From the NCBI GenBank assembly GCA_947474365.1, contig CANJIU010000009.1, positions 64,457 to 128,456 on the forward strand: 64,000 nucleotides of DNA. The letters are read 5' to 3'. Positions within the stretch are counted from its first letter, which is position 1. Each line of letters begins with the position of its first letter. Made by a program: the position numbers and the translations under genes. The notes below the pieces were generated by a model. The model did no database searches, was not told the origin of the DNA, and saw only the letters and a program-made list of their open reading frames with translations. This stretch comes from Opitutia bacterium. GTDB lineage: Bacteria; Verrucomicrobiota; Verrucomicrobiia; Opitutales; Opitutaceae. Shown piece by piece: positions 1 to 64,000 of the stretch.

Positions 1-1112
1 TTCGAACTGCTGTAGAGCCGCACGGCGTTTTCGGGCAGCGGCGCCTTCAGCAGGTCCGGGTCACTGGCCTTGATTTGGTCGCGATTGACCCAGATCCATC
101 CCTCGGTGCCGTCGAAACGAATCCCGTTGCGCTGCCCGTCGACCACGAGCTTGGAACCGGAGAAAGTCTCGTGGGTCGTGGTGTGGATGTTTAATTTCAC
201 CCCGTTCGCGTAGGTGTAATGCACTTCGTACTCGCTGAACGTGTTGTAGCCGCCCGGCAGCGGCGGGACGAGCACCTGGGATGACACTTCGCGCGGAGCC
301 AGCAGCCCGATCGCCCAATAAGCGATGTCGTTGTGGTGAGCGCCCCAGTCGGTCATCGTTCCGCCGGAATAGTCATACCAAAAACGAAAGGTCTTGTGGC
401 AGCGCTCCGGCACGTAGTCGACGAACGGCGTCTGCCCCTGCCAGAAATCCCAATTCAACTCCGCCGGCACCTCCGCCTTCGCGAACGGACCGCCCATCAT
501 CCCTGCCGGCAGCCAGACATTCGCCTCCCGAAGTTTCCCGATTCGTTCATTGCGGACCAACTCACAGGCGAGGCGGAAACGCTGGGAGCTGCGCTGCTGG
601 GTGCCGGTCTGCAGCACGATGCCGCTTTTTCGCACCGCGGCCACGAGCCACCGGCCTTCGTCGATCGTGAGCGTCAGCGGTTTCTCTGAATAGACGTCTT
701 TGCGCGCGTTCGCCGCGCCGAGATTCACCAGCGTATGCCAGTGATCGGGCGTGCCGTTGACGAGCACGTGCACGTCCTTCTGTTCCAACACGCGGCGAAA
801 ATCCGAATAAATCCGAGGCACCTTGCCATCCACGGTGAGCGTTTTCGCCGCTGCCGCCGCATGCTTCGCGTCTACGTCGCACACCGCGACCACCTCTCCC
901 CAGTTGGCGGCGCTCTGCGCGTCGCGCGTCCCCTGCCCACCGCAACCAATCAACGCCACCCCAGGCCGTTCGTTGGGACTGGGGCTCTTTTTCGCCGGAG
1001 CCTCCGCCGCGGCCAGCTGGCGCTCGACAAACCAGAAAGGCAGTCCGCTGGCCGCTGCGATCACACTGCAACGTTTGAGAAAGGAACGGCGGGAGACGTG
1101 AAACGATTTCAT
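1..1112 (-). CDS. Gfo/Idh/MocA-family NAD(P)-dependent oxidoreductase with Tat signal (RRSFLK). The C-terminus runs off the window edge.
   Basis: Reverse-strand translation from the ATG at 1112-1110 gives MKSFHVSRRSFLKRCSVIAAASGLPFW..., then a Rossmann GxGxxG region (ALIGCGGQG) and a Gfo/Idh-like C-terminal region. No stop before position 1, so it is absent from the ORF track. Confidence 0.7.
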   Translation of the reverse strand, partial: MKSFHVSRRSFLKRCSVIAAASGLPFWFVERQLAAAEAPAKKSPSPNERPGVALIGCGGQGTRDAQSAANWGEVVAVCDVDAKHAAAAAKTLTVDGKVPRIYSDFRRVLEQKDVHVLVNGTPDHWHTLVNLGAANARKDVYSEKPLTLTIDEGRWLVAAVRKSGIVLQTGTQQRSSQRFRLACELVRNERIGKLREANVWLPAGMMGGPFAKAEVPAELNWDFWQGQTPFVDYVPERCHKTFRFWYDYSGGTMTDWGAHHNDIAYWAIGLLAPREVSSQVLVPPLPGGYNTFSEYEVHYTYANGVKLNIHTTTHETFSGSKLVVDGQRNGIRFDGTEGWIWVNRDQIKASDPDLLKAPLPENAVRLYSSS

Positions 1113-1245
1113 CAGGGGAGGACGGGGCGAACAGCCGCCCGCTCCTGAAGCAAACGCGCCTGGGTGCGGTCGGTCAATGCCGGCCTGGGAGTTTGAGAAT
1201 CAACCGCGGCGCGCCCAGCAAAAACCCAGCCCGCCCGACCGCGGT

Positions 1246-2652
1246 TCAGCGCGCACCTTTCGCTGCGGCTGCGACCGCCACCCCGATGGCGAAGGCCATT
1301 CCCTGCTGCAATTTCGCGACGTCTGCCATGACCTTGCGTAGCCGGGAGCGCGCCTCCGGCAGGTCGTCGTTGATCGTTTTCAAGCAAGACCAAAGCTCCG
1401 CGCCCGTAGTCTTTTCGATTTCAAAGAGCCAGTCGCCGAGCCCGACGTCGCGAAACATTTCCGCCTTCACCGAATCGACCGGTTGCCGCACATGCAACGC
1501 GGGGGTGCCGTTTGCCAGCGCGATAATCGGGGAATGGCATTCCACACTCACGACGGCCCGCGCCCGGGCGTAAATCGAGGCCGCTTCATCCGGCAACCAG
1601 TAGCTGTCGCGCCAGACGACGTGCCGCTTCACGTCGTCCGGCAGCGGATCGACCAGCTGTTCCTTGGCCGTCTGAATCTCGTAGGTCATTTCCGGACAGG
1701 CGATCACCTTGCGTCCCGTGTTGCGCACCCAGAGCGTGATCATCTCGCGAAGCGGAGCGTGATCACTCGCGGCGGTTCGGTCGTTGATCGCATCAATGGC
1801 ATAGTCGCTCTCGTCGCGCGGCAGGTTCCGCACCCGGTAGTACGGCGTGTAGCGCAACCGCGGGACAACGCAGAGATAGTCCTCGTCGTTCAACCCATGG
1901 CGCCGGAGCCAGGCCCCCGCGCGTTTGTCGTCGCGCACGGCGATTGCAAACGCGCCTTCCGGGCCAAACTCCAGCCGGCCGGGACGCACCCCTTGCTGGT
2001 GCAGGAAACGCAGCGACAGGGAGTCGCGGCAAAAGATGAAGGCCGCGTTTTCGTAGACCGCGCGCGCGCCGAATTTCCGTTCAAACTCACCCGCCGGCAA
2101 ACGGTCGATTGCATCCTTCAAGTCGACGAGGGTTGCCCCGTCCGGCTTGGTCCTGCGGTCCGTAATCGGATCAAAAGCCGTCCCGAAAAATCCATACGGT
2201 CGTCCCGTCACGATCCACGGTTTGTAGGTGATCGCGTTTTTTGCCGGGGAAACAAAGAAATTCGCCGTTCGCCACGCTTCCGCCAGTTCGGGGGTCGACG
2301 CCCTCCCCTGCGCGTCGATCTCCCCTTCCGCAATCTTCAGACGCGGAAACGTGCGCAACAGCAATTGCCGCTCCCGCTCATGCAGGTGCCATGGCCAGAG
2401 CGTCACCTCCGCGTCCGGGAGATGTTCGAAAAACAGCCGGATCGTCCCCGGAACGCGTCCACTGTCCCCGATGTTTTCAAACTGGAGTGCCTCGCGGAGC
2501 AGAATATGCGGGCGCACCGCCGGCGAAGAGGTCGCAGCCAACGAACGTGCCGCCCCGACGCCAGCGAGCATCCCTCCCATTGCGATTGTCCCAAGGAAGT
2601 GTCGTCGAGGGGATAGCTGGCCGCGTAGGTGGAGCATGGTTTCAAACCGCAT
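1246..2652 (-). CDS. Tat-signal secreted protein, possibly polysaccharide pyruvyl transferase-like
   Basis: ORF 1246..2727. The likely start is MRFETM/MLHLR, followed by SPRRHFLGTIAMGGMLAGVGAA (twin-arginine signal). The ILLxxxxxxNIGDxG pattern resembles PS_pyruv_trans. Product call is tentative. Confidence 0.5.
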   Translation of the reverse strand: MRFETMLHLRGQLSPRRHFLGTIAMGGMLAGVGAARSLAATSSPAVRPHILLREALQFENIGDSGRVPGTIRLFFEHLPDAEVTLWPWHLHERERQLLLRTFPRLKIAEGEIDAQGRASTPELAEAWRTANFFVSPAKNAITYKPWIVTGRPYGFFGTAFDPITDRRTKPDGATLVDLKDAIDRLPAGEFERKFGARAVYENAAFIFCRDSLSLRFLHQQGVRPGRLEFGPEGAFAIAVRDDKRAGAWLRRHGLNDEDYLCVVPRLRYTPYYRVRNLPRDESDYAIDAINDRTAASDHAPLREMITLWVRNTGRKVIACPEMTYEIQTAKEQLVDPLPDDVKRHVVWRDSYWLPDEAASIYARARAVVSVECHSPIIALANGTPALHVRQPVDSVKAEMFRDVGLGDWLFEIEKTTGAELWSCLKTINDDLPEARSRLRKVMADVAKLQQGMAFAIGVAVAAAAKGAR

Positions 2653-2828
2653 AATCGGGGTGAAGGAAGAAATACCTGGCGTGAACTGCGAGCGCAGGGC
2701 AAAGCCGGCGCCGCCGCAAGTGCACAACGCGGATCCAAACTCATTTCGCCCCCCTCACGCGAGCTTGCGCTCAACCTACCACCCGCAACGCTCACGAAAT
2801 CTTTCCGACCCAGCTGAGCCGCCCCCAA

Positions 2829-4292
2829 ATGAAACGCACGCTCCTTGTATCCTTTGTCCTCTCGCTGCTCCTGCCCTGCTCCCGCGCGGCGAACGCGGCC
2901 CGCCCCAACGTTCTCTTCATCATCTCCGACGACCTCACTGCCACCGCGCTCGCCTGCTACGGCAACCCGATCGCACGGACGCCCAACATTGACCGGCTCG
3001 CCACCCAGGGCACGCGGTTCACGCGGGCGTTTTGCCAGGGAACCTACTGCGGGCCATCGCGTGCGTCGTTTATGTCCGGATACTACCCGCACGCGACTGG
3101 CGTGCTCGGTTATACCAGTCCGCGCGCGGCCATCGGAGAACGCGCGACCTGGGCGCAGCATTTCAAAAACGCCGGCTACTACACCGCCCGCGTCAGCAAG
3201 ATCTACCACATGGGCGTGCCCGGAGGCATCGAGGAAGGTGGCGACGGACGCGACCAGAACAACGGCGACGGCGCCGACGACCCGGCGTCCTGGACCGAAC
3301 GTTTCAACAGTCCCGGCCCCGAATGGAAGGCGCGCGGCGTCGGAGAAACCCTCGAGGGCAATCCCGACGGCAAAAAGCCCGTGGTGGGCGGAAACACGTT
3401 TGTCGTCGTCGAAGCCGAGGGCGACGACCTGGTCCATTCCGACGGCAAGACGGCCGCCAAGGCCGTCGAACTCATCTCCAAACACGCCGGGAACCCCTTC
3501 TTCCTCGCCGTGGGTTTTGTCCGGCCCCACGTGCCGTTCGTCGCTCCGAAGAAATATTTCGAGCCATTCCTGCCCTACGACAAGCTCACGCTCCCTCCGA
3601 AAATCCCCGGAGACTGGGACGACATCCCCAAGGCGGGCATCAACTACAAGACGAGCGTGAACATGAAAATGGACGAACGCCGGCAAAAGAAGGCGCTCGG
3701 GGGCTATCTCGCCTGCGTCTCCTACATGGACGCCCAGGTCGGCAAGGTGCTCGATGCGCTGACGAAGGCCGGACTCGACGACAACACGATCGTCATCTTC
3801 ACCAGCGACCACGGCTACCATCTCGGCGAGCATGATTTCTGGGCCAAGGTCAGCCTGCGCGACGAATCGTCGATGGTGCCGCTCATCATCCGCGTCCCCG
3901 GGAAAAAGCCGGCCGTCTGTCACTCCCTCACGGAACTCCTCGATCTCTATCCCACCCTTTCCGCCCTCTGCGGCCTTGAGGTGCCGGCACGATTGCAGGG
4001 CAAGAACATTGCCCGGATGTTCGACGACCCGGCCCATGTCGTGCGCGACACGGCCTTCAGCGTCGCGCCCTCGAGCAAAGGCTTCCTGCTGCGTGATGAT
4101 CGCTGGGCCTACCTTCAATACACCGAGAACGCCTCCGCCGGAATCGAGTTATTCGACGTCGTGAAGGACCCGAAACAGTTCACCAACCTTGCCGCCAAAC
4201 CGGAGTTCGCCGCGGTCGTATCGGACTACCAGGCCAAACTCGCGGCGAAATTGCGCGCCGTGCGCACGAACGATCTGGGTGCGAAGAATTAA
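2829..4292 (+). CDS. Sulfatase (formylglycine-dependent arylsulfatase family) with signal peptide
   Basis: Signal peptide MKRTLLVSFVLSLLLPCSRA. NVLFIISDDL plus a CxPxR fGly motif (YCGPSRASFMSG). Typical sulfatase length of 487 aa. Confidence 0.9.
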   Translation: MKRTLLVSFVLSLLLPCSRAANAARPNVLFIISDDLTATALACYGNPIARTPNIDRLATQGTRFTRAFCQGTYCGPSRASFMSGYYPHATGVLGYTSPRAAIGERATWAQHFKNAGYYTARVSKIYHMGVPGGIEEGGDGRDQNNGDGADDPASWTERFNSPGPEWKARGVGETLEGNPDGKKPVVGGNTFVVVEAEGDDLVHSDGKTAAKAVELISKHAGNPFFLAVGFVRPHVPFVAPKKYFEPFLPYDKLTLPPKIPGDWDDIPKAGINYKTSVNMKMDERRQKKALGGYLACVSYMDAQVGKVLDALTKAGLDDNTIVIFTSDHGYHLGEHDFWAKVSLRDESSMVPLIIRVPGKKPAVCHSLTELLDLYPTLSALCGLEVPARLQGKNIARMFDDPAHVVRDTAFSVAPSSKGFLLRDDRWAYLQYTENASAGIELFDVVKDPKQFTNLAAKPEFAAVVSDYQAKLAAKLRAVRTNDLGAKN

Positions 4293-4303
4293 GGCTCAGC
4301 CAC

Positions 4304-6403
4304 TCAGGGCATTTCATACAACTCGACCAAAGCGACGCCGGTCGTGTTTCCCACGCCGCTAACCTGTGCGGTGTAGGCGCCCGGGGCGAGGTTGATGATG
4401 AGTGCGGCATCCTGACTCCCCGCCGTCAGGGCAAACGCGCCCACTTGCGCGGAGCCACTCGTGATGGCCGCCGCATCGGGCGACCCACTCCACCCCGCAT
4501 TGCTTGCCAGCACGTTCGTCCCGGAACTCACGGTCAGCGTCGGCCGCGCGAGCGCACCCGTGACGCCGAATTGCGTCAATCCTGGGCCGGTACCGCGAAT
4601 GAGGACCCGTTTCGGCACGTTTCCCGTAATAAAAAAACCGGTGATGAGGGCGCCGTCGCCTGTGCCGGCCGTCGCACGGATCGCGGTATTGACGATCCGC
4701 TGATCGCGCGGAATTTCTCCGATGGTCGCATCATAGACCTCCACCATGCTGACACCGCTCACGCCACCCTGACCCGTGACCACTGCGGTGTAGGTCCCTG
4801 GCTCAAGGTCCAGCATGAGCGCCGCGTCGCGACTGTTATTCGCCAGAGGAAAGGCTCCAACCCGCGCGGCCGCCGCTGCGATTGCGGCAGAGGAAGCACC
4901 ACCCGCGGCGGGTGTGCCCCAATCATTGCCGACGGCCACGGACGTCGCGCCGCGGAAAACCTCCAAACGCGCGGCACTGAGCACGCCGCCAACTCCGAAC
5001 GTCGCAAGGGTCGGGCCGATCGCGCGCACGAGCACCGGCTTGGGCCGCGTCCCCGAAATGACAAAGCCTGCGATCAAAGTGTTCGCCGCCGTGCCCGTCA
5101 GGCTTCGCGTGGAGATGTTGATCAATTTGTCGAGATCCGAGCGGACATCACTGCTCCCCACAAAGGTCGCCGCCGCTCCGTTCGCCGGCGTCACGGTCGC
5201 TGAAAAAATCGACGTCGCGGCAGAAATCGTGCCCACCACGCGCGCATTTGCGGCCGTCGAGAGACTGACCACGCCGTCGGTGGAAACGGTGCCGACGCCA
5301 CCATCGGCCGTCGCACCCATAACGTTCACCAACAGAACCTCACCCTTGGCGCTCACGATCGCGTAGCCCTGCGCCGATCCGCCCACCATCCGCGTCGGAA
5401 AAAAGCCCGCCACCGCCGCCGTCACGCCGGTCCGGGCCGCAGCAGGTGCGATGAACGCGAGATTGATTCCGGAAACCGAGCCCTTGAGCGTGCCATCGGG
5501 CCCAATGCCTCCTTCGACGCGACCGCCGCCCTCGAGGTCCGCGGCAAATGAACCGTCGCCCGCCACCATGACGTCGCGACCGACGAGAGCCGTCCGCGTC
5601 GCATTCGCGAAACCCAGAAACACCCCGGTGCGATCTGTCCGAATGATGAGTGAGAAGGCGCCACCTTCGCTGCCAAAGGCACCAAAGTAAGTACCGTCAA
5701 TTGGAGCCGGACGGACGGTAAGCAACGCGGAGCTGGACGCAACGCTGCCGGCAACGTTGGTCACCACCACCTGATACGAACCAGAAACCGTGGCGTTCAC
5801 CACGTTGAGCGAGGCCGACGTGGCACCTGCAACGGCGATACCGTCCTTCTGCCATTGATACGACAGAGGTCCGGTACCAGAGGCGGCAACCGTCAACGTG
5901 GTCGACCCGCCGAAATCCACCGACTGCGCCACGGGCTGGGTCACAACGGCCGGAGCCTCGGGCTTGAAAACCGGCGTGACGGTCAGGACGGCAGTCGAAC
6001 TGGTCACCGAGCCATCGTTGTTCGAAATGGAAACCGTGTACGTCGCCGCATCGTTCTGCGCCGTTTTCTCCAGCGTGAGCGTCGGACTCTGCGCCCCCGC
6101 AATCACGGCCCCATTCTTGAACCACTGATAGAGGGGAAACTTGCCCGTCGCCGTAACCTCGAACGTCACACCGGCGCCTTCTACGACCGTGCGGCTGATC
6201 GGCTGCGCGGTGATTACCGGCGTTACCTGCGGTCCGCTACCATCGCCGCCACCCCGGCCATTGCCACCCCCCGAGCCGTTGCCTCCGTGACCACCCGCAC
6301 CACCGGAGACCGGAACCGTCTGGGCACTCACCCCAAACGTGACCAAGAAAAGAAGAGCGAGCCCACGGAAGAGGCGCCAAGGGGACGACAACGTGGGTCT
6401 CAT
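4304..6403 (-). CDS. Secreted multi-domain protein: Gly-rich linker, two Ig-like (I-set-type) domains and two ~120-aa C-terminal tandem repeats
   Basis: Start chosen at MRPTLSSPWRLFRGLALLFLVTFGVSAQ (signal peptide), ATG at 6403. Gly-rich linker GGAGGHGGNGSGGGNGRGGGDGSG. Two Ig-like domains with YQW(Q/F)K(D/N)G motifs. Two diverged repeats, each ending ...PG(A/T)YTA.V(S/T)G..G.(T/S)GV.(L/M)VE(L/V)Y. The upstream part of the six-frame ORF (to 6889) overlaps an intergenic repeat and is rejected. Confidence 0.75.
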   Translation of the reverse strand: MRPTLSSPWRLFRGLALLFLVTFGVSAQTVPVSGGAGGHGGNGSGGGNGRGGGDGSGPQVTPVITAQPISRTVVEGAGVTFEVTATGKFPLYQWFKNGAVIAGAQSPTLTLEKTAQNDAATYTVSISNNDGSVTSSTAVLTVTPVFKPEAPAVVTQPVAQSVDFGGSTTLTVAASGTGPLSYQWQKDGIAVAGATSASLNVVNATVSGSYQVVVTNVAGSVASSSALLTVRPAPIDGTYFGAFGSEGGAFSLIIRTDRTGVFLGFANATRTALVGRDVMVAGDGSFAADLEGGGRVEGGIGPDGTLKGSVSGINLAFIAPAAARTGVTAAVAGFFPTRMVGGSAQGYAIVSAKGEVLLVNVMGATADGGVGTVSTDGVVSLSTAANARVVGTISAATSIFSATVTPANGAAATFVGSSDVRSDLDKLINISTRSLTGTAANTLIAGFVISGTRPKPVLVRAIGPTLATFGVGGVLSAARLEVFRGATSVAVGNDWGTPAAGGASSAAIAAAAARVGAFPLANNSRDAALMLDLEPGTYTAVVTGQGGVSGVSMVEVYDATIGEIPRDQRIVNTAIRATAGTGDGALITGFFITGNVPKRVLIRGTGPGLTQFGVTGALARPTLTVSSGTNVLASNAGWSGSPDAAAITSGSAQVGAFALTAGSQDAALIINLAPGAYTAQVSGVGNTTGVALVELYEMP

Positions 6404-6500
6404 GAACGGAACAGGAGCATCGCGGGACGTTAAAACCGATTTATCCGAGGTCAAGGGAGGCCCCCTGCTGTCGTCTTTCTCCCTAATCCGTAGAAATTCA

Positions 6501-6640
6501 GTCGAGAGCGGAGAGCCGGGAGCTGAGAGCAAAACCAAACGGTGAACTTCGGTTTCGGGTCGGGCGGCGCGCGTGTCTGGTCTCGAGATTGGGCTCTCAG
6601 CTCTTCGCTCCGAGCTCTCGACTGCATGGTCGCGGCTAAT
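6501..6640. repeat. R1 copy 1 plus an imperfect inverted-repeat partner (gtcgagagc..agctgagagc / gctctcagct..gctctcgac), forming a long hairpin between the SGNH hydrolase stop and the Ig-like protein start
   Basis: Read directly from the sequence. Arms at 6501-6530 and 6593-6622. Confidence 0.65.
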
Positions 6641-7418
6641 CCGCCAGCCACCGCGCCAGCGGCAATTGCAGCCGCCGGATTTCCTGCGCTGCGAGTCTCG
6701 CAACCTGCCTAGCCCCGAACTCGCAATAATGGGTATTGTCCGCCGCACCTTTCGGATAGGCGTCATACTTGCCGGCCGGCAAATACAGGTGAAGCGCCTT
6801 GGAACCCTCCGGGCCGAGCGTGCACTCCAATTCCTCGGTCCGGGCGCGCAGATCAAGCAGCGGCACGTCCATCGCCGCAGCGACTTCACGGGTCACGTCC
6901 TGCCATTCGGACGGCGCGACCTCAAACCGGCCCGCCTCGCTCCAGCTTCGCCGCACGACAGAAGTGGCCAGCAGCGGAAACGCACCCTTGGCCCGCACTT
7001 CACGGATGAACCGCTCGAGATTCGCGCGATACGAACCACGAGGTTCGGTGTAACGTGAGGGATCATCCACCTTCGTGTCGTTCGTGCCGAACTGGATGAT
7101 CAGATAATCACCTTTGGCGATCTCGCCGATCACTTTGGCCCAAAGCCCCTGGTCGATGAAACTCTTGCTGCTCCGGCCGCTGCGTCCGTGGTTTTGTACC
7201 ATCGTCGCGTCCTTGAAATGCGCCGGGAACACTTGCCCCCATCCCACCAGGACGCGTTCCGGCGGATAGCTCGCCATCGTCGAGCCCCCAATCAGAAAAA
7301 CGCGCGGCGGCAATTCGACCGCGGCCATCCCGATCGTCGGAAACGCCCAAATACAAGCGACGCCTGCAAGCAGTCTCGCGAGCCATAGCCTGCGCAGGAA
7401 ATTAAGCGGGCGAGTCAT
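6636..7418 (-). CDS. SGNH/GDSL hydrolase, rhamnogalacturonan acetylesterase-like (CE12-like)
   Basis: N-terminal signal peptide. FLIGGSTMASY...GWGQVF aligns with the RGAE block YLAGDSTMA...GWGEYL. Length 260 aa. Confidence 0.8.
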   Translation of the reverse strand: MTRPLNFLRRLWLARLLAGVACIWAFPTIGMAAVELPPRVFLIGGSTMASYPPERVLVGWGQVFPAHFKDATMVQNHGRSGRSSKSFIDQGLWAKVIGEIAKGDYLIIQFGTNDTKVDDPSRYTEPRGSYRANLERFIREVRAKGAFPLLATSVVRRSWSEAGRFEVAPSEWQDVTREVAAAMDVPLLDLRARTEELECTLGPEGSKALHLYLPAGKYDAYPKGAADNTHYCEFGARQVARLAAQEIRRLQLPLARWLAD

Positions 7419-7440
7419 GGGAATTTTGCGTCGCGGTGGT

Positions 7441-10400
7441 TCAACGCGCCGAGGCGGGAATCAACCGGATTCCACGTACGTCGGCGAGTTCCCGTTTCAA
7501 GGGCCCATCCGGCTTCAGCTGAATGCGGTTCACGCCGCTGCGCAACACGAGCCGGCCGGAGGGTTGCTCGCGAAACGTCTCGTAGTCGCCCGTCGACGGC
7601 ACCTCGCCCCGCGTCCGGCTTCCCTCGGTTTCCACCACGAAGAAATCGCCTGCCGAATCATCGTCCGCCGCGAGATTCACGCGCACCTCGAAGGTTCCAC
7701 CGGACTCAAGCTCCACCGTCCACTCCGCGATGTCGGTGGCGACTGTCCAGGGAGCCAGCACGTCAAACACCTGCCGGTAGCCGAGCTTTTGCGCGTAGAC
7801 CACCGCCTTGCCGGCGGGAAGCAGAATCTCCCCCGACGGTATCGGCCGAAGCACGACAGCGGGGCCGGCGCCAGTTCCCTCTTTCTGGCCCGGAACGGCC
7901 GTGAGTTCCCCCGCGGTCCAGGGCAAGGTGCGGCCGCCGGTTTCGCGCCGGATGCCCGCAATCAACTGCGGCTCGACCACGCCCGCATCGTTCCCCCAGG
8001 CACGCCGGACATAACTGATGACCGCCGCCATCTTGTCGTCGTCGAGTATCCCGCTGGCGCCGAGGGCGGGCATGCTCAGATTCCACGTCTGTCCGCCGAC
8101 CGAAATGGGGCCGTACAGGCCGTGCATCACGATACGAGCGACCCGCTCGACGGGCCCCTTGACCCACTCGCTCGCGGCCAGTGAGGGCGCCACATTGGGA
8201 GCACCGCCACCGTGCCCCTGATGACAGGCAGAACAAATCGCGGTGTAGATTTCACGTCCCTCCTCCACGCGTTTCCTTTCCAGCGCGGAGAGCACCCGGG
8301 CTCCGGTATCCGCACTCGTCTCCGCGACCGCTCCCGGCCACGCAAACACCTCCAAGGCACGGTAGGCGACCTGGCGGAGCGAAGCGTCCGAGCCCCGCGC
8401 GAGGCGGAGCAGTACCGCCGGCTCCCGGGTTAGAGGCGCAGGCTTGACGCGTCGGCTCCCGGTTGGCGCGAACGTGGTCAGCGCCTCCAGCAATGCCTCG
8501 TGGTGCCAGGGCGCGGAACGTCCCGCCGTTTCCAACAGGGCGATCAGGGCGTCGTTGCGCGGCGCATCTCCGGCCTCCAGCACGCAGTGCACGGCCAGAC
8601 TGGCGATCCGCCGCTGCCGTGCGCCGAAGGTTGACTGATCGGCAAACGTGCGGAGGAGCGCCTGGAGAAATTCCAGCTCGCGCCCTTCCCTCCCCGACAG
8701 CGCAGCGACATCGAAGAGCGTATCCTCGCCGGCAATCGCCAGCGCCAACAGCAACGGCAGCGACTCCGGCAGCACCATCGCACTCGCCGTCAGCGTCGCC
8801 TGCAACCGGACGGACTCACTCCGATCCCGCCGGGCGGCGCCCAGTTTCGCGAGCAGGGTGGATTGTTCCGTTGCCGCAAGTCCTCGTTCACTCAGACGGA
8901 TCGCGGCTGCACGCACGCGATCATCGCCATCGCCCATCGCGGCGAATTTTGTCGCGGGGTCGAGGGCGCCGAGGCCGTCGAGAGCCCACAGGGCGTGCAA
9001 CCGCCCGAGCGGCGCGGAACCACGGCGTGCCTGTTCCCGCAATGGCGGCACCGCGCTGGGATCGCGCCGTTCCACCAGCAGGCGCTGCGCCGTCAGCCGC
9101 CACCAGCCCGTGGCGTCGCCGAGATGGGTGATCAACTCCGAGGAGCCGGCCTGATCGAGCCTGGGGCGGCCCCGTTCCACCGGGCGATCGTCACGCACGA
9201 CGCGGTAGAGGCGGCCCATGTCCCTGCCGGTATCAAGCTTTCGATCACGCACCTGATCGCTGATCCACGGCACCATGAAAATTACGTGCTCGATGATCCC
9301 GTGGTACATGTCGGCGACGTAGAGCGCCCCGTCGGGACCGACGCGCGCGTTGACAGGCCGGAAGCGTTCGTCGCTCGACGCCAGAAATTCCTGCTCGGCC
9401 GGATAAAAGCGCGTCGCATTCGGCCGGATGCCGCCGCTAAGCCGCAACCGGCCGATGAGATTGCCCCCGGCCTCGGGGACGAACACATTGCCCCGAGCCT
9501 CCTCGCCCAGCTGCTCTCCGTCGTAGTAACACGTGCCGGATGCGATGGTGTAGGTCTGCAGGCGGGCGTCGTCCCGCAGTTCCAAGGCACCGAGCGTGAT
9601 CCCCGGCGTCACGCGGATCGGAAAGACCTCCTGCGCCTCAGTGGCGATGTTCACGCTCACGCCCCCGGAACCGCGGCCACCGCGCGCCACAACCCGCGCG
9701 AGGTTGTGATTGCGCACCAGATACTCCGCCGGAATCAAATCGGCGTGCAGCGCTGAGTTCTGGTGGCAGGTCATGAACCGCCCCGTCTCGTCAAACGTGA
9801 CACCGAATTGCCCATGGCGAACCGTCTCCTCCTCGATGAATTTCCCCTCGAGCCAGCGGTGCCGTTTCGTCGAATCGGCACTGTGCAGCCAGTTGTCGAT
9901 GCCGTAGCGAAGCCCGTTCGCGGTGTGCTGCGGATTGCCCGCAACCCCCATCGTCCCCACCTCGGTGCGTCGATCACAGCGCAGGTCGCCGTCGGTGTCC
10001 TCACAAAACCAGACCTTGGGTGGCTCCTGCACCAGCACGCCTCCCTTCACAAAGGTGAGCGACCGTGGCATCACCAGCCGGTCGAGGAAAACCGTGCTCT
10101 TGTCAGCGCGGCCATCGCCATCGGTATCCTCCAGCACCACGACGCGGCAGATCGGATCGCCCTCGCCGCCACCCTTGATGTCGCGCATGTAGCCCTGGTA
10201 CTCGACGACCCAGATGCGGCCCGCCGGGTCAAATTCAAAGAAAATCGGATTCTGCACCATTGGCTCGGCCGCCACGAGTTCGACCCGATAGCCCGGCGCC
10301 ACCCGGAAACTGCGCAACGCCTCCTCCGGCGAAAGCGGCGGCGCCGGCGGCACCTTGATGCGCGAGAGGAGATCGGCGCCCTTTTCCCATTGCGCCGTTC

Positions 10401-10533
10401 CGGTCAGCATCGAGGGCGGCCGCGCCCGTGGGCGCTCGGGTGGCACCGACTGCGCTCGCGCGGGCCAACCCGCGGCGGCGAGACATAGCCCCGCGAGGAC
10501 GCAATACTCCGGCAAGAAACCGCGGCGCGTCAT
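7441..10533 (-). CDS. PVC-type membrane-bound dehydrogenase domain protein fused to HEAT repeats and a cytochrome c (CxxCH) heme-binding domain
   Basis: 1030 aa. Signal peptide MTRRGFLPEYCVLAGLCLAAAGWPARA. N-terminal soluble quinoprotein/sorbosone-dehydrogenase-like beta-propeller region. HEAT-like helical repeats. CSACHQGHGGG cytochrome c motif near the C-terminus. The architecture matches the Pirellula/Verrucomicrobium-type heme-binding and membrane-bound dehydrogenase families. Confidence 0.8.
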   Translation of the reverse strand: MTRRGFLPEYCVLAGLCLAAAGWPARAQSVPPERPRARPPSMLTGTAQWEKGADLLSRIKVPPAPPLSPEEALRSFRVAPGYRVELVAAEPMVQNPIFFEFDPAGRIWVVEYQGYMRDIKGGGEGDPICRVVVLEDTDGDGRADKSTVFLDRLVMPRSLTFVKGGVLVQEPPKVWFCEDTDGDLRCDRRTEVGTMGVAGNPQHTANGLRYGIDNWLHSADSTKRHRWLEGKFIEEETVRHGQFGVTFDETGRFMTCHQNSALHADLIPAEYLVRNHNLARVVARGGRGSGGVSVNIATEAQEVFPIRVTPGITLGALELRDDARLQTYTIASGTCYYDGEQLGEEARGNVFVPEAGGNLIGRLRLSGGIRPNATRFYPAEQEFLASSDERFRPVNARVGPDGALYVADMYHGIIEHVIFMVPWISDQVRDRKLDTGRDMGRLYRVVRDDRPVERGRPRLDQAGSSELITHLGDATGWWRLTAQRLLVERRDPSAVPPLREQARRGSAPLGRLHALWALDGLGALDPATKFAAMGDGDDRVRAAAIRLSERGLAATEQSTLLAKLGAARRDRSESVRLQATLTASAMVLPESLPLLLALAIAGEDTLFDVAALSGREGRELEFLQALLRTFADQSTFGARQRRIASLAVHCVLEAGDAPRNDALIALLETAGRSAPWHHEALLEALTTFAPTGSRRVKPAPLTREPAVLLRLARGSDASLRQVAYRALEVFAWPGAVAETSADTGARVLSALERKRVEEGREIYTAICSACHQGHGGGAPNVAPSLAASEWVKGPVERVARIVMHGLYGPISVGGQTWNLSMPALGASGILDDDKMAAVISYVRRAWGNDAGVVEPQLIAGIRRETGGRTLPWTAGELTAVPGQKEGTGAGPAVVLRPIPSGEILLPAGKAVVYAQKLGYRQVFDVLAPWTVATDIAEWTVELESGGTFEVRVNLAADDDSAGDFFVVETEGSRTRGEVPSTGDYETFREQPSGRLVLRSGVNRIQLKPDGPLKRELADVRGIRLIPASAR

Positions 10534-10540
10534 AGCTCAC

Positions 10541-13513
10541 TCAAAACCGCGCCTGGATGCCGGTCGAAATCGAGCGGGGGAACAGATTCGTCTGCGCACG
10601 GCGGTCCGCGCGATAGAGGCCCAGATATCGGCCGCGGTTCTCCTCGAAGAGATTAATCACGTCCATGAAGACATTGAGGTTTCTCGAAATCTTGAAGCGG
10701 GTGAAGAAATCGAATTGCTGGCGCTGCCCGACAAACTCCGAACTTGAGGGATCCGCGACGTTGAGCGTGAAGAGATGCGTCGAGGAAAAGTTCCACATCA
10801 GGCGCAGATCCCAGCGGCCGTAATTGTAGCTCACGCCGGCGTTGCCGGAGCGCGGGCGCATCTGGGTGAGGTAGTTCTTGAACGGCAGGTTGGTGACGAC
10901 GCCGTTGTAGTCGCCGGCGCTCGTAAGCACGGTCCAGTTGCCGGTCACGCCGAGGCCGCGCAGCAGCCCAGGGAGAAAGCTCAATTGCTGCGCGTAATTG
11001 AACTCCAGGCCCTGCACCGTGCCGTCGCCGGCGTTGACGCGGGTGTTCCCGGTCCAGCCCGCGTACGGGCTCAGGTCGAGGCCGAACTCGTTCCCGACAA
11101 TCTTGAACGAAGTGGCGGTGACGTAGTTCTTGATCTCCTTGCGAAACGCGCCGAGCGACACGACACCCACGGGCTTGAAGTAATATTCCACGCTCAGGTC
11201 GTAGTTGCTCGAGATCTGCGGTTTCAGCGCCGGATTGGAAAACGTGACCGCCTGGCCGAGGTCGTTGACCGAGAAACGCCCCACCAGATCAGAGAGCCGC
11301 GGCCGGCCGATCGTCGTGGAATAGTTGGCGCGGAACGTGAGATGCGCGACCGGCTCGTAGCGAAACTGGAGGTTGGGGAAAAAGTAGCCCTCGTCCGCCT
11401 CGACGGTCTTGAAGGTGGAGAAGCGAGCCTCGGGCGCGGTCACGCGAGTGTTTTCAAAGTAGGAGGTGAGCCGCGCCTGCGTCAGTTCATAGCGCAGTCC
11501 GGCGGTCATCTGGAGATTTTGCAGCCAGCGCACTTCACTTTGCAGGTAGCCGGCAGGGATGGTTTCCCGGGTGCGATAGTCGTTCTGCAGCGAGTTCGTC
11601 ACTGAGGTGTCGAGGTTCGCCGTGGTGGCGGGAAAATACGGAGCGTTGTAGGCAAACTGCACGGCGGGTCGCGCCGGGTTGCCGGACGGCAGATAACGGA
11701 TACCCGAATCCTTGAAGATCGCCTTGGTGTTGATCAGGGGTGTCGCCGGGTAGTGCCCGTCGACCCAGCCGTAGGTAAAGCTGGCGTCGCGGTATTGCGG
11801 GTAGCTGCCGGCCCCAAAGGTGCCGGTGATGGAGTCGGCGTCCCGGTCGCGATCCTCCTGCCGGATGCGGAAGCCCGTCTTGAATTTCACGGGAAACTTC
11901 CATTGGGCGAAATCCTTCGTCACATCGAGCTTGGCGCTCTTGATTTTGTCACTCGCATCCTCGTGGGTCCCGGTGAGCGCAATCGACAGCATGTTCGTGA
12001 ACTGATCCGCCGGCGGAGGGACCGCGCCGCCAAACGTGAGCGTCGGAAACTCCTTGCTCGCGCGGCGGTCATACGTGAAGGAAAAGAAATTGTTGCTGCG
12101 GCCGGTCGCCGACATCCGGTCGAGCGGACGGAAGGAGTCGGAATACGACAGGTCCCACGCGATCTTCACGATGCCGAGGTTGTGTTTGCCGTTGAGCTGA
12201 AAGCCCCACGTGTCGCTCGGCGTGTAGCGGAAATCGCGCTGGGACCGGTAGCTCGCGCGGCTGAAGACCCAGTAGTCCGTGGTCGACTGGGCGGTGTCGA
12301 TGACGTTGTTGTCGGTGTACTGCGGGCGAACCTGCTCCATGACATTGCGGAAGCGGGTCCAGCCGGCGGCAAACGTGAGGGAGGAGTCGCCCGACAGGCG
12401 GTAATCGAGCTTGGTCTGCAGGTTGGCCCGCTTGTTCATGTGGTACTCCTGGTCGGCGTAGACCAGCTGGCGGCCCGCGGTGGGGCTCGTGTAATTCCAG
12501 TTGGTCGCGAAGGTCGTGCGGATCGTCTGCAACCCGTCACCGACCTCTTGATACGCGCCGGTGACCGACACGCCGAGCTTCCGCCCGAAGAGCAGGAACA
12601 CATCCGAATAATCGATCGAGAAATGAGGGAAGATCGTCTTCCCGCTGCCCGAGGGGTCAAGGTGCCGGCCCATCGTCTCGTTGTAGGCGGTGGCGGCGTT
12701 GAGGATGATGGTGCGCCCGGTGCGGTCGAAACCGCTTCGCGTGCGCAGATTGACCACCCCGCCGAGCGACTCCGCGTCCATGTCGGCCGTCGGGGTCTTG
12801 ATGACCTCGACGCTTTCGATGGAATTCGACGGGAGTCCGCTGACCACCTGGACGCGCGAGTCGGGATTGGCGGCGGCGAACCGCGTGCCGTCCATCGTGA
12901 CCGTCGTGAATTCAGGCGAGAGTCCGCGCACCATGATCGCGTCGACCGCGGAACCGCCGTACTCGCCGACGATGCCCGGCAGCCGCTGGAGGAAGGTGCC
13001 GAGGTCGCCCTTCGCGATGTTGCCGTAGGCGTCGGTCGAAATCGTGTTCCCCACCGTGAGCGCCTTTTCCTGCCGCGCGATCGCGGCCGCGTTGCCCTCG
13101 CGCACCGCGGTGACCGCAAACGACTCCATCTTGTAGACGTCGGAGGTGAGGTTGAAGTCCTGCACCGCCGTGGCACCGGAGCCAATCTCGACGACGCGCG
13201 TCATCGGATCGAGACCCGGGTAGACGACCCGCACGGTGAGCGATCCCGCGCCGAGCCCCCGGATCGCGAATGAGCCGTCGCGCTCCGTGGCTACACTGCG
13301 ACCGGCGCCCACGATTTCCACGCTGGCGTCCTCGAGCGACGCGCCGGTGGCCTGGTTGGAAACGCGGCCCTGCAGCACCGCGGTGCCCGCGGCCGCGGCG
13401 GTCGAAGCGCCCGAAGCCTTCGGTCCGGGCTCAGCCGCGGGAAGCAGCGAAGCGCCCAGCAGGGCGAAAAACAACGGCAGTACCAGGCGATGATGGGTCA
13501 GCGAAACGTTCAT
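10541..13513 (-). CDS. TonB-dependent receptor with N-terminal carboxypeptidase-regulatory-like domain
   Basis: 990 aa. Signal peptide. CarbopepD_reg-like N-terminus (VLQGRVSNQATGASLEDASVEIVGAGRSVATERDGSF). Plug and beta-barrel. C-terminal aromatic residue (…GIQARF). Its stop lies 8 bp upstream of the start of the next gene (7441..10533). Confidence 0.9.
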   Translation of the reverse strand: MNVSLTHHRLVLPLFFALLGASLLPAAEPGPKASGASTAAAAGTAVLQGRVSNQATGASLEDASVEIVGAGRSVATERDGSFAIRGLGAGSLTVRVVYPGLDPMTRVVEIGSGATAVQDFNLTSDVYKMESFAVTAVREGNAAAIARQEKALTVGNTISTDAYGNIAKGDLGTFLQRLPGIVGEYGGSAVDAIMVRGLSPEFTTVTMDGTRFAAANPDSRVQVVSGLPSNSIESVEVIKTPTADMDAESLGGVVNLRTRSGFDRTGRTIILNAATAYNETMGRHLDPSGSGKTIFPHFSIDYSDVFLLFGRKLGVSVTGAYQEVGDGLQTIRTTFATNWNYTSPTAGRQLVYADQEYHMNKRANLQTKLDYRLSGDSSLTFAAGWTRFRNVMEQVRPQYTDNNVIDTAQSTTDYWVFSRASYRSQRDFRYTPSDTWGFQLNGKHNLGIVKIAWDLSYSDSFRPLDRMSATGRSNNFFSFTYDRRASKEFPTLTFGGAVPPPADQFTNMLSIALTGTHEDASDKIKSAKLDVTKDFAQWKFPVKFKTGFRIRQEDRDRDADSITGTFGAGSYPQYRDASFTYGWVDGHYPATPLINTKAIFKDSGIRYLPSGNPARPAVQFAYNAPYFPATTANLDTSVTNSLQNDYRTRETIPAGYLQSEVRWLQNLQMTAGLRYELTQARLTSYFENTRVTAPEARFSTFKTVEADEGYFFPNLQFRYEPVAHLTFRANYSTTIGRPRLSDLVGRFSVNDLGQAVTFSNPALKPQISSNYDLSVEYYFKPVGVVSLGAFRKEIKNYVTATSFKIVGNEFGLDLSPYAGWTGNTRVNAGDGTVQGLEFNYAQQLSFLPGLLRGLGVTGNWTVLTSAGDYNGVVTNLPFKNYLTQMRPRSGNAGVSYNYGRWDLRLMWNFSSTHLFTLNVADPSSSEFVGQRQQFDFFTRFKISRNLNVFMDVINLFEENRGRYLGLYRADRRAQTNLFPRSISTGIQARF

Positions 13514-13736
13514 GACGAATGAGGGGTGGCGGAAATGACGAGTACGGAGATAGGATCAGATCTTCCGCCGCGGTACAATTCCGAGAAAATGTTTCCGGAG
13601 CGGCGGTGCCCGCGACCACCCGCCGCCTTGGACATCGTTCCACGCCAGGCGCGGAGCGATCGGCGGATGCGGCGGCCCGGGCAAGCGTCCGCGACATCAC
13701 GGCGACAGGGGCCGGGCTTTTTCTTCGAAACGGGCA

Positions 13737-13791
13737 TTGACAGCGACCGGATCCGAATTTCATAGATTATGTAATTACATAAACTATGAAA
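13737..13791 (+). promoter_or_regulatory. Divergent promoter/operator: TTGACA -35-like hexamer, then a 34-bp AT-rich near-perfect palindrome overlapping the TetR start codon
   Basis: TTGACA at 13737-13742. Palindrome tttcatagattatgtaattacataaactatgaaa (13758-13791). Arms are complementary at 16 of 17 positions around a perfect tatgtaa/ttacata core. It is very AT-rich in a ~67% GC background and sits between the divergent TBDR operon and the TetR gene. Confidence 0.6.
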
Positions 13792-14385
13792 CCAACGGCC
13801 GAGCGTCGGACGGAGAATCGGGAGGCAATCCTGGATGCGCTGGCCGAAATTGTCGTGGCCAAGGGAGGCCTCGATTTTTCGGTTCAGCAGGTCGCCGACC
13901 GCGCGGGCGTCACGCACCGCACCGTCTACAACCACTTTCCCACCCGCGAGGCCATGCGCGAGGCGCTTGCCGTGCACGTCGAAGAGCGGCTGAGCCGCAG
14001 CCATACCCCGCCGGATGCCGCGGGTATCACGCTGGACGGCCTGCCGCAGATCGCCGCCGATTCCTTCGCGATGTTCGAGACCAATTCTTCGCAGATTCGC
14101 GCCTACGTGGTGCTCATGCTCGCGAGCCGCGGTTTTGCCGGAGTGATGAAAAAGCGCTCCGCCGAAATCCGGAAGGCGATCGAATCGCACCCCGAGTTTG
14201 ACGCCCCGATCTCGCCCCACGCGGTCGCCTCGGCCGTGCGCATGTTTTTCTCGGCCACAGGCTGGCACCTCTTGACGGAGCTTTACGGCCTCTCACCGGC
14301 CGAGGCCTCCGCGACCGCCCGTTGGGCCGCTCAATCCATTCTCGACGCCGCCACGAAAAAAGGTCCGAGGCGCCGGAAAAAATAA
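13786..14385 (+). CDS. TetR/AcrR family transcriptional regulator
   Basis: N-terminal HTH (FSVQQVADRAGVTHRTVYNHFPTREAM). Length 199 aa. Confidence 0.85.
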   Translation: MKPTAERRTENREAILDALAEIVVAKGGLDFSVQQVADRAGVTHRTVYNHFPTREAMREALAVHVEERLSRSHTPPDAAGITLDGLPQIAADSFAMFETNSSQIRAYVVLMLASRGFAGVMKKRSAEIRKAIESHPEFDAPISPHAVASAVRMFFSATGWHLLTELYGLSPAEASATARWAAQSILDAATKKGPRRRKK

Positions 14386-14403
14386 CCATCCATCCCACTG
14401 CTC

Positions 14404-16788
14404 ATGCCCACGACCCTCCCCCACCCGACCGCAACGATCCTCCCACTCGACTCCACCTCCGATGCCGCCGTGTGCGGCCAAAAGGCAGCTACCCTCGCCC
14501 GGCTCAAAACCGCCGGCTTTCACATCCCGGACGGCTTTGTGATTCCCGTCGGCGCTGAACCTGACCTCGAACACCTGCGCACCGCGCTCAATCAGATCGG
14601 TGCGGCCGCCTGGGCCGTGCGCTCTTCGGGCGTCGCGGAGGATCTCGAGGGCGCTTCATTCGCCGGACAATACGAGAGCGTGCTCGGCGTGAAGACCGTC
14701 GAAGAAGTCGCAGCGGCCATCGCTCGCGTGCGGACGTCCGGCAAGGCCGCGCATGTCGCCTCCTACCGTGGCACGCGCGATGACAACGGCCCGGGCGGCG
14801 TGGCCGTATTGGTCCAACGCCTCGCGAATGCTCGCGTGGCGGGGATCGCGTTTTCCGCCAACCCGGTGACCGGCGACGACGAAGTCGTGATCGAAGCCGT
14901 GCGCGGACTCGGCGATCGTCTGGCGTCGGGCGAACGCGACGCCGATCGCTGGATCGACGGCAAGACGGTGCGGGCTGTCGCCGACACCGGCGTGCTCGAT
15001 ACGCTGACGGCACGGAAAATCGCCGATCTTGCCCGCAACGTGGCGGCCAAGCGCGGCGGTCCGCAGGACATCGAATGGGCGATCGAGGGCGACAAGCTCG
15101 TGCTGTTGCAGGCGCGACCGATCACCGGGCTGCCGCAGGCCCCGAAGATCGAAATTCCGCCGGGTCGCTGGATGAAGGACACCACGCACTGGTCGGCGCC
15201 AATGACCCCGGCGGGAGCGTCGATTCTGCTGCCCGCGATTGAGGCTGGCTTGGCGGAAGTGCTGCCCGAGTTTGGCTTCCCGCTCGAGCGGCTCGCGCTC
15301 CGAACGTTCGGCCATGAAGTCTACACGCAGGAGATCGAGGTCGGCGGAAAACACAACCCCGGCTCTCCCCCTCCATGGTGGGCGGGCGCAATTGCGTTTC
15401 GCCTCGTGCCGCCGCTGCGCCGGCTGGTCCAGAACGCCGCGAGCGCCCGGCAAAAATTTGAGAGCTACCCCCGGGCGTGGAGGGAATCCCGGCGAAACGA
15501 GTGGGACCAGAAGATTGTTGCTGAGAGCAAGGTCGTCCTCACCACGATGAACGATGACCAGGTGTTGGATCACCTGCGCCACCTCATCGACGACGTCGTG
15601 GTCGCCGGAGTATTGGTTCACTTCAAACTGATGGTGCCGGACATGGTCGCGGTGCACGAACTCGCCGAGTTCTGCGAACAAAAGCTCGGCTGGAAAACGG
15701 CGCAAACCCTTGAGTTGCTCGCCGGACTTTCGACAACCGTCACTCAGCCCGCCAACGAGCTGGCCGAAATCGCCGAGCGGGCGGGCGCACCGGCGGTCGC
15801 CCACGGACTGGACGCGATTCGCAAGACCAAGGCCGGTCCGCAACTCGACGCCTGGCTCGCCCGCTGGGGCCTCCGCGTGATCGATTGCGATCCGGGTTCA
15901 CCAACGATCGCGGAATTTCCGGCGCTGGTGCTCGGCCTGCTTCGTCAGCCGCGAATGTCGTCGGCCGCACAAGAAAAAACGCGCCAGGCGACCGTGGCCC
16001 GCGCCCGGGCTGGACTCGATGAAAGCAGTCGCGCGCAATTCGACACCGTGCTGCGTGTGGCCGAGCTCGTCCATCCCACGCGCGAGGAAAACGTCCTCTA
16101 CACGCAGAGCCTGCCGCTCGGGTTGGTGCGCCGCGTCTTGCTGGAAATCGGACGCCGGCTCGCCGCCACTGGACAGCTCCGCGCCGCGGAGGACGTGGTG
16201 TTTCTCGAAGTTTCCGAAATTCGCGACGCCATGAAACGAAAGCTCGCCGGCGAAACTGCCGCCGCGCGGGTGAGTCGTCGTCGCGCCGAGCGCGCCTGGG
16301 CGCGCGCCCATCCGGGTCCCGCCTACCACGGACCGGCTCCCGTCGCACCACCGTCCGCGCGCGGCCTGCCGGCTCCTCTCCAAAGAGTCATCAAGGCGTT
16401 TCTTTGGGACATGCGGCATGAGGAGACGGTGGCGCAGCCTCCAGAAGCGGACGGCACGCTGCTCGGTGTCGGCGCCTCACCCGGTCGCGTCACCGGACGC
16501 GTGCGGGTCATTCGTTATGAGTCGGAACTCGTCGATTTCCAGCGCGGCGAAATTCTGGTGTGCCCGAGCACGCATTCGAGTTGGTCGGTCGTCTTCGCGC
16601 AGGCGGCCGCCCTCGTGACGGATCACGGCGGCGCACTCTCCCACCCCTCGATCGTCGCGCGCGAATACGGCATTCCCGCCGTCGTCGGCTCCGGATGCGC
16701 CACGGCGAAACTGGTGACCGGCCAAACGATCACCGTCGACGGCACGACTGGCCGCGTGGAGCCAGGCCCACGGGGGTCACATCGTTAG
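14404..16788 (+). CDS. PEP-utilizing enzyme family protein (PPDK_N ATP-grasp plus C-terminal mobile His domain), with rifampin-phosphotransferase / PEP-synthase-like architecture
   Basis: 794 aa. N-terminal ATP-binding region. C-terminal phospho-histidine swivel domain (DHGGALSHPSIVAREYGIPAVVG). Lies immediately downstream of the TetR gene. Confidence 0.8.
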   Translation: MPTTLPHPTATILPLDSTSDAAVCGQKAATLARLKTAGFHIPDGFVIPVGAEPDLEHLRTALNQIGAAAWAVRSSGVAEDLEGASFAGQYESVLGVKTVEEVAAAIARVRTSGKAAHVASYRGTRDDNGPGGVAVLVQRLANARVAGIAFSANPVTGDDEVVIEAVRGLGDRLASGERDADRWIDGKTVRAVADTGVLDTLTARKIADLARNVAAKRGGPQDIEWAIEGDKLVLLQARPITGLPQAPKIEIPPGRWMKDTTHWSAPMTPAGASILLPAIEAGLAEVLPEFGFPLERLALRTFGHEVYTQEIEVGGKHNPGSPPPWWAGAIAFRLVPPLRRLVQNAASARQKFESYPRAWRESRRNEWDQKIVAESKVVLTTMNDDQVLDHLRHLIDDVVVAGVLVHFKLMVPDMVAVHELAEFCEQKLGWKTAQTLELLAGLSTTVTQPANELAEIAERAGAPAVAHGLDAIRKTKAGPQLDAWLARWGLRVIDCDPGSPTIAEFPALVLGLLRQPRMSSAAQEKTRQATVARARAGLDESSRAQFDTVLRVAELVHPTREENVLYTQSLPLGLVRRVLLEIGRRLAATGQLRAAEDVVFLEVSEIRDAMKRKLAGETAAARVSRRRAERAWARAHPGPAYHGPAPVAPPSARGLPAPLQRVIKAFLWDMRHEETVAQPPEADGTLLGVGASPGRVTGRVRVIRYESELVDFQRGEILVCPSTHSSWSVVFAQAAALVTDHGGALSHPSIVAREYGIPAVVGSGCATAKLVTGQTITVDGTTGRVEPGPRGSHR

Positions 16789-17149
16789 CTGCTAGTTTGC
16801 AACAAATAGACGCGGAACGTCCGCAAGCGGATGAGGCATGCCGATTGGAATATCGGGAAGCGGGTCCGCGGACGCCGGGAGCCGGAGTCTTGGATCCCGG
16901 CGAACATCAATCGGCATGACCGGTCCGCTGCCCCGCGCCTGGTTTCGACGACGTGGGCGTCGCCGCTCCAGCAGGGCGCAGCAGAAATAGGGAGTAAGTC
17001 CGAGAGGGACGCCGACGCTGCCGATGTCACTCACGAGGTCGCCCCCCTCACCCCATGAGGTTCAAGAAGTCGCCCGGGATGAAAATGAAGGACCGCTTTG
17101 GCGTAAACGAGGGCACCCCTTCTTACGACCGCAGACCGACCGAAATCGG

Positions 17150-17235
17150 ACGGGCGAGACCGCCCTGCCGGCTCCATGCTATGTCTATGCTATGTCCATG
17201 CTGCGTCCCTTTATGGCGATTTCCGGCGACCAGCC
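17150..17235. repeat. R2 copy 1, in the 890-bp non-coding region upstream of glnD
   Basis: See 27050-27135. Confidence 0.75.
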
Positions 17236-17680
17236 CGGCGATCCCGGAGCCGTTGCCGAGACCAGATGCCGTAAAACACTCCATGGGCATGGCTTAGGTC
17301 GCCGGCGGCGCCGCGAGGGCCCACCTGTGCTCCCCTATTTTTCTGACTGAAAGCAGGTTAGCGGGCGGCATCCGTTCCTCCAAAGGAAGCGATTCCAAGT
17401 GCCGCCAACGGCGAGCGGGCAACGCGATCACCCCGTGGGAGTCGAAAAGGTAAGGGACGACTCGCTCTTTGAGCGGTCCGGGCTGCTTGTCGTGCGGACG
17501 GACGATTTCGGACGCCCCGGAGGTGCGTCCCTACCATCCAGAACTCGTTTTCGATGCATTAAGAGGGGCGCCACGCCCCCGTTTGCCGGCGACCTACCGC
17601 CCCGCGGTTGCGGGATTCCCAACTTGGGCGTTGAATGTTCGACGTCCGCCGTTCGAAGTTGCACGTTCGTCGTCCCACCC

Positions 17681-20488
17681 ATGCCCGCCCACATCGCACA
17701 ACGCGCCAACGAACTCCTCAGGTTCACCGGAGACGTGCCCATCCCGGCCCGGCTGGCGGCGTGCAAGGAATTCCTCAAGGTGGAGATGGCCGGGCTGCAG
17801 CAGCGCCACCGGGCGGGCGCGTCCGGGCTGAAGATTTGCCAGGAACGGTCGCAAATCATCGATGCCCTGCTCACGAATCTCTTCGACTACGCGCTGACGA
17901 CCTACGCCCAGACGCGCGGCATCCAGCCCGCTCCGGTGGCGTTGGTCGCGTTGGGCGGATACGGCCGGCGAGAGCTCTCGCCCTGGAGCGACGTCGACGT
18001 GATGTTCCTTTTCCCCACCAAGACCAAGCCGGCGGAGGCGAAACCGCTCCAGGAGCACCTCACGAACGAGATCCTCTATCTCCTGTGGGACTGCGGTCTC
18101 AAGGTCGGCCACTCGACCCGCACGATCGATGATACCTTCACCGAGGCCCGAAAGGAAATCCTCTCCAAGACCGCGCTCCTAGAGGCCCGCCGCATCTCCG
18201 GATCGGAGAAACTCTACGGCACGTTTTCGCAGGCCTACCGGAGCTACTACGCGAGCGAAAATCCGAAGGACTACATCGCAGCGCGGCTCGACGACCAGGC
18301 CAACCGCCGCGGGAAGTACGGCAACACGGTCTTCAACCAGGAGCCCGACATCAAGAACGGCGTCGGCGGGCTCCGCGACTACCAGAACGCGGTCTGGATG
18401 GCGCGCGTCAAACTCGACATCACCACCATCGACGAGCTCGCCACCCAGAGTTATCTGCGGGCGGACGACCTCGCGGCGTTTCAGCGCTCCTACGATTTCC
18501 TGCTGCGGGTGCGCAATGAGCTGCATTTCATGAGCGCCCGGGCGACAGACGTCATGAGCCTCGATCTGCAACCGCGGATTGCCGAGAACCTGGGCTACAC
18601 GGAAAAGGAGATGCTCCCCCGCGTGGAGCATTTCATGCAGGACTACTACCGGTCGGCGCAGACCATTTTCCGCGTCTCGAAACTGGTGGAGGAGCGGCTG
18701 GCTCTGAGCATCGGCCGCAACGGCAACGGCGACAAGCGCCCGTTTCGCGAGAGCCTGCTGGCAGCCCGTTTCCAGCGCGCGAAGCGCATCGACGGCTTCG
18801 TCCTGCGCGGTCGCGAGCTGGCGGCGGAGACGCCCACGGTGTTTCGCGACGACCCGGTGCGCATAATCCGTGTCTTCCGGCATCTGCAAACGCTGGAGGC
18901 AACGCTCGACTTCCACCTGGCGGATCTCGTCCGCACCTCGCTCCCGTTGCTCACACCGGCGGTGGCCGACTCCGCCGATGCGAGCGTGAGTTTTCGTTCG
19001 ATTCTCTCCGAGGCCGGCGCGGTGCATCCCATTCTCGCCAAGATGCACGAACTGGGTGTGCTCGGCCGGTTCATCCCGGAGTTCGACGCGCTCACCTGCC
19101 TGGTCCAGCATGAGTACTATCACCGGTACACGGCGGACGTGCATACGCTGAACGCCATCCGCGAGCTCGACCGGATTTACACCGAGGCGGAGCCCATCAC
19201 GTTGAAGTACCGGGCGGCGCTCCACGAGACCACCGACACCTCCCTGCTCTACCTGACGCTGCTCCTGCACGACATCGGGAAGGCCGAGGGGATCCGGGGC
19301 CATGCCGAGAGCGGCGTGCGGCTGGCGGAGCCCCTGCTCACGCGCTTCGGCGTGTCACCGGTGGATCGGGACCTGGTGATCTTCGTCATTAAAAATCATT
19401 TGGCGATGGCACGATTCTGGCAGAAGCGCGACGTCGATGATCCCAACACCGCCACTGCATTTGCCGAGCTGGTGGGAGACGCCGAGCGCCTCCGCTACCT
19501 TTACGTCCACACCTTTTGCGACGCCCGCGGCACCGCCGCCGATCTTTGGAACAGCTACAAGGACACGTTGCATACCACGCTTTTCCGCTCCACATTCGAG
19601 CGGCTGAAACATGGCGCCGAAGTCGACGCCGGTCTCCAGCAAAAGAAAAAAATGACCCAACAGGAGCTTATCGCCAAGACCATCCCCGGAATCAGTGCCG
19701 ACGAAATCAACGCGCACTTCGGCCTGCTGCCGGACCGCTATTTCATCCACACCGACGCCGATGAGATTGCCCTGCACATCCAGATGGTGAACCGGCTGCT
19801 CCGGTCGATTACGACGGCGGATTCGGTGGGGTCCCTCCGGCCTGTCATCGAGTGGAAGGATGACCTCAACCGTTCCCTCACGGTGGTGAACGTCGTGACG
19901 TGGGACCGCGCCGGCCTCTTCTACAAGCTCGCCGGCGCCTTCAGCGTGGCGGGCCTCAGCATCCTTGGCTCGAAGGTCATCTCGCGGACCGACCACATCG
20001 CCATCGACACGTTCTATGTCGTGGAACCCGGCCGCGGCCCCGTGCAAAGTGCCAGCGCCCAGGAGAAGTTCGCCAAGACGATTGAGGAGGCGCTCATCGC
20101 CAACCGCGATCTCCTGCCCGACATCATGGCCCAGGCCAAGAAGATCGCCGCGACCCGGTACCTTTCGACGTCGACCGGCGAGACGCTGCACAGCTCCTTT
20201 CCTCCGACGGTTGACGTTTATCACGAGCTCTCGATGGAGCGGACGATCGTGGAGGTGCAGGCTCGGGACCAAATCGGCCTGCTCTATCGTCTGGCCAAGA
20301 CCATGAGCGACCACAGCTTTGACATCACGTTTGCGCGCATCGGGACCGAGCGCGGCGTGGCGATCGACACCTTTTACATCGAAGGCGCGAATCACGAGCC
20401 GGTCGAGACGCCCGAGCGGCTGCATGCCTTGCGCGACGCACTGAACGAGGTCATCGCACCGGCGCCAGCGCCAGTCGCGGCCAAATAG
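17681..20488 (+). CDS. glnD: [Protein-PII] uridylyltransferase/uridylyl-removing enzyme GlnD
   Basis: Nucleotidyltransferase motif GGYGRRELSPWSDVDVMFLF. HD domain (LLHDIGKAEG). Two C-terminal ACT domains. Start moved to MPAHIAQRANELL (ATG 17681) because the upstream ORF extension is low-complexity. Confidence 0.85.
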   Translation: MPAHIAQRANELLRFTGDVPIPARLAACKEFLKVEMAGLQQRHRAGASGLKICQERSQIIDALLTNLFDYALTTYAQTRGIQPAPVALVALGGYGRRELSPWSDVDVMFLFPTKTKPAEAKPLQEHLTNEILYLLWDCGLKVGHSTRTIDDTFTEARKEILSKTALLEARRISGSEKLYGTFSQAYRSYYASENPKDYIAARLDDQANRRGKYGNTVFNQEPDIKNGVGGLRDYQNAVWMARVKLDITTIDELATQSYLRADDLAAFQRSYDFLLRVRNELHFMSARATDVMSLDLQPRIAENLGYTEKEMLPRVEHFMQDYYRSAQTIFRVSKLVEERLALSIGRNGNGDKRPFRESLLAARFQRAKRIDGFVLRGRELAAETPTVFRDDPVRIIRVFRHLQTLEATLDFHLADLVRTSLPLLTPAVADSADASVSFRSILSEAGAVHPILAKMHELGVLGRFIPEFDALTCLVQHEYYHRYTADVHTLNAIRELDRIYTEAEPITLKYRAALHETTDTSLLYLTLLLHDIGKAEGIRGHAESGVRLAEPLLTRFGVSPVDRDLVIFVIKNHLAMARFWQKRDVDDPNTATAFAELVGDAERLRYLYVHTFCDARGTAADLWNSYKDTLHTTLFRSTFERLKHGAEVDAGLQQKKKMTQQELIAKTIPGISADEINAHFGLLPDRYFIHTDADEIALHIQMVNRLLRSITTADSVGSLRPVIEWKDDLNRSLTVVNVVTWDRAGLFYKLAGAFSVAGLSILGSKVISRTDHIAIDTFYVVEPGRGPVQSASAQEKFAKTIEEALIANRDLLPDIMAQAKKIAATRYLSTSTGETLHSSFPPTVDVYHELSMERTIVEVQARDQIGLLYRLAKTMSDHSFDITFARIGTERGVAIDTFYIEGANHEPVETPERLHALRDALNEVIAPAPAPVAAK

Positions 20489-20515
20489 TTCGCGCGAGCC
20501 GCCTGCCGGCGACTT

Positions 20516-22351
20516 GTGCCCAGGCCGGATCCGCCCGCGGTGCGCCCGCCGGGGAAATTCTGGCCAAGGGCGGCGACGTCGCCAAAGGTTACACCCGTGC
20601 CTCACCGTTCCGCTCCCGTGTCCGGAAATTCCAATTACACCGTTCGCAGTCCGCATTACCCGGATTCCCGCGCCCTGCCCGCGCTCTACCGGCTCGCCTC
20701 GCTCGCCACGCGGACGGACGACGCCAAAATCGCGCTCGGGCAGATGCTGGAGCTGTTTGTCGCGACGTTTGGCGCGGATGCCGGCTCAATCGGACTCCTC
20801 AGTCCCGACACCGACCGGATCGAAACCGAAGTCCAAATCGGCACCGAGTCCGACAACTCCGCCGCATTTGGACTGAAGCTCGGCCACGGCATCACCGGAT
20901 GGAGTGTCCTCAACCGCCGCTCGCTGCTCGTGCCCGACGTCACCGTCGAACCGCGGTACATCGCCGTCCGGTCGTCGGCCCGCTGCGAGATGGCGGTGCC
21001 GATCCTCGACGGCGAAAACGTGATTGGGGTCATCGACCTCGAGAGCGACGCCACCGGCTGGTTCAAACCGGCCGACCTCGCGCTCCTGGAACACCTGACG
21101 GGGGAAACGGCAAGCGTCCTGCGCCGCCTTTGGCAGGTGGGTCATCTCAAAAGCAAGGCCAGGCAGCTCGAATCGTTGATTACCGCCGGGCAGTCGCTCG
21201 TGACCAAACTCGACCAGCAGGAACTGTTCGACACCCTCACGCGCGAGGCGCGCAACATGATGCAGGCCCGCGCGTGCGCCCTGTACTTGTACGACGCCGA
21301 GACCGACACCGTGCGGTGCGCCTCCCTGACCAATACGACGCTGACGCCGCCGCCCGCGGGGCCGCTCGCGCTCGGTTCGTGCCTCGTCGCCTCGCCCATC
21401 CACACCCGCCATTCCGTGTGGTTCCCCGACATCCAGTCGCCCGATTTCCGCGAGTTACTCGATCTCCCGGACGACCCGACCCTCCGCTCCGTGCTGGCCA
21501 CCCCGATGTCCTTTGAAGGCGAGGTGCTCGGGGTCGTCGCGATCTTCACCGACCAGATTCACCGTTTTGACAACGACGAGAAGCGCCTGTGTTCCGCACT
21601 CGCCAGCCTCGGCGCCGTGGCGCTGCAGAACGCCCGGCTCTATGCCCGCGTTTTCCAGAGCGAGGACGTCCTCCGGAAGAACGAGCGCCTCACCACGCTC
21701 GGGCTGCTGGCCGCCGAAATCGCCCACGAGATCCGCAATCCCCTCACCGTCCTGAAACTCCTGCACGGCGGGCTCGGCATCGACTTTGGCGAGGGAGATC
21801 CCCGCCGCACCGACATGCGCGTCATCGGCGAAAAGCTCGACCAACTGGAGGCGATCGTCACCCGCGTGCTCAGCTTTGCCAAGGCCCCGTCCAGCCTGCA
21901 TTCGCGCTGGTCCCTCACGGACATCATCCAGGACACCCTGGTGCTCGTCCGCCTCAAGCTGGCGCAGAGCAAGGTCAACGTGCACTTCGACCCGCCGCCT
22001 CGCCCGATCTTCGTCGACGCGCACAAGGCCCAGATCCAGCAAGTCCTGCTCAACCTCCTGCTCAACGCCACGCAGGCGATGCCCGAGGGCGGCACAATCA
22101 CCTTTACCCTCTCAACCGAGAACCGCCCCGGCGCGCACCACGTTTTCGTCGACGTCAGCGACACGGGATCGGGCGTCGCCGAGGCGATTCGCGAACGGAT
22201 ATTCGATTCGTTCCTCTCCGGCCGCCCCGACGGCACGGGGCTGGGCCTCGCGATCGCGAAACGCATTCTCGTCAGTCACCACGGCGACCTCGTGCTGCGG
22301 GAGACGAGCACCACCGGCACGACGATGCGGGTCACGCTCCCGCTTGCTTGA
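20516..22351 (+). CDS. Sensor histidine kinase with two GAF domains, HisKA and HATPase_c
   Basis: Two GAF-like regions. H-box AAEIAHEIRNPLTVL. HATPase G-boxes (DTGSGV, GTGLGLAIAKRI). The true start may lie downstream of 20516, because the N-terminal 40 aa look like translated intergenic sequence. Confidence 0.85.
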   Translation: MPRPDPPAVRPPGKFWPRAATSPKVTPVPHRSAPVSGNSNYTVRSPHYPDSRALPALYRLASLATRTDDAKIALGQMLELFVATFGADAGSIGLLSPDTDRIETEVQIGTESDNSAAFGLKLGHGITGWSVLNRRSLLVPDVTVEPRYIAVRSSARCEMAVPILDGENVIGVIDLESDATGWFKPADLALLEHLTGETASVLRRLWQVGHLKSKARQLESLITAGQSLVTKLDQQELFDTLTREARNMMQARACALYLYDAETDTVRCASLTNTTLTPPPAGPLALGSCLVASPIHTRHSVWFPDIQSPDFRELLDLPDDPTLRSVLATPMSFEGEVLGVVAIFTDQIHRFDNDEKRLCSALASLGAVALQNARLYARVFQSEDVLRKNERLTTLGLLAAEIAHEIRNPLTVLKLLHGGLGIDFGEGDPRRTDMRVIGEKLDQLEAIVTRVLSFAKAPSSLHSRWSLTDIIQDTLVLVRLKLAQSKVNVHFDPPPRPIFVDAHKAQIQQVLLNLLLNATQAMPEGGTITFTLSTENRPGAHHVFVDVSDTGSGVAEAIRERIFDSFLSGRPDGTGLGLAIAKRILVSHHGDLVLRETSTTGTTMRVTLPLA

Positions 22352-22373
22352 GCGCCCTCTCGCAACACAAGAC

Positions 22374-22583
22374 ATGACGCCAACCCCGAACTCCTCCGAG
22401 CAACTCGCCCGGCAGAAACGCACCGTGACGATTCTCGCCGTCGGCCTGATCCTCGGGGGACTGATCGTTCTGCTGGCGTTGAGCCGGATGCCGCTGCCGT
22501 TGCGCATCCTCGTCGGCCTGACGGATCTCGTCGGCGGCGCTGTATTGCTCTTGGTCGTACGCCAGAAATTCTCGGGGAAATAG
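22374..22583 (+). CDS. Small hypothetical membrane protein (69 aa, two predicted TM helices)
   Basis: MTPTPNSSEQLARQKRTVTILAVGLILGGLIVLLALSRMPLPLRILVGLTDLVGGAVLLLVVRQKFSGK. Hydrophobic. Sits in the longer ORF 21786..22583, which overlaps the kinase. Confidence 0.4.
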   Translation: MTPTPNSSEQLARQKRTVTILAVGLILGGLIVLLALSRMPLPLRILVGLTDLVGGAVLLLVVRQKFSGK

Positions 22584-22616
22584 CCCCACCACCGTCGCCG
22601 CCGAGCGGCGCGCAGG

Positions 22617-23189
22617 CTACGGTGTGCCCGCGGGCTGCACCTTCAGGTCCACCATCAGATCGGCGGCGATCTTCTCCAAGTCGGTCCGCAAGTCGGCGAG
22701 TTTGGCGGTCGGCGGCACAAACACCGTCGCGCGCGCCTGGAAGAGCATGCTGCCGTCCATGGGCGCGTTGACGCGCTCGGAGGCGAGTTCCTCCACGTTG
22801 ACACCGTGGGCCGCAAACACGCCAGAAACGCTGCGCAGGATTCCCGGTCGATCGGTGCCCACGAGTTCAACCGTGACCAGCGCCCCACCCTCCCCGGCAG
22901 CACGGCGGTTGCCGCCGCCCGTGGAAGCTCCGGGAGCCGCGGTCACGCCGCCCTCCGCATGGATGATCACACGCAGGCCGTCGACTTCGAGGGTTTGCAG
23001 CGCCGTGACGAGTTCGTCCCGCCGTTCGCGGGTCACCTCGACGCGCAGGATGCCGGCAAACTGACCTCCCAACCGGCACATCCGGCTTTCCAGCCAATTG
23101 CCACCGTGGTCCGCAACGCGGGTCGCCACCATTTGCACCAGACCGGGACGATCCGCCCCGATCACCGTCATCACGAGAGTTGCGAGCAT
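22617..23189 (-). CDS. ACT-domain protein (two ACT domains), glycine-cleavage regulator GcvR-like
   Basis: MLATLVMTVIGADRPGLV... (ACT) and LVTVELVGTDRPGILRSVSGVFAAHGVNV (second ACT). About 190 aa. Confidence 0.7.
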   Translation of the reverse strand: MLATLVMTVIGADRPGLVQMVATRVADHGGNWLESRMCRLGGQFAGILRVEVTRERRDELVTALQTLEVDGLRVIIHAEGGVTAAPGASTGGGNRRAAGEGGALVTVELVGTDRPGILRSVSGVFAAHGVNVEELASERVNAPMDGSMLFQARATVFVPPTAKLADLRTDLEKIAADLMVDLKVQPAGTP

Positions 23190-23263
23190 ACCGAAAACAC
23201 AACCTACCAAAGGCCCGCGGGCAATCCTCCATTAGCCAGGACGCGAGCGGCGCGCGCCGCGGC

Positions 23264-23878
23264 TCACTCCTCGAGTTCCACGTTCCAATACGCGACGTCG
23301 AGAAAGTCCTTCCACTGCTCGTGCTGCTGCGTGCCGAGCACGAGGGAGATCACCGGGCGCCATTTCGGTCGCACCGGCTTGCGAATCAAGCGCATGCTCG
23401 CCTCGTGGGGCAGCCGGTTCGCCTTGCGCGAATTACACTTGATGCAGGAGCAGACGATGTTCTCCCAGGTGGTCTTCCCGCCGTAGTCGCGCGGGATCAC
23501 ATGGTCGAGATTGAGTTGCTCGCGCGGCAGGATGCGGGAGCAGTACTGGCAGGTGTTCTTGTCCCGCTCGAAGACGTTGTTGCGGGTGAGCTTCAGTTCC
23601 TTGCAGGGCAGCTTTTCGAAAAACGTGAGCAGAATCACCCGCGGCAGGCGGATCAATCGGGTCGGCGTGCGCACCGCTTCGCGCGCGGCCCGCGGCGGGT
23701 TGTTCACCGAGAAATCGATCCAATCGAGCATCGAGAACGTGCGAAAATCATCGTCGTGATGATGCACCACCTGCGCATGCCCCCGCGCGAGCAACCCGAA
23801 GGCCCGTCGCGCACCAATGACGTTAACCGCCTGCCAAAGGCGGTTCAGCACGAGCACCGGTTGGTCGAGCGCTGCTTC
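23264..23878 (-). CDS. HNH endonuclease
   Basis: HNH motif CQYCSRILPREQLNLDHVIPRDYGGKTTWENIVCSCIKCNSRK. Start placed at MEAALDQPVL (ATG 23878). The upstream ORF extension is rejected. Confidence 0.8.
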   Translation of the reverse strand, partial: EAALDQPVLVLNRLWQAVNVIGARRAFGLLARGHAQVVHHHDDDFRTFSMLDWIDFSVNNPPRAAREAVRTPTRLIRLPRVILLTFFEKLPCKELKLTRNNVFERDKNTCQYCSRILPREQLNLDHVIPRDYGGKTTWENIVCSCIKCNSRKANRLPHEASMRLIRKPVRPKWRPVISLVLGTQQHEQWKDFLDVAYWNVELEE

Positions 23879-24298
23879 CATACTGGGACACGCCAATAAC
23901 GGGGCGCCCGACGGACTGTCAAGGATGCGGGCAATCCTTCGCGCGCGGCGGGTGCATTTCAATTCCTGGACACTGGGAGTCACGGCTCCAGCAGTTGCAC
24001 GGGATCGGACCGACGGCGTCAGACTGCCCCGTTTAACAGGCTCCCTCCCATCCTTGCGCCGGCGCAAATGACGCGAGCATCGGCGTGGGCAATGGCATCA
24101 GCGCCTTTTGGGCAGGTCGCACTCAAGGGCGACAAGCCGGGCACAGTGGTAGAATGCGTCAATCTGGGGCGGCGGCATTCCAGGGGACGAGCAGGCACGG
24201 TAACGTCCGTGATCCCTTCGTCCGCCCCATTTCGCATGAATGAACGACGATTCATCTCATCTCCGTCCCGACGCAAACCCGGTTAACCTTTTCACCGA

Positions 24299-24712
24299 AT
24301 GAAAACGACCTGCCTGCTCGCGCTCTTCGCCCTCGTCACCTTCTGCGGCGGATGTGCCACCGTCAGCCCGAGGGTGACCAGTGGAATTCGGATCAACCCG
24401 GAAGCCGTAAGCGACATTCTACCCGGGGTGACAACCCGCGCGGAGCTCATCCGTCAATTCCGCCAATGCTTTTTGGGGACACCGCAGTGGACATGGGATG
24501 CCGAGCGAGCGATTGCCTATACGTGGACCACGAGCAACGGGGCGACAGCGCGGTGGTATGGCAAAATCTTGTCGGTGCAGCAAACAGACTGGGCCCTGGG
24601 GATCGTCTTTGATTCATCGGACCGGGTGGTTCGCTACGATTTCTTCAAATCGTCGTCGTCGCCGGAGAAAACCCGCGAGGCCGTGGAGGCATGGATTCAC
24701 GCCAAGTCGTAG
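24299..24712 (+). CDS. Hypothetical lipoprotein
   Basis: MKTTCLLALFALVTFCGGCA lipobox-like signal. 137 aa. Codon usage is less GC-biased than the neighbours. Confidence 0.55.
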   Translation: MKTTCLLALFALVTFCGGCATVSPRVTSGIRINPEAVSDILPGVTTRAELIRQFRQCFLGTPQWTWDAERAIAYTWTTSNGATARWYGKILSVQQTDWALGIVFDSSDRVVRYDFFKSSSSPEKTREAVEAWIHAKS

Positions 24713-24805
24713 CAGGGGTGCGGCTGAGCTGATACCGCCCGAGACTCCGTCACCTCACGCGATCCGTTACCCTTGAAATCCGCGCATAAGGAAGTCGATC
24801 CCTCG

Positions 24806-25294
24806 ATGAACTCACTCCCTCGCTGCCCCCACGTCCGCACCGTTCTCACCGTAGTCGTCGCGCTCCTGTCCCTGGCTGCCAGTCGAGTTACCGCCGTCGC
24901 ACAGACCTTGCCCCCGGGGGCTTCGCTCCAGCCCTTTGCCTTCGCTTCTGCCCGAGCGGCCCTCCCCTCCTTTGCCACAAACAAAGAGCGCCATTTCGAC
25001 TCCGATGTTTTTCTGACCAGTAAGGGGAAAGTCGCACTCGTGATGCCCTGGGCTTTTAATGGATCGAATGCGTGGGTGCTTGGGTTGGTGGGAATTGAAG
25101 CCGCCCTCGTTCTGCACCAAGAAAATGTTCAAAAGCGCGAAGTCGCACGAATCGACGAACAGATTGGGATGGTTGCCCTCACCGACCCGACCCGGGCGAA
25201 AGTTTATCGAACCGAGATGGAACGCGCCATGGCTGGTCGATCAACCAACGTCATGCCAATGCGTGAAAGCTTTCGAGGCACCGTTAGACGATAG
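24806..25294 (+). CDS. Hypothetical secreted protein
   Basis: MNSLPRCPHVRTVLTVVVALLSLAASRVTAVAQ signal-like N-terminus. No recognisable domain. Confidence 0.45.
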   Translation: MNSLPRCPHVRTVLTVVVALLSLAASRVTAVAQTLPPGASLQPFAFASARAALPSFATNKERHFDSDVFLTSKGKVALVMPWAFNGSNAWVLGLVGIEAALVLHQENVQKREVARIDEQIGMVALTDPTRAKVYRTEMERAMAGRSTNVMPMRESFRGTVRR

Positions 25295-25425
25295 CGCGGT
25301 GGCGGTCGCTCGGCTGCGCGTATCTGACCCATGAGCCTGATGTTTGATGGGCCCCATGACCCGCATGGACATTCTCAGTCTTGCCAAGGGCGATGACACC
25401 ATCGCGCCTTGTTCCCAAACCAAGG

Positions 25426-25463
25426 TCGCGGGAGAATGGCAGGCAAAACATTCTCCCGCGACC
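25426..25463. other. Perfect 14-bp stem hairpin (gtcgcgggagaatg / cattctcccgcgac, 10-nt loop) in an unassigned lower-GC stretch
   Basis: Read directly from the sequence. No flanking U-run on either strand, so it is not a canonical intrinsic terminator. Confidence 0.5.
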
Positions 25464-25968
25464 CTCTGCTGTTCACCGATGGGTACGCGTCTCGTCGTGG
25501 TAGTTTATCCGAAAGGTGGGTTGAACCCGGTGCCCGTAGGTCGAGCGTGCTGTGGCAACGAGCGGTCCTGATGCACGGCGGATCGCAGCCTCTGACCGGC
25601 AACTCGAAACGTTTCGCGTCCCTCAGCCCGGGACCTTCAATCCACTCGACTTTGATCTACGCCAAACCTGGGTTGTCGTTAACCGAAATCCTGACACGCG
25701 CGTTTGACCGCCTCATGGATTGCACGAAAAAATCGCACCCCAAAACCTGCAATGCCATGTCTACGTTTTTTGGGGTATGTAGTCTGTAACACGCGGCGAG
25801 TTCCTGAGCTCCCGGAGGTGCAACGTATCCGACCAGCCAGTAGCGGAAGGGCTTGGTGATCGGTTTCGTTGCCGGAGTGGCGGATATATGAAGGGCTTCG
25901 GTGCCGAAGTCGATCATCTGGACCGGCACTTGTCTGAACTTGAAGTCTACGCCTGCAATGGTTGCCGG

Positions 25969-26841
25969 CTAGAGTTTGCTGACCACCGGGGAGACGGGCA
26001 GCGCGAGGTGCAGGCCGGAAATCCGGTTCAGGTCGATGCTGACTTCGCGCGCTTCATTCTCGGCGCGACCGTTGAGTGTCAACCGGAGCGGCGCCGGCGT
26101 GATGCGGAAAAAGAGGCTGCCCGTGACGGTCTGACCGGGCGCGAGCGAAAGCGGCAGGACCAGTCGGCGACGGGTGAATTCCTCCTCGATGCGGTGCTTG
26201 CTTCGGATGTTCATCGCCACGCTCCCGACGGCCACCACCGGCAGGGCAACCACAGCCGCGGTCCCGACGCCGACGGCTGCGGCCCCCGCAGTGGTCATCC
26301 CGCTGAAGAATCCGCCGCTCAACGCCCCCGCGACGGCGACTCCCGCGCCCGCGACCGTGCCCGTTCCCAGCAGCAGCATCGTCTTGGTCTGGTCGGCCGC
26401 GTTGCTCTGCCACCAGGTTTTGCCGGCGCGATCGAGCTTCCAGGGATCTTCACCGGGAGTCACAGGCTCGCTGTGGGCGCTCGCCAACGTGGCGGTCGAG
26501 ATGACGAGCGGTGCTTCGCCGCGATTCGTCAGCGAGACAATATATTCGTCCCAATAGGCCTCGCGCTTCCAGGAGCCGGGGCCTTGGTAAATAATCACGG
26601 TGTGCAAAGTGGCCGCGGCCAATGGCGGCGCCGTGGGAGCTGTCTCGGCGCTGGTAGATGGACCTGGATTGGCCGAAACGATCGGTGCGCTGGAAAGTTC
26701 CAGCGGCACGACAGCGGGCGTGGATTTGTCCGCGAGTTTGTAGCCCCGGGTGACACAGCCAGTGAGCGTGAGGAGGACAGTCGCGGCGCCGATAAAACCC
26801 AGGCAACTGTAAATGAAGGAAGACGCACGGCATGTTTTCAT
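25969..26841 (-). CDS. Hypothetical lipoprotein with Gly/Ala-rich TM-like segment
   Basis: MKTCRASSFIYSCLGFIGAATVLLTLTGC signal/lipobox. Pro/Ala-rich linker. Gly/Ala-rich hydrophobic stretch (GTGTVAGAGVAVAGALSGG...). 290 aa. Confidence 0.55.
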   Translation of the reverse strand: MKTCRASSFIYSCLGFIGAATVLLTLTGCVTRGYKLADKSTPAVVPLELSSAPIVSANPGPSTSAETAPTAPPLAAATLHTVIIYQGPGSWKREAYWDEYIVSLTNRGEAPLVISTATLASAHSEPVTPGEDPWKLDRAGKTWWQSNAADQTKTMLLLGTGTVAGAGVAVAGALSGGFFSGMTTAGAAAVGVGTAAVVALPVVAVGSVAMNIRSKHRIEEEFTRRRLVLPLSLAPGQTVTGSLFFRITPAPLRLTLNGRAENEAREVSIDLNRISGLHLALPVSPVVSKL

Positions 26842-26907
26842 GAAGGGAGCTTAGATGGGGTTGCCCTTCATGCGGGATACTGGGTCGAACCGGATCAGAT
26901 AGACGGG

Positions 26908-27015
26908 CCGGCCACGACCGGGACAGCCCGTGAATTGCTGCCCGCTGCAGCCGCGATCGGGACTATTTGTGAGCCGAGACTAACAATTCACGAAATAACC
27001 CGTTTGGCAGGCATC
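26908..27015. repeat. ~100-bp repeat unit A, with internal inverted repeat ccgtgaattg...caattcacg. Copy 1 of 2.
   Basis: Shares about 80% identity with 27690-27815: ..cccgtgaattgctgcccgctgc..ctaacaattcacgaaataacccgtttggcaggc vs ..tccgtgaattgctagcccgctgc..ctaacaattcacggatagacccttttggcaggc. Confidence 0.7.
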
Positions 27016-27049
27016 CTTTTGCCCCCGGAACGGCCGGAATCGAACGGAC

Positions 27050-27135
27050 GCGACCGCCCTGCCGGCTCCTTGCCGTGTCCATGCCGTGTCCTTGCCGTGT
27101 CCCTTCTGGGCGTTTTCCGGCTGCCGGTCCGGTTT
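27050..27135. repeat. ~90-bp dispersed intergenic repeat (family R2), copy 2. Contains three 10-bp tandem units (cWtgcYRtgtc).
   Basis: cgaccgccctgccggctccttgccgtgtccatgccgtgtccttgccgtgtcccttctgggcg matches 17150-17235 (gagaccgccctgccggctccatgctatgtctatgctatgtccatgctgcgtcccttt) at about 80%. Confidence 0.75.
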
Positions 27136-27212
27136 CCGGCGCCCCCGTTCTGGCCGAACCGCCACACGGCGAGTGCCGCCAGCCGGGCGACCGAGAGCCG
27201 CGGGGCTATGAT

Positions 27213-27268
27213 GATTGGGCTCTCAGCTCTTCGCTCTGAGCTATCGTCTGGCATCGTTCCGGCTCAGG
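27213..27268. repeat. ~50-bp dispersed intergenic repeat (family R1), copy 2
   Basis: gattgggctctcagctcttcgctctgagctatcgtctggcatcg matches 6586-6640 (gattgggctctcagctcttcgctccgagctctcgactgcatgg). Confidence 0.75.
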
Positions 27269-27391
27269 CAACGACCTGCAATCAGCGGATTGGCCTCGTT
27301 GGGCCGGCCGTGAAATCCGGGGTCGGGCGTCCTCTGGCGCCCTTTCGGACCTCCTCTCGTCCTTCACTACCGGTATACTGCCGGGATACTC

Positions 27392-27435
27392 ATCACCCAC
27401 AGATTACCCACACATCACCCGCACATCACCCACAG
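27392..27435. repeat. Tandem array of 4 x 11 bp (atcacccacag attacccacac atcacccgcac atcacccacag)
   Basis: Read directly from the sequence. Confidence 0.8.
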
Positions 27436-27689
27436 CGGTCGTTTCCCGCCGGGTGGAGCCGCCTCGCGCCCAACCGGGCCGCGCAGCACTGCTTCCCCCC
27501 GCATCCGGCAACCGCTCCGCGGCGGCAGCGCCGACGCCGTGACGCCATGTCGCTTTAACCTACCCACCACTATAACCTGCCTCGCCGCGCCGAGGAAGGG
27601 AAAGTTCGGCCCGAGCGTGCAAGTCGTTGCCGCGATCGAACCGTAGTACTTTTTTTGCCCCGCGCTCCAAACACGAAGCACGGGGCTGG

Positions 27690-27815
27690 CGACCGGCCCG
27701 ACCGGCGACCGGCCCGACCGGGTCAGTCCGTGAATTGCTAGCCCGCTGCCGCGACCGGAGCTCTTTGTGGCCATGGACTAACAATTCACGGATAGACCCT
27801 TTTGGCAGGCCGCAT
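27690..27815. repeat. Repeat unit A copy 2 of 2. Preceded by a tandem duplication of cgaccggcccgaccgg.
   Basis: See 26908-27015. Confidence 0.7.
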
Positions 27816-27905
27816 GGATGGCAGGCCGGGTTGCCGCAACGTCACGACTCCGTCGAGCGCATCCCGCCACGGGTTGCGCGCTGGAACGTTTCTAAAAGTC
27901 GCCGC

Positions 27906-27980
27906 AAACCCACGCGACGGGGCGTCTCGTACCCAGGGAATCGGATTCCGAACGGATCGAACTGGAGCGGCGACGCGCCC
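27906..27980. repeat. ~75-bp direct repeat (family R5), copy 1
   Basis: aaacccacgcgacggggcgtctcgtacccagggaatcggattccgaacggatcgaactggagcggcgacgcgcccg vs 28015-28092. Blocks aaacccacgcgac, ccggattccgaaYggatc and actggMgcggcga are conserved. Confidence 0.65.
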
Positions 27981-28014
27981 GATGACGCCCCAGCAAGTTG
28001 CGCAATAGCATAAC

Positions 28015-28092
28015 AAACCCACGCGACAGTGACGTTGCGTCCCCAGAAACCGGATTCCGAATGGATCAGACTGGCGCGGCGATGTCCGCCCG
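28015..28092. repeat. ~75-bp direct repeat (family R5), copy 2. Contains a perfect 9-bp stem hairpin ctggcgcgg/ccgcgccag.
   Basis: aaacccacgcgacagtgacgttgcgtccccagaaaccggattccgaatggatcagactggcgcggcgatgtccgcccgcgccag. Ends 20 bp before the helicase stop codon. Confidence 0.65.
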
Positions 28093-28111
28093 CGCCAGCC
28101 TCGAAAAGCAC

Positions 28112-29941
28112 CTACTCCGTCTTCGTCTCGTCGCCCGCGAGCGCGGGCTCAAGCGCGATGCCCTTGAGTTTGATTCCGGCGAGTTTCTTCACGATGAACT
28201 CCGCCTCAGGCTTGGCCACATCGGCCAGCGTGTGCCGCTGGTGAATGTCGATCGCCCCGACCACGGTGGCCGGAAGGCGGGTCACTCCCGCGATCTTCCC
28301 CACAATGTCCGCCGGCGTGACGAGTTGCTTGCGGCCAACATTGAGAAAGATCGTCGCCATCTCGGGGTCCCGTCCGGTTCGCGCTGGGCGTTCATACTTT
28401 GGCTTCCGGGACGACCCGGCTTCAAGGTCGTCCTCGGATGGCGTGGTCGTCTCGGACGGGAGTTCGGCAGCGGCGGCGCCGTGTGTACGCGCGACATCGG
28501 CCACCACCTCCTTGGGCGACGTGACGGCCTTGGCCCAGGCGGGCGCGGGCTTGGCGGAACGCGGCGCGGCCGGTACCGACGTCGGCGTCGCGGCGAACGG
28601 CGTGGCCGGGACGGGTGCACCCGGTTTCTTCCCGGTCGCCGAGGCGGCAGCCTGGCTACCCTGCAGGAGATGGATCAATGCCGAACAGATGTCCGTGCTG
28701 GCGTACCCCTGGTCGAGCAACCGATCGATCAGCTGGTCGTGGGGCTTGAACTCCTTCGCATCGAGCGTCGCGCGGATTTTTTCCACGAAGACGTTGGACC
28801 GGGCCGCGTCGACCTCGTCGAGCGATGGAATCTTTCCGCGCCGGATGTCGAGGCGAGCCCAGCGCACCATGCTCTGCAGTTTGTAGATCTCCTGGCCCGA
28901 CACGAAGGTGAAGGCCTGGCCCTTCCGACCGGCGCGTCCGGTGCGCCCGATGCGATGGGTGTAGTCCTCTGCATCGTTTGGCAGGTCGAAATTGAACACC
29001 ACCTCGAGGTCGTCGACGTCGAGCCCGCGGGCGGCAACATCGGTCGCAACAAGGAACTCGAATTTCCGCTCACGGAACTTCTGCATCACGCGGTCACGCT
29101 GCGCCTGGGAAATGTCACCATGCAGACGGTCGGTCAGATAGCCGCGCGAGTGCAGGTGCTCGTCGAGGTCGTCGACCATGATCTTCGTGCTGCAGAAAAT
29201 GATGCCATAGCGAAAGTCGTTCACGTCGATGAGCCGGGTGAGCGCCTCAATTTTCGACCGCCGGTCCACCTCAAAGTACGTCTGCTCCACCTGCGGGGCG
29301 TTTTGCGCGACGGACTCGATTTTGATCCAGGCCGGATCCTTCGAGTAGCGGGAAATCAGGTCCTGAATCGCCCGCGGGATGGTGGCCGAGAAAAACAGCA
29401 GCTGCCGCGTGGGCGGCACGGATTTCAGGATGTGCTCGATGTCATCGCGAAACCCCATGTCGAGCATGCGGTCGGTCTCGTCGAGGATCGCGAGCTTGAG
29501 CTGGTCGAGTTTCAGCGTGCCGCGCTCCATGTGGTCCATCACGCGTCCCGGAGTGCCGATGACGATCTGCACTCCGGCCGCCAGGGCGCGGAACTGCCGC
29601 TCGTAGCTCTGCCCACCGTAAATCGGCACGCCCGAGACGCCGCGCTTGAAGAGCGCGAGTTTGCCGAACTCCTCCGCCACCTGTACCGCCAACTCACGCG
29701 TCGGACAAAGGATCAGCACCTGCACGGCCCGAATCTTCGGGTCGACCTTCTCGATCGCCGGAATGGCAAAGGCCGCGGTCTTTCCCGACCCGGTTGACGA
29801 CTGTCCGACGACGTCGCGGCCGGTCAAGATCGTGGGGATGACGGCCGTTTGAATGGGAGAAGCCTCCTCAAATCCCATCTTCGCGACGGCTTTCAGGAGG
29901 TCCGGCGAGAGGCCGAGTTGATCGAACGGGCGTTTTTCCAT
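28112..29941 (-). CDS. DEAD-box ATP-dependent RNA helicase (DeaD/CsdA-like) with ~170-aa low-complexity C-terminal extension
   Basis: Start at MEKRPFDQLGLSPDLLKAVAKMGFEEASPIQ (Q-motif), ATG 29941. Walker A GQSSTGSGKT. DEAD box. SAT and HRIGRTGRAG motifs. Ala/Pro-rich tail and a C-terminal RNA-binding-like domain. The six-frame ORF extension to 30643 is rejected. Confidence 0.9.
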   Translation of the reverse strand: MEKRPFDQLGLSPDLLKAVAKMGFEEASPIQTAVIPTILTGRDVVGQSSTGSGKTAAFAIPAIEKVDPKIRAVQVLILCPTRELAVQVAEEFGKLALFKRGVSGVPIYGGQSYERQFRALAAGVQIVIGTPGRVMDHMERGTLKLDQLKLAILDETDRMLDMGFRDDIEHILKSVPPTRQLLFFSATIPRAIQDLISRYSKDPAWIKIESVAQNAPQVEQTYFEVDRRSKIEALTRLIDVNDFRYGIIFCSTKIMVDDLDEHLHSRGYLTDRLHGDISQAQRDRVMQKFRERKFEFLVATDVAARGLDVDDLEVVFNFDLPNDAEDYTHRIGRTGRAGRKGQAFTFVSGQEIYKLQSMVRWARLDIRRGKIPSLDEVDAARSNVFVEKIRATLDAKEFKPHDQLIDRLLDQGYASTDICSALIHLLQGSQAAASATGKKPGAPVPATPFAATPTSVPAAPRSAKPAPAWAKAVTSPKEVVADVARTHGAAAAELPSETTTPSEDDLEAGSSRKPKYERPARTGRDPEMATIFLNVGRKQLVTPADIVGKIAGVTRLPATVVGAIDIHQRHTLADVAKPEAEFIVKKLAGIKLKGIALEPALAGDETKTE

Positions 29942-30061
29942 TCCGCAAAGTGGGCCCCACGACCGGAAAAGGAGAGACAAAAGCGATCCCCTCCATTGGC
30001 ACCACCGACAAGATGGGTTCGACAGCCAGCCGTGGAAATGAAATCTCGGGAGGGTCAACCC

Positions 30062-30601
30062 ATGCCTGCCATCTGCAAATGCGGACAGGAAATCAACCTC
30101 GTCGCGTCGCTCGATGCCCTTTCGAGCCAGGTGATGGGGAGTTCGGGGATGTTCGTTGACACCTGCCGCGGTTGCGGGGAAACGACCGAAATCCGCCTGC
30201 GCAACGGCGGCTTTGAAACGGGATACTCGTATTTCGGCGGCAGCATGCATTTTGAAGCGATGCAGCGCGTGGGGGTGGCGGGCCTGAAGATCCGTGCGTT
30301 TGACCCCGATGACCTGGAAGTGACTCTCGGGGACCGGCGCTGGCTCTTCGGAATCCGGCACATCTCCCATCATCGTTTCGTCGTGTTTCCGCAGGCGTTT
30401 GTCGCCGGGAAGCAACTCGGAACGTTGAACTTCAAACAATGGGACGTCTCCGTCGCGCGCGTCGAACGGGGCGCCGAACGACTCGATCCCACCTCGGAGC
30501 TGGTCGTCACCGCGGGCGATTTCCTCGTTTTGTCCGGTCCGGCGCCGGCCTTGAACCGCGCCTGGAACTACATGAATGACGGGGACGCGATACCTCGTTA
30601 G
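30062..30601 (+). CDS. Hypothetical protein with N-terminal CxC...CxxC zinc-ribbon-like motif
   Basis: MPAICKCGQEINLVASLDALSSQVMGSSGMFVDTCRGCGETTEI.... 179 aa. Divergent from the helicase. No recognisable family. Confidence 0.45.
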   Translation: MPAICKCGQEINLVASLDALSSQVMGSSGMFVDTCRGCGETTEIRLRNGGFETGYSYFGGSMHFEAMQRVGVAGLKIRAFDPDDLEVTLGDRRWLFGIRHISHHRFVVFPQAFVAGKQLGTLNFKQWDVSVARVERGAERLDPTSELVVTAGDFLVLSGPAPALNRAWNYMNDGDAIPR

Positions 30602-31031
30602 CTCGCAGCCCGGGACATTCGGCGCGCTCGGGGACGAAATCATCCATCAAACCGCCCCGCCAACGGCACTTACGCGACCTACGTAACAGCGATGCTTGTA
30701 CGCGGTGCCGCGACACGCATTCTCCGACGCGTTCTTAGGATTTACACGCCTAAGCTGCCGCCGCTTCCTCGGCGACCAGCACGGGGGACCCAATTTTCCG
30801 TCGCCAGCACGAGCAATCGCGCAGGCGGCGGGCGGGGCGAACGGACGCGGGCAACCGCGGCCAAGGTGACTTCCTAGCACCGAGCCCGTCAGCTAACCTC
30901 GTCGGCAATGGGAAGGGTGATCCACTAGAGCGCCGCATTTGCGGATGTCTCCAAGGTCGCTCCAACGCAACCGCACCGTCGTGCACGTCGGGGAACACCT
31001 GTCGTGCGGGCGGCGCTTTCCAGACATCGCC

Positions 31032-32969
31032 ATGACCTCAGTCGTTCTCTCCCCGTCCGGTGCCGCGGCCCTGTTCGCGCACCTGTTCATCGTCGCCGTT
31101 TCCCTCTGTGCTCTGGGCCTCGCGCTTCGTCAGCAAGCGCAACCTTGGCGACTCGCGCTGGGTCTAGCGGCCGCCGCGCTCTGGCTCACGCCGCTGATTC
31201 TCGCCTCCGGCTGGGCCGAGCGAGGCCTGCTGCTGCTCGCGAGCCTGCTTCTGGCGCCCGGCCTCGTGGGCCTGGTCGTCATTCGCGAAAATCAGGTCGG
31301 CATCGTGATCAAGAAGTTCGCGTCGCGCTCACTGCCAGCCGGACAGCTGATCGCACTCGACGGCGAGGCCGGCTATCAGTCCGACACGTTGCCGCCCGGG
31401 CTCCATGCCGGGTACGTGTTCTGGCAGTTTCGCATCGTCAAGACGCCCATGGTCGAGGTTGCGCCGGGACAGATCGCGCTCGTCGTCGCCGCCGCCGGCG
31501 CGCCGATTCCTCCCGGACGCATCCTCGGTCGCGTCGTCGACTGTAACAACTTCCAGGATGCGCGCCGATTCCTGCTCGGCGACGGCGAAAAGGGCCGCCA
31601 GCTCGGGCTCCTGACCGCCGGCACGTATCGGATCAATCGCGCCCTGTTCGAGGTCATCACGGCCGACAACGCCCACGAACACAACATCCCGCCCAGCTAC
31701 CTCGAGCTCACGCACATCGAGCCTGACATGGTCGGGATCGTCACCACCCTCGATGGCCTGCCGATCGAAGGCGGCGAAATCGCGGGCGCGACCATCCCGG
31801 GGCATGACAACTTCCAGAACGCCCAGTCGTTTCTCGATCACGGCGGCCGGCGCGGACTGCAGGAGCAGGTGCTCCTTTCCGGCTCGTGGAACCTCAACCC
31901 GTGGTTTGCCGAGGTGGAACAGGTGCCGATGCTCAGCATCCCAATCGGCTCGGTCGGTGTCGTGATTTCCTTCGTCGGGCTCGCGCACCTCGATGTGAGC
32001 GGCGCCGAGTTCAAGCACGGCGATCTCGTCAACGTCGGCCACAAAGGCGTGTGGGTGTCGCCGCTCTACCCTGGCAAGCACCCGGTCAACACCCGCGTGA
32101 TGCGCGTCGAGCTCGTCCCGACGACCAACATCGTGCTCAACTGGGCCAACCGCACCGAGGCTCACCACTTCGACGAAAAACTCTCGTCGATCACCGTGCG
32201 CTCCAAGGACGGCTTCGCGTTCAACCTCGACGTCGCCCAAATCATCCACGTCGGCGCCCTCGACGCCCCCAAGGTGATCTCGCGCATCGGCTCGATGCAG
32301 AACCTCGTCGACCACGCGTTGCAGCCGATTGTGGGAAATTATTTCCGCAACTCCGCCCAACACCACACCGTGCTGGACTTCCTCAACGCCCGCAGCGACC
32401 GACAGGCCGAGGCGTCGGGCCACATCCGTTCGGCGCTCGCCGCTTATGACGTCCAGGCCATCGACACGTTGATTGGCGACATCACGCCGCCCGCGGAGCT
32501 GATGAAAACCCAGACCGATCGCAAAATCGCCGAGGAGGAAAAGAAGACCTACGAAATCCAGGAAGCCGCGCAACGTCAGCGCCAGGAACTCGTGAAGGCC
32601 ACGGCGCTCGCGAACATCCAACAGCAGATGGTCGACGCCGATCAGGGCGTGCGCATTGCCGAACTCCATGCCCAGTCCGCGATCCGCTCGGCGAACGGCG
32701 AGGCCGAGTCGACGAAGCTCCGCGCCTTCGGTGAAGCCGACGCCATCCGCGCCACCGGCAACGCCAAGGCCGAGGCCTACCGCGCCGGTGTCGAATCGCT
32801 CGGCGGCGCCAACTACACCCTGATGCAGCTCACGCAAACCCTCGCCGACAAGGGCGTGCGCATCGTGCCCGATGTTTCGGTTACCGGAGCACAGGGCGGC
32901 AGCGGCCTGCTCGACTCCATGCTCGCGCTTCTTGCGCGGGAGAAGAACGAAGGCACGAAGTCGGCCTGA
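31032..32969 (+). CDS. SPFH/band-7 family protein (flotillin-like) with N-terminal TM helices and C-terminal coiled-coil
   Basis: Start MTSVVLSPSG. Multiple hydrophobic helices, then the SPFH core. C-terminal EA-rich coiled coil (AEAYRAGVESLGG). No NfeD-like partner gene is adjacent. Confidence 0.75.
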   Translation: MTSVVLSPSGAAALFAHLFIVAVSLCALGLALRQQAQPWRLALGLAAAALWLTPLILASGWAERGLLLLASLLLAPGLVGLVVIRENQVGIVIKKFASRSLPAGQLIALDGEAGYQSDTLPPGLHAGYVFWQFRIVKTPMVEVAPGQIALVVAAAGAPIPPGRILGRVVDCNNFQDARRFLLGDGEKGRQLGLLTAGTYRINRALFEVITADNAHEHNIPPSYLELTHIEPDMVGIVTTLDGLPIEGGEIAGATIPGHDNFQNAQSFLDHGGRRGLQEQVLLSGSWNLNPWFAEVEQVPMLSIPIGSVGVVISFVGLAHLDVSGAEFKHGDLVNVGHKGVWVSPLYPGKHPVNTRVMRVELVPTTNIVLNWANRTEAHHFDEKLSSITVRSKDGFAFNLDVAQIIHVGALDAPKVISRIGSMQNLVDHALQPIVGNYFRNSAQHHTVLDFLNARSDRQAEASGHIRSALAAYDVQAIDTLIGDITPPAELMKTQTDRKIAEEEKKTYEIQEAAQRQRQELVKATALANIQQQMVDADQGVRIAELHAQSAIRSANGEAESTKLRAFGEADAIRATGNAKAEAYRAGVESLGGANYTLMQLTQTLADKGVRIVPDVSVTGAQGGSGLLDSMLALLAREKNEGTKSA

Positions 32970-33018
32970 ACACCCACCACGAGGGGACGGCTTTCGTGCC
33001 GTCCCCGCATCTCCCTCG

Positions 33019-35010
33019 ATGACTTCCATCCGCCACCTCTTCTTCGGTCGCGCCCGTTCGCTCGCCGAGCCGAACCTCTTCCATCAGGTCTCCCTCATCG
33101 CGCTTTTTGCCTGGGTGGGACTCGGAGCCGACGGACTCTCTTCGTCGTGCTATGGACCCGAGGAGACGTTCCGGGCCCTCGGCGCCAACCCACACCTTGC
33201 GATCTTCGTGGCCCTCGCCTCGGTCGTCACGATCGGCGCGATTTGCGCGAGCTATTCGCAGATCATCGCCCTCTTCCCGACGGGCGGTGGCGGCTACCTC
33301 GTCGCGAGCAAACTCCTCTCGCCCACCGCCGGCGTGGTGTCCGGCAGTGCCCTGCTCATCGACTATGTTCTCACCATCACGATCTCGGTCGCCAGCGGCG
33401 CCGATGCGCTCTTCAGCCTGCTGCCGCCAACCGTGCTCGAGTGGAAATTGCCGTTCGCGTTTGCCAGCATCGCCGGACTGACCGCCATCAATCTCCGCGG
33501 CGTCCGTGAATCGGTGACGCTCTGGGTGCCAATCTTCTTCATCTTTGTCGGCACCCACGCGTTCGCGATTCTTTACGCGCTCGGCAGTCATTCCTCCGGG
33601 CTGCCGGCGCTCGCGACTGCGACCGTGGACGAGGTCCATACCGTGTCGTCGCAACTCGGTTGGTTCGGATTACTCGCAGTGTTGCTGAAAGCCTACAGCA
33701 TGGGCGCCGGCACCTACACCGGTATCGAAGCCGTGAGCAACGGCCTCCCGATTCTGCGCGAACCGCGCGTCCAAACCGGCCGCCGCACCATGGTTTACAT
33801 GGGAGTGTCGCTCGCCGTCACCGTTGCCGGACTGCTCCTCGCTTACCTGCTCTACCGCGTTGAGCCGGTGGACGGCAAAACGCTCAACGCCGTTCTCCTC
33901 GAGAAACTCACCGCGGCATGGTCCCCGCGGGTCGGCGCTTCCTTTGTCTGGGTCACCCTCGCGTCCGAGGCCGCCCTGCTCCTGATCGCGGCGCAGGCCG
34001 GGTTTCTCGACGGCCCGCGCGTCCTCGCCAACATGGCCCTCGACCGCTGGTTCCCGACGCGCTTCGCCAACCTCTCGGATCGCTTCGTCACCCAGAACGG
34101 CATCCTGCTCATGGGCGGCGCCGCGCTCACGATGCTCGTCGTCACGCGTGGCGCAGTTGCCGTGCTCGTCGTGCTCTATTCGATCAATGTCTTCATCACG
34201 TTCACGCTCTCCCAACTCGGCATGGTGAAACATTGGTGGCATGTCCGCAGCACCGAATCCACGTGGCGACGCAAACTTGCGATCAACGGCTTCGGCCTGG
34301 CACTGACGACGTTCATCCTGATTTCGCTCACCGTCGTCAAATTCCACGAGGGCGGCTGGGCCACGCTTCTCGTTACTGGTGTCCTTGTCGCCACCGCGTT
34401 CGCGGTCAAACGCCACTACCAAAACGTCGGCACCCAACTGCAGCGCCTCGATAACCTCCTTGCCGGAGTGTCGCATGACGACGGCCAAAGTGCGGCAGCT
34501 GCCAAACGTGCCGCACCCCAGGCTCCGGACCCGCAGCAGCGCACCGCGATCCTCTTGGTCAACGGCTACAACGGGCTCGGTCTCCACACCGCGCTCCACG
34601 TCCCGCGACTCTTCGGCGACACGTTCAAAAACTTCGTCTTCATTTCTGTCGGCACGGTCGACGCCGGCAATTTCAAGGGCGCCGACGAACTCGCCGCGCT
34701 CCGCGCCCACACCGCCGCGGAAGCCGAGCGCTACGCCGCCTGGGCCCGCGCGCACGGCTATGGCGCCGCGACGCTCACGACCATCGGTCACGACGTCACG
34801 GGCGAAATCATGGCGCTCGCCGCGTCCGCCCGCGATCGATTCCCCAACAGCGTCTTCTTCGCGGGACAACTTCAGTTCGTCCGCGAGACTCGCCTCACCC
34901 GACTCCTCCACAACCACACCGCCTCGGCGCTTCAATACCGCTTCTTCGCCGAGAACTTCCCGTTTGTCGTCCTGCCGATTCGCGTCGGCACGACTGGTTT
35001 TGCTCCGTAA
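33019..35010 (+). CDS. APC-superfamily amino acid permease fused to a C-terminal cytoplasmic alpha/beta domain (UspA-like)
   Basis: Start MTSIRHLFFG. About 12 TM segments, typical of APC transporters (GADGLSSSCYGPEE...). About 200-aa C-terminal soluble domain (AILLVNGYNGLGLHTALHVPRL...FVFISVGTVD). Confidence 0.75.
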   Translation: MTSIRHLFFGRARSLAEPNLFHQVSLIALFAWVGLGADGLSSSCYGPEETFRALGANPHLAIFVALASVVTIGAICASYSQIIALFPTGGGGYLVASKLLSPTAGVVSGSALLIDYVLTITISVASGADALFSLLPPTVLEWKLPFAFASIAGLTAINLRGVRESVTLWVPIFFIFVGTHAFAILYALGSHSSGLPALATATVDEVHTVSSQLGWFGLLAVLLKAYSMGAGTYTGIEAVSNGLPILREPRVQTGRRTMVYMGVSLAVTVAGLLLAYLLYRVEPVDGKTLNAVLLEKLTAAWSPRVGASFVWVTLASEAALLLIAAQAGFLDGPRVLANMALDRWFPTRFANLSDRFVTQNGILLMGGAALTMLVVTRGAVAVLVVLYSINVFITFTLSQLGMVKHWWHVRSTESTWRRKLAINGFGLALTTFILISLTVVKFHEGGWATLLVTGVLVATAFAVKRHYQNVGTQLQRLDNLLAGVSHDDGQSAAAAKRAAPQAPDPQQRTAILLVNGYNGLGLHTALHVPRLFGDTFKNFVFISVGTVDAGNFKGADELAALRAHTAAEAERYAAWARAHGYGAATLTTIGHDVTGEIMALAASARDRFPNSVFFAGQLQFVRETRLTRLLHNHTASALQYRFFAENFPFVVLPIRVGTTGFAP

Positions 35011-35015
35011 ACGAC

Positions 35016-35870
35016 CTAAATCTTCAAATGCTTCAATAGCTCCCGCGTTTCCTCTTCCGGCAACGGGTCGCCATCGACTTCGAGAATTCTTCGCGCGAAC
35101 GGCTCCAACTGCTCCGCCGGTACCTCGACCGTCCCGCGCCCCTCGCGCCATTGGATGACCGGCAGTCCCCAGGCCTTGTTTTCGAGCACGACCCGCGCAT
35201 ACGCCCGCCGCATCGCGCGCATGGAGCGACGGGTTTCCTCGCCGGGCACAAAGGCCACGGGTTCTTCGACCGTTTGCGGAGGGCTGTCTGGCATGATCCG
35301 AACATGGGAAGACAGCTCGATCTGCGCAAGTCTCGGGACATCGGCGATCCGCAATTCCCCGTCTTCCTCCTCGGCGACAAGCTGAGGCCGGTCGCCGGTG
35401 TTGTCGTAAAGTCGCCAAAAATGAAGGAGCGGTCGATAATGTTCCATCAACAGCCGGATGCCCTTGCCGAATCGTCGCTGCTGCACGTCGTCGGGAATAT
35501 TGTGACCGCCTTTAACGACCCGGCTCCGCACGCGCAGGCGTGAGGTCTCCAAATCGCGAATCCACAGGAAATCGAGCCGGATGCGATAACCTACCGCTCG
35601 CATCTCCTCCAACATCGCCATATAGCCGTAGCTCGACAACGTCGTCTCGAAGGAAAAATCTTTCCGCTCCGTCGTCAGCTGCTTCAAACGGCGCACCATG
35701 ATTCGCCCGGCCTCGAATTCGGCCAACGCCGGATCGAAAGGCGATAGCCCGGCCGCGATCAAGTCCGCATTGACGAACTCACAGCGCCGCATTTCAGACG
35801 GCAGAAAGTCGCGCGCATACGTCGTCTTCCCCGCCCCATTCGGCCCCGCCAAGATGAAGAGATTTGGCAT
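35016..35870 (-). CDS. Zeta-toxin-like P-loop kinase / AAA-family ATPase with ~100-aa C-terminal extension
   Basis: Start MPNLFILAGPNGAGKTTYARDF. Walker A GPNGAGKTT. The zeta_toxin-like fold spans about 190 aa, followed by an acidic C-terminal extension. No epsilon-antitoxin-like ORF upstream (35871-36032). Confidence 0.65.
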   Translation of the reverse strand: MPNLFILAGPNGAGKTTYARDFLPSEMRRCEFVNADLIAAGLSPFDPALAEFEAGRIMVRRLKQLTTERKDFSFETTLSSYGYMAMLEEMRAVGYRIRLDFLWIRDLETSRLRVRSRVVKGGHNIPDDVQQRRFGKGIRLLMEHYRPLLHFWRLYDNTGDRPQLVAEEEDGELRIADVPRLAQIELSSHVRIMPDSPPQTVEEPVAFVPGEETRRSMRAMRRAYARVVLENKAWGLPVIQWREGRGTVEVPAEQLEPFARRILEVDGDPLPEEETRELLKHLKI

Positions 35871-36032
35871 GACCGAAAACAAACGGTTCGATCCGCCCGA
35901 TGCAACCGCGCGACACCTGGCCGCTTTCATTTTCGTGCCTTTCGTGCGTTTCGCGATTCAATTCCCCGAACTGTCCGACACTAAGCCGCCGCAACGAAAC
36001 TCTCTCCGCTCCGTTTGTCCGGATATCGCCCC

Positions 36033-37982
36033 ATGAATAGTCTCTTTCGTTTCCTCATCTTCCTCAGCGTCCTCCTCCCATGTGTTCGCGGCGCCACTCC
36101 TGCCCCGCGCCAAATGGAAGCCCTCGGTCGCGGCGTCGTCGCGCTAAAACTCGACGTCCACACGACCTTCGTCTCGTGGCGTGTGCTCGGCACCGATTCC
36201 GATGCGCTCGCCTTCAACCTCTACCGCGCCACTGGCAGCGACGCGCCGAAGAAGCTGAACCCCGCTCCGCTGCTCGTGAGCAACTTCACCGACACCACCG
36301 CCGACGCCGAGTCGGCGAACGCCTACTTCGTCCGCCCGATTCTCGCCGGTGTCGAGCAACCGCCGAGCGCGCGCTTCACCGTCACCGCGCATGCTCCCCC
36401 CCGGCCGTATCTCTCGATTCCCACGCGTACGCCGCCCGGTTATACGCTCAACGACTGCTCCGTTGGCGATCTCGACGGTGATGGAGAATATGAAATCATC
36501 GTCCACCTAACGGGTCGGGCGCGCGACAACTCGCAGGCCGGCGTCACCGACGAGCCACTGCTCCAGGCCTATAAGCTCGACGGCACCTTCCTCTGGCAAA
36601 TCAATCTCGGGAAAAACATCCGCGACGGCGCGCACTACACGCAGTTCATGGTGTACGACCTGGACGGAGACGGCCGCGCCGAGCTCGTCTGCAAAACGGC
36701 CGACGGCACAGTCGACGGAACCGGGAAAATCATCGGCGACCCCAACGCCGACTGGCGCACCAAGGGCGACGCCCCCGTCCCTTCGCGCGACCGCACCGGC
36801 AGCCGCACCACGTCCGACGGCAAGCGAGTCGCGTCGCGCGCCGGGTACGTCCTCGACGGCCCCGAGTTTCTCACCGTGTTCGATGGGCTCACCGGCAAGG
36901 CTCTCGCTACGACCAACTATCTTCCCGCGCGCGGCAAAGTCGAAGACTGGGGAGACTCGTATGGCAACCGCGTCGACCGCTTCCTCGCGTGTGTCGCGTA
37001 TCTCGACGGCGTCCGTCCGAGCGTCGTGATGTGCCGCGGCTATTACACCCGCACGACGCTCGTGGCGTGGGACTGGCGCGACGGCAAACTGACGCAGCGG
37101 TGGTTTTTCGACAGCGACAAGTATGGCCCCGCCGACGCCTCCAATCCCTATCGCGGCCAGGGCAATCACAACCTCAGCGTCGCCGACGTCGATGGCGACG
37201 GGAAGGACGAGATCATTTACGGTGCGATGTGCATCAACAGCGATGGCACGCCGCGCTACACGACCAAGCTCGGCCACGGTGATGCCTTGCACGTATCCGA
37301 CCTGGACCCGAACCGGCCCGGCCTTGAGGTCTTCGACATCCACGAAAACCCCAAGCACCCCTTCGGGCTTGAATTTCGCGACGCGAGCACGGGCGCGTTG
37401 ATTTGGGGCCAGCCCGGCGGCACGGAGGATTCACCCGACATCGGTCGCGGCTGCGCGATGGATCTCGATCCGCGTTACCCAGGTGCGGAGATGTGGGCCT
37501 CGGGCGGCCCGCGGGTGCGCGGACTCTACAACGTAAAGGGCGAAAAGATTTCCGAGCGCAATCCAAGCTCCTGCAACTTTGGCGTCTGGTGGGACGGCGA
37601 TCTCCTCCGCGAATTGCTCAACTCGAACCGCATCGACAAATGGAATTGGGAGACCGAAACCGAAACGCGTCTGCTCACCGCTGAGGACTGCGTCTCGAAC
37701 AACAGCACCAAATCAACGCCAGCCCTCTGTGCCGACATCCTCGGCGACTGGCGCGAGGAGGTCATCTGGCGCACCGCCGACAACCAGGAATTGCGCATCT
37801 ACAACACGACGATTCCAACGGAGCACCGACTCTACACCCTGATGCACGACCCGCAGTACCGGCTCGCGATTGCCTGGCAAAACGTCGCCTACAACCAGCC
37901 GCCGCATCCCGGATTCTTCCTCGGCGCCGGCATGAAGCCCGCGCCACGGCCGAATATCTCGTTGACCGCCGTGAAAAAATGA
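36033..37982 (+). CDS. Rhamnogalacturonan lyase, polysaccharide lyase family 11-like (FG-GAP / beta-propeller with DxDGDG Ca sites)
   Basis: Signal peptide MNSLFRFLIFLSVLLPCVRG. Repeated DxDGDG(R/K)xE motifs (GDLDGDGEYEII, YDLDGDGRAELV, ADVDGDGKDEII). 650 aa. Family call by resemblance to YesW/YesX-type PL11 enzymes. Confidence 0.65.
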   Translation: MNSLFRFLIFLSVLLPCVRGATPAPRQMEALGRGVVALKLDVHTTFVSWRVLGTDSDALAFNLYRATGSDAPKKLNPAPLLVSNFTDTTADAESANAYFVRPILAGVEQPPSARFTVTAHAPPRPYLSIPTRTPPGYTLNDCSVGDLDGDGEYEIIVHLTGRARDNSQAGVTDEPLLQAYKLDGTFLWQINLGKNIRDGAHYTQFMVYDLDGDGRAELVCKTADGTVDGTGKIIGDPNADWRTKGDAPVPSRDRTGSRTTSDGKRVASRAGYVLDGPEFLTVFDGLTGKALATTNYLPARGKVEDWGDSYGNRVDRFLACVAYLDGVRPSVVMCRGYYTRTTLVAWDWRDGKLTQRWFFDSDKYGPADASNPYRGQGNHNLSVADVDGDGKDEIIYGAMCINSDGTPRYTTKLGHGDALHVSDLDPNRPGLEVFDIHENPKHPFGLEFRDASTGALIWGQPGGTEDSPDIGRGCAMDLDPRYPGAEMWASGGPRVRGLYNVKGEKISERNPSSCNFGVWWDGDLLRELLNSNRIDKWNWETETETRLLTAEDCVSNNSTKSTPALCADILGDWREEVIWRTADNQELRIYNTTIPTEHRLYTLMHDPQYRLAIAWQNVAYNQPPHPGFFLGAGMKPAPRPNISLTAVKK

Positions 37983-38010
37983 AACGCAGGATCACGTCAC
38001 AACGAGTGGA

Positions 38011-38147
38011 GGGACCAAGAGACCAATGACCAAGAGACCGACAAGCCCCCTCGGCGCATCTCGGTTGCCGCCGTCCCAACGTCTCTTCGTCCCGCGGGAC
38101 CTTGGTCGTTTAGTCCCTTGGTCCCTTCGTCTCTTTGTCGTTTTTTT
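38011..38147. repeat. Nested imperfect inverted repeats (gggaccaag...cttggtccc, and gaccaag...cttggtc) ending in a T7 run. They overlap the start codon region of the next ORF.
   Basis: A1 38011-38019 pairs with B2 38117-38125. A2 38029-38035 pairs with B1 38101-38107. The ttttttt run is at 38141-38147. Confidence 0.55.
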
Positions 38148-38634
38148 ATTGGTCTCCGCTCTCACGTCATCCGCCCATGCGCACGATCCCCATGAAGCGT
38201 TTGCGACGGTCACGCTCCTCCCCGACCGTCTTGAACTGGAGATCACGATGGCGGCGTCCACAGCGCTCAAACTCATCGATCCCGACGGAAAGTTTCCTCC
38301 GCTCCGTCCGGAGAACATTGCCGAACATCGTCCGCGACTGACGCGTGAAGCAGAGCTGCTGTTCATCGTCACTTCTGAACGCAAGCCGCTCAAGCCGCTG
38401 AAGGCCGACCTTGAACTCACTCCGGAAAACGACCTTGTCTTCACCGTGAAGTATCCGCCGCCGACTGCGGGCCGGTTGCTGTTTTCCGCCGCCTTCCTGC
38501 GCCGACTTGGCGAAGGTTACGGAGGAATCATCGAGGTCAACGACCGGCACGGCCAAAACCTCGGATGGGAACAGCTCCAGTGGGCGCAGCCCAACTTCGA
38601 CCTCACGCTGCCTCAAGAAACACCCGCGAGATAA
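38026..38634 (+). CDS. Hypothetical secreted protein
   Basis: ORF with an internal signal-peptide-like segment RLFVVFLLVSALTSSAHA. The start codon is uncertain; the ATG at 38026 lies inside the inverted repeat. No recognisable domain. Confidence 0.4.
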   Translation: MTKRPTSPLGASRLPPSQRLFVPRDLGRLVPWSLRLFVVFLLVSALTSSAHAHDPHEAFATVTLLPDRLELEITMAASTALKLIDPDGKFPPLRPENIAEHRPRLTREAELLFIVTSERKPLKPLKADLELTPENDLVFTVKYPPPTAGRLLFSAAFLRRLGEGYGGIIEVNDRHGQNLGWEQLQWAQPNFDLTLPQETPAR

Positions 38635-38659
38635 TCCTGCAGTGCCCAACACCGGGCTC

Positions 38660-40786
38660 TCAAGCCGGCGGCAGTGTCATGCGAAACGACGCCCCTTCCC
38701 CTGGCGCGGATCGAACTGTGAGTGTGCCGCCGTGCAGCCGCACCAGCTCGTGCGCCAGGTACAGTCCCAGTCCGCTCGACGATTCCCCCAAGGTGGGTCG
38801 CGCTGAAAGGCGCATGAAGGGCTGAAACAACCGGGCCTGCTCCTCGGTGGAGAGCCCTGGGCCGGAATCGCGGACTTCAATCCAGACACCCGTGGGGTCG
38901 TGGCCCGAAGCGATCGTAACGCGGCCGTGAGTCGGAGTGTACTTGATCGCGTTGCTGACGAGATTCCCCAGCACCTGACCGATCCGCACTTCCTCGCCAC
39001 GCACTGGTGGAAGCGGTGACACGGGTTCTTCGACGGAGAAAATCTGGCGTTTTTGGCCGGCGCGCGTCCAATAATCCGATGCGACCTGGGAGACGACCCG
39101 CCCGAGCTCGACCTTTGCCAACCGCAGCTCAAGCCGACCGACGTCCAGGGCAGCGTGATCGATGAAATCATGAACCAGTTGAATCATCCGCACGGTTTCC
39201 GCACGCATCGAACCGGCGAGCGCCGTCACCGTCTCGGGCCGGCCCGACGATTCCTCCATCAATTGCGCAGCGCTGTTCAGCGTGGCGAGTGGCGCCTTGA
39301 GATCATGTGACGCAAAAACGAGCAGGCGGCTCTGCAGGGCGGCCGCGTTTTCGGCGGCATCGCGGGCAGCCCGCGTGTCGGCGGAGGTTTTTCGCTCGGC
39401 GCGGAGGCGTGTCCGCTGCACGACCACGACTGCTCCGAGCACGACCAGCACCATGCCCGCGGTGGCGGCATAGGCCAGACGCGCGACCCGAATCCGGGAC
39501 AATTCGGCGTTGGCGGCACGCAAGTCGGCCTCCTTGGCCCGAAGATCGGCGGCCGTCTGCGCAAGTTGAGCCGCGCGTGCCTGTGCCGCGGCGGCTTGGA
39601 TCTCGTTTTCCCGGCTGAGGCGCACGAGTTCCTGATCTTTCCGGACGAAATCATATTGGGCTTGGAGCTCGGCGGTGCGTTGCAGCGCGGCGCGGCCCGC
39701 AATCAGTTCGCGTTGCTTGAATTCCAGCCGGGCCGCCGCCAGCGCCGCGGGGAAATCACCCCGCGCCTCCTGCACTGCGGCCAATTGTCGGAAGACTCCC
39801 GCACGGAGTTCGGGTGAATCAATTGCCTCGGCATAGCCACGGGCTTCCTCGATGTGGCCGAACGCCTCCTCCCGGCGCCCGAGCTTGAGACAAACTTCCG
39901 ACAGGCAGCGCAGGGTTCCCGTCAATTTGACTTTGCCCCGCAGCGTCCGGCGTTGTGCGAGGATGGGCTGGAGCGCGGCGAACGCCTCCTCCACGCGTCC
40001 CTCCGCCAAGTCCAACATGGCGAGCTGTTGCTCGAGATCGGCGATGTCGGTGCGGTTTCCCTGCTCGCGTTTGATGGCGAGACTGCGCAGGTAGCCCTTC
40101 CGCGCGGCCGCGAGATCGCCCATCGATTCGGAAATCGACGCCAGGTTGTGCGCGTACATGGCAATCGCCGGCCGGTTTTCCCGCTGCTCACAATAAGCGA
40201 GCGCCCGTTGAGTGTACTCGAAGGCGCGCTTGAGATCGCCCAGCGAGTGGTAGCTCGCTCCGATTGCTGCCGCCGCCGTGCTTTGGGTGTTGGGAGAAAG
40301 TTTGTCGTCGGCCATCCGAAGGCTTCGCAGCAGGTAATCGATCGCCGAAGCATGGTCACCCGCCGCTCGGAGGTTCAACGCGTGACCATAGCAGGCGTTG
40401 AAGAGCAGTAGACTGTCCTTCTGCTTTTCGGCCGACGCCAGGGCATCGCGGGAATGGCCGAGCGCACTGGGAATGTCGTTCTGCCTTCGCGCGGCATGCC
40501 CCAGCATGAGCTCAGCATAGGCTTCGTTCACCGGATCTCCGGCGTCGCGCGCCGCCACGCGCTTCGCCTCCGCCGTCTCCTTCGCCCGTTTCGAATCGGT
40601 CAACACAACCTTCGCCATCTCCCTAAACCACCTCGGCAGCCGCGGATTGTCCTCGGTCGAAGCGTCGTCTGCGGGTTGTCCCACCAGCCGCAGCACCAGA
40701 AACATGAATCCGACCGCCAGGCACGCCGTCCTGCTCCCGCGTGACAACACGCCGGGCTTCCGAGGTTGGAGGTGGTGTCGTTCCAT
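38660..40786 (-). CDS. Sensor histidine kinase with periplasmic/TPR repeat region, coiled-coil, TM, HisKA and HATPase_c
   Basis: TPR-like repeats (AYAELMLGHAARRQND..., SLGDLKRAFEYTQRALAYCEQ...). TM helix AGMVLVVLGAVVVV. H-box LLVFASHDLKAPLATL. HATPase (DSGPGLSTEE, GLGLYLAHELVRLHGGTL). The start is probably at MFLVLRLVG (~40705). Confidence 0.85.
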   Translation of the reverse strand: MERHHLQPRKPGVLSRGSRTACLAVGFMFLVLRLVGQPADDASTEDNPRLPRWFREMAKVVLTDSKRAKETAEAKRVAARDAGDPVNEAYAELMLGHAARRQNDIPSALGHSRDALASAEKQKDSLLLFNACYGHALNLRAAGDHASAIDYLLRSLRMADDKLSPNTQSTAAAAIGASYHSLGDLKRAFEYTQRALAYCEQRENRPAIAMYAHNLASISESMGDLAAARKGYLRSLAIKREQGNRTDIADLEQQLAMLDLAEGRVEEAFAALQPILAQRRTLRGKVKLTGTLRCLSEVCLKLGRREEAFGHIEEARGYAEAIDSPELRAGVFRQLAAVQEARGDFPAALAAARLEFKQRELIAGRAALQRTAELQAQYDFVRKDQELVRLSRENEIQAAAAQARAAQLAQTAADLRAKEADLRAANAELSRIRVARLAYAATAGMVLVVLGAVVVVQRTRLRAERKTSADTRAARDAAENAAALQSRLLVFASHDLKAPLATLNSAAQLMEESSGRPETVTALAGSMRAETVRMIQLVHDFIDHAALDVGRLELRLAKVELGRVVSQVASDYWTRAGQKRQIFSVEEPVSPLPPVRGEEVRIGQVLGNLVSNAIKYTPTHGRVTIASGHDPTGVWIEVRDSGPGLSTEEQARLFQPFMRLSARPTLGESSSGLGLYLAHELVRLHGGTLTVRSAPGEGASFRMTLPPA

Positions 40787-40962
40787 TCGGGGAAAAAATT
40801 ACCCATCGCCACCTCTCGCTGGCAATCCACAACACCGGACGATCGAACCTCACGATTCACGGCGGAACCTCCCTGCAAAACAGGACTGACAAGCGCCGCC
40901 GTCACCGCGCATCGTTGCGTCCGCAATGCCGGACGCCCGTTAACCCAATCCCCTCCGCCCTC

Positions 40963-42255
40963 ATGAGTTCACTTCCATCTTCGAAACCCGGATCGCCAAA
41001 TCCCACCCGTCGCCACTTCCTTCGTCAACTCGCGGTCGCCGCGACCGCTGCCACCGTGCTGCCCCGCACCTTCGCAGCGCTCCCCAAGGCAAAGATCACA
41101 AAGATCAACATCTATCGCCCGCCGGTCCTCAATCTGCATTTCAACCAGAGCAACATGGTCGTCACGATCGAAACCGATCAGGCCGGACTGATCGGTGTCG
41201 GTGAAGGTGGAGCGCGCGACACGATCGAGCAATGTGCGATGCGGCTAATCGGCCGAAACCCATTCGACATCGAACGCTGCTGGCAGGACATGTACCGCTC
41301 GTGGTTCTACTCGCCCGGACGTGAAAAAATCCACGCGCTCGGCGCCCTCGATCTCGCTCTTTGGGACCTGAAGGGCAAAGCCCTCGGCGTTCCCGTCTAC
41401 GATCTCATCGGCGGGATGAACCGCACCTACCTCGAAACCTATCTCTCCGGCGGCGGCACCGGCACGCAACTGCAGGAACGCGCCCGCGCCACAATCGAGG
41501 CTGGCCACCGCGCGTTCCGGATGGACGCCGCCAGTCCAAACCCAAACGGACCCGTCACCGAGGCGGGGCCGTTGCCCGGTCCGATCTACAACACACACGA
41601 GCGCGTCGGCCAGGTGGCCAAAAACGCGAAGGACGTCCGCATCGGTGTCGGCGAGGCCGGTGACTGGCTGATCGACCTGCATCAGCGTTTCGACTACGCC
41701 GACGCGCTTCGTTGCTGCAAGCTGATCGAGGAATACGCGCCCTATCTCGTCGAGGACCCGACGCGCGACGAACAATTCCGCGACGACATTCCGAAGCTCC
41801 GCAAGATGACCAGCGTGCCGCTCGCCGCGGGCGAGGAATGGGGCCAGCGTTGGGATTTCCACAAGCTCGTTGAAAACAAGGATGTCGATTACGTGCGGTG
41901 CACGCTGCCCAATGTCGGCGGCATCACCGAGATGCTGAAAATCGCCGCGCTCTGCGAGACGCACGCCGTCGGCATCGTGCCGCACTTCACCGGCTCGATC
42001 TCGACCGCCGCGCTGGTGCATGCCCTCGGGCCGTTCTCCGGCCCCGTTCTCGTTGAGATTGGCCAAAACGTGAAACTGCCCGAGCACATCAGCGAAGGCC
42101 TGGATTTCCGGCGCGGCAAGATCTGGCCAACGAGTCGCCCCGGACTCGGCGTCACGCTCAATATGGAGCGGCTCACGCTTGTCACCGCAATTACAGATCC
42201 CGGCACGAAGCGCCCGGTGTTTTTCCGCCCCGATGGGTCGCAGACGAGTTGGTAA
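40963..42255 (+). CDS. Enolase-superfamily enzyme (mandelate racemase / D-galactonate dehydratase-like) with Tat signal peptide
   Basis: Start MSSLPSSKPGSPNPTRRHFLRQLAVAATAATVLPRTFAA (twin-arginine). MR-family capping domain and TIM barrel with a YLVEDP-type metal-ligand block. Confidence 0.75.
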   Translation: MSSLPSSKPGSPNPTRRHFLRQLAVAATAATVLPRTFAALPKAKITKINIYRPPVLNLHFNQSNMVVTIETDQAGLIGVGEGGARDTIEQCAMRLIGRNPFDIERCWQDMYRSWFYSPGREKIHALGALDLALWDLKGKALGVPVYDLIGGMNRTYLETYLSGGGTGTQLQERARATIEAGHRAFRMDAASPNPNGPVTEAGPLPGPIYNTHERVGQVAKNAKDVRIGVGEAGDWLIDLHQRFDYADALRCCKLIEEYAPYLVEDPTRDEQFRDDIPKLRKMTSVPLAAGEEWGQRWDFHKLVENKDVDYVRCTLPNVGGITEMLKIAALCETHAVGIVPHFTGSISTAALVHALGPFSGPVLVEIGQNVKLPEHISEGLDFRRGKIWPTSRPGLGVTLNMERLTLVTAITDPGTKRPVFFRPDGSQTSW

Positions 42256-42282
42256 GCGTCCAACGGATCCGCTCTTCCCGCC

Positions 42283-43623
42283 ATGGCTCCCCTCCACACT
42301 TTCCCTCTTTGTCGCTCCGTCGCCACCTCGTTCACCGCGGCGCTGCTCGCTGCCGCGGCTCTTGCCCAATCAGCTTCGCAGCCTCCACTCGATGCGATTG
42401 CCAGCGATCCGGCAAAACTCGGCTGGATGATCGGGTCTCCACCTCCGCACGACAAACTGATCAAGTTTTCCGACGGCTCCTTTCGCACGTTTCCGCAAAC
42501 CCGCTGGGCTTTTTCCCACCTCCGTGAATTTGTTCCCACTCGCGTGATCCCACGCGGCACCGGCCCAGTCTCGCCGCTCCCGCGCCACGAACGCACCGAT
42601 CTGGATGCGGTCACGTTTCTCCCGCTCGACCGCAAAGAGACCATGACGTGGGCGCAGTCCCTCCTCGCCAACTATACAGACGGGGTTCTCGTCCTCCATC
42701 GCGGGCGCATCGTCTACGAACGTTACTTTGGCGTGCTCACACCCGAGCGCCCGCACATCGCCTTCTCGGTCACGAAATCGTTTGTCGGCACGCTCGCGGC
42801 TGCGCTGGTGGCGGAGGGCGCGCTCGACGATCACGCGCCCGTCACGCGCTACGTGCCGGAATTGAAGCGCTCGGGTTTTGGCGACGCGACGGTCCGTCAG
42901 GTGATGGACATGACCGTCGGCCTCAAATACTCGGAAGTTTACGCCGATCCGAAAGCCGATCACTGGGATTTTACCCGGGCCGGCAACATGCTGCCACGGC
43001 CTGCCGGCTATCAGGGGCCGGACTCCTATTACGAGTACGTCGTCACCATCCCAAAGGAACGCGAGCACGGAGACCGCTTCGCCTATAAAACCCCCAATGC
43101 GAGCGTGCTGGGCTGGATCCTGCACCGCGCCACCGGAAAATCACTTGGCGACTTGGTGCAGGAACGCCTCTGGTCTAAACTTGGCGTCGAGCACGATGCC
43201 TATTTTACCGTCGATCACAGCGGCACCGAAAATGGCGGCGGAGGACTCAATCTCACCCTGCGCGACATGGCACGATTCGGAGAGATGATCCGGCTCGACG
43301 GGCGGTTCAACGGCCAGCAGATCGTCCCCAAAGCCGCGGTCGACGACATCCGCCACGGTGGCAACCGCGACCACTTTACCCTGGCGGGTTACAAGACCCT
43401 GCCCGGTTGGAGTTATCGCGACATGTGGTGGATCTCACATAACGAACATGGGGCGTTCGCGGCCCGGGGAATCCATGGCCAATGCATCTACATCGATCCG
43501 AAAGCCGAGATGGTCATCATTCGTTTCGCCTCCCACCCCATCGCCGCCAATTCCAATTTCGACGCCACCTCGCTGCCGGCGTTTCAGGCCCTCGCGAACC
43601 ATCTCATGGCGGCACCGCATTGA
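42283..43623 (+). CDS. Serine hydrolase, class C beta-lactamase / transpeptidase fold, secreted
   Basis: Signal peptide. S-x-x-K motif FSVTKSFVGTLAA. 446 aa. Confidence 0.8.
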   Translation: MAPLHTFPLCRSVATSFTAALLAAAALAQSASQPPLDAIASDPAKLGWMIGSPPPHDKLIKFSDGSFRTFPQTRWAFSHLREFVPTRVIPRGTGPVSPLPRHERTDLDAVTFLPLDRKETMTWAQSLLANYTDGVLVLHRGRIVYERYFGVLTPERPHIAFSVTKSFVGTLAAALVAEGALDDHAPVTRYVPELKRSGFGDATVRQVMDMTVGLKYSEVYADPKADHWDFTRAGNMLPRPAGYQGPDSYYEYVVTIPKEREHGDRFAYKTPNASVLGWILHRATGKSLGDLVQERLWSKLGVEHDAYFTVDHSGTENGGGGLNLTLRDMARFGEMIRLDGRFNGQQIVPKAAVDDIRHGGNRDHFTLAGYKTLPGWSYRDMWWISHNEHGAFAARGIHGQCIYIDPKAEMVIIRFASHPIAANSNFDATSLPAFQALANHLMAAPH

Positions 43624-43703
43624 GCGGGCGATTTCCTGACGTCCGTTGCCCGCCATATCGCCATTGACGCCGCCTCTCCCGCTCCCATTCCATCCGCGCA
43701 ACC

Positions 43704-44930
43704 ATGAGCACACCGCAACCGCGCCTCGATGATCTCCGCATCGAACGCCCGGAGAACACGGAAACTCCGTCGCGTGTATTGCCGTGGGGACTCACGCTCC
43801 TCGCCGTGGCCGTCGTCGCGGCAGCCATTTGGTGGTTCACCCGCCCCAAGCCCCCAGTCGTCCAAACCGCCGTCGCCCGAGAAGTCACCACCGCTGGCAC
43901 GGACCGCACCGTGCTCAATGCCTCGGGTTACATCGTCGCGCGCCGCGAGGCCACCGTTTCGTCCAAAGTCACGGGCAAGGTCGTCGTCGTCCACGTTGAA
44001 GAGGGACTGAGCGTGAAGGACGGTCAGGTGCTGGCCCAACTTGACGACACCAACGTCCAGGCCAGCCTCCTCCTCGCCCGCGCCCAACTCGCCGCCGCCG
44101 GAACTGCCCTTGAGGAATCGCGCGTGCGGCTGCGGGAGGCAGAACAGGAATTGCAGCGCCAGACCGCCTTGAGGAAAAATGGCGTGTCCGCCCAGGCCGA
44201 GTTCGATCACGCCGAAGCCTCGGCCCATGCGTGGAAGGCCCGTCTCGCCCAACAGCAGAGCGAGCAGACCGTCGCCGAACGCACCGTTGCCATCTGGCAG
44301 CAACAACTCGACGACACCATCATCCGCGCGCCGTTCGCCGGCATCGTCACTTCGAAAAACGCCCAACCCGGCGAGATGATTTCCCCGATGTCCTCCGGCG
44401 GATTCACCCGCACCGGCATCTGCACCATCGTCGACATGCAATCCCTCGAAGTCGAAATCGATGTCAACGAGAGCTACATCAATCGCGTCGTGCCGGGCCA
44501 ACCGGTCGACGCGACGCTCGACGCCTATCCCGCCTGGAAAATCCCGTGCAAGGTCATCGCCATCATCCCGACGGCCGACCGCCAAAAATCCACGGTGAAG
44601 GTACGGGTCGGCTTCAATCAACTCGATTCCCGCATCCTGCCGCAAATGGCGGTGAAGGTGGCCTTTCGCGAATCCGGTCCGCCCCCCGCAGCCGCAGCCA
44701 GCGCCAATCGCGGAGTGATCGTCCCCAAGGGCGCCGTGCGCAGCCGCGACGGGCGTGACGTGGTCTTTGTGATTCGTGACGACCGCGCCGAACGTCGCGC
44801 GGTCACGGTCATTGGGACGCAAAACGGTGACTCTACCATCGGAGCTGGAGTGTCACCCGGCGAAAAAGTCGCAGTCGACGGCCCGGATGACTTGGCCGAC
44901 GGCACCCGCGTGGCGGAAAAGAAGCTATGA
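43704..44930 (+). CDS. Efflux transporter periplasmic adaptor subunit (HlyD/MacA family)
   Basis: N-terminal TM. Coiled-coil hairpin and lipoyl/beta-barrel domains. 408 aa. Overlaps the next gene by 4 bp. Confidence 0.85.
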   Translation: MSTPQPRLDDLRIERPENTETPSRVLPWGLTLLAVAVVAAAIWWFTRPKPPVVQTAVAREVTTAGTDRTVLNASGYIVARREATVSSKVTGKVVVVHVEEGLSVKDGQVLAQLDDTNVQASLLLARAQLAAAGTALEESRVRLREAEQELQRQTALRKNGVSAQAEFDHAEASAHAWKARLAQQQSEQTVAERTVAIWQQQLDDTIIRAPFAGIVTSKNAQPGEMISPMSSGGFTRTGICTIVDMQSLEVEIDVNESYINRVVPGQPVDATLDAYPAWKIPCKVIAIIPTADRQKSTVKVRVGFNQLDSRILPQMAVKVAFRESGPPPAAAASANRGVIVPKGAVRSRDGRDVVFVIRDDRAERRAVTVIGTQNGDSTIGAGVSPGEKVAVDGPDDLADGTRVAEKKL

Positions 44931-45640
44931 GCACGAATACAAATGCCGCGAACGGCGATCCGTTGGTCCATGTCGAAGGCGTGGAAAAGGTGTTTCAACG
45001 CGGCTCGGAAAAAATCCATGTCCTCGCCCAATTGGATCTCACCGTGGGCCGCGGCGAGTTCGTTGCCCTCATGGGACCGTCGGGCTCCGGCAAGAGTACG
45101 CTCCTGAACCTGATCGGCGGCCTCGACCGTCCGACCAAGGGAAGCGTCAGCATCGCCGGTGACCGGGTCGACGAACTATCCGACCGCCAACTCGCCGGGT
45201 GGCGCGCCCGGCATATCGGTTTTGTCTTCCAGCTCTACAACCTGATTCCCGTGCTGACGGCGGAACGCAACGTCGAGCTCCCGTTGCTTCTCACCCACCT
45301 CTCCAAGGCCGAGCGGACCAAACACGTGGCGACCGCACTGGCGATGGTCGGGCTTTCCCACCGCGCCCGACATTTTCCACGCACGATGTCAGGTGGCGAA
45401 CAACAGCGCGTGGGCATCGCCCGCGGCATTGTGACGGACCCGACTCTCCTCCTGTGCGATGAGCCGACCGGCGACCTCGACCGCAAATCGGGCGACGAAA
45501 TTCTGGACCTGCTGCAGGCGCTGAATCGCGAGCAAGGTAAGACGATCATCATGGTCACGCACGATGCCCACGCTTCGGCCCGCGCGTCCCGGACGGTGCA
45601 TCTCTACAAGGGCCAGATCACCAGCGAGGCGGTGAAGTAA
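44927..45640 (+). CDS. ABC transporter ATP-binding protein (MacB/LolD-type)
   Basis: Walker A GPSGSGKST. Signature LSGGEQQRVGIARG. Walker B LLLCDEPTGDLD. Confidence 0.9.
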   Translation: MSTNTNAANGDPLVHVEGVEKVFQRGSEKIHVLAQLDLTVGRGEFVALMGPSGSGKSTLLNLIGGLDRPTKGSVSIAGDRVDELSDRQLAGWRARHIGFVFQLYNLIPVLTAERNVELPLLLTHLSKAERTKHVATALAMVGLSHRARHFPRTMSGGEQQRVGIARGIVTDPTLLLCDEPTGDLDRKSGDEILDLLQALNREQGKTIIMVTHDAHASARASRTVHLYKGQITSEAVK

Positions 45641-45660
45641 ACGGGCTCCCGCCGCTTCCG

Positions 45661-46809
45661 ATGAAATTCGCCCATCTCATCTGGGGAAACCTGACCCGCA
45701 AGAAACTGCGGACGTCGCTGACCCTCCTCTCGATCATCGTAGCGTTTGTGCTCTTTGGCTTGCTGTGCGCGGTCAAGCAGGCGCTCGCCGGCGGCGTGGA
45801 GATGGCCGGAGCCGATCGGCTGATCGTCCGGCACAAGGTTTCGATCATCCAACTGCTGCCCGAGAGCTACAAGGCGCGCATGGAACGGATTCCCGGGGTC
45901 GACCTGGCGGTGCACCAGACCTGGTTCGGCGGCGTCTATCAGGATCCCAAAAACTTCTTCATGCAGAACCCGGTGGTCATCGAAGAGTTTCTCTCGATGC
46001 ATCCCGAGCTGATCCTCGCCCCCGCGCAAAAGAAGGCGTGGTTGGAAACCCGGACAGGGGCGATCATCGGCCGCAAGACCGCGGACCGGTTCAAATGGAA
46101 GATTGGCGACAAGGTTCCGATCCTCTCCCCTATTTGGGGCCGCCGCACCTGGGAGTTCGACCTCGTGGGCATTTACGACGGTCGTGACAAAGGCAGCGAC
46201 ACGACGCCGATGTTTTTCCGCTACGACTACTTCGACGAGTCGCGGGAGGAGGGCCGGGGCAAGGGCCTCGTCGGCTGGTACACGATTCGCATCAAGGACC
46301 CCGCGCGAGCGGCGGAGATCGCGAAGCTCGTCGACCGGGAATTTGAAAATTCTCCCGCCGAAACCAAGACGGAACCCGAGGGCGCGTTTGCCCAGGGCTT
46401 CGCGCAGCAGATCGGAAACATCACACTGATCGTGGCCGGGATTCTCGGCGCGGTGTTTTTCACCCTCCTGCTCGTGACGGGCAGCACGATGGCCCAGACC
46501 GTGCGTGAACGCTTCGGTGAACTCGGCGTCTTGAAGGCGATCGGCTTCACCAATGGGCAGGTGCTCGCGCTGGTGCTCGCCGAGTCGTGCCTGCTCGCGT
46601 TGCTGGGTGGCGGCATCGGACTGACGGCCGTCTGGGCGTTCACCGCCCGCGGCGATCCCACCGGCGGAATGCTCCCGTTGTTCTATTTTCGACCGTCCGA
46701 TGTGATGCTCGGCGTGGCCCTCTGCATCGCACTCGGCTTAATCACGGGTATTTTCCCCGCACTCCAGGCCATGCGTCTCCGCGTGGCTGACGCCCTCCGA
46801 AGGATGTAA
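45661..46809 (+). CDS. ABC transporter permease, FtsX/MacB-like (MacB_PCD periplasmic domain + 4 TM)
   Basis: N-terminal TM. Large periplasmic domain. C-terminal FtsX-like TM bundle. 382 aa. Confidence 0.85.
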   Translation: MKFAHLIWGNLTRKKLRTSLTLLSIIVAFVLFGLLCAVKQALAGGVEMAGADRLIVRHKVSIIQLLPESYKARMERIPGVDLAVHQTWFGGVYQDPKNFFMQNPVVIEEFLSMHPELILAPAQKKAWLETRTGAIIGRKTADRFKWKIGDKVPILSPIWGRRTWEFDLVGIYDGRDKGSDTTPMFFRYDYFDESREEGRGKGLVGWYTIRIKDPARAAEIAKLVDREFENSPAETKTEPEGAFAQGFAQQIGNITLIVAGILGAVFFTLLLVTGSTMAQTVRERFGELGVLKAIGFTNGQVLALVLAESCLLALLGGGIGLTAVWAFTARGDPTGGMLPLFYFRPSDVMLGVALCIALGLITGIFPALQAMRLRVADALRRM

Positions 46810-46810
46810 C

Positions 46811-48010
46811 ATGGCCGGCCCCCTCAATTGGTTTTCCCAAGTCGGCTCGATCACCAAATTCGGGCTCATGAGCATCCCGCAGCGCCGCGGCGCGGTGGCG
46901 GCCACCGTCATCGGCATCGCCGGCGTCGTGGCCGTATTTGTCGGCGTCCTTTCGATCGCCGCCGGATTCAAGCGCGCCATGACCGCCTCCGGCTCGCCCG
47001 ACGCCGCCATCGTCCTGCGCAGCGGCTCGGACAGCGAGATGGTCAGCGGCTTCGGCCGTACGGAGACCCGCGTAATCGCGGATGCGCCCGGCGTGGCGCG
47101 CAATGCTCAGGGTCCCCTCTCCTCGGCGGAGTTGTTCGTGATCATCAACCTGCCGAAGCGTTCGACCGGCACCGATGCCAATGTGCCGCTGCGCGGGGTC
47201 GAGGGCGCCGCGATGGAAGTCCGCGATCAACTGAAAATATCGTCCGGCCGCATGTTCTCCTGGGGCCGCAACGAGGTCATCGTCGGCGCCGGCGCCGCGC
47301 GAGAATTTGCCGGCTTGGAAATCGGTTCGCAGATCAAAGTCGGCTGGGATACGTGGCCTGTCGTGGGAATCTTTTCCGCCAACGGCGGCATCGCTGAATC
47401 GGAAATCTGGACCGACGCCAAGGTGCTGCAAGGCGCTTACAACCGCGGCGAGTCCTATCAATCGGTTTACACGCGGCTCGCCTCGGCCGGCGCGTTTCAA
47501 CAATTCAAGGATTCGCTCACGACCAATCCCCAGCTCAACGTGAAGGTCATCCGGCAGTCGGATTATTACGCCGACCAATCGCAGACTCTCACGCGACTCA
47601 TCACGACCCTCGGCTACCTGATCGCGTTTCTGATGGCGGTTGGAGCAGTGTTCGGTGCGCTCAACACGATGTACAGCGCGGTCGCGGCCCGGACCCGCGA
47701 AATCGCGACGCTGCGCGCGCTCGGGTTCGGCAGCGGCGCCGTCGTCGTGGCATTGATGATCGAGTCCCTGGTGCTGGCGCTGCTCGGCGGTGCAGTCGGC
47801 GCGGGAATATCGTTTGCCGCCTTCAATAATTTCCACGCCGCGACGATGAATTGGCAGAGTTTCAGCCAGGTGACGTTCGCCTTTGCCGTCACCCCGCACT
47901 TGCTCATCCAGGGCGTCGTGTGGGCCGCGTCGATCGGGCTGATTGGCGGACTCTTTCCGGCGATTCGCGCGGCGCGTCAGCCAATTGCTGCGGCCTTGCG
48001 GGAGCTTTGA
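46811..48010 (+). CDS. ABC transporter permease, FtsX/MacB-like (second copy)
   Basis: Same architecture as 45661..46809. The start lies 1 bp after the previous stop. Confidence 0.85.
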   Translation: MAGPLNWFSQVGSITKFGLMSIPQRRGAVAATVIGIAGVVAVFVGVLSIAAGFKRAMTASGSPDAAIVLRSGSDSEMVSGFGRTETRVIADAPGVARNAQGPLSSAELFVIINLPKRSTGTDANVPLRGVEGAAMEVRDQLKISSGRMFSWGRNEVIVGAGAAREFAGLEIGSQIKVGWDTWPVVGIFSANGGIAESEIWTDAKVLQGAYNRGESYQSVYTRLASAGAFQQFKDSLTTNPQLNVKVIRQSDYYADQSQTLTRLITTLGYLIAFLMAVGAVFGALNTMYSAVAARTREIATLRALGFGSGAVVVALMIESLVLALLGGAVGAGISFAAFNNFHAATMNWQSFSQVTFAFAVTPHLLIQGVVWAASIGLIGGLFPAIRAARQPIAAALREL

Positions 48011-48020
48011 GGCCGTCGGC

Positions 48021-49346
48021 TCACTGCATCGGCAACTTCAGTGTCAGGCGTTCGCTCCCGCGAACGACGGTGACATCGACGGTCTCGCCGGCTTTCCGCG
48101 TTTGCAGCAGTCGGCCGATCAATTCGCCTTCGGAGGCGCGTCCCTTGAATTCGCCGAACGCCACAATAACGTCGTCCTTGAGAAACCCGACCTTTTTCGC
48201 GGTGCCATGCTTGTTGAACTGGCCGACACCCTTGACCTGCAGCGCCATCACACCTGCCGGCAGTCCGCGCTCCTGGCGCGCGGCGTCGTCCAGATCGGTC
48301 AATGAGAGCCCGCCAAAGGCCATCGCCCGCATCGACCACGTCCCCACCCGCCTCGAGATGTCGGAATGGTAACGCCAATCGCTCGAGAGTGTGAGCGAGA
48401 GAGTGACGTTCTTTCCTCCGCGCCGGACCACCGCGGGAAGTGACCCGGCTTCAGGCGCGCGGTGTAGCACCCAGGAAAAATCCGCAATCGAGATCAGCGG
48501 CTGACCGTTGAACGAGACGAAATCGTCTCCGGCTTGAAACCCGGCCGCCGCGGCAATTGACCGGGATGCCACCTCGCTGACCCGCGCCACCTGATCGGGA
48601 GCGAGCGAGAGCCCGATCGTCTCCGCCGCCGGCAGCGGATAGATCCGTTCGAGCGGCACAGGGTCGCCGCGATCGCGAAAGTAGGCGCGAAACGCCTCGC
48701 CTACCTGATGGCAATGCACGCAGCTCTGCACCACGTTGCCGCTCCAATTGAGGTCGCGACCGTACTTCTTTGCCAACTCGGGAATCTCAACCGGAGTCTT
48801 GAAGGGCGTCTGTCCGCCTTGTTTTCCAGCGAGGGCCGCGCGATTGGCCGGATAGTCGCGGTGCAAGGCCAGCGCGGCCTCAAGCGCCCGCCGGTAGCCA
48901 ATCGTCTCCTTCGCATCCGGGTCCGCCTGGTGAACCCACGAACCATAACGACCGTAGAGCGTGCCGTCGGCGTTGAAGATCAGCGTCGAAAACGACAAAT
49001 CGTAATCGAACTGAAAGCGGGCCAGGTCGATCGTGTTCGCGTTGATCAGACGCACGCACACGAACCGATCGAGCAGCGGCGCGAGCGCCGGTTCCTTCAA
49101 CACCTCGGCGTCAAGTCCGACGCACGCCAGACACGGCACGCAACGCAATACCACGAGCAGCGGTTTGCCGGTTTTCTTCGCCTCGGCGAAGCCGCGCTCC
49201 ACATCGTTGTAGAGCCATCGCGCGTCGTTCTCCATCGCCGCCTTGTCGCCGCGAACCGCGCCTTCGCGATCCTTCACTGCCGCGGCCTGGGCGACCGTGC
49301 ACCACGCAATGACGCTCAACGCCGCGATGACTCGGGTGGGTTTCAT
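48021..49346 (-). CDS. Secreted thioredoxin-like-fold protein with two C-terminal PDZ domains. Contains CVPCLAC and a CxxCH motif.
   Basis: Signal peptide MKPTRVIAALSVIAWCTVAQAAA. Trx-like region with CVPCLAC. QSCVHCHQVG (CxxCH). Two PDZ-like segments. Confidence 0.6.
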   Translation of the reverse strand: MKPTRVIAALSVIAWCTVAQAAAVKDREGAVRGDKAAMENDARWLYNDVERGFAEAKKTGKPLLVVLRCVPCLACVGLDAEVLKEPALAPLLDRFVCVRLINANTIDLARFQFDYDLSFSTLIFNADGTLYGRYGSWVHQADPDAKETIGYRRALEAALALHRDYPANRAALAGKQGGQTPFKTPVEIPELAKKYGRDLNWSGNVVQSCVHCHQVGEAFRAYFRDRGDPVPLERIYPLPAAETIGLSLAPDQVARVSEVASRSIAAAAGFQAGDDFVSFNGQPLISIADFSWVLHRAPEAGSLPAVVRRGGKNVTLSLTLSSDWRYHSDISRRVGTWSMRAMAFGGLSLTDLDDAARQERGLPAGVMALQVKGVGQFNKHGTAKKVGFLKDDVIVAFGEFKGRASEGELIGRLLQTRKAGETVDVTVVRGSERLTLKLPMQ

Positions 49347-49443
49347 GGCCCAAAATCAGGCTGATTCGCGGCCACCGCGCAACCACCCTCCGCGGCCGTG
49401 CTCGCACCAACGAAGCTGTGGCGCACCCGTCGCCCTGTTGATA

Positions 49444-50946
49444 TCACTCGTGACGACCGACGACCGCCTTCAAGCCGGTGACGGCGGGACCGACGTTCGG
49501 CGTCGCTGAAAGCGTCACCTTTTCGCCCTCGAACTTGAGCTGATAACGCATCGAAAACGGCGTGAGGTATCGCACCATGTCGATCGAAAACGTATCGGAC
49601 GCCGTCCAGGCGCCACTCGCCGCGATCGGTCCAGCCGACGGACCTCCCTCCAGGTCATCGCGATGCCACGTACCAGGGATCAGAGAGATGCGCTGCTCCG
49701 AGCCACCGATGGACACGGTCAGTTCCGTTGCCATCGAACCGACCGTCGAAGTCCGCAGTGAAAACGACTCGATGGCGTGCGTGTTCGCCGCCAGCACATA
49801 GCGCTTGCCTGAAACCGCGGCGGCCGCCGCGGCCGTTTCCACGGCAACCGGCGTCCGAAGCGAAAGCTCCTCCAACTTTCCCTTCAGTTTGGCGTGGGCC
49901 GCGGCATCCGCCGGCAACGCCGCCGATTGCAACACCGGCAGCAGCTTGTCCCACACGACGTTGAGCACACCCTGGAGATCGCGCGTGCCCGCCGTGATCG
50001 CGACGACCGTATCGTGCTGCGGAAAGATGATGCAAAACTGACCGTGCGCGCCATCGCCGCGGATCACGCCGTGGCGGCAACGCCAGAATTGAAAGCCGTA
50101 GCCCTGCTCCCAGTCACTCGTCGGCGTGCTGCCGTTGGACATCCAACGTGAAGTCGCACTGTCGACCCAGCCGGCCGGCACCAATTGTTTCCCCCGCCAC
50201 TGACCGCGCTGCAGATAGAGCTGGCCGAAGCGAGCAATGTCCTCGGTGCGAATGCTGAGTCCGAATCCGCCAAACGAGACGCCCTGCTTGCTCGCGTCCC
50301 AGGTCGGATTTTCGATCCCCAAGGGCTCAAATAAGCGCGGCCGCAGGTAATCCAAAATGGTCTGTCCGGTGACTTTTTGGACGATGGCCGAGAGCATGTA
50401 GGTCGCCGGCGTGTTGTAGACGAAGAACGTGCCCGGCTTGTGGGTGACCGGTAGCGCGAGAAATTTCTTCACGAGGCTCTCCTTCGACGCCCAGTCAATC
50501 TTCTGGATATCCTCCTGGTGCTGTCCCGTCGCCATCGTGAGGAGATCGCGCACGCGCATCGCCCGCAGATTGGTACTCAGCTTTTCCGGCGCTTCGTCCG
50601 GGAAGAACTTCAGCACCGGATCCTCGATGCTCAATTTTCCGGACTCAACCGCCAGCCCGACCGCCGTCGACGTGAAACTCTTGCTGAGGGAATACAATTC
50701 ATGCCGGTCTCCAGCCGAATAGGGCGCCCACCAACCTTCGGCGATGACCTGGCCGTGGCGGACCACCATAACACTGTGCAGCGCGTCGATTTTCTCCTCG
50801 GCGGCGGCCACAAAGCCGAGCAGGGCTCCGGACGAGACGCCCTGTGCTTCCGGCGTGCTGCGGGGCAACTTGAGTGACGTCGCGTTGGCGGCAAACGCGA
50901 CCGAACCCGCGCAAAAAAGGGAAAGGACGACAGGAAGTATTCTCAT
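49444..50946 (-). CDS. Serine hydrolase, beta-lactamase fold, secreted
   Basis: Signal peptide MRILPVVLSLFCAGSVAFA. S-x-x-K motif YSLSKSFTSTAVG. 500 aa with a C-terminal beta-sandwich-like extension. Confidence 0.8.
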   Translation of the reverse strand: MRILPVVLSLFCAGSVAFAANATSLKLPRSTPEAQGVSSGALLGFVAAAEEKIDALHSVMVVRHGQVIAEGWWAPYSAGDRHELYSLSKSFTSTAVGLAVESGKLSIEDPVLKFFPDEAPEKLSTNLRAMRVRDLLTMATGQHQEDIQKIDWASKESLVKKFLALPVTHKPGTFFVYNTPATYMLSAIVQKVTGQTILDYLRPRLFEPLGIENPTWDASKQGVSFGGFGLSIRTEDIARFGQLYLQRGQWRGKQLVPAGWVDSATSRWMSNGSTPTSDWEQGYGFQFWRCRHGVIRGDGAHGQFCIIFPQHDTVVAITAGTRDLQGVLNVVWDKLLPVLQSAALPADAAAHAKLKGKLEELSLRTPVAVETAAAAAAVSGKRYVLAANTHAIESFSLRTSTVGSMATELTVSIGGSEQRISLIPGTWHRDDLEGGPSAGPIAASGAWTASDTFSIDMVRYLTPFSMRYQLKFEGEKVTLSATPNVGPAVTGLKAVVGRHE

Positions 50947-51038
50947 GGGAGGGAGGCGGAGAGCGCCAAAAGGTCGGGACGATCTCCCCGGCAGGCAAGC
51001 GTGCGATGATCCGGCTCGCTCCGACTCGACGCCCTCTC

Positions 51039-51911
51039 CTACGGCGACAGCCGTTTTTTCGCGTCTTCGGGAACGTCGAACTTCGTCGTTCCAAGGTTCG
51101 TGACCGTGGTAGTGGCCGTCTGATGCACGATCACCTCGCGTTGTCCGGAAGAGGTTTCGATCGAAAGCTTACCCTCGAGTTTCGTCTCGTATTTCACAAG
51201 CACGCCCCCGCGCACCCAAAACCGAAACGAGCCGCTCGCGCTCAACGGGTTGATTTCATTTTGCCCGGCATGGACGAGCAGCAGCATGGCGGCAGTTTCC
51301 GTGAGCGGGCCGGAGACCACTTCGCCCTCCACCTTCATCTCCGTGTACCCGGCGATGATGATGCCGATTTCCTCATGCGGACGGCTGAGGGTTTTTTGCA
51401 GGTTGCTGTAGGCTGGCCGATTCGCGGGGTCATCATCCCGACCCGACGTACGGGAGCGACGACGCCCGCCCGGGCCGCCGGGTCCACCGTAGCCTCCCGG
51501 CCCTCCATACCCACCGGGACCACCATAGCCGCCCGGTCCGCGCCCCCGCCCCGTCCCATCGGCTGACGGAAGCTCGGACGGACTGCGCCAGCCATCGTCC
51601 GTCTGCACCACGAATTTTTCCGCGCCCTTGAAAACGGTGGTCGTAATGTTGTCGCTTGCCCCGCCACCACGCCCGGTGCTTCGCCGCACTGTGTTCACCA
51701 TCGGCATCGTAACCAGCGAATAGTCCGTCGCGCGCTCCGTCTGCCCGGTGACATCGTAGGTGCGCGCGTCGTCGACAATTGTCGTCTGCCACGAATAATT
51801 GGCCGCTTCGGGCAGCTTCATCGCGGCAACCACGGCAAGATCGGCCGGACCGGCAGCGAGGCGTGCAGCCGCCAGGGCAATCAGGGAAAGAATGGTCAGT
51901 GGAGATCTCAC
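51039..51911 (-). CDS. Hypothetical secreted protein with central (GYGGP)n low-complexity repeat
   Basis: Signal peptide MRSPLTILSLIALAAARLAAG. GRGRGPGGYGGPGGYGGPGGYGGPGGPGGRRRSRTSG, flanked by two globular halves. Confidence 0.5.
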   Translation of the reverse strand: MRSPLTILSLIALAAARLAAGPADLAVVAAMKLPEAANYSWQTTIVDDARTYDVTGQTERATDYSLVTMPMVNTVRRSTGRGGGASDNITTTVFKGAEKFVVQTDDGWRSPSELPSADGTGRGRGPGGYGGPGGYGGPGGYGGPGGPGGRRRSRTSGRDDDPANRPAYSNLQKTLSRPHEEIGIIIAGYTEMKVEGEVVSGPLTETAAMLLLVHAGQNEINPLSASGSFRFWVRGGVLVKYETKLEGKLSIETSSGQREVIVHQTATTTVTNLGTTKFDVPEDAKKRLSP

Positions 51912-52017
51912 GTGGGACTAACGCGCAGATAGACGGGCGCGACGCAAAGATGTTTCGGCGAACTCGCAGCGCGCGAGCGCCATTCCGCCGTGACGTCGCC
52001 CACTGGCAGGGCCAGGG

Positions 52018-53148
52018 TTGGCGCCGATGTTCTCCAGTTCCCCCAAGTATTCGACGCTCAGCCAGCAGGTGGCGAAGGAATTGGAACAGGCGATCCGCCA
52101 CGGGTTGCTCCGAGAGAGCCTGCCGGGCGAACGCCAGTTGGCCGAAACGATGCAGGTGAGCCGGAGGACCATCCGCGCGGCGACCGAGATCCTGCGGGAA
52201 CGGAAACTCGTGCAGACGGCGCATGGAAGACCAACGCGAGTCGTCGGCGTGCCCCCAGACAGGGACGAACCAGGCCCGATGCGCGTCATCGGCATGCTCC
52301 TGCCAAAACCTCTGGAAGAACTGAAGCCGTACACCACGGTCATCGATCATCTGCGCAGTAGTTTCTACCAAAACGGATACCGGCTGGACCTCCACTTTGG
52401 CCAAAGCTTTCTCTCGCGCCAGCCCGCCGCCGCCCTCCGGCGGCTCATCACGCGATTCCCCTGCGACGCATGGATCCTCACGTCGGCCAGCCGCGCCTGC
52501 CAATCCTGGTTCCACGCGGAGGGCATCATCACAGTGGTGGCTGGCACCGCCCACGACGGGATTCCCCTGCCAGCGGTGGACGTCGACATGTTCGCCACCT
52601 CCCGCCACGCGGCCACGGTCCTCCTGCGAAAAGGGCATCGCCGGATCGCGCTGGTATTGGAGCAATCAGACTGGGCGGGGCATCGCAAAACCGAGGAGGG
52701 CTTTTTCGCCGGCATCCGGCATTTTGGCGAAAACGCCACGGGCCAGCTGCTCCGCCATGGCGGCGACGTCACCGGATTGGAACAAGTGATCGCCCGCGCC
52801 CTGCAGGGACCGGCCGCTCCCACCGCGCTGTTTATTGTCAATCCCTACCACTACCTCGCCGTCGCTTCGATCCTGGCCGAACGCGGCTTGAAAGTACCGC
52901 AGGACATGTCGCTGCTCTGCCGCGACGACGACGTGTGCCTGAACTACCTGCCCGTCCGGCCAAACCGCTACGCCGGCAGCGCGGCGGACAACGCGCGGCA
53001 GATCTTTTCGATCCTGAGCCGCGCCCTGCGCCGCGGCCACACGGAAGAGTCGGCAAAGCCAATCCTGACTTTGCCGAAATTCCTCGAAGGAAAGTCCATC
53101 GCCGCCCCGCGCCCGCCCGGGCCGATGTCGCCAGGAGTCACGGGATGA
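52018..53148 (+). CDS. GntR-HTH transcriptional regulator with LacI/PBP1-type sugar-binding effector domain
   Basis: N-terminal GntR winged HTH (SQQVAKELEQAIRHGLLRESLPGERQLAETMQVSRRTIRAATEIL). C-terminal periplasmic-binding-protein-like fold. Confidence 0.8.
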   Translation: MAPMFSSSPKYSTLSQQVAKELEQAIRHGLLRESLPGERQLAETMQVSRRTIRAATEILRERKLVQTAHGRPTRVVGVPPDRDEPGPMRVIGMLLPKPLEELKPYTTVIDHLRSSFYQNGYRLDLHFGQSFLSRQPAAALRRLITRFPCDAWILTSASRACQSWFHAEGIITVVAGTAHDGIPLPAVDVDMFATSRHAATVLLRKGHRRIALVLEQSDWAGHRKTEEGFFAGIRHFGENATGQLLRHGGDVTGLEQVIARALQGPAAPTALFIVNPYHYLAVASILAERGLKVPQDMSLLCRDDDVCLNYLPVRPNRYAGSAADNARQIFSILSRALRRGHTEESAKPILTLPKFLEGKSIAAPRPPGPMSPGVTG

Positions 53149-53355
53149 GGGTTGTGCCCTTGATCGCCAGGACCGCGCAGGGCATTCACGTCGTGGTTCC
53201 ATTTACACGCTCGCCTGAATTCCTCCGCGGCAGGCGTTCCACCCAGGGCGCCCGGCAGAGGTATCAAAACGGTTCCAGGAGAATTCGCTTCCGCTGGAAA
53301 AACGGGGAAACGAAACTGCGTGACTCCCGGGAGGAATGAGAGCCGTAAAATCCGC

Positions 53356-54174
53356 ATGCCTCCTCAAATCCACCAGAAACTCCGTTTCATGAAGCTCCGC
53401 CCCAGCCGCATCCACCATCGCCTCCGCCAGGGGCACCATCCGGCCGTGCTCAAGCTCAACCTCGCCGACCCACGGGTGGTCGAATTGGCCTGCCTCGCGG
53501 GAACCGATGCACTCTGGTTTTGCATGGAACACGTGCCAGTCGACTGGCTGGCGCTGGAGGGACTGATCCGGGCCGCTCGCATCTACGACGTGGATACGTT
53601 GGTCCGGGTTGCCCGCGGCAGCTACAGCGATTACCTGCGTCCACTTGAGGCGGGTGCCACCGGCATCATCGTCCCCCATGTCGGCACACCGGAGGAGGCC
53701 CGGCAGATTGTGGAATGGGTGCGGTGTCATCCGCTCGGAAAGCGTCCGATGGACGGAGGCAACGTGGACGGTCAGTTCTGCCAGGTACCGCTGACGGACT
53801 ATATCCGCCATGCCAACAGCGAGCGGCTGATCGTCCTGCAGATCGAGTCACCCGAGGCACTGGACCGGGTGGAGGCGATCGCCGCCGTCCCCGGGTTCGA
53901 CATGCTGCTCTTCGGCCCAGGTGACTTCAGCTGCCGAATCGGCAAACCCGGCGAGCTTGATGCCCCGGAAGTTGTCGCGGCGCGGAAACGCGTTGCGTCC
54001 GCGGCGCGCCAGCACGGCAAGCATGCGATGACGGCCGGGCTCATTGCGCCGTTTGCCGACCTGCTCGCCGAAGGACACCGGGTGTTCAACATCGGCGCCG
54101 ATGTGATCGGACTCGGGGGATATTTTCACCAGCGCGTCGCCGCCTTCGGCCAGATGGTGGCAACAGGCTCCTGA
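53356..54174 (+). CDS. HpcH/HpaI-family aldolase (2-keto-3-deoxy sugar acid aldolase, KDR/KDGluc aldolase-like)
   Basis: Motifs LKLNLADPRVVELACLAGTDALWFCMEH and IVPHVGTPEEARQIVEWVRCHPLGKR. The start codon is uncertain (53320, 53356 or 53389). Confidence 0.75.
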   Translation: MPPQIHQKLRFMKLRPSRIHHRLRQGHHPAVLKLNLADPRVVELACLAGTDALWFCMEHVPVDWLALEGLIRAARIYDVDTLVRVARGSYSDYLRPLEAGATGIIVPHVGTPEEARQIVEWVRCHPLGKRPMDGGNVDGQFCQVPLTDYIRHANSERLIVLQIESPEALDRVEAIAAVPGFDMLLFGPGDFSCRIGKPGELDAPEVVAARKRVASAARQHGKHAMTAGLIAPFADLLAEGHRVFNIGADVIGLGGYFHQRVAAFGQMVATGS

Positions 54175-54509
54175 AGGAAACTTCCGCGGCTCTGGATTGC
54201 TCACTTGCCGCCGGCAACGCCGATTCCCGCGTCGCTCGTTTTTGCGTCAGGTTCCGCCCAACCCCAAGCTCACCCGGGCCCAGTGCCGCCGGTGGCCGCC
54301 ATTGCCGTCCCAATCGTTTTCCAAGGGCGTCGTGTGCTCCGCGCTTTCGACCAGGCTCACGGCGCGCCTCCGGCCGCGGGAGTGCTTGCGAAGGCTGATC
54401 GGATCCTGCCGCAGCTTGTTAGCCAGTTTGACCAGGCGCCCAATCCCGCTCAACTCCAAGGTCTGATCTGGAGCGAACCTCCGCCGCCAGGCCGTCACTT
54501 TTTTCGGAC

Positions 54510-55520
54510 ATGAAATTTTCACTCAGTCACATCGCGTATCTTGGCCTCGGCGGATTGTTCGCCGCCGCCTTGCTACCGATATCCGCCTTCGCTGCACCCA
54601 CCTCCGCCTGGCAACGCTTGGCCCCTTTGCCGGTCGGCAACGGCGGGTTTGTCAGCGCAGCGCTTGGTGGAAAAATCTTCATCGCCGGCGGCACGAACTG
54701 GAACGACGACACAAAATCGTGGCTCGACCAAATCTGGGCCTACGACCCGGCGCGCGACAGCTGGCAGGAAACCGGCCATCTGCCGGCCGCCCTGGCCTAC
54801 GCCGTAACGGGAACAGAAGGGGGAGCTTTGTGGTTCGCCGGAGGCAGCAGCGGAACGGCCACCCATTCGGTCTTGTGGAAAATGGAAGCGGGCGGCGCGG
54901 TCCGGCGCGTCGCAGCACTCGATATCGGATTCGTCTATGCGTCTGGGGCGGTCATCGGAACAAATCTATACTCAGTCGGCGGAAGCGACGATCAGGCCAA
55001 ACTTCAGCGCGTCACCAACGCCTTTCACGCCATCAACCTCACGACTGGTGTCATCACCCGGCTCGCGAACTATCCCGAGGCCGGACTCGCCACCGGCACC
55101 GCGGCCACCATCGGGGACCGGCTCTACGTTTTCGGCGGTGCGCGATGGGACCAGGCGAAGTCGACCGTGGTGAACCATTCCGCCGCGCATGTCTACTCAA
55201 CCGCCACGAAGACCTGGACCGCCCTGCCGCCACTTCCCCATCCGGGCCGTGGGATAACCGCGGTCAAACTCGACGCGCGGCACATTCTGATCGCTGGTGG
55301 CTATCGCAACGACGAGGTCGAATTCGTACGCGACGCCTGCGTTTACGACATCCAAACCGGAATCTACACTGCGACGTCGCCCCTGCCCTACGCCGCGATG
55401 GTCGCTTTGGTGCAAAGCGGTGACTGGCTCTACTGTCTCGGCGGCGAAGATCGCAAGAAGCACCGCACTGACGCGGCCTATCGCATCCGGTGGCGGGAAT
55501 TGCTCGGGCCGCAATCCTGA
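54510..55520 (+). CDS. Secreted Kelch-repeat beta-propeller protein, N-acetylneuraminate mutarotase (NanM/YjhT)-like
   Basis: Signal peptide MKFSLSHIAYLGLGGLFAAALLPISAFA. Repeated Kelch-like blades (GGKIFIAGG, GALWFAGG, NLYSVGG, RLYVFGG, ILIAGG, WLYCLGG). About 336 aa. Confidence 0.7.
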   Translation: MKFSLSHIAYLGLGGLFAAALLPISAFAAPTSAWQRLAPLPVGNGGFVSAALGGKIFIAGGTNWNDDTKSWLDQIWAYDPARDSWQETGHLPAALAYAVTGTEGGALWFAGGSSGTATHSVLWKMEAGGAVRRVAALDIGFVYASGAVIGTNLYSVGGSDDQAKLQRVTNAFHAINLTTGVITRLANYPEAGLATGTAATIGDRLYVFGGARWDQAKSTVVNHSAAHVYSTATKTWTALPPLPHPGRGITAVKLDARHILIAGGYRNDEVEFVRDACVYDIQTGIYTATSPLPYAAMVALVQSGDWLYCLGGEDRKKHRTDAAYRIRWRELLGPQS

Positions 55521-55549
55521 ACCGGCGTAACGGCAGACGGGCGGGAGTC

Positions 55550-57208
55550 TCAGTCGCGGTCGTAACCGATGCTCAGAACAACGTCCTGAAGCTTCAGGTC
55601 CGGCCCCGAGTCGTTTCGGGAGACTTCGATCCGGTTGGCGCCCCGCTTAAGCTGGGTTGCCTCAATCCGGAAGTCGGCCCAGCCCTCAACGGATTCGGCC
55701 GGGGGCAATGTCGCCCCATTGAGAGTCACGACCAGCGCCTTCACCTCTGCCAACCGGGGAAGATCCAAATGCAGACGGGCCTCCACCTTGCGTCCCGTTA
55801 TTGCGGGGGAGGTGAGGTCGTCGCCAAATTCCAACGTGGTGGCGTACGTCTCGGAGCGGCGCAGGGTCGCGGGGCGCGCCGGCACCAGAATCGGAATGGT
55901 CTGGTGGGCGGTGCCTCCAACAAGCCAGGAGTTCGGGCTGCCATCCAAATCCGTGACAAAGTAAAGTTTTCGCGTCGGGGCGAGCGCCACCGGATCCCCC
56001 AGCTCGCGCCACAGGGGCGATTCGCGATTAATGTCGTAGAGATTGAACACGTAGAGACCGTCCGCGCCGGCCGCCCAAGCCTTTGCCGCCCGCCCACGGT
56101 AGGCCTCGACCGAGGCCCGCTTGAAGCGCGTCTCCTTCAGCACCCGCGGGTCCGTAAGGCTTGGATACACGGGAACGTTGTACCGGTGGCCGAGCTGCAC
56201 GCCATATTCCCACGGGTTGAGGCGGAAATAGTCGGTCAACGCGACGAGGTCGATCAGCCCCGCGGAGAGCCAAGCCTCAAGGTCGAGCCCCAGGTCGCGA
56301 CAGAAACCGACCGAGTCCGGCACCCGAATTAGCGTGAGGATCGGGCGGCCGCGCTGCAAACCGACCTCCTCCGTCATGACTCGCACGCGACGCATGAGGT
56401 CCGTCATCTCGGTTCGTTCCCGATCACTCGCCCGGCCGCCGTGCGCCGTGCTGGGGAAGTAGCAAAGGTGCCGGAAAAAATCGAGATCCACCCCGTCGAC
56501 GTCATAGCCACGGCAGACCTCCTCAAGGTAGCTGAAGGCAAGCTCACGCACTTCCGCGCGGCCATAGTTTACGGAGCTCCAACGGCCGAACTTGGAACGT
56601 TGCGTGGGATTGCCCACAAGCCAGTCAGCGTGCGCCTCTTTGAGCGGTGGAAAGAGGAAATACGGCTTCTGCGGCGTGTGCGCCACGTCGTGGGTGTCGT
56701 TCATGCGCATCGACCAAAACGCTTCCATGCCGTTCGCGCGCGCGTACGTGCTCACGAGCCGGAGGGTGTCAGTGCCCTGCGCGATCAAGTCGCCCGTGAT
56801 GTTCCGCCGCTGCGGCTGGATGCCGTAGTCAGCTCCCTGCCGGGTGAGGATTTCACCCGCGGAGGTCCGGTGCGTAAAGAAACCGAATCCGGAACTGATC
56901 GTGCAATAGGCAACTGCGTCGACCTGCGAGCCCCGCAGCCCGGTCGTGCGCCGGTTGAGAAACCCCTCGGGCGTGACGGGGAGGTCACTCGGATAGTAGA
57001 GCGCGTCGCAACCGTCGTTGTTGGCGATCAGGCGGCGCGGCGCATGCGCCTGCTTCGACCGGGCGGCGCGGAGTTCCGCCAGGGTCGTGATGCGGGAAGC
57101 GGTCGCAGTTTCCGCTGGAACGGCGGCGCGCGCTGTCGAGGCAGGAGTCAACAGCCCAGCGCCCGCGAGCAAAACGGTCCGAACGAGACGCAAACTGGGA
57201 ACAAGCAT
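55550..57208 (-). CDS. Secreted TIM-barrel glycoside-hydrolase-like protein (GHL10/DUF4015-like). Function unknown.
   Basis: Signal peptide. 552 aa. Product call tentative. Confidence 0.5.
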   Translation of the reverse strand: MLVPSLRLVRTVLLAGAGLLTPASTARAAVPAETATASRITTLAELRAARSKQAHAPRRLIANNDGCDALYYPSDLPVTPEGFLNRRTTGLRGSQVDAVAYCTISSGFGFFTHRTSAGEILTRQGADYGIQPQRRNITGDLIAQGTDTLRLVSTYARANGMEAFWSMRMNDTHDVAHTPQKPYFLFPPLKEAHADWLVGNPTQRSKFGRWSSVNYGRAEVRELAFSYLEEVCRGYDVDGVDLDFFRHLCYFPSTAHGGRASDRERTEMTDLMRRVRVMTEEVGLQRGRPILTLIRVPDSVGFCRDLGLDLEAWLSAGLIDLVALTDYFRLNPWEYGVQLGHRYNVPVYPSLTDPRVLKETRFKRASVEAYRGRAAKAWAAGADGLYVFNLYDINRESPLWRELGDPVALAPTRKLYFVTDLDGSPNSWLVGGTAHQTIPILVPARPATLRRSETYATTLEFGDDLTSPAITGRKVEARLHLDLPRLAEVKALVVTLNGATLPPAESVEGWADFRIEATQLKRGANRIEVSRNDSGPDLKLQDVVLSIGYDRD

Positions 57209-57237
57209 GATCAGAATGGAATTTGCGGCACGGTCGG

Positions 57238-59490
57238 TCAGCGTCCACTCCCGGCCAGCGTGTTCGGCACCGACCAGCGAAGGCGCGCCAGATAGGCCGG
57301 CCCACTCTTGACTGTGCTCGCCACGGTGATCCAGGTCTCGTCCTCGCTGATCGCCGCCGCATCAAAGTTGCCAATATCCACGCCGCGCTCCGGCACCGCC
57401 ACCTGCTCGGTACCGCGCATCACGTGGAGTTTCTCGGGATCGACCCGCGCGATGAACAGCGGCGCGCGATGGCGCGGGATGTGGTCGTTGTTTGCTCCCC
57501 GCCGCGTATAAACCAAAAAAAGTCCCTCGCTGTGCGTCACCCACTTTTGATGGGTGTTATAGCTGCCAAGGTCGGAGCCGTCATCAAAGGTCCACGCCTT
57601 GACCGGCCCGAAGTTCAATCCGTCCTCGCTCACCGCGACGTACCCTTTCTGGTCGTTGCGAATCGTCAGGTAGTAGCGTCCTTGAAACCGGGTGATCGAT
57701 TTCTCGTAGAGGCCGCGCGGCACCTCGTGCGTCAGCTCCCGTCCGGCTCCGACGAACCGCAGTTCGCCGCCCTCAAATTTCATCCGCGCCACCGCGCCGC
57801 GGAAGGAGAATTTCCACTTCGCATCCGCCACCCCGGGCCCGACCGCATAAAAGGGAACCAGCAGCGAGCCGTCCCGCTCCACCAGCCATTGCCCGTGCAC
57901 CCCGTTGATGAAGTACCGGTCGTCCGGATGCGCCGGCAACGGGAGGATTTTCCACGGGGTCCATTTGTCCGTAACGGGATCGTAGCTGATCCACGCGGTA
58001 TCGCGGCGGTCGCCCATGCCGCCGAAACCTTTTTTTGTATACCGTACCGTGTGCCCGATGCCAATCACCCGGCGGGACGGTGCGTGCCAGCCAAGCGTGA
58101 TGTCGCAGACGCCCATGTTCGACTCGGGATCAAGCGGGCGCCAGTCGAGCCCCGGATCCAGTCGCGGCGCCGTCCACGTCCGCCCAACGTCGTCACTGCG
58201 CAGCGTGCTCAGGCCGGAGAAAAAATCGCTGCCGATCGCCCGCTGAATCGTCATCACCACCCGCGGCGCGCCGCCCGCACTCGGAATCGCAACCGCGCGG
58301 GGTTGAAACCAGCTGCCGCCCTCGGTCGCGGCCGGCAGCATTTCTCTGACGTCCAGCGTGTACGTCAGCGCCGCCCCGCCCTCCCGCCGAAGCTCATCCA
58401 AAGTCAGATTGATCACCCCCAGGTGGTATCGCTGGTGCGCGGGAATTCCATCGGCGTAGTACGACACGAGGATCCGGCCGCCGGGCATCTCGACCGCGTC
58501 GGGGTAACCGCAATCGCCGGTTTCGAGCGCCACCAGGCGCTGCGGTTTGGTCCACGTCCGGCCTCCGTCCCCGCTGGTGCGGGCATCGATCCCGCGATCA
58601 CCCGGCGTGCGGTTGCCGTAGGTCAGCAGGACGCGTCCGTCGCTCAATTTGAGGAGATGCGCCGACGAAACCGGCTTCACCCCGAGCGTCGTCACAGGCC
58701 GCCAGGTGAACGCGTCGTCGTCGGACGCGAAAATTTCGAGGTCGAGATGTTCGAAACGCCGGCTCGCGGCCAGCCAGCGCCCGCCGCCGAGGTGCAGCAT
58801 CGCCGCCTCCACATGCCGGTCCTTGACGATCGGGGCGAAATGCTTCCACGTGCGGCCGCCATCCCGGCTGCGCGCAGCATAGATGTTTCCCGTCTTCGGC
58901 TTCGTGAACGCGTAGGTGCCGGCGACCAAGTCACCGTTCGCCGCCAATTGAATGTCGCCGAACGGCACCTGCCAGCTCAGGCCCTCCACCGCCGGCAGTA
59001 CCGGACCCAATTGCTCCCAGGTTTTCCCGCCGTCGCGGGAAATCGCCCCGACCGTCTGAATCGTCCTGCTCTCGGCGTTGCGGCGCGGCGCAATCTTGTC
59101 CCAGCCGTTGCACAGCACGACGAGATCGCCGTCCGCATTCAGTCCGGCTCCATGGTTCATGCGCACCGTTTCCGGCGCGTGACGCGTGACCGTGCTCAGG
59201 TATTTCCAAAATCGCCTGTCCGCGCTGCCCCAGCACTCGACGTCCCCCTCGGTGAAACCGTGATTCGGCTGATTGAACACGATCGCAACCAGCGAGCCGT
59301 CCCGCAGGGCCACCACGTTCGGCCAGGCGCACACGTTGTCGATCGCGACCAGACGCCGTGGTATTCCCCCGGCCTGCAGGCTCGCCGGCACCTGGTCCGG
59401 CAATCCGGCCGGCAGCCCCGCGCCCAACGCGCGGCCAAGGCACATGACGATCAATCCGCGGCGTATCGCCCGCAGGAAAACGCGCTTCAT
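57238..59490 (-). CDS. Tandem BNR/Asp-box sialidase-like (BNR_2) glycoside hydrolase
   Basis: Start MKRVFLRAIRRGLIVMCLGRALGAG (ATG 59490). Asp boxes SRDGGKTWEQL, SRDGGRTWKHF, SGDGGRTWTKP and SDDVGRTWTAP. Two propeller-like halves. Its start codon lies 1 bp after the TBDR stop, on the same strand. Confidence 0.75.
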   Translation of the reverse strand: MKRVFLRAIRRGLIVMCLGRALGAGLPAGLPDQVPASLQAGGIPRRLVAIDNVCAWPNVVALRDGSLVAIVFNQPNHGFTEGDVECWGSADRRFWKYLSTVTRHAPETVRMNHGAGLNADGDLVVLCNGWDKIAPRRNAESRTIQTVGAISRDGGKTWEQLGPVLPAVEGLSWQVPFGDIQLAANGDLVAGTYAFTKPKTGNIYAARSRDGGRTWKHFAPIVKDRHVEAAMLHLGGGRWLAASRRFEHLDLEIFASDDDAFTWRPVTTLGVKPVSSAHLLKLSDGRVLLTYGNRTPGDRGIDARTSGDGGRTWTKPQRLVALETGDCGYPDAVEMPGGRILVSYYADGIPAHQRYHLGVINLTLDELRREGGAALTYTLDVREMLPAATEGGSWFQPRAVAIPSAGGAPRVVMTIQRAIGSDFFSGLSTLRSDDVGRTWTAPRLDPGLDWRPLDPESNMGVCDITLGWHAPSRRVIGIGHTVRYTKKGFGGMGDRRDTAWISYDPVTDKWTPWKILPLPAHPDDRYFINGVHGQWLVERDGSLLVPFYAVGPGVADAKWKFSFRGAVARMKFEGGELRFVGAGRELTHEVPRGLYEKSITRFQGRYYLTIRNDQKGYVAVSEDGLNFGPVKAWTFDDGSDLGSYNTHQKWVTHSEGLFLVYTRRGANNDHIPRHRAPLFIARVDPEKLHVMRGTEQVAVPERGVDIGNFDAAAISEDETWITVASTVKSGPAYLARLRWSVPNTLAGSGR

Positions 59491-59491
59491 G

Positions 59492-62400
59492 TTAAAACTC
59501 CCCCCGCAGGCCAAGCACATACTCGATGCCGTTGTCCCGATACTGGGTCGGACGGACATAGTCCGGCGCTCCCGGCGAGTAGGTCATGTTCCGATACAGC
59601 GCATTGGAAAGGTTCTGGCCGGACAGATGCAATGTCAGGCGCCGGGTCACGCGGTATTCGAGCGAACCCCCGACCAGGGTCCGCGGCGCCAGGCTCGTGT
59701 AGGTGCCGGCCGGGGTCGTGGCGTTGGCCGCCACCACGGCATTGCGCGGGCCGTTCGAATTCGTGACATTCACCTTCACCGCGAAGTTCGACCGGGCAAA
59801 CGAGGCGCCCCAGTTGACGATGCGCGTCGAATAACCCGCAAAGTTATCCGCCCCGGCGCCGCCCAGGCGCAAATGGGTGCCGTTGACAAACACGCCGAAC
59901 GACCGGGCCCACGTCGGCAACGCCGCGAACGGGCGAAACGACTGCCGCCAGCTCCACTCCAATCCGTCGATCACCGCGCTGTTCGCCGAGTTCTCCCGGG
60001 TGATGATCTCGTAGTCGCCGGTCAGCAGATCCGCCGGCAGCCCGTATTGCTCCAGCAGCGCCTGCGACGCGGGAATGCGGACCGAAGTGAAAAAACCCGT
60101 GATCTCCTTGCGAAAAGCGCTAACCGAAAAGGTCGCGCCCTTGTACTCGTAAGACTCGAGCGTCAGGTCGTAGTTGTCCGCCGTCCACGGTTTCAATCCC
60201 GTGTTGACCACCGTAATCGTGCGGGGCGCCACCGAGGGATCCGAAATCGACGTGCCGGGCGTGATGAAACTGAGATCCGGCCGGCCAATCGTCCCGGCAT
60301 AGGCGGCGCGCAGGACGAAGTTCGTCCCGAGGTTGTAGCTGGCATTTACGCTCGGATAGAAATCCTGGTACGTTTTTTCGGTGAACGCCGCGCGCTCCTT
60401 GAACTGCAGTTTCGCGAGCGCCAGTGCATCGGTCGTGATCAGGGTCGGACGCCCGTTGCTCCCGAGCGCAACCCGGCCCGCCGCGTCCTTCACGTAGGTG
60501 TTGCGGATGTCGTTGAGCGGCCCGAGCCCCTCGTCCGCGGTGTGCTCAAAACGGACCCCGGCGACAATCCACAGCCGGTTCTCCAGCGCTTTGACGTCGG
60601 TGCGCACGTAGCCGGCCGAGATGGTCTCATCCAGTTTCTTGGAGTTGTTGACCCGGTTCGTGTAGGCCGCCGAGTCGTTCAGCTGAAACCAGTCGGCATG
60701 CTGGCGGTACAGGTCATAGAGCTTGGTCGTGCTCAGCCAGTTCACCTTGAGGCCGCCATTGTACGATCGCCGCGCCGAATAGGAATCGGCACCCAGGTCG
60801 TAGGCGCCGACGAGCTGCCCGCCCGCGGCCGCCGGCGGCCGAAAGTTCCACGACAGGCTCTCCGTCCAGTTGTCGCGTTCCGTCTTCTCGACGGAAACGC
60901 CGGCCTTGAGCGTGAGCGGCAGCGCGGTGGCAAAGGTCCGGGTGGCGTTGGCCGCCGCCGCCCCGACCACGTTTTTGAAAAACATCCGGCCGCTCGCAGC
61001 GGTGTTGAGCGTGTATTGCCGAACATCGTACGGGTCGACGGCCGCCCCCGTGCGCGACTTCACCGTGAGGCGCGGCATCGTCATCGATCCGATGCCGTCG
61101 AGGCCCTGCGCCGACACCACCACGTTGGAGAGCGTCGCGGCCATCGTGCCAAAGGTCCCCTCGTCCACGTCGCTGAACAGGCGGCGCGCCTCCGAGTAGG
61201 ACGTCACCCAGTCAAACTTCCACTGGTCGCCCGCATAGGTGTGGCTGATCCGGCCGTTGAGCAGGCGCCGGTACTGGTTGATATTCTGGCCCGCCGTCAC
61301 CCCGAGGCTGCCGACGCCGGCGGCGGGGCCGTCCGTGAACTTCTCGCCGCCGGTCGCACCCGCGCCAAAATTGTAGCTGAAGACATTCTGGCGCGTATAC
61401 GCGTCCTGGAGCGACAGGTCGAAACGCGCCCGGAAAATGCTCCGGCCCGTCTTCCAGTCGGCGCCGACCGCCGCGATGTCCTTGGTGAAGATATTGATGA
61501 CGGAATTCAGCGTCCCCGATGTCTGGACCAGGCGCACGCGGTCCCAGGTCGGCGAGATATATTCGCGATCCTGATACCGCGCGTTGTGGGCGAGGTTGAA
61601 GGTGAATGCCAGCGCCGGGTTGACCGGCCGGCTGTAGCTCAAGTCGAATCCCGGCTGCACCGGCCGCATCGTCGTCTTGGCGTCCGTGCCGGCATACGGG
61701 TGGATTCCGTGGGGCAGGTTTTCCTGCCCGCCCTTGGCCTGGAGCGTCGCGAAGAAGTTGTAGCGGAACAACGGTGTGCTCCGATTGAATCCGCTCTTCG
61801 ACACCATGTTGATCGACCCGCCGACGGCGTTCGCCGGCAGATCCGGCGTGGGGACCTTCGTCACCTCGATGCGATCGAGATTTGCGGTGCTCGTGCCGCT
61901 GAAATTGTAGGCGCGCGACGCCGGGTCGTTGCTGGCGGCCTGCGCGCCGTCGAACATCACGAGCGTGCCACTCGACGACATGCCGCGCAGCCCGATGCCC
62001 TCCACCTCCCCGGTGGTGTTGTAGACGTTGCTCACTCCCGGGACGTAAGTGAGAAAATGACCGGGATTCGTGATGCCCAAATCGCCAAATTCCTCCATCG
62101 ACACGACGTTCTTGATGTTGGCCGCACTGCGTTGCTCGTGCAGTGCACTGCCCTGGGCCGTCAGTTCGCGCTCCTCCACTGTGAAGGCGGCGAGACGTAC
62201 GATGCCGGAGCCATCCTTCGACTGGCCGTCGAGCGACAACTCCATGTCCACCCGCACGGTCTGTCCGGCGCCAACGGTGACCACTCTCGACTGCGAGCCG
62301 AGACCGGTGAACGAGATCGTGAGCTCCGCACTGCCCGCCGGGACCGACGCCAGACGGAACGCACCGTTTTCATCCGTCGCCGCCTCGGTGTTCAGGCCTT

Positions 62401-62575
62401 TGACCGTCACCCGCGCATTATGGAGATAGTTGCCGCTGGTCGCGTTCAGCACGGTGCCTTGGATCACACCCGTACTCGCCCCCTGGCCGGACAAGGAAAC
62501 GGCGGCGGCTAGGGCGGACAGGCAGGCCAGCACTGGACGCCAGAGGGAACGGATCGGCAAGCAGGAGACGTTCAT
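59492..62575 (-). CDS. TonB-dependent receptor with CarbopepD_reg N-terminal domain
   Basis: Signal peptide MNVSCLPIRSLWRPVLACLSALAAAVSLSGQ. CarbopepD_reg region (VIQGTVLNATSGNYLHNARVTVKGLN). Plug and barrel. C-terminal ...LGLRGEF. 1027 aa. Confidence 0.9.
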   Translation of the reverse strand: MNVSCLPIRSLWRPVLACLSALAAAVSLSGQGASTGVIQGTVLNATSGNYLHNARVTVKGLNTEAATDENGAFRLASVPAGSAELTISFTGLGSQSRVVTVGAGQTVRVDMELSLDGQSKDGSGIVRLAAFTVEERELTAQGSALHEQRSAANIKNVVSMEEFGDLGITNPGHFLTYVPGVSNVYNTTGEVEGIGLRGMSSSGTLVMFDGAQAASNDPASRAYNFSGTSTANLDRIEVTKVPTPDLPANAVGGSINMVSKSGFNRSTPLFRYNFFATLQAKGGQENLPHGIHPYAGTDAKTTMRPVQPGFDLSYSRPVNPALAFTFNLAHNARYQDREYISPTWDRVRLVQTSGTLNSVINIFTKDIAAVGADWKTGRSIFRARFDLSLQDAYTRQNVFSYNFGAGATGGEKFTDGPAAGVGSLGVTAGQNINQYRRLLNGRISHTYAGDQWKFDWVTSYSEARRLFSDVDEGTFGTMAATLSNVVVSAQGLDGIGSMTMPRLTVKSRTGAAVDPYDVRQYTLNTAASGRMFFKNVVGAAAANATRTFATALPLTLKAGVSVEKTERDNWTESLSWNFRPPAAAGGQLVGAYDLGADSYSARRSYNGGLKVNWLSTTKLYDLYRQHADWFQLNDSAAYTNRVNNSKKLDETISAGYVRTDVKALENRLWIVAGVRFEHTADEGLGPLNDIRNTYVKDAAGRVALGSNGRPTLITTDALALAKLQFKERAAFTEKTYQDFYPSVNASYNLGTNFVLRAAYAGTIGRPDLSFITPGTSISDPSVAPRTITVVNTGLKPWTADNYDLTLESYEYKGATFSVSAFRKEITGFFTSVRIPASQALLEQYGLPADLLTGDYEIITRENSANSAVIDGLEWSWRQSFRPFAALPTWARSFGVFVNGTHLRLGGAGADNFAGYSTRIVNWGASFARSNFAVKVNVTNSNGPRNAVVAANATTPAGTYTSLAPRTLVGGSLEYRVTRRLTLHLSGQNLSNALYRNMTYSPGAPDYVRPTQYRDNGIEYVLGLRGEF

Positions 62576-62740
62576 GATGAATTCGGTTTGGACTGCATCC
62601 GGACTTCGCCCGGGTCGAGGGTCCGGAAGAAAGGGTGAATCGGGTGGAGAAAGCTTCGCCGCCCACGCTGAAATCAGAAGCGAATTTTTCTGGCCACATT
62701 ACGATACCAGTGCCCCTCTTTCTCAGGCAAGGGCGCCGCG

Positions 62741-63879
62741 TCAACCCCGCCCGGGAACCACGGATAAAATGAAATGCGTGGACGGCGCATCGCCCTGAAA
62801 CTGCACGCCTGCGTTTGAGCTGCTGCCGTTGCCGTCCTCGACCACCGCGCGCACGAGATGCGCCCCGAACCCGACGAGTGCCACCGGCAGGTCATACTGC
62901 CACTTTGTCGCTCCGTTCCATGCCCCGCCGACTGTGGCGGTGCCCCGGGAGAACCTCATCCACCTAGACCTTCACACTCCCACCGGCAAACCTCGTCGCG
63001 ACATTTGGCGTCACCCAACCCTGCAGCCGCACGATTTGATCGACGCGCACGGAGGGCCGCGCCGACGGCGGAATCGCTCCGAGCAACACCGTGCAGTCAC
63101 CCACAATCAGCGCATCAATCCACGCCGTGGGAGCCTGATACTTGAACTGCCGCACGGCCTGCCGGAGCGCATCACCAAAGTGCGTGCCGAATTTGGTGTT
63201 GTCCATGATCGTCACCGACAACTCCGCCTTGGCTCGTCGTTCTCGGATCCAAACTCGGCCCAAGTGGTGAGGATGAACTTCGGATTCAGTGCTCGTGCCG
63301 CCACCAATGCCGGAGAGAGCACCAACGTGGCGCCGGTCGCGCCCGCCACGTCGACGCCGTCCTTGCGCCACTGACACTGCGGCGGACTGCCGGTCGAGAC
63401 GACGGTGAGGACGACTCTTTCTCCCACGTTTGCGACGGTACCCGCGGGTGGAATGCATACGCGCCCGGCTGCGCCGGAAGCGTCACCAGTCAGATCTCCC
63501 TCGGAGCCACCCCCTCGAGTGGCAGATAGCTCAGGTGCGCCCCGTCTTGATCGCGCACCTCCAAAAAATAGCTGCCGCCCCAACGAACGTCGCCCGCGTT
63601 TGTCACGCTCGCCGCAAATTGAATCGTCTGCCCGATACGGCCGGTCGCGGGCAAATTGACAAAATTCCACGTCACTGCGTTGCGCGCCGCATGCAGCCGC
63701 GGCCCCAGCACGAAGAGCGCGATAACGATAAGAAAGGTGCGGCCGAACCGCCGTTTCAAACCGGGCATCGGTGGTGGGGAGCAGAAAGTGGGAGGGGCAT
63801 CTCCCAAGCACGGCGTCCGGAGCAAGCCTGCGCATCGGAAATGTGCGGCGGACTCACGCCCAATTCCTCCGACCGCCAC
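62741..63879 (-). pseudogene. Possible frameshifted remnant of a secreted Ig-like-domain protein. Four consecutive minus-strand ORF fragments in three frames.
   Basis: Fragments 63490..63879 (signal-like MPGLKRRFGRTFLIVIALFVLGP), 63212..63835 (Ig-like ...VVLTVVSTGSPPQCQWRKDGVDVAGATGATLVLSPA, resembling the YQWQKDG domains of 4304..6403), 62964..63458 and 62741..62959. No single intact frame spans the region. Confidence 0.3.
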
Positions 63880-63942
63880 CGTTTATGTTTTGCACCGGCG
63901 GGCACGCCCCCCCGGAATGCGGCGATCTTAACTTACCCGTCC

Positions 63943-64000
63943 ATGCATCTCACCCACCTCGCCTGCACCCTCTGCGGTCAAAAACACGACGCCAACGTCG
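63943..64000 (+). CDS. 5' end of an ORF (MHLTHLACTLCGQKHDANV...), truncated by the window end. Product unknown (N-terminal CxxC).
   Basis: ATG at 63943 followed by an open frame to the window end. Only 19 codons are visible. Confidence 0.25.
   Translation, partial: MHLTHLACTLCGQKHDANV

Follow-up and report, generated by a model that had tools for sequence, protein, structure and literature searches.

We found that the palindromic sequence between a GDSL/CE12-type esterase gene and the gene of an Ig-like secreted protein is probably a non-autonomous, MITE-like palindromic insertion of 145-148 bp, a member of a previously undescribed family in the Opitutaceae (Verrucomicrobiota). It lies within the 64,000 nucleotides that were analysed as a whole (the window), which hold this full-length copy, here called element A, and a second copy, B. 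Several of the features by which MITEs are recognised were found: non-coding DNA shorter than about 300 bp, inverted repeats, a flanking duplication and presence/absence polymorphism. A first-pass annotation of the window had marked a repeat and a hairpin at 6501-6640; both are there, but the whole unit runs from 6488 to 6635 and the repeat that flanks it extends to 6643 (Table 1).

Gene annotation bore out the context described in that annotation, in which a TonB-dependent receptor, a dehydrogenase, the esterase and the Ig-like protein are encoded one after another on the minus strand. Homologues of the esterase are named rhamnogalacturonan acetylesterase, and their hosts are Opitutaceae, Horticoccus, Opitutus and Didemnitutus. 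The identical insertion of element A was present in three independent assemblies: besides the 138-kb metagenome contig from which the window comes (ena:ERZ27277814:k141_2902848), two others hold the locus, with a single SNP over 8.1 kb and no difference in the spacer. Contig L132, the closest relative with these genes, has the same order of TBDR, DUF7133, esterase and Ig-like gene and an esterase that is 90% identical, but lacks the element: its esterase/Ig-like spacer measures 64 nt, compared with 232 nt in the window. When the two were aligned (alignment A1), L132 displayed a single clean gap of 151 nt, with flanks that are 90% identical next to the esterase and 82% identical towards the spacer and the Ig-like gene. 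In the window, two copies of CGGATTAG that match at 8/8 positions enclose the extra DNA (6488/6491-6635). Judged from sequence, this 8-bp bracketing repeat is the trace of an insertion that duplicated its target site. Whether 5, 6 or 8 bp were duplicated depends on 2 nt of the L132 alignment and on the assignment of the terminal CGG, and element A accordingly measures 145 nt (6491-6635) if the CGG is counted with the duplication; comparison across the family points to ATTAG, 5 nt, as a possible duplicated core. Which way the event went, insertion here or precise loss in L132, rests on more distant relatives: the esterase loci of L133, L135, L145 and L146 have neither the element nor heptamer arrays, and are only weak outgroups because their spacers or gene orders differ.

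Table 1. Positions (counted from the first letter of the window) of element A, its parts, copy B and neighbouring genes, followed by the pentamers that flank eight copies of the family, each read in the element's forward orientation.
Feature	Position	Strand	Remarks
TonB-dependent receptor (TBDR) gene	10541-13513	minus	
DUF7133/cytochrome c protein gene	7441-10533	minus	
GDSL/CE12-type esterase gene	6636-7418	minus	upstream of element A; stop TAG at 6636-6638
Direct repeat CGGATTAG, upstream copy	6636-6643	minus	with the esterase stop TAG
Element A, full-length palindromic insertion element	6488-6635	minus	148 nt; absent as one block from L132
5' arm (element-forward)	6587-6635	minus	tip CCGCGACCATGCAGTCGAGAG, heptamer array, inner junction GAGAGCCCAATC; counterpart at 27213-27262
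5'-arm heptamers	6593-6620		GCTCTCA GCTCTTC GCTCCGA GCTCTCG, read on the plus strand
Inter-arm stretch	6531-6592	minus	62 nt, with inner junctions CCAATC and CCGTTTGGTTTT
3'-arm heptamers	6503-6530	minus	GCTCTCA GCTCCCG GCTCTCC GCTCTCG; TRF period 7, 4.0 copies
3' tip	6488-6502	minus	ACTGAATTTCTACGG
Direct repeat CGGATTAG, downstream copy	6483-6490	minus	target-site-duplication-like
Block conserved with L132	6427-6454	minus	TTGACC (6449-6454), 16-nt spacer, TAACGT (6427-6432); alignment A1
Ig-like secreted protein gene	4304-6403	minus	downstream of element A; signal peptide; start at 6403
Copy B	27183-27262	minus	5' arm with four heptamers, 14-nt loop, one 3' heptamer, then GGTCGCCCGG
Flanking pentamers, element A			ATTAG / ATTAG, 5/5
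Flanking pentamers, L137			CCTGA / CCTGA, 5/5
Flanking pentamers, L140			CTAAG / CTGAG, 4/5
Flanking pentamers, L098			CTAAG / CCAAG, 4/5
Flanking pentamers, copy B			CTGAG (27263-27267) / CTGGC (27178-27182), 4/5
Flanking pentamers, L144			CTTAT / CTTGG, 3/5
Flanking pentamers, L138			CTAAG / GCTAC, 0/5
Flanking pentamers, L139			TGTTA / CCCAA, 1/5

The element had been placed inside an operon. All four genes do lie on the minus strand, but the operon itself is uncertain: the block at 6427-6454 that is conserved with L132 could be the Ig-like gene's own promoter, although the consensus promoter scan did not call it, and if so, element A would sit between transcription units and not inside an operon. 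The start of the Ig-like gene also differs between the two relatives (6401-6426 in the window, 5760-5790 in L132). In L132 the start is an ATG seven codons upstream, whereas in the window a 1-nt indel closes that frame and a new ATG stands at 6403.

The internal organisation of element A is that of two inverted arms with a spacer between them. The first-pass annotation had reported a dispersed repeat (R1) at 6586-6640 and 27213-27268, which repeat search and alignment confirmed, and an inverted partner across about 60 nt, which we found as a pair of 35-nt segments (6496-6530 and 6593-6627) that are 80% complementary and 62 nt apart; the CCG/CGG tips of the element pair as well. The arms were thus present as described, but it had gone unnoticed that each consists of four degenerate heptamers in tandem (GCTCNNN / NNNGAGC), with a conserved GCTC core. 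A scan for at least three GCTCNNN units returned exactly three arrays in the 64 kb (6503-6530, 6593-6620 and 27219-27246), compared with 0.02 per shuffled window, and the window holds exactly two occurrences of the 20-mer GGGCTCTCAGCTCTTCGCTC (6591 and 27217), with 0 expected from 100 shuffles. Element A is non-coding, the sole ORF that spans it being a mechanical 861-aa read-through of a GC-rich frame. It had no match when the whole window was searched against Rfam 15 at the gathering threshold, and a search of 6380-6700 at a permissive E-value matched only a model of plant miRNA precursors, with 15.7 bits where the gathering score is 184. The only match in the window at the gathering threshold was a c-di-AMP (ydaO/yuaA) riboswitch elsewhere, at 30737-30922 on the plus strand (56.1 bits, E = 2.6e-10).

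Copy B shares with element A a direct repeat (6587-6624 and 27213-27250) of 92% identity. In a gapped alignment of 6587-6643 with 27213-27270, 47/57 positions are identical, including all of the last 24. Copy B did not exhibit significant structure (z = 0.17), and our reading of its sequence is that it would be an internally deleted member of the family. It lies downstream of a DeaD helicase gene, in an apparently non-coding spacer of about 1.27 kb (26842-28111) that separates this gene from the following ORF. The spacer is rich in other repeats: 11-nt tandem repeats (27067-27102; 27391-27434), a duplication of 16 nt (27688-27721), and a 127-nt repeat shared with 17112-17238. Another dispersed repeat there (26915-27012 and 27715-27810, 77-92% identical) contains the inverted pair GTCCGTGAATTG ... 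CAATTCACGGA, and similar sequence occurs on a different Opitutaceae-type contig (L146:4780-5010), in the spacer after an esterase gene. This repeat might represent a second family of palindromic elements, or else a structured RNA.

Outside the window, we found seven more full copies at unrelated loci, all on Opitutaceae-type contigs (L098, L137, L138, L139, L140, L142 and L144). L098, from an Opitutaceae MAG, was found by BLAST of element A through 23 identical bases that run from the 3' array into unique sequence. It has tips as in element A, with 11 heptamers in its 5' arm and 2 in its 3' arm, and adjoins an unrelated DUF429 gene. The other six came from a metagenome scan with the 21-mer GTTTGGTTTTGCTCTCAGCTC, taken from the inner junction, which returned nine loci; the complete architecture was present in 6/9, including features that the 21-mer does not specify: a 5' array about 100 nt upstream, the inner junction that follows this array, the loop, and both the 5' and the 3' tips. 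Element A and the copies in L140, L138 and L098 have in common the 5' tip consensus CCG..ATGC[AC]GT[CT]GAGAG, a 22-nt segment at the 3' tip of element A (CTCTCGACTGAATTTCTACGG) is identical in the L140 copy, and the CCGTTTGGTTTT junction is common to element A and other members. From these copies the layout of the family in forward orientation can be described: at the 5' end, a tip CCG..ATGCAGTYGAGAG, a degenerate NGAGAGC array of 3-11 units and the junction GAGAGC-CCRATC; in the middle, a loop that measures about 50 nt and exists in two sequence sub-types; and at the 3' end, the junction CCGTTTGGTTTT, an inverted GCTCTCN array of 2-8 units and the tip CTCRACTGMATTTCTMCGG. Across the family an arm holds 2-11 heptamers, and L138 has a near-perfect terminal inverted repeat of 20 nt. 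L140 was assigned to the Opitutaceae from its YebC homologues. Three copies lie on three contigs of a single microbial-mat assembly with similar coverage, and two copies lie in the 64-kb window. The junction 21-mer had no match in viral contigs, no copies beyond those found by pattern emerged when the element, its loops and its tips were compared by BLAST with every fetched locus, and no transposase adjoined any of the family members examined. In the full-text literature we found no account of this heptamer-armed family in Opitutaceae or Verrucomicrobia.

The sites occupied by these copies lie close to gene ends. Element A ends 0 nt from the esterase stop, the L137 copy fits exactly between the stops of convergent genes for an InlB-repeat protein and an M16 peptidase, the L139 copy ends 2 nt from a stop and the L140 copy 14 nt from the yebC stop; at L098 the upstream gene overlaps the element by 31 nt. 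With respect to the gene upstream, element A and the copies in L098 and L137 are in forward orientation, while those in L139 and L140 are reversed. When the pentamers flanking each copy were compared (Table 1), 26/40 positions matched, against about 30% expected (p about 5e-6), a figure that calls for caution because the boundaries were set by eye and post hoc. The CTNAG-like flanks are moreover nearly palindromic and resemble degenerate heptamers, so that in some copies they may belong to the element and not to a duplication; in some unrelated heptamer hairpins, CTAAG/CTTAG-like flanks appear to be part of the palindrome itself. We infer from these flanks a preference for insertion at A/T-rich, CTNAG-like pentamers, which in a GC-rich genome would be clustered at stop codons. 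Seven Logan contigs from seven runs (L121-L127) all end at position 6550, in the hairpin loop and 30 nt past the 5' arm. This shared end would fit the entry of a k = 31 assembly into a stretch that is repeated elsewhere, for instance in copies with the same loop.

We folded the minus-strand transcript, as the first-pass annotation had proposed, and obtained the long hairpin that it anticipated: RNA of 6483-6643 folds at -65.7 kcal/mol (z = -4.46), with 0/200 shuffles as stable. Element A RNA alone folds at -64.4 kcal/mol and the whole 235-nt intergenic RNA at -87.8 kcal/mol (z = -2.6), and intact members of the family all fold strongly (z of -2.6 to -6.7). The single arms fold at -13.6 kcal/mol (5' arm, by local pairs) and -5.8 kcal/mol (3' arm, weak). 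A fold of this strength directly after a stop codon, followed on the transcribed strand by AAUUUCUA, whose U-tract is weak, could be a selected cis-regulatory RNA, either a terminator or attenuator after the esterase gene or a 3' stabiliser of mRNA of the REP/BIME kind, possibly co-opted. We consider such a selected role unlikely, even though family members often occupy stop-to-stop or stop-to-start spacers, and even though 6/8 copies carry a T-rich tail, ATTTCT, at the 3' end that has no A-rich counterpart in the 5' tip, an asymmetry that would fit terminator-like function. Against it stand the absence of the element from L132 and the reversed orientation of the L139 and L140 copies. In addition, arms of 35 bp with a 62-nt interior are far from a canonical terminator, and by inspection the mismatches between the arms do not have a G-U bias that favours either strand. 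A scan of 6200-6800 called neither a promoter nor a terminator. The same interval did not contain the combination of short GC-rich stem, 3-8 nt loop and U run that defines an intrinsic terminator.

The fate of the pairing could be followed at the spacer between yebC and a hydrolase gene, where L140 carries its copy. The element is kept at the same place in L147, L148 and L149, whose YebC proteins are 91-97% identical to that of L140, and is absent from L150-152. In L147-149 the heptamers are mutating (GAGAGC to GGGTGC or GATCGC) and a deletion in L148 has removed one end; folding at the orthologous site correspondingly gave z = -6.7 for L140, -1.3 for L147 and -0.1 for L149, a decay of pairing that also speaks against a selected hairpin. 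Together, the empty site in L132, the decay at the yebC site and the mixed orientation argue against a conserved attenuator, terminator or processing site. On these three grounds and the lack of any terminator-like call, we set aside both the intra-operon attenuator and the RNA-processing site, as selected functions, that had been suggested for this hairpin. The L150-152 lineage (86% identity in YebC) has unrelated sequence at the site with other palindromes, and in L150:3254-3584 long GC-rich palindromes can be seen by eye (for example GTTGTCTCGGGATCTTTGG ... CAAAGTCCAGAACACAAC). Different hairpin elements may fill the same yebC/hydrolase spacer in different lineages.

The heptamer arrays raise the question of whether the arms grew in place. 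According to such an account, element A would be a plain heptanucleotide microsatellite extended by slippage, its arms inverted by chance and its similarity to 27213 convergent. The arms are indeed period-7 arrays, (GCTCTCA)n arrays are widespread in many phyla, and heptamer simple repeats are over-represented in bacteria and form inverted pairs in Xanthomonas (PMC4692102). We regard this account as scarcely credible, however, as non-repetitive tips, junctions and loop segments are common to copies at unrelated loci and in different genomes, and the element as a whole is either there or missing, as a single block flanked by a duplication. The definition of a heptanucleotide simple repeat applies only to the arms and not to the whole element, and growth of a microsatellite in place was rejected on the shared unique tips and loops.

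The arrays could also be read as binding sites. Ribbon-helix-helix proteins of the omega/ParG type bind direct and inverted 7-bp heptads, and the strictly conserved GAGC core recurs here every 7 bp, in direct as well as inverted form; three heptads would correspond to two helical turns. Element A would then be an operator or a centromere-like site. We give this very little credence: there is no known candidate protein, copies are scattered after unrelated genes, unit numbers differ widely between copies, and decay of the arrays is seen at the orthologous yebC site.

Two inverted arms with a spacer, extragenic and placed after genes, also bring to mind a REPIN, that is, two inverted REP units mobilised by a RAYT (an IS200/IS605-type tyrosine transposase). 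Transposition of the IS200/IS605 type leaves no flanking direct repeats, whereas element A is flanked by them. CTAC occurs in the 3' tip of only 3/8 copies, GTAG in no 5' tip, and CGTC is absent; furthermore, a REP unit is an imperfect palindrome of 20-40 nt in its own right, whereas the arms here are heptamer arrays, and the 3' arm alone folds only weakly, as given above. Among the sequences that the analysis covered, no RAYT gene was seen. We therefore think a REPIN highly unlikely, in spite of the abundance of GTAG REPs reported for Opitutus terrae (PMC3733652), and the missing tag and the flanking duplication rule out a REP or REPIN in the strict sense. The REP-like element that had been proposed as a third possibility holds in so far as there is a dispersed family of palindromic extragenic elements, and fails on the lack of a conserved GTAG/CGTC tag and the presence of flanking direct repeats.

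The reading that we prefer, a non-autonomous palindromic insertion, would entail the following course of events. The element would have inserted immediately after the esterase stop, duplicating 5-8 bp of target (ATTAG / CGGATTAG), upstream of the conserved spacer that precedes the Ig-like gene; its mobilisation would have occurred in trans, by a putative transposase. Heptamer numbers would then drift, presumably by slippage, and copies would decay through mutation and internal deletion, as copy B appears to have done. If the hairpin acts on the esterase/Ig-like transcript at all, be it through partial termination, as a barrier to 3'-exonucleases or through RNase III cleavage, this would be a by-product. 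It follows that annotation as a conserved attenuator should be avoided for this hairpin, and that the spacer difference between close relatives would reflect a selfish insertion, any polar effect of which on the Ig-like gene would be strain-specific. A palindromic repeat family of the Opitutaceae that is defined by sequence can serve in repeat masking, in explaining assembly breaks and as a strain marker.

We also searched one genome per species with the degenerate pattern GCTCTCAGCTCNNNGCTCNNNGCT, which is too permissive and matched at least 119 loci; these matches brought to light that the arms are built of heptamers. Among the 119 matches listed, most are (GCTCTCA)n, in Acidobacteriota, Opitutaceae/Verrucomicrobiota, Gemmatimonadales and some cyanobacteria and gammaproteobacteria, and none is from the genome to which the window belongs. 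Within the same 119, 20 arrays have an inverted partner less than 250 nt away, compared with about 2 expected, and 2 have a separate direct partner; the purine-rich arm comes first in 15/20 of these inverted pairs, as it does in the window. In a Gemmatimonadales MAG (DASSOW010000431.1, L008:700-2130), an IS110-family transposase gene with the Pfam domains DEDD_Tnp_IS110 and Transposase_20 lies exactly between GAGAGC-type and inverted GCTCTC-type arrays. Some IS110-type elements are known to insert into REPs, and on its sequence context the insertion sequence in L008 looks as if it had inserted into the loop of a heptamer hairpin. The excess of inverted partners and L008 suggest, without establishing, a wider class of heptad-armed palindromes. 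That hairpins with GAGAGC/GCTCTC heptad arms form a mobile superfamily across phyla (Verrucomicrobiota, Acidobacteriota, Gemmatimonadota and others) is in our view doubtful, and quite improbable at present; a dedicated protein might recognise the heptads, and IS110-type recombinases might use the hairpins as insertion targets. If the superfamily were real, part of the bacterial excess of heptamer repeats would be carried by mobile elements and would not arise in place. Two further patterns were observed among the arrays. In the MAG UWPOB_VERRUCO2 (L002, L041, L071 and L119), perfect (GCTCTCA)n arrays of 3-8 units have conserved flanks, TCCGACCTCTCA ... GCTTCTTCC, which suggests a second dispersed element that carries heptamers. 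In five Opitutaceae-type loci (L003, L066, L067, L078 and L097), GCTCNNN arrays stop 10-25 nt short of an ATG that lies on their own strand, and in many cases they occupy the entire stop-to-start spacer, recalling the TAACTGA repeats of Beggiatoaceae.

Of the systems with which element A can be compared, Rho-independent terminators resemble it in having a hairpin right after a stop and a short U-containing tail (AAUUUCUA), but differ from a stem of about 35 bp with internal loops, in a family of mixed orientation, that is missing in L132. REPs are extragenic palindromes mostly downstream of coding regions, and REPINs are two inverted units with a spacer, with proposed roles in termination and mRNA stabilisation (PMC3733652, PMC3337134). 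Element A is likewise an extragenic palindrome of two inverted arms with a spacer, yet it is longer, does not have the conserved GTAG/CGTC tag and is flanked by direct repeats. The resemblance is of another kind in the MITEs of the Correia/NEMIS (Neisseria), ERIC/IRU (enterobacteria) and RUP (Streptococcus pneumoniae) families, which are 100-200 bp long and non-coding, fold as long RNA hairpins, vary between relatives, and are found in intergenic regions near gene ends, where they are co-transcribed with their neighbours. Element A is like them in size, in its inverted arms and in its short flanking duplication. Unlike them, it has arms made of degenerate heptamer arrays of 2-11 units, a strict inverted repeat that is subterminal, with tips of 8-11 nt that pair poorly, and a duplication of 5-8 bp with a CTNAG-like flavour in place of TA.

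The arms in turn resemble the intergenic heptamer repeats described from other bacteria. The degenerate (GGGAATC)n / (GGGANTN)n arrays of Xanthomonas and the GGGGAYT arrays of Nostoc are intergenic, and those of Xanthomonas mostly have four units, are conserved at positions 1-4 and 6 and in some cases form inverted pairs (PMC4692102), while the TAACTGA repeats of Beggiatoaceae are intergenic heptamers close to start codons (PMC4679880). The arrays of element A share with these and with the cyanobacterial STRR repeats degenerate heptamers with 4-5 conserved positions in about four units, an intergenic location, a length that varies between relatives, and occasional inverted stem-loop pairs. Such simple repeats have been described without unique ends, in contrast to the arrays reported here, which sit in a discrete element with an insertion footprint. 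Our finding thus joins two literatures that are usually separate, one on bacterial MITEs and REPs and one on the unexplained abundance of heptamer arrays between genes. Should the connection hold more generally, insertion footprints would offer a test of how such arrays originate.

Follow-up and report, generated by a model that had tools for sequence, protein, structure and literature searches.

In transposon Tn10, the two palindromes tetO1 and tetO2 measure approximately 15 bp each, bind one TetR dimer each, and lie over promoter elements, which brings about autoregulation. They are 11 bp apart and are situated between the divergent genes tetR and tetA. QacR of Staphylococcus aureus binds IR1, an AT-rich palindrome downstream of the −35 hexamer, and the two bound dimers block transcription. 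IR1 is a single 28-bp element in which the dimer sites overlap, and it cannot be divided into sub-palindromes. Several members of the TetR family, including QacR, CprB, and Ms6564, place two dimers on a single operator. The rph genes of actinobacteria are controlled via the RAE element.

The closest functional analogue of the present locus that we found in the literature is AcuR from Rhodobacter sphaeroides. The acuR-acuI-dddL operon is a regulator-first TetR operon in which an inverted repeat overlaps the promoter (PMC3017554). The AcuR operator is one 8-n6-8 inverted repeat, TAATAGAC-n6-GTCTATTA, and the transcript is leaderless (PMC3017554). The characterized enzymes of the RPH/PigC/RedH/HpeHI group phosphorylate or activate small molecules (PMC12167813).

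We analyzed a stretch of 64 kb of DNA (called the window here) in which a TetR-family gene is followed by a gene for an Rph/PigC-like enzyme. Two short palindromic sites, O1 and O2, are found at the start of the TetR gene. On the sequence comparisons described below, these are probably tandem TetR operators, and the two genes would form an autorepressed, ligand-inducible operon.

Putative operator sites at the TetR start codon

The preliminary description of this region reported a near-perfect, AT-rich palindrome overlapping the TetR start codon, with a TTGACA hexamer 15 nt upstream, and assigned it to positions 13737–13791. This interval spans the hexamer plus the palindrome; the palindrome proper (TTTCATAGATTATGTAATTACATAAACTATGAAA) begins at 13758. 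It is an ungapped inverted repeat with two arms of 17 nt (13758–13774 and 13775–13791), which are complementary at 16 of 17 positions (94%). Among the palindromes of the window with 17-nt arms it ranks first, the runner-up reaching 14/17. When the window was shuffled 200 times, the best palindrome of this kind did not exceed 15/17, and 16/17 was reached in none of the shuffles. The factual parts of the preliminary description proved correct. Of its 34 bases, 28 are A or T, the highest count of any 34-mer in the window (runner-up 23/34), which has a GC content of 64%. What had been called the most AT-rich spot in 10 kb therefore holds this rank, at the 34-mer scale, in the entire 64 kb. The overlap with the start codon and the spacing of the hexamer are both as described (Table 1). 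The ATG lies in the right arm and is the sole possible start of the 199-residue open reading frame, since an in-frame TAA is present at 13780–13782. The N-termini of homologous proteins agree with this start. No further copy of the palindrome arm, its core, or the 15-bp motif described below was found in the window.

Table 1. Positions of the features at the TetR/Rph-like locus, numbered from the first base of the window.
Feature	Position	Strand	Basis or remark
TTGACA, −35-like hexamer of the TetR/Rph-like operon	13737–13742	+	read from the sequence; TTGAC upstream of O1 in 36/36 loci
34-bp near-perfect palindrome (O1, 2-nt gap, O2)	13758–13791	none	inverted-repeat search and shuffles
Putative operator O1, TTCATA-GAT-TATGTA	13759–13773	none	one mismatch to the family consensus TKCATANNNTATGMA; homologous site in 36/36 loci
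Putative operator O2, TACATA-AAC-TATGAA	13776–13790	none	right half-site holds the ATG (13786–13788)
TetR-family regulator gene (199 aa), presumed binder of O1/O2	13786–14385	+	Pfam and predicted fold
Rph/PigC-like PEP-utilizer enzyme gene (794 aa), presumed regulated cargo	14404–16788	+	18 nt downstream of the TetR gene

The palindrome was compared across 36 non-redundant homologous loci with a TetR identity of 40–95%, from Acidobacteriota/Vicinamibacterales and some other metagenome-assembled genomes (MAGs). The set comprises 15 loci from named MAGs (41–47% identity; mostly Vicinamibacterales/Acidobacteriota, with a Polyangiaceae MAG and a 10-Mb ‘Marinacidobacterales’ chromosome), the loci of ten proteins at 51–95% identity, and 11 more loci retrieved by a scan with the DNA pattern. 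The exact TetR protein of the window is present on 17 metagenome contigs, which are uninformative because their upstream region is identical. All 36 loci follow a common plan: TTGAC(A), 8–17 nt, O1, a gap, and O2, which ends in T-ATG-AA. This end consists of the TetR start codon followed by the opening two bases of codon 2. Both sites fit the 15-bp consensus T[T/G]CATA-N3-TATG[A/C]A (TKCATA-N3-TATGMA). Ten of the twelve half-site positions (site positions 1, 3–6, 10–13, and 15) are invariant or deviate in at most 2 of the 36 loci, while the three central bases of each site and the gap between O1 and O2 vary freely. Such a pattern, with half-sites conserved but spacers and gap variable, is predicted for the binding site of a dimeric protein. 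The geometry had been proposed to be that of TetR autoregulation. The same arrangement recurs at every homologous TetR start that we examined, as autoregulation predicts.

The gap between O1 and O2 separates the loci into two groups. It measures 1–2 nt in 12 loci, namely the window itself (2 nt) and those that share at least 50% TetR identity with it, and 5–6 nt in the 24 more distant loci, which shows O1 and O2 to be separable units. The earlier proposal of a single 34-bp operator with the half-site ‘tatgtaa’ does not stand in this light. There are instead two 15-bp sites with the half-site T[T/G]CATA, and they read together as one 34-bp palindrome because they lie 2 nt apart on the same symmetric consensus. 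As judged from these loci, only one clade shows the ‘34-bp palindrome’ as such. It is unlikely that the 34 bp are nevertheless one long operator, recognized as a unit by paired TetR dimers in the manner of QacR on IR1. The close spacing in the window clade would fit such a unit, as would the symmetric inner half-sites of the window (TATGTA-AT-TACATA), which give a perfect 16-bp core, and the binding of two dimers to one operator has precedents in the family. However, this inner half-site variant is not seen in other members of the clade (L026 and L028 read TATGAA/TTCATA), and each of the sites that stand 5–6 nt apart in 24/36 loci is a complete palindrome. One indivisible palindrome of approximately 28 bp, as in the QacR type, is not what we observe. 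The sites match the tandem type, with two separable palindromes of shared consensus in the promoter region. Their centers are 17 bp apart in the window clade and 20 bp apart in the other clades. Two dimers would thus be placed on different faces of the helix, and a single common cooperative arrangement is not obvious.

The operator half-site is also visible in the proteins. Among 120 homologous proteins, 107 have MK or MN at the N-terminus, which is what ATG-AA-N demands; we read these starts as the protein-level imprint of the putative half-site TATGAA. In a search of 213 kb (the window plus the loci) that allowed up to two mismatches, the 15-bp motif occurred almost only as the O1/O2 pair, the exceptions being one weak single match and a second pair in locus L012. 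On this count, the candidate operator motif is specific to the position at the TetR start.

The hexamer occupies −49 to −44 relative to the TetR ATG (−44 to −39 in one clade). This position predicts a transcription start approximately 9–14 nt upstream of the ATG and thus a short leader. O1 would coincide with the expected −10 element and transcription start. Strict and relaxed scans of both strands of the intergenic region returned no full sigma-70 promoter, and the window has no canonical −10 hexamer 16–19 nt from TTGACA. The best TAnnnT in the window is TAGATT, which is located inside O1, 20 nt from TTGACA. The exact promoter geometry is uncertain for this reason. In the clade with the 5-nt gap, TAGTCT is found 18 nt from TTGACA. 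The TetR gene has no Shine–Dalgarno sequence, which is nothing special here, as only 2 of 26 large high-GC3 open reading frames (≥300 aa) in the window carry a Shine–Dalgarno-like 4-mer within 20 nt of the first ATG (a rough count with uncurated starts). The organism seems to depend little on Shine–Dalgarno-led initiation. In locus L026 (2262–2315), a GreA/GreB-like gene in the same orientation stops 14 nt short of the TetR ATG, and its 3′ end contains both TTGACA and O1.

The regulator and the Rph-like enzyme

Residues 15–61 of the regulator match the Pfam family TetR_N (PF00440) with 38.1 bits against a cut-off of 24. An AlphaFold2 model consists of ten helices (pLDDT 86) and shows the all-helical fold of the TetR type. 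Using Foldseek, we found that the top matches in the PDB are all TetR-family regulators (NalD, HapR/SmcR, TM1030, KstR, and Ms6564) with a TM score of about 0.6. Sequence and fold searches of the PDB yielded no close characterized TetR protein with a known operator; identity to the nearest matches does not exceed 22%. The relation to TetR(D) is distant (E about 1e-3). The recognition region GVTHRTVYNHFPTR is invariant in 40 homologues with the exception of G41, V47, H50, F51, and T53, and these five residues are conserved in at least 90% of them. A near-invariant recognition region matches the near-invariant CATA/TATG cores of the sites.

The 794-residue enzyme consists of a PPDK_N domain (residues 58–192) and a PEP-utilizers domain (712–783) according to Pfam, with a weak match to Rph_4th. 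The C-terminal His domain contains the motif GGALSHPSIVAREYG (GGALSH). This domain aligns to the C-terminus of the RPH structures 5fbs and 5hv1, but to the middle of PEP synthase chains. The enzyme is without the PEP/pyruvate TIM barrel and shows the domain order of Rph, namely ATP-grasp, substrate-binding, and a C-terminal swiveling His domain. It does not qualify as an Rph equivalog, with 188 bits against a cut-off of 999 for NF041857 and 135 against 1700 for NF000283. All NCBIfam matches (PEP synthase, RedH, PigC, and Rph) are far under their cut-offs; PigC, for example, scores 209 against 1300. The low scores and the RPH-like placement of the His domain identify the protein as an uncharacterized member of the Rph/PigC-like group.

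Wherever a locus reaches far enough, the gene immediately after the TetR homologue is an Rph-like homologue. The distance ranges from −20 to about +90 nt, and in L034 and L035 the gene overlaps the TetR stop codon. This is a regulator-first arrangement, in which the regulator leads the predicted operon and the presumed regulated gene follows close behind. Two genomes contain two paralogous TetR/Rph-like modules each, one with L018 and L023 (OZ253507.1, 4.52–4.56 Mb) and the other, the MAG SMAG_U13667, with L012 and L014. Each module has its own pair of putative operators with an almost identical consensus, and cross-regulation between the paralogous modules is possible.

In locus L157 (3905–3936), which has 95% protein identity to the window, O2 reads TACATAAACTATAAA, which gives ATA as the TetR start codon. 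The Rph-like gene of this locus (4550–6934) is called as two pieces of 69 and 723 residues. The cause is either decay of the cassette in that strain or errors in the assembly. In the window, the gap of 610 bp between the Rph-like and GlnD genes contains a tandem repeat of about three copies of C[C/T]ATGCTATGT (17163–17195). The repeat does not match the operator motif.

The divergent operon and other explanations

A unit on the minus strand (7441–13513) encodes a TonB-dependent receptor, which carries a CarboxypepD_reg domain at its N-terminus, and then a PVC-type haem-binding protein of 1030 residues with DUF7133, HEAT, and cytochrome c domains. The pairing of a TonB receptor with a DUF7133/cytochrome c protein is typical of Acidobacteriota and PVC bacteria. 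The receptor gene starts at 13513 and shares an intergenic region of 272 bp with the TetR unit. The palindrome had been placed 240 bp from this start, close to the measured 245 bp, and had been thought to act on the divergent operon as well. That second target is probably wrong, and we consider it improbable that the O1/O2 pair also represses the receptor/DUF7133-cytochrome c operon. The divergent orientation over a common intergenic region would allow it, and the linkage is retained in the relative with 95% protein identity (L157). Beyond the window lineage and this relative, however, a receptor or DUF7133 homologue is found upstream of the TetR gene in none of the 15 named-genome loci and none of the 8 metagenome loci. 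The upstream neighbors there are GreA-like, PadR/MacB, glyoxalase, glutaredoxin/MauE, and TIR genes. In L157, 71 bp from the middle of the intergenic region (13600–13670 of the window) are missing, whereas both ends are conserved, which suggests two independent promoter regions. The receptor start is also far from O1 and has no operator copy of its own. An arrangement of the tetO type, with operators between a divergent regulator and its target and controlling both, is not what we found, since the conserved target is co-directional.

Locus L012 from the Polyangiaceae MAG provides a case in which a divergent gene appears to be under similar control. It has a second operator-like pair (1898–1932; TGCATGGTCCATGCA and TTCATACTATATGAA, centers 20 bp apart), which is located 23–57 bp before a divergent gene for a dihaem cytochrome c of 336 residues. 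This gene is a possible extra member of the regulon. It shows what a regulated divergent gene is predicted to look like, with its own pair of sites near its own start. This precedent could be taken in favor of shared control, but the window has no such pair by the receptor gene.

It is very improbable that the palindrome acts in the mRNA instead, as a hairpin that hides the AUG for translational control or as an RNA thermometer. If fully transcribed, the 34 nt fold at −11.5 kcal mol−1 (z = −5.1) with the AUG paired. The position of TTGACA implies, however, that the transcript would begin at about 13766–13775, which would leave the left arm outside the RNA, and RNA from 13772 onward is unstructured at the AUG. 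The gap and the register also change between the clades. The spacers of O1 and O2 are complementary at 32 of 108 positions (25% is expected by chance) and do not covary. Complementarity this close to chance favors protein half-sites over a selected long hairpin. No Rfam match was found at 13758–13791; the sole match in 13300–14500 is at chance level (13598–13628, E = 0.32). We rejected the hairpin model, as the RNA folds well only with the left arm transcribed and the spacers lack covariation.

The scan of metagenomes with the dual-site pattern returned at least 80 loci, mostly chance matches in AT-rich DNA. Among the matches listed, 11 of the 16 in GC-rich contigs fall precisely on the start of a TetR homologue. 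The other GC-rich matches listed are a palindrome at a ParD-like antitoxin gene, microsatellite-like DNA, and one unexplained site. A second kind of regulon target was not present among the metagenome matches listed for this pattern. The ParD-side palindrome (L038, 3870–3898, and L092, 841–869) is the unrelated perfect palindrome CATATGGTATGAATAATTCATACCATATG, which closely precedes the antitoxin gene in a GC-rich contig. Its match to the pattern is due to chance or convergence. That the AT-rich palindrome of the window itself arose by chance, was left behind by a mobile element, or serves an unrelated DNA-binding protein is hardly credible: such patterns do arise by chance in AT-rich contigs and one precedes the antitoxin gene, but the GC-rich matches listed fall mostly on TetR starts, 36 loci with unrelated neighbors all keep it at a fixed position with respect to the ATG, and the shuffles never attained 16/17.

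Proposed mechanism and comparison with known systems

The tandem-operator reading suggests the following mechanism. Going by what is known of the TetR family, each site would be occupied by one dimer. Downstream of TTGACA, the −10 and transcription start region would fall under O1, and the short leader without a Shine–Dalgarno sequence would fall under O2 together with the first codons. The bound repressor may then stop RNA polymerase from binding or from escaping the promoter. The bicistronic tetR/rph-like operon would be shut off in this state, which would amount to negative autoregulation with the regulator as the first gene. A small molecule would bind to the C-terminal domain of TetR and release it from the DNA, after which the Rph-like kinase and more repressor would be made; the substrate of the kinase itself is a plausible candidate for this ligand.

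The TetR/Rph-like pair was seen in Acidobacteriota, in the Polyangiaceae MAG, and in other bins, sometimes with two copies per genome. A more tentative proposal is that the pair is a self-contained, horizontally spread cassette for an inducible phosphotransferase acting on a small molecule (possibly an antibiotic), with TetR as its dedicated sensor. In such a cassette, the promoter, both operators, and the translation start would be packed into about 55 bp, tightly enough for the operator to dictate the first two codons of the repressor throughout the family.

We found nothing specific in the literature on this TetR subfamily, on its motif, or on a TetR-regulated Rph-like gene. The element is well conserved and probably a switch of a familiar bacterial type, while the TetR subfamily itself is unstudied. 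The understanding of TetR regulation is unchanged by it, and the start codon inside an operator and the clade-specific spacing of 2 or 5 nt are minor curiosities. The analysis yields a concrete tandem operator motif, T[T/G]CATA-N3-TATG[A/C]A, for an uncharacterized TetR subfamily that is common in soil Acidobacteriota, and it ties this subfamily firmly to an uncharacterized clade of Rph/PigC-like kinases. The motif could improve the annotation of TetR/Rph-like operons in metagenomes. The repressor and its operator could be used as a biosensor for the kinase substrate, perhaps an antibiotic or a phenolic.

The enzyme resembles RPH, PigC/RedH, and HpeHI in its N-terminal ATP-grasp (PPDK_N) domain, its middle domain, and its C-terminal swiveling domain with the His motif. 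Control of its gene is presumed to be by TetR, in contrast to the RAE element of the actinobacterial rph genes. The regulatory region shares two separate palindromic sites of about 15 bp in the promoter region with tetO1/tetO2 of Tn10. Unlike in Tn10, the presumed target points the same way as the regulator, one of the two sites lies over the start codon, and only 2 nt (or 5 nt) separate them. A long AT-rich palindrome downstream of the −35 hexamer is also present in QacR IR1, but here it resolves into two distinct sites, which most members of the family keep 5 nt apart.

Among the systems that we found in the literature, AcuR is functionally the closest. In both systems, an inverted-repeat operator (putative here) overlaps the promoter, no more than a few tens of bp from the regulator ATG, the regulator gene has no Shine–Dalgarno sequence, and the arrangement is kept in homologous operons of other taxa. 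Where AcuR has a single 8-n6-8 repeat, there are two putative 6-n3-6 sites here, the second of which includes the start codon. The acuR transcript is leaderless, whereas the −35 hexamer 43 nt before the ATG predicts a short leader of about 10–14 nt for the present operon, and the cargo is an Rph-like gene in place of acuI-dddL.

Follow-up and report, generated by a model that had tools for sequence, protein, structure and literature searches.

Pneumococcal BOX elements are modular intergenic repeats in which boxA, a number of boxB units and boxC follow one another. Dispersed through the genome in roughly 100 or more copies, they are able to form stable hairpins, and their boxB unit is ~45 nt long. 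Lambda-type arm sites are laid out as tandem direct repeats of about 10-11 bp. Operators of Streptomyces PhoP are built from 11-nt direct repeat units (PMC2275107), and at two nitrogen-gene promoters, those of glnA and amtB, PhoP competes with GlnR (PMC3561978). Here, we describe R2, a repeat with a tandem 11-nt array between two arms, found in a 64,000-nt stretch of Opitutaceae DNA (the window) that is part of the 138-kb metagenome contig ERZ27277814:k141_2902848. Its placement in Opitutaceae (Verrucomicrobiota) follows from the names that GlnD homologues carry.

The longest direct repeat of the 64-kb window pairs 17112-17238 with 27006-27132, an ungapped alignment of 127 nt in which 95 positions (74.8%) are identical. 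When 127-nt segments of this sequence were paired at random (n = 200,000), identity was 27.0 ± 4.3% with a maximum of 46%, which places the identity of the two copies, referred to as A and B, ~11 standard deviations above random pairs. A local blastn search of the intergenic region of A against that of B returned E = 5.5e-23. A preliminary description of this DNA had reported an intergenic repeat common to the region upstream of glnD and a repeat-dense locus, and these values bear it out; the sequences it quoted, at 17150-17235 and 27050-27135, are both present there. The mismatches between A and B comprise 18 transitions and 14 transversions, and A or T is enriched in copy A at mismatched sites (16 versus 8). 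An 18-nt core, GACCGCCCTGCCGGCTCC, is identical in the two copies. A run of this length is within expectation for a 127-nt alignment at 75% identity (permutation P = 0.11, not significant) and so gives no evidence of a constrained core; accordingly, the 18-mer was rejected as a constrained functional core.

Each copy is organized around a tandem array. TRF assigned a period of 11 to both, with unit TCCATGCTATG (2.7 copies) in A and unit TCCTTGCCGTG (3.3 copies, 92% matches) in B, and what had been described as an internal triple 10-mer is thus an array of 11-nt units with the consensus TCCWTGCYRTG. From the TRF period and the table of units, the array of copy A (17162-17216, plus strand) reads GCCCTGCCGGC / TCCATGCTATG / TCTATGCTATG / TCCATGCTGCG / TCCCTTTATGG, with degenerate units on either side of three good ones, and that of copy B (27056-27110, plus strand) reads GCCCTGCCGGC / TCCTTGCCGTG / TCCATGCCGTG / TCCTTGCCGTG / TCCCTTCTGGG. 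The number of array units was identical in every copy and strain seen.

The full length of the element was defined after a third copy and a strain variant of A had been aligned with the window copies. The arm / tandem module / arm architecture is present in the resulting alignment of four sequences (A, the variant A′, B and C), and a full-length R2, with a left arm of ~50 nt, the 11-nt array and a right arm of ~90 nt, comes to ~195 nt rather than the ~90 bp first proposed. Copy B is full length (27006-27200, plus strand; nhmmer 178.6 bits, profile positions 2-194) and consists of a left arm at 27006-27055, the array at 27056-27110 and a right arm at 27111-27200. Copy A (17112-17262, plus strand; 138.7 bits, profile positions 1-151) has a left arm, the array and a truncated right arm. 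Relative to A′, it carries a 54-nt deletion after 17227. The 54 nt found in A′ but not in A, and the sequence next to them on the downstream side, can be aligned to the right arm of B, which sets the full length at ~195 nt and identifies the window copy A as a deletion derivative.

The third copy, R2C, lies ~300 nt upstream of A′ in a strain that is ~96% identical to the window and contributes the second member of the GlnD cluster. Two contigs from two samples (L048 and L049) start at the same base within the last unit of the R2C array, and positions 1-85 of L048 align with the right arm of R2B at 27096-27181. The right arm of R2C is ~87% identical to that of B over 86 nt, compared with ~72% over 92 nt for the right arm of A′. 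The window itself holds a weak remnant of R2C, comprising right arm and downstream spacer, at 16861-17003 (plus strand), recognized by local alignment with positions 23-161 of L048. R2 is therefore known from at least three loci, all in one orientation and all inside ~10.3 kb, with C and A ~300 nt apart upstream of glnD and B 10 kb downstream, a count that rests on ~80 kb of one contig plus strain variants. The word "dispersed" in the preliminary description does not suit this distribution, as the other ~70 kb of contig ERZ27277814:k141_2902848 contained no copy. That description had set its proposal against the case of only two copies and no conservation in related genomes. The copy number does exceed two, through R2C in a strain variant, whereas conservation extends only to strains of the same species.

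Comparison among strains provided a view of how the copies vary. The third array unit of A′ has drifted to GCTATGCTACG, which begins with GC. By eye and without scoring, the left arms look mosaic: A′ shares TCCTTTTGCCCCC with B, while A shares CCG.AATCG.ACGG with B, a pattern that hints at exchange between copies. Strains in which R2B is identical differ by 1-4% elsewhere. No substitution separated the R2B sequences of the strains over 193 positions, and adjoining non-coding DNA differed by 0.7-1.8%; with ~2 substitutions expected, the difference is not significant. The arms of R2B carry two 1-nt indels between strains. Divergence between the window and L048 was 24% over 17226-17400 and then fell abruptly to 1.1% over 17401-17680, a step located ~280 nt upstream of glnD. 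This sharp change indicates that the A/C side was swapped by recombination with a more distant haplotype that also carries R2, the step in divergence being the edge of the exchanged tract. Four contig ends fall inside R2 arrays (L003 at 27078, L005 at 27068 and the starts of L048 and L049), and independent assemblies share other break points at 24370 (L004 and L005) and 16713 (L011 and L012). The ends within arrays could reflect heterogeneity of array length within the population, or further copies or unresolved repeats.

Both window copies are intergenic, as had been proposed. Copy A is situated in the 892 nt of non-coding DNA that separate a PPDK-like gene (14404-16788, plus strand, stop at 16788) from glnD (17681-20488, 935 aa as called in public assemblies), and occupies the interval 419-569 nt upstream of the glnD start codon at 17681. 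Copy B lies in 1270 nt of non-coding DNA between a lipoprotein-like gene (25969-26841, minus strand, start at 26841, 290 aa) and deaD (28112-29941, minus strand, stop at 28112). The array of A is ~465-519 nt from the glnD start and that of B ~215-269 nt from the start of the lipoprotein gene, with the array of B directed towards the 3′ end of the convergent deaD. Orientation relative to the flanking genes is thus inconsistent between the copies. The 290-aa lipoprotein-like protein showed no paralogy with a second 290-aa ORF in the window (51039-51911). Beyond deaD, a c-di-AMP riboswitch of the ydaO type (30737-30922, plus strand) scored 56 bits, the gathering score being 38. It immediately precedes genes for an SPFH/Band-7 protein (30939-32969) and a permease of the APC family (32872-35010), and a small gene encoding a TrkA_C domain (30062-30601) lies just upstream of the riboswitch. 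Such a context would fit regulation of potassium or osmolyte transport by c-di-AMP.

The 1.27-kb gap around copy B also holds two copies of a repeat that we call D2, a D7 tandem pair, a D8 repeat and two short arrays. The intact D2 copy (27709-27810, ~100 nt) can fold into a long, almost perfect hairpin whose stem, GTGAATTG...CAATTCAC, continues on either side (z = -5.0 and -6.8 for the plus and minus strands, respectively). D2 looks like a palindromic REP- or MITE-like element. Its decayed copy D2a (26908-27012, plus strand) has a degraded fold (z -0.8 and -1.6) and abuts the left end of R2B with a 7-nt overlap, and is separate from R2. D8 is a 38-nt repeat, 92% identical between 27213-27250 and 6587-6624, two intergenic sites 20 kb apart; at the 6.5-kb site it is part of an inverted pair with a partner near 6500-6537. 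It is another small repeat family of this genome. The D7 units, ~110 nt and ~80% identical, stand in tandem at 27881-27995 and 28014-28082, just downstream of the deaD stop codon. The short arrays, at 27391-27434 and 27688-27721, consist of four copies of CATCACCCACA and two copies of GGCGACCGGCCCGACC, respectively. A strain 96-97.5% identical to the window (L047/L048) has a single unit of the latter 16-nt array and lacks 51 nt (27813-27863); on the strength of these differences, the locus is structurally polymorphic within the species.

We next consider how far R2 extends beyond this cluster. A two-sequence profile recovered A and B alone in the window, another 16 kb of this contig yielded no match to it, a four-sequence profile found no copy at any other locus fetched, and ~100 kb of sequence from relatives contained no R2 copies. 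Exact scans for 18-20 nt that join the conserved core to the beginning of the first unit, an approach that may miss diverged relatives, gave 3 matches among 185,579 GTDB species genomes; JGI metagenomes gave 20 and IMG/VR gave 1. All are chance matches, without an array, and a tRNA found beside the Nonomuraea core matches was set aside as an unrelated chance neighbor. The source genome is evidently absent from the GTDB species, JGI and IMG/VR collections scanned. Against plasmids, blastn returned one 35-nt chance match, in a Streptomyces plasmid and outside the element core, and against phages it returned nothing. Searches with ORF translations were aimed at other R2 copies miscalled as genes, and the only homologues recovered came from the corresponding locus of another strain. 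With the 88-aa ORF over B, this locus in a strain 97.5% identical was the sole match, and the 108-aa ORF over A, run with HMMER against 1.84 billion representative proteins, gave one match without an aligned stretch and nothing meaningful.

The regions around R2 are arranged differently in related genomes. In relatives with 87-90% GlnD identity, valS precedes glnD, except that one contig has an unrelated Peptidase_S24 gene instead, and the nucleotide homology of these relatives to the window starts only at 17621, 60 nt short of the glnD start codon. Two of these relatives (L015 and L016) have deaD directly after the HNH gene, and their homology is interrupted at 23933-28117, a 4.18-kb lineage-specific insert. 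The closest orthologues of the lipoprotein gene (81% protein and 84% DNA identity) have a different upstream neighbor, and their homology to the window ends at 26896, before D2a and R2B. These limits of homology indicate that both window copies lie in DNA found only in this species, at places where its gene order differs from that of relatives. The insert, which stands between the HNH endonuclease gene and deaD, has a lower G+C content of about 0.55-0.60 in its left half and contains three small genes without a Pfam match, among them the gene for the 290-aa lipoprotein-like protein, and the 1.27-kb repeat-dense non-coding stretch.

Mean identity between array units is 9.7/11 inside one copy but 8.0/11 across copies. 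TGCT is present in each of the three good units of A and TGCC in each of the three of B, and the units of the two copies differ at 2-3 of 11 positions (CTATG versus CCGTG). Greater likeness within than between copies indicates that the array probably undergoes concerted evolution by slippage or gene conversion inside each copy. A protein-coding sequence or pseudogene was rejected: the mismatches between A and B divide 11/10/11 by codon phase, and the ORFs overlapping A and B are in different frames. A TR/VR pair of a DGR was rejected as well: copy A has an adenine at only 14 of the 32 mismatched sites, substitutions of every type are present, and the ORFs scanned showed no reverse-transcriptase domain.

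What might such an array do? The main rival to the reading that we favor below holds that it is a phased operator, in which three to five 11-bp direct repeats bind a winged-helix response regulator of the OmpR/PhoB type or a similar protein, the arms bring an associated promoter, and the copies are duplicated regulatory cassettes. We consider this unlikely. One copy does lie upstream of glnD, but its array is ~465-519 nt from the start codon, that of B points at the 3′ end of the convergent deaD, and relatives have no R2 upstream of either glnD or the lipoprotein gene. The units recur with a period of exactly 11, with at least two head-to-tail units (2.7-3.3 copies by TRF), and A and B have the same number of good units with no indel over 127 nt. 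TC..TGC...G is kept in nearly every good unit, the exception being the third unit of A′ with its drift to GCTATGCTACG, yet 2-3 of the 11 positions differ between copies. A scan with the sigma-70 consensus found no sigma-70-like promoter near R2 on either strand, and a candidate sigma-54 promoter at the left end (GGCA..TTGC), examined by eye, was rejected with its spacing off by 1-3 nt in both copies. Instances of the array motif elsewhere in the 64-kb window were not above chance, and the window ORFs scanned against Pfam (to about 51 kb) included no response-regulator gene. The absence of R2 at orthologous upstream regions, the inconsistent orientation, the lack of a promoter consensus and the failure of the motif to recur in 64 kb all speak against the regulatory element of the preliminary description. 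The protein-binding array that it offered as another option would be compatible with the 11-bp phasing. A different proposal makes R2 part of an unannotated small RNA or long UTR, such as a protein-sponge RNA offering A(A/U)GGA every 11 nt on the minus strand. The long non-coding surroundings (892 and 1270 nt) would accommodate such a transcript, and in B that strand has the motif once in every 11 nt (AAGGGAC..CAAGGAC..CAUGGAC..CAAGGAG). However, the middle unit of A has no GGA (AUAGACA), which also weakens a CsrA-type GGA sponge, no terminator or promoter was found bracketing either copy, and other species show no conservation. Rfam gave no R2 match at the gathering threshold or at E <= 5. 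Relative to dinucleotide shuffles, z was between -1.0 and +0.3 for 149-nt stretches taken from A and from B, each folded as plus and as minus strand, and -0.14 and -0.64 for full-length B and A′, on the plus strand only. The covariance analysis that had been proposed for the family was carried out with RNAalifold on three copies and yielded unfavorable covariation terms (+3.6 / +1.7) and many broken pairs on both strands. Since R2 folds no better than shuffles and lacks covariation, a structured RNA or hairpin element was rejected, and we regard the small-RNA proposal as very unlikely.

Two further explanations would have R2 arrive from elsewhere. It might be a non-autonomous mobile element, or an orphan transposon or IS end, whose 11-nt repeats are transposase-binding sites and which inserted at the synteny breaks or helped to create them. 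Both window copies are in lineage-specific DNA at synteny breakpoints, other small repeats adjoin them, including the strong hairpin element, strain-level structural differences map to R2 copies, and contigs break within the arrays. Against this, the three known copies are clustered in a single orientation and no copies were found in the other genomes or metagenomes scanned. Terminal inverted repeats were not found in B, A′ or A, the inverted-repeat search giving short internal CCGG-rich matches only. Flanking direct repeats were absent at A, and no target-site duplication was convincing at B, where CCCGTT occurs on both sides but derives on the left from D2 homology and on the right lies within the A/B similarity (CCGTT). 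The scanned window ORFs and the gene calls of the flanking contig stretches included no transposase or integrase gene. An element with neither terminal inverted repeats nor target-site duplications nor a hairpin, and with no copies found in other species, fits poorly with the mobile element first suggested, and we hold this explanation to be improbable. Highly improbable, in our judgment, is the variant in which R2 represents attachment-site arm remnants of degraded integrative elements, with the units as integrase arm-type binding sites. The layout of the array may match that of lambda-type arm sites, and the copies are direct repeats in one orientation within inserted DNA, such as the 4.18-kb insert at 23933-28117. 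But attL and attR have only the core in common, not both arms; the copies stand away from insert boundaries, by ~920 nt for B and ~360 nt for A; a conserved syntenic block from glnD to HNH separates A from B; and no integrase gene or remnant was detected among the window ORFs scanned. ARAGORN found no tRNA, and a tRNA-derived att site was rejected on that ground.

We favor, with a probability of about one half, the reading that R2 is a species-restricted, low-copy, locally duplicated and decaying non-coding repeat, filler or selfish DNA at synteny junctions. The copies of R2 are similar, non-coding and modular in anatomy; they are clustered, absent from other species, represented in part by deletion derivatives, and uniform in their arrays within each copy. 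R2 looks like ordinary lineage-specific repeat DNA and gives no sign of a conserved function. It is most likely neutral or selfish and without a role for the neighboring genes, a lack of function that we infer from the sequences. Under this locally duplicated, decaying repeat, new copies would arise by local duplication or ectopic recombination and would then decay, as the 54-nt deletion in A and the reduction of C to a remnant in the window strain suggest, while replication slippage or gene conversion would keep the 11-nt array uniform in each copy.

Two observations sit less comfortably with neutral drift. The alignment of A and B runs for 127 nt without an indel and each copy has exactly three good units, which is mildly unexpected for drifting DNA with a slippage-prone array. 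The 11-bp period, moreover, corresponds to one helical turn, the classic layout of phased binding sites. R2 could accordingly be a candidate operator of an uncharacterised Opitutaceae DNA-binding protein, or a slippage-prone contingency switch, of which B is maintained as the functional copy while A and C are decaying duplicates. We think this quite doubtful. An array whose length varies in the population, as in a contingency switch, would explain the four contigs that end in arrays. A binding site or phase-variable switch would be new for regulation in Verrucomicrobiota, where cis-elements are poorly known. A larger genome-wide R2 family, and hence mobility, is possible, given that the copies were counted in ~80 kb of one contig and its strain variants. 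As a decaying repeat of an uncultured Opitutaceae population, R2 has little significance beyond annotation; it marks strain-variable junctions around glnD, breaks short-read assemblies and is a possible strain marker.

Overall, we rate R2 as one more lineage-specific small intergenic repeat, outside Rfam families and distinct from MITEs, REPs, attC sites and DGR pairs. It has in common with MITEs and REPs that it is small, non-coding and intergenic and lies near variable regions and other small repeats, but it differs from them in its low copy number and in having no terminal inverted repeats, target-site duplication or palindromic hairpin. As in micro- and minisatellites, short units resemble others of their own array more than they resemble those of paralogous arrays, and neighboring arrays vary in unit number between strains (two units versus one for the 16-nt array at 27688-27721); the R2 array, by contrast, is constant in unit number and set within conserved arms. 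The array also resembles the PHO boxes of Streptomyces PhoP, which consist of at least two head-to-tail 11-nt units, one per helical turn, with a short core partly conserved in each unit (PMC2275107, PMC3561978). This likeness is one of geometry only. PHO boxes belong to the promoters of a defined regulon, and orthologous promoters retain them, whereas R2 arrays are hundreds of nucleotides from start codons, are absent from the orthologous regions of relatives and are embedded in ~195 nt of duplicated flanking sequence, and the unit TCCWTGCYRTG is unlike PHO-box units. In anatomy, R2 appears most to resemble BOX-type modular intergenic repeats. Its internal unit is 11 nt rather than ~45 nt, it is known from three clustered copies and it has no fold above background, yet like BOX elements it is non-coding and intergenic, is built as arm, tandem module and arm, has deleted derivatives and belongs to one lineage.

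Follow-up and report, generated by a model that had tools for sequence, protein, structure and literature searches.

Positions 24290-25968 of the window, by which we mean the whole 64-kb stretch of DNA analysed, form a low-GC patch that we interpret as the core of an accessory islet of ~4.2 kb, situated in a permissive site between deaD and an HNH-domain gene, both conserved and co-oriented core genes of an Opitutaceae (Verrucomicrobiota) genome. We consider this explanation likely as a whole, inferred steps included, and the islet is a commonplace result of gene turnover rather than a novel type of element. The argument draws on the following features:

23264..23881, minus strand: HNH-domain gene, 205 aa, core flank (Pfam HNH_5, 1.4e-15)
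23893..23922, minus strand: HNH-gene promoter, sigma-70-like (TTGACA, 18 nt, TATTGG), left edge of conserved DNA
23934..28111: lineage-specific islet, ~4.18 kb, GC 62.1%, bounded by the stop codon of deaD and the promoter of the HNH gene
24299..24712, plus strand: lipo137, orphan gene, 137 aa, with a predicted signal peptide at the N-terminus and a lipobox, FCGGC, that is atypical
24806..25294, plus strand: orf162, orphan gene, 162 aa, with a predicted signal peptide, one further hydrophobic helix and a C-terminus that is helical
25295..25968: non-coding spacer, 674 nt, GC 57.9%, between the convergent orf162 and lipo290
25424..25463: perfect hairpin, 15-bp stem and 10-nt loop (arms 25424-25438/25449-25463), 130 nt past the orf162 stop
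25720..25775, minus strand: weak stem CCCCAAAA/UUUUGGGG followed by U6, ~190-250 nt past the lipo290 stop, read from sequence
25960..26896, minus strand: lipo290 cassette, comprising a lipoprotein gene for 290 aa (25969-26841, lipobox LTGC, canonical) and the ~55 nt upstream of it
26842..28111: right arm, non-coding and rich in repeats, whose length differs between strains
28112..29941, minus strand: deaD, DEAD-box RNA helicase gene, flank (called product with the Pfam domains DEAD, Helicase_C and DbpA)

Related Opitutaceae loci were found via the HNH gene, and the best 80 of the 583 loci served as the synteny set. Among these 80, 41 have deaD as the immediate upstream neighbour of the HNH gene. 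The gap between the two has a median of 164 nt (maximum 3104 nt; below 300 nt in 33 of the 41) compared to 4230 nt in the present genome, which identifies ~23934-28111 as a lineage-specific insertion. The deaD product is 62-85% identical at the amino acid level among the relatives that keep this synteny, and in the nearest reference genome, which represents a different genus-level lineage, identity amounts to 92% for the HNH protein and 83% for DeaD. DNA homology to relatives ends at ~23924-23933, just past the HNH promoter. Neither DNA or protein homology to 23934-25959 nor any homologue of lipo137 and orf162 could be detected in the best 80 of the 583 loci, and tblastx of the islet against the same 80 loci produced scattered noise only. 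The first-pass annotation had suspected an insertion at 23.2-28.1 kb; this is upheld for ~23934-28111, which is not syntenic in relatives, but not for the HNH gene, which is core and lies outside the insertion.

Three other lineages have unrelated cargo in the deaD-HNH interval, namely a 615-aa membrane protein (L020), a Cupin_5 protein plus small ORFs (L065) and a Tat-signal protein (L073), indicating that the site is a gene-turnover hot spot. Integrase, recombinase and transposase Pfam domains were absent from the scanned islet ORFs, no tRNA was found in the 64-kb window, and no direct repeat of at least 14 nt joins the two islet edges. Searches of phage and plasmid DNA in distant mode returned no match to the islet, nor did viral-contig searches with lipo137 and orf162, so that the case for a horizontal origin is made from synteny and composition only.

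The composition of the patch is outside the norm of the window, as the visible GC drop reported earlier had suggested. Its GC content is 58.6% compared to 63.9% across the window, the lowest among stretches of equal size (mean 64.0%, sd 1.5%, z = -3.6), and just 0.14% of same-size windows are as low. The 300-nt profile reaches its minimum of 54-56% at ~25000-25900. By segment, GC content is 59.9% in lipo137, 58.3% in orf162 and 57.9% in the spacer, and 65.1% in the neighbouring lipo290. When codon scores were ranked against core genes, the three islet genes fell at the 5th, 1st and 7th percentile and the HNH gene at the 47th; lipo137 scores 0.13 (5th) and orf162 0.02 (1st), the GC3 of the latter, 0.62, being below that of every core-gene window. 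Horizontal acquisition, as originally proposed for this DNA, is thus supported by the lineage-specific excess of sequence between deaD and the HNH gene and by the atypical codon usage of the inner ORFs.

Hot spots of horizontal transfer that lack mobile-element genes and have core flanks that recombine have been documented before (Oliveira et al. 2017, PMC5635113). The deaD-HNH site resembles them in that accessory genes occupy a single interval between two core genes, the cargo depends on the lineage, no integrase or transposase is seen in the islet, and the mosaic strain divergence described below fits flank recombination. It differs in that those hot spots were defined within the pan-genome of a species from many genomes (PMC5635113), whereas the present turnover is seen across genera, at 41 loci, and both strain lineages carry the same islet. 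With genomic islands and integrative elements the islet shares atypical composition and absence from the same site in relatives; yet it measures only 4.2 kb, no integrase was found among its ORFs, no tRNA in the window and no flanking repeat of at least 14 nt, and judged by its sequence content it does not belong to the classical elements of this kind.

The lipo290 gene is a member of a wider, uncharacterised family (576 clusters at 50% identity) whose homologues share the same C-terminal end. A homologue 81% identical to it is located in an unrelated context, with DNA homology (84%) limited to 25960-26896, and the spacer is not linked to lipo290 in that other genome. As delimited by this homology, lipo290 is a single-gene cassette. 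The best 80 of the 583 related loci contain one homologue, 32% identical and at another position (L045). Between strains, lipo290 differs by 1 synonymous and 6 non-synonymous changes, small counts that are unlike purifying selection. The right arm adjoining the cassette contains the repeat pairs 26908-27012/27709-27810 and 27905-27981/28014-28092, has repeat copies elsewhere in the window at 17134-17238 and 6587-6637, and aligns to strain L100 with 171 gap columns.

The whole islet was found in a second strain lineage at ~95.5% identity, and the strain comparison covers these two lineages, both carrying the islet. By our own tally of the listed differences, divergence falls from 11.6% at 25209-25337 to ~0.7% at 25338-27590. 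Since the low divergence extends through the synonymous sites of lipo290 to 27590, it points to a recent recombination tract and not to constraint on the spacer. We infer that the islet DNA came in as two or more pieces, that entry would have occurred by illegitimate insertion or by homologous recombination via the conserved flanks rather than through a self-mobile element, and that the DNA has since been exchanged between strain lineages.

Within the patch, the two small ORFs had been described as of weak coding potential and without recognisable domains. The latter statement was substantiated: when all candidate ORFs were compared to Pfam, NCBIfam and PADLOC, only the HNH domain was matched, and a single weak but full-length PHROG match was obtained for lipo137 (phrog_3135, E 1.1e-5, annotated as unknown function). 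PDB sequence searches with lipo137, orf162 and lipo290 gave no match. Among 5.8 billion proteins lipo137 was found in its own species cluster only, and orf162, likewise species-restricted, retrieved only its own cluster in the protein search. Single-sequence AlphaFold models were of low confidence (pLDDT 59 for lipo137 and 46 for orf162), and Foldseek of the lipo137 model against the PDB revealed no fold match at E <= 0.001, the best E-value being 0.03. A small lipoprotein of the BamE / SmpA_OmlA type was considered as a candidate identity of lipo137; this lead yielded no Pfam match at E <= 0.1 and no PDB sequence match.

The assessment as weakly coding did not hold up, and both ORFs are probably real genes, as suggested by their integrity in the second lineage at ~95.5% identity and by the position of the changes between strains. 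In lipo137, 5 synonymous and 2 non-synonymous changes and no indel were recorded (third positions 5/7), and in orf162, which is intact in both lineages, 8 synonymous and 4 non-synonymous (third positions 9/14); taken together, 14 of 21 substitutions affect third codon positions, with a binomial estimate of p ~0.002 against the expected 1/3. All strain-to-strain indels lie outside lipo137, orf162 and lipo290. Furthermore, orf162 is preceded by an AGGA-type ribosome-binding site 12 nt upstream, and its signal-peptide cleavage motif, by our reading, is suggested to be AVA-Q. A 17-nt duplication in the second lineage doubles the start codon and keeps the ORF whole.

These observations have to be set against the view that neither ORF is a gene and that the acquired DNA at 23934-25968 is non-coding throughout, its ORFs having arisen by chance. 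Consistent with that view, no homologues exist outside the species, the AlphaFold confidence is low, gene callers disagree on orf162 and some skip it, and the codon scores overlap those of shadow ORFs, 6% and 13% of which score as high. However, chance ORFs would account neither for the third-position bias and the confinement of indels to the DNA between genes nor for the credible signal peptides on both products, the ribosome-binding site of orf162, the preservation of the reading frame despite the start-codon duplication and the full-length PHROG match of lipo137. We therefore regard this view as unlikely. A further candidate, a single broken gene made up of lipo137, orf162 and orf126 (all three in the same frame), was rejected because several stop codons lie between them and the first two have their own signal peptides.

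As genes, lipo137 and orf162 are short, species-only, atypical in codon usage and located in accessory DNA, and carry predicted signal peptides, all of which they share with taxonomically restricted orphan genes in general; nothing sets them apart from this class. The two putative exported proteins and the uncharacterised lipoprotein family may be flagged as accessory envelope components. Otherwise the case matters little beyond annotation, as a clean example of gene turnover between deaD and the HNH gene in Opitutaceae.

Downstream of orf162, the absence of a convincing ORF from 25295-25968 was confirmed. Codon scores are negative in all six frames (-0.15 to -0.51), ORF GC3 is 0.61-0.65 compared to ~0.81 in core genes, and the spacer ORFs have no Pfam, NCBIfam, PHROG or PADLOC match. 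At 674 nt the spacer is long for convergent genes of the present genome; the gap between p69 and ACT, for example, is 33 nt. Its length, low GC content and lack of coding signal are what would be expected if the spacer, possibly together with orf162, were the decaying remnant of a gene that arrived with the islet and was eroded beyond recognition. In the same sense, gene callers give ORFs of 74-117 aa in the spacer on short contigs, and the frame past the lipo290 stop is open for 103 further codons. The open frame is no lost tail, though, since the lipo290 homologues stop at the same C-terminus; on this ground we also discarded lipo290 as a truncated gene that had lost 25657-25968. Moreover, tblastx against the 80 related loci gave noise, the family libraries (Pfam, NCBIfam, PHROGs, PADLOC) contained no match, and the few substitutions in the spacer follow no codon-position pattern by our reading of the positions. 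When the spacer ORFs were concatenated and used as a protein query, nothing was retrieved either, a weak negative as the ORFs' own entries were also missed. Decay, which had been offered as an alternative to acquisition, could thus not be shown, there being no homology to any gene and the adjoining 290-aa gene being full length, and we judge a gene remnant in the spacer to be improbable.

The most conspicuous element of the spacer is the hairpin at 25424-25463, noted before as a perfect 14-bp hairpin at 25426-25463; its presence was verified, and its size was revised to 15 bp. The predicted folding energy is -30.7 kcal/mol on the plus strand (z -5.5) and -32.8 on the minus strand (z -4.7). No other perfect short-loop hairpin of at least 12 bp occurs in the 64 kb; the chance expectation at 15 bp, extrapolated from Markov simulations (0.5 for 12 bp), is ~0.01. 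It is invariant in L101, L106, L107 and L100, the variants being nearly the same allele as L100. With canonical L-shaped terminators it shares the GC-rich stem-loop, but not the U-tract immediately 3': the plus-strand tail is CUCUGCUGUUCA, with no T-run, and the minus-strand tail UUGGUUUGG offers a partial one only. Strong hairpins with no T-run likewise mark the ends of other genes in the window, deaD (+9) and Band_7 (+3).

From its sequence and position, we take the hairpin to be, most likely, a terminator that lacks a U-tract and may operate bidirectionally. To our knowledge, transcription termination is uncharacterised in Verrucomicrobiota. Intrinsic terminators that lack a U-tract ('I-shaped') have been described for high-GC mycobacteria, where they occur within ~50 bp of the stop codon (PMC12288462). 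The present hairpin resembles these in its GC-rich perfect stem-loop past a stop codon, the missing T-run and the high-GC genome, and differs in its distance of 130 nt from the stop instead of ~50 bp (PMC12288462). By eye it looks unlike the attC sites of integrons, which are imperfect palindromes with core sites, one after each cassette, near an intI integrase gene: it is a perfect palindrome with no recognisable GTTRRRY core sites, and there is one hairpin for three genes. In the proposed explanation, lipo137 and orf162 would constitute one plus-strand transcription unit whose transcript is ended or stabilised by the hairpin acting as a U-tract-less terminator. The hairpin may also stop convergent transcription from lipo290, and the remainder of the spacer would be 3' untranslated or junk DNA between two acquired modules. 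The stem at 25720-25775 (-16.8 kcal/mol, z only -1.0) is a possible terminator of lipo290, assigned with low confidence.

The stability and non-random occurrence of the hairpin could also indicate that the spacer encodes an undescribed small or structured RNA with the hairpin as its terminator or core helix, in line with the missing coding signal, the identity of 25338-25741 between the two strain lineages and one promoter-like site on the plus strand at 25704-25733. However, promoter-like sites are at chance level (1 found vs 0.7 expected), the fold of the whole spacer is not unusual (z-scores -1.2 and -1.5), the low divergence runs on through lipo290, synonymous sites included, to 27590, and the sequence is present in one species only. 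Rfam, a scan of which had been proposed for 25295-25968, gave no match on 23800-28200 even at E <= 5. Positive evidence for the non-coding RNA locus considered previously is therefore missing, and we see little chance that this reading is correct. The sole Rfam match at the gathering threshold in the 64-kb window is a c-di-AMP riboswitch at 30737-30922.

There is similarly a small chance that the patch holds something more novel than gene turnover, in that lipo137 and orf162 were born de novo, or nearly so, as species-restricted exported proteins in, or captured by, the hot spot, or that the spacer with its invariant hairpin serves as a regulatory RNA, new and confined to this species, for the islet's genes for exported proteins.

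The HNH gene had been regarded as an orphan bordering the patch, at 23264-23878. An exact 205-aa product on record corrects the coordinates to 23264-23881, and 417 nt separate the gene from the patch. Its product is 78-92% identical in the best 80 of the 583 related loci and belongs to a 90% cluster of 1214 members, named McrA in IMG; compared to strain L100 the gene has 21 synonymous and 0 non-synonymous changes. The promoter motif is found at equal distance to the ATG in all 13 relatives read and is conserved across genera. Judged by this conservation and by its typical codon usage, the HNH gene is part of the core and not of the acquired DNA. Unlike mobile HNH genes, which are marked by sporadic distribution and variable location, it is conserved, syntenic and under purifying selection. 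That it is a homing or otherwise mobile endonuclease with the patch as its cargo or scar, for which the HNH domain and the variable DNA directly upstream of the gene in several lineages might speak, is almost certainly wrong and already contradicted by the data, as the gene is syntenic across genera, its strain-to-strain changes are all synonymous, its codon usage is typical, its promoter is its own and conserved, and the variable DNA begins beyond that promoter. An HNH gene near odd DNA tempts one to infer a mobile element, which the deaD-HNH case corrects; for work on Verrucomicrobiota, this highly conserved 205-aa protein, whose promoter is conserved as well, may hold more interest than the islet.

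The GC-poor patch is part of a short stretch of accessory DNA, an islet predicted to encode three exported or lipid-anchored proteins with no assigned function, at a locus of gene turnover. It adds one more example to a familiar class and is in itself of little interest. The first-pass annotation had noticed a GC drop at 24290-25968 and suspected acquired DNA; the dip is real (58.6%, compared with 63.9% for the window; z = -3.6 against all windows of equal length, 0.14% of which are as GC-poor), and this compositional anomaly marks acquired DNA. Minima of 54-56% are reached at 25000-25900. GC amounts to 59.9% in lipo137, 58.3% in orf162 and 57.9% in the spacer between orf162 and lipo290 (25295-25968), and returns to 65.1% in lipo290. 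As also claimed, the two small ORFs have no recognisable domain (no Pfam, NCBIfam or PADLOC match) and the spacer holds no convincing ORF, codon scores being negative in all six frames. Very long shadow ORFs, e.g. 556 aa at 25888-27558 (+) opposite lipo290 and the repeat region, likewise have negative codon scores and were rejected as genes, being high-GC artefacts.

Features of the islet and its borders
23264-23881, minus: HNH-domain gene, 205 aa; exact product on record
23922-23893, minus: HNH promoter (TTGACA, 18 nt, TATTGG), distance to the ATG unchanged in 13 relatives read
23934-24298: non-coding interval from which the HNH gene and lipo137 diverge
24299-24712, plus: lipo137, orphan
24806-25294, plus: orf162, orphan
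25424-25438/25449-25463: hairpin, 15-bp perfect stem, 10-nt loop
25720-25775, minus: weak stem and U6 run, stability not significant
25969-26841, minus: lipo290, canonical lipobox LTGC
26842-28111: right arm of the islet, repeat-rich, length differing between strains
28112-29941, minus: deaD, directly upstream HNH-gene neighbour in relatives

Of the best 80 among 583 related loci, 41 have deaD immediately upstream of the HNH gene in the same orientation, with a median gap of 164 nt (range 64-3104 nt; below 300 nt in 33 of the 41). Both genes are on the minus strand in the window, and their gap of 4230 nt is the largest seen. DNA homology to relatives extends from the HNH gene to ~23924-23933, just beyond the promoter, and then ends; neither homologues of lipo137 or orf162 nor similarity to the spacer were found in the same 80 loci. 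The short gap in most relatives, the end of homology past the promoter and the lack of such homologues argue that a short gap is ancestral and that ~23934-28111 is an insertion specific to this lineage.

Unrelated cargo occupies the site in those few relatives whose deaD-HNH gap is long: L020 has a 615-aa polytopic membrane protein weakly matching PMT_2, L065 a Cupin_5/DUF985 protein plus several small ORFs, and L073 a ~470-aa protein that bears a Tat-type signal and is encoded on the opposite strand. In its differing cargo between lineages the site resembles the gene-transfer hot spots without mobile-element genes described previously (PMC5635113). Neither an integrase nor a transposase turned up among the ORFs of the islet; the window contains no tRNA, and the two islet edges share no direct repeat of at least 14 nt. 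Islet queries matched nothing in phage, plasmid and viral collections, and no donor was found; the closest islet-free genome belongs to a different genus-level lineage. In one relative (L045, 10791-11471) a 32%-identical lipo290 homologue lies on the far side of the HNH gene and separates it from a histidine kinase gene, a position occupied by an ACT-domain gene in other relatives.

The proposed link of the patch to an orphan HNH endonuclease is spurious. The gene extends to 23881, not 23878, and is no orphan, since the best 80 of the 583 loci returned by a genome scan match it at 78-92% identity over its full length. Its nearest protein relatives are Opitutaceae (Verrucomicrobiota; best Horticoccus sp. 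23ND18S-11, 92% amino acid identity), its cluster at 90% identity comprises 1214 members, and its codon score ranks at the 47th percentile among core genes. The protein looks like one with a housekeeping function rather than one for restriction or homing. Its conservation across Opitutaceae genera is unusually high for an HNH gene, deaD reaching 62-85%; its IMG label is McrA.

Exact-protein look-ups showed that metagenome assemblies carry the same strain (99.96-100% identity over the region). A second strain lineage of the species (L100 and fragments L101, L106 and L107) is ~95.5% identical to the window and contains the whole islet. Core genes diverge by 3.5-6.3% between the two lineages, nearly all at third codon positions, and the HNH gene differs by 0 non-synonymous and 21 synonymous changes. 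In a search of 5.8 billion proteins, lipo137 and orf162 each matched nothing but their own species cluster, and their codon usage is atypical (5th and 1st percentile of core genes); GC3 of orf162 (0.62) is below that of every core-gene window of equal length. Lipo137 gave a weak but full-length match to phrog_3135, a family of phage proteins without an assigned function (E 1.1e-5). Between lineages lipo137 shows 2 non-synonymous and 5 synonymous changes and orf162 4 and 8; 14 of 21 substitutions in the two ORFs fall at third positions (p ~0.002, our binomial estimate against an expected 1/3), and all indels lie outside lipo137, orf162 and lipo290. This bias and the placement of the indels suggest that lipo137 and orf162 behave as genes under some constraint. 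A competing minus-strand ORF picked by some callers at orf162 is not supported, since what are third positions in orf162 would be first positions for an ORF on the opposite strand. Structure predictions for the two proteins were of low confidence (pLDDT 59 and 46) and yielded no fold assignment. In L100, a 17-nt tandem duplication, TCCCTCGATGAACTCAC (7955-7990; window 24798-24815), spans the orf162 start codon and creates a 6-codon upstream ORF (MNSLPR), whose TGA overlaps the real ATG (ATGA), so that the 162-aa ORF is retained.

The family of lipo290, so far uncharacterised, comprises 576 clusters at 50% identity, and its members share the C-terminal end point. An 81%-identical homologue adjoins an ankyrin-repeat gene in another organism, and the shared DNA (84% identity) is limited to 25960-26896, which suggests that lipo290 is a single-gene cassette of which the spacer is not part. 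Beyond the stop codon of lipo290 the frame remains open over 103 codons; a lost tail was rejected because homologues are no longer than lipo290.

A non-coding RNA in the spacer, another proposal of the first-pass annotation, found no support: there was no Rfam match at E <= 5, the whole-spacer fold is unexceptional (z-scores -1.2 and -1.5), and a single promoter-like site was found, as by chance. A technically weak homology search with the concatenated spacer ORFs gave no hit. Divergence is mosaic, 11.6% in 25209-25337 and only ~0.7% in 25338-27590 (our tally of listed differences). The low-divergence stretch also covers the synonymous sites of lipo290 (6 non-synonymous, 1 synonymous change), and the near-identity of the spacer is thus best read as a probable recent recombination tract, not selection on RNA; the core flanks hold similar tracts. 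Joining lipo137, orf162 and the longest spacer ORF, which share a frame, was rejected because several stop codons intervene.

The reported perfect hairpin is present, with a stem of 15 rather than 14 bp. Its energy is -30.7 kcal/mol (z -5.5) on the plus and -32.8 kcal/mol (z -4.7) on the minus strand, and no other perfect short-loop hairpin of at least 12 bp occurs in the window, where chance predicts 0.5 of 12 bp per 64 kb (first-order Markov sequences) and, by extrapolation, ~0.01 of 15 bp. No further copies were found, and it is identical across all strain variants and so without covariation to test. In the most economical reading, the spacer would be a 3' region separating two convergent, separately acquired modules, and the hairpin, 130 nt past orf162, would be a transcript end. 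Strong hairpins that lack a T-run also follow other genes of the window (deaD at +9, -28.9 kcal/mol; the Band_7 gene at +3), and canonical terminators are not enriched in 23800-28200 (1 found, 4.0 expected). U-tract-less terminators have been described in high-GC mycobacteria (PMC12288462). The stem and U6 run at 25720-25775 might end the lipo290 transcript. The short deaD-HNH spacers of L021, L027, L030 and L032 contain long near-perfect palindromes without T-runs, e.g. GCTCCAAGCTCCAG...CTGGAGCTTGGAGG, ~100-200 nt before locus position 10000; strong terminal hairpins without a U-tract may thus be general in the family.

In the right arm, a ~100-nt palindromic element forms a long hairpin at 27709-27810 and 26908-27012 (-55 and -65 kcal/mol; z -4.3 and -6.2); the second copy, 800 nt off, is degenerate (80% identical). 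GTGAATTG(C/T)TAG is a motif common to both, in inverted orientation, and the element may be MITE- or REP-like. Right-arm sequences recur elsewhere in the window (27028-27132 at 17134-17238, 78%; 27213-27264 at 6587-6637, 86.5%), which indicates that the genome probably has dispersed repeats; none were found in related genomes. An 80-nt unit is present right after the deaD stop codon in two copies with 80% identity (27905-27981 and 28014-28092), the proximal one containing the terminator-like hairpin of deaD (28060-28100); strains differ here by a 51-nt deletion and a ~100-nt insertion. Short tandem repeats at 27057-27100 and 27688-27719 comprise three copies of an 11-nt unit (CCTTGCCGTGT-like) and two of a 16-nt unit (GGCGACCGGCCCGACC), the latter single in the second lineage. 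Outside the islet, a c-di-AMP riboswitch (ydaO type, 56 bits) at 30737-30922 precedes the Band_7-domain gene, and downstream of that gene lies one for an amino-acid permease.
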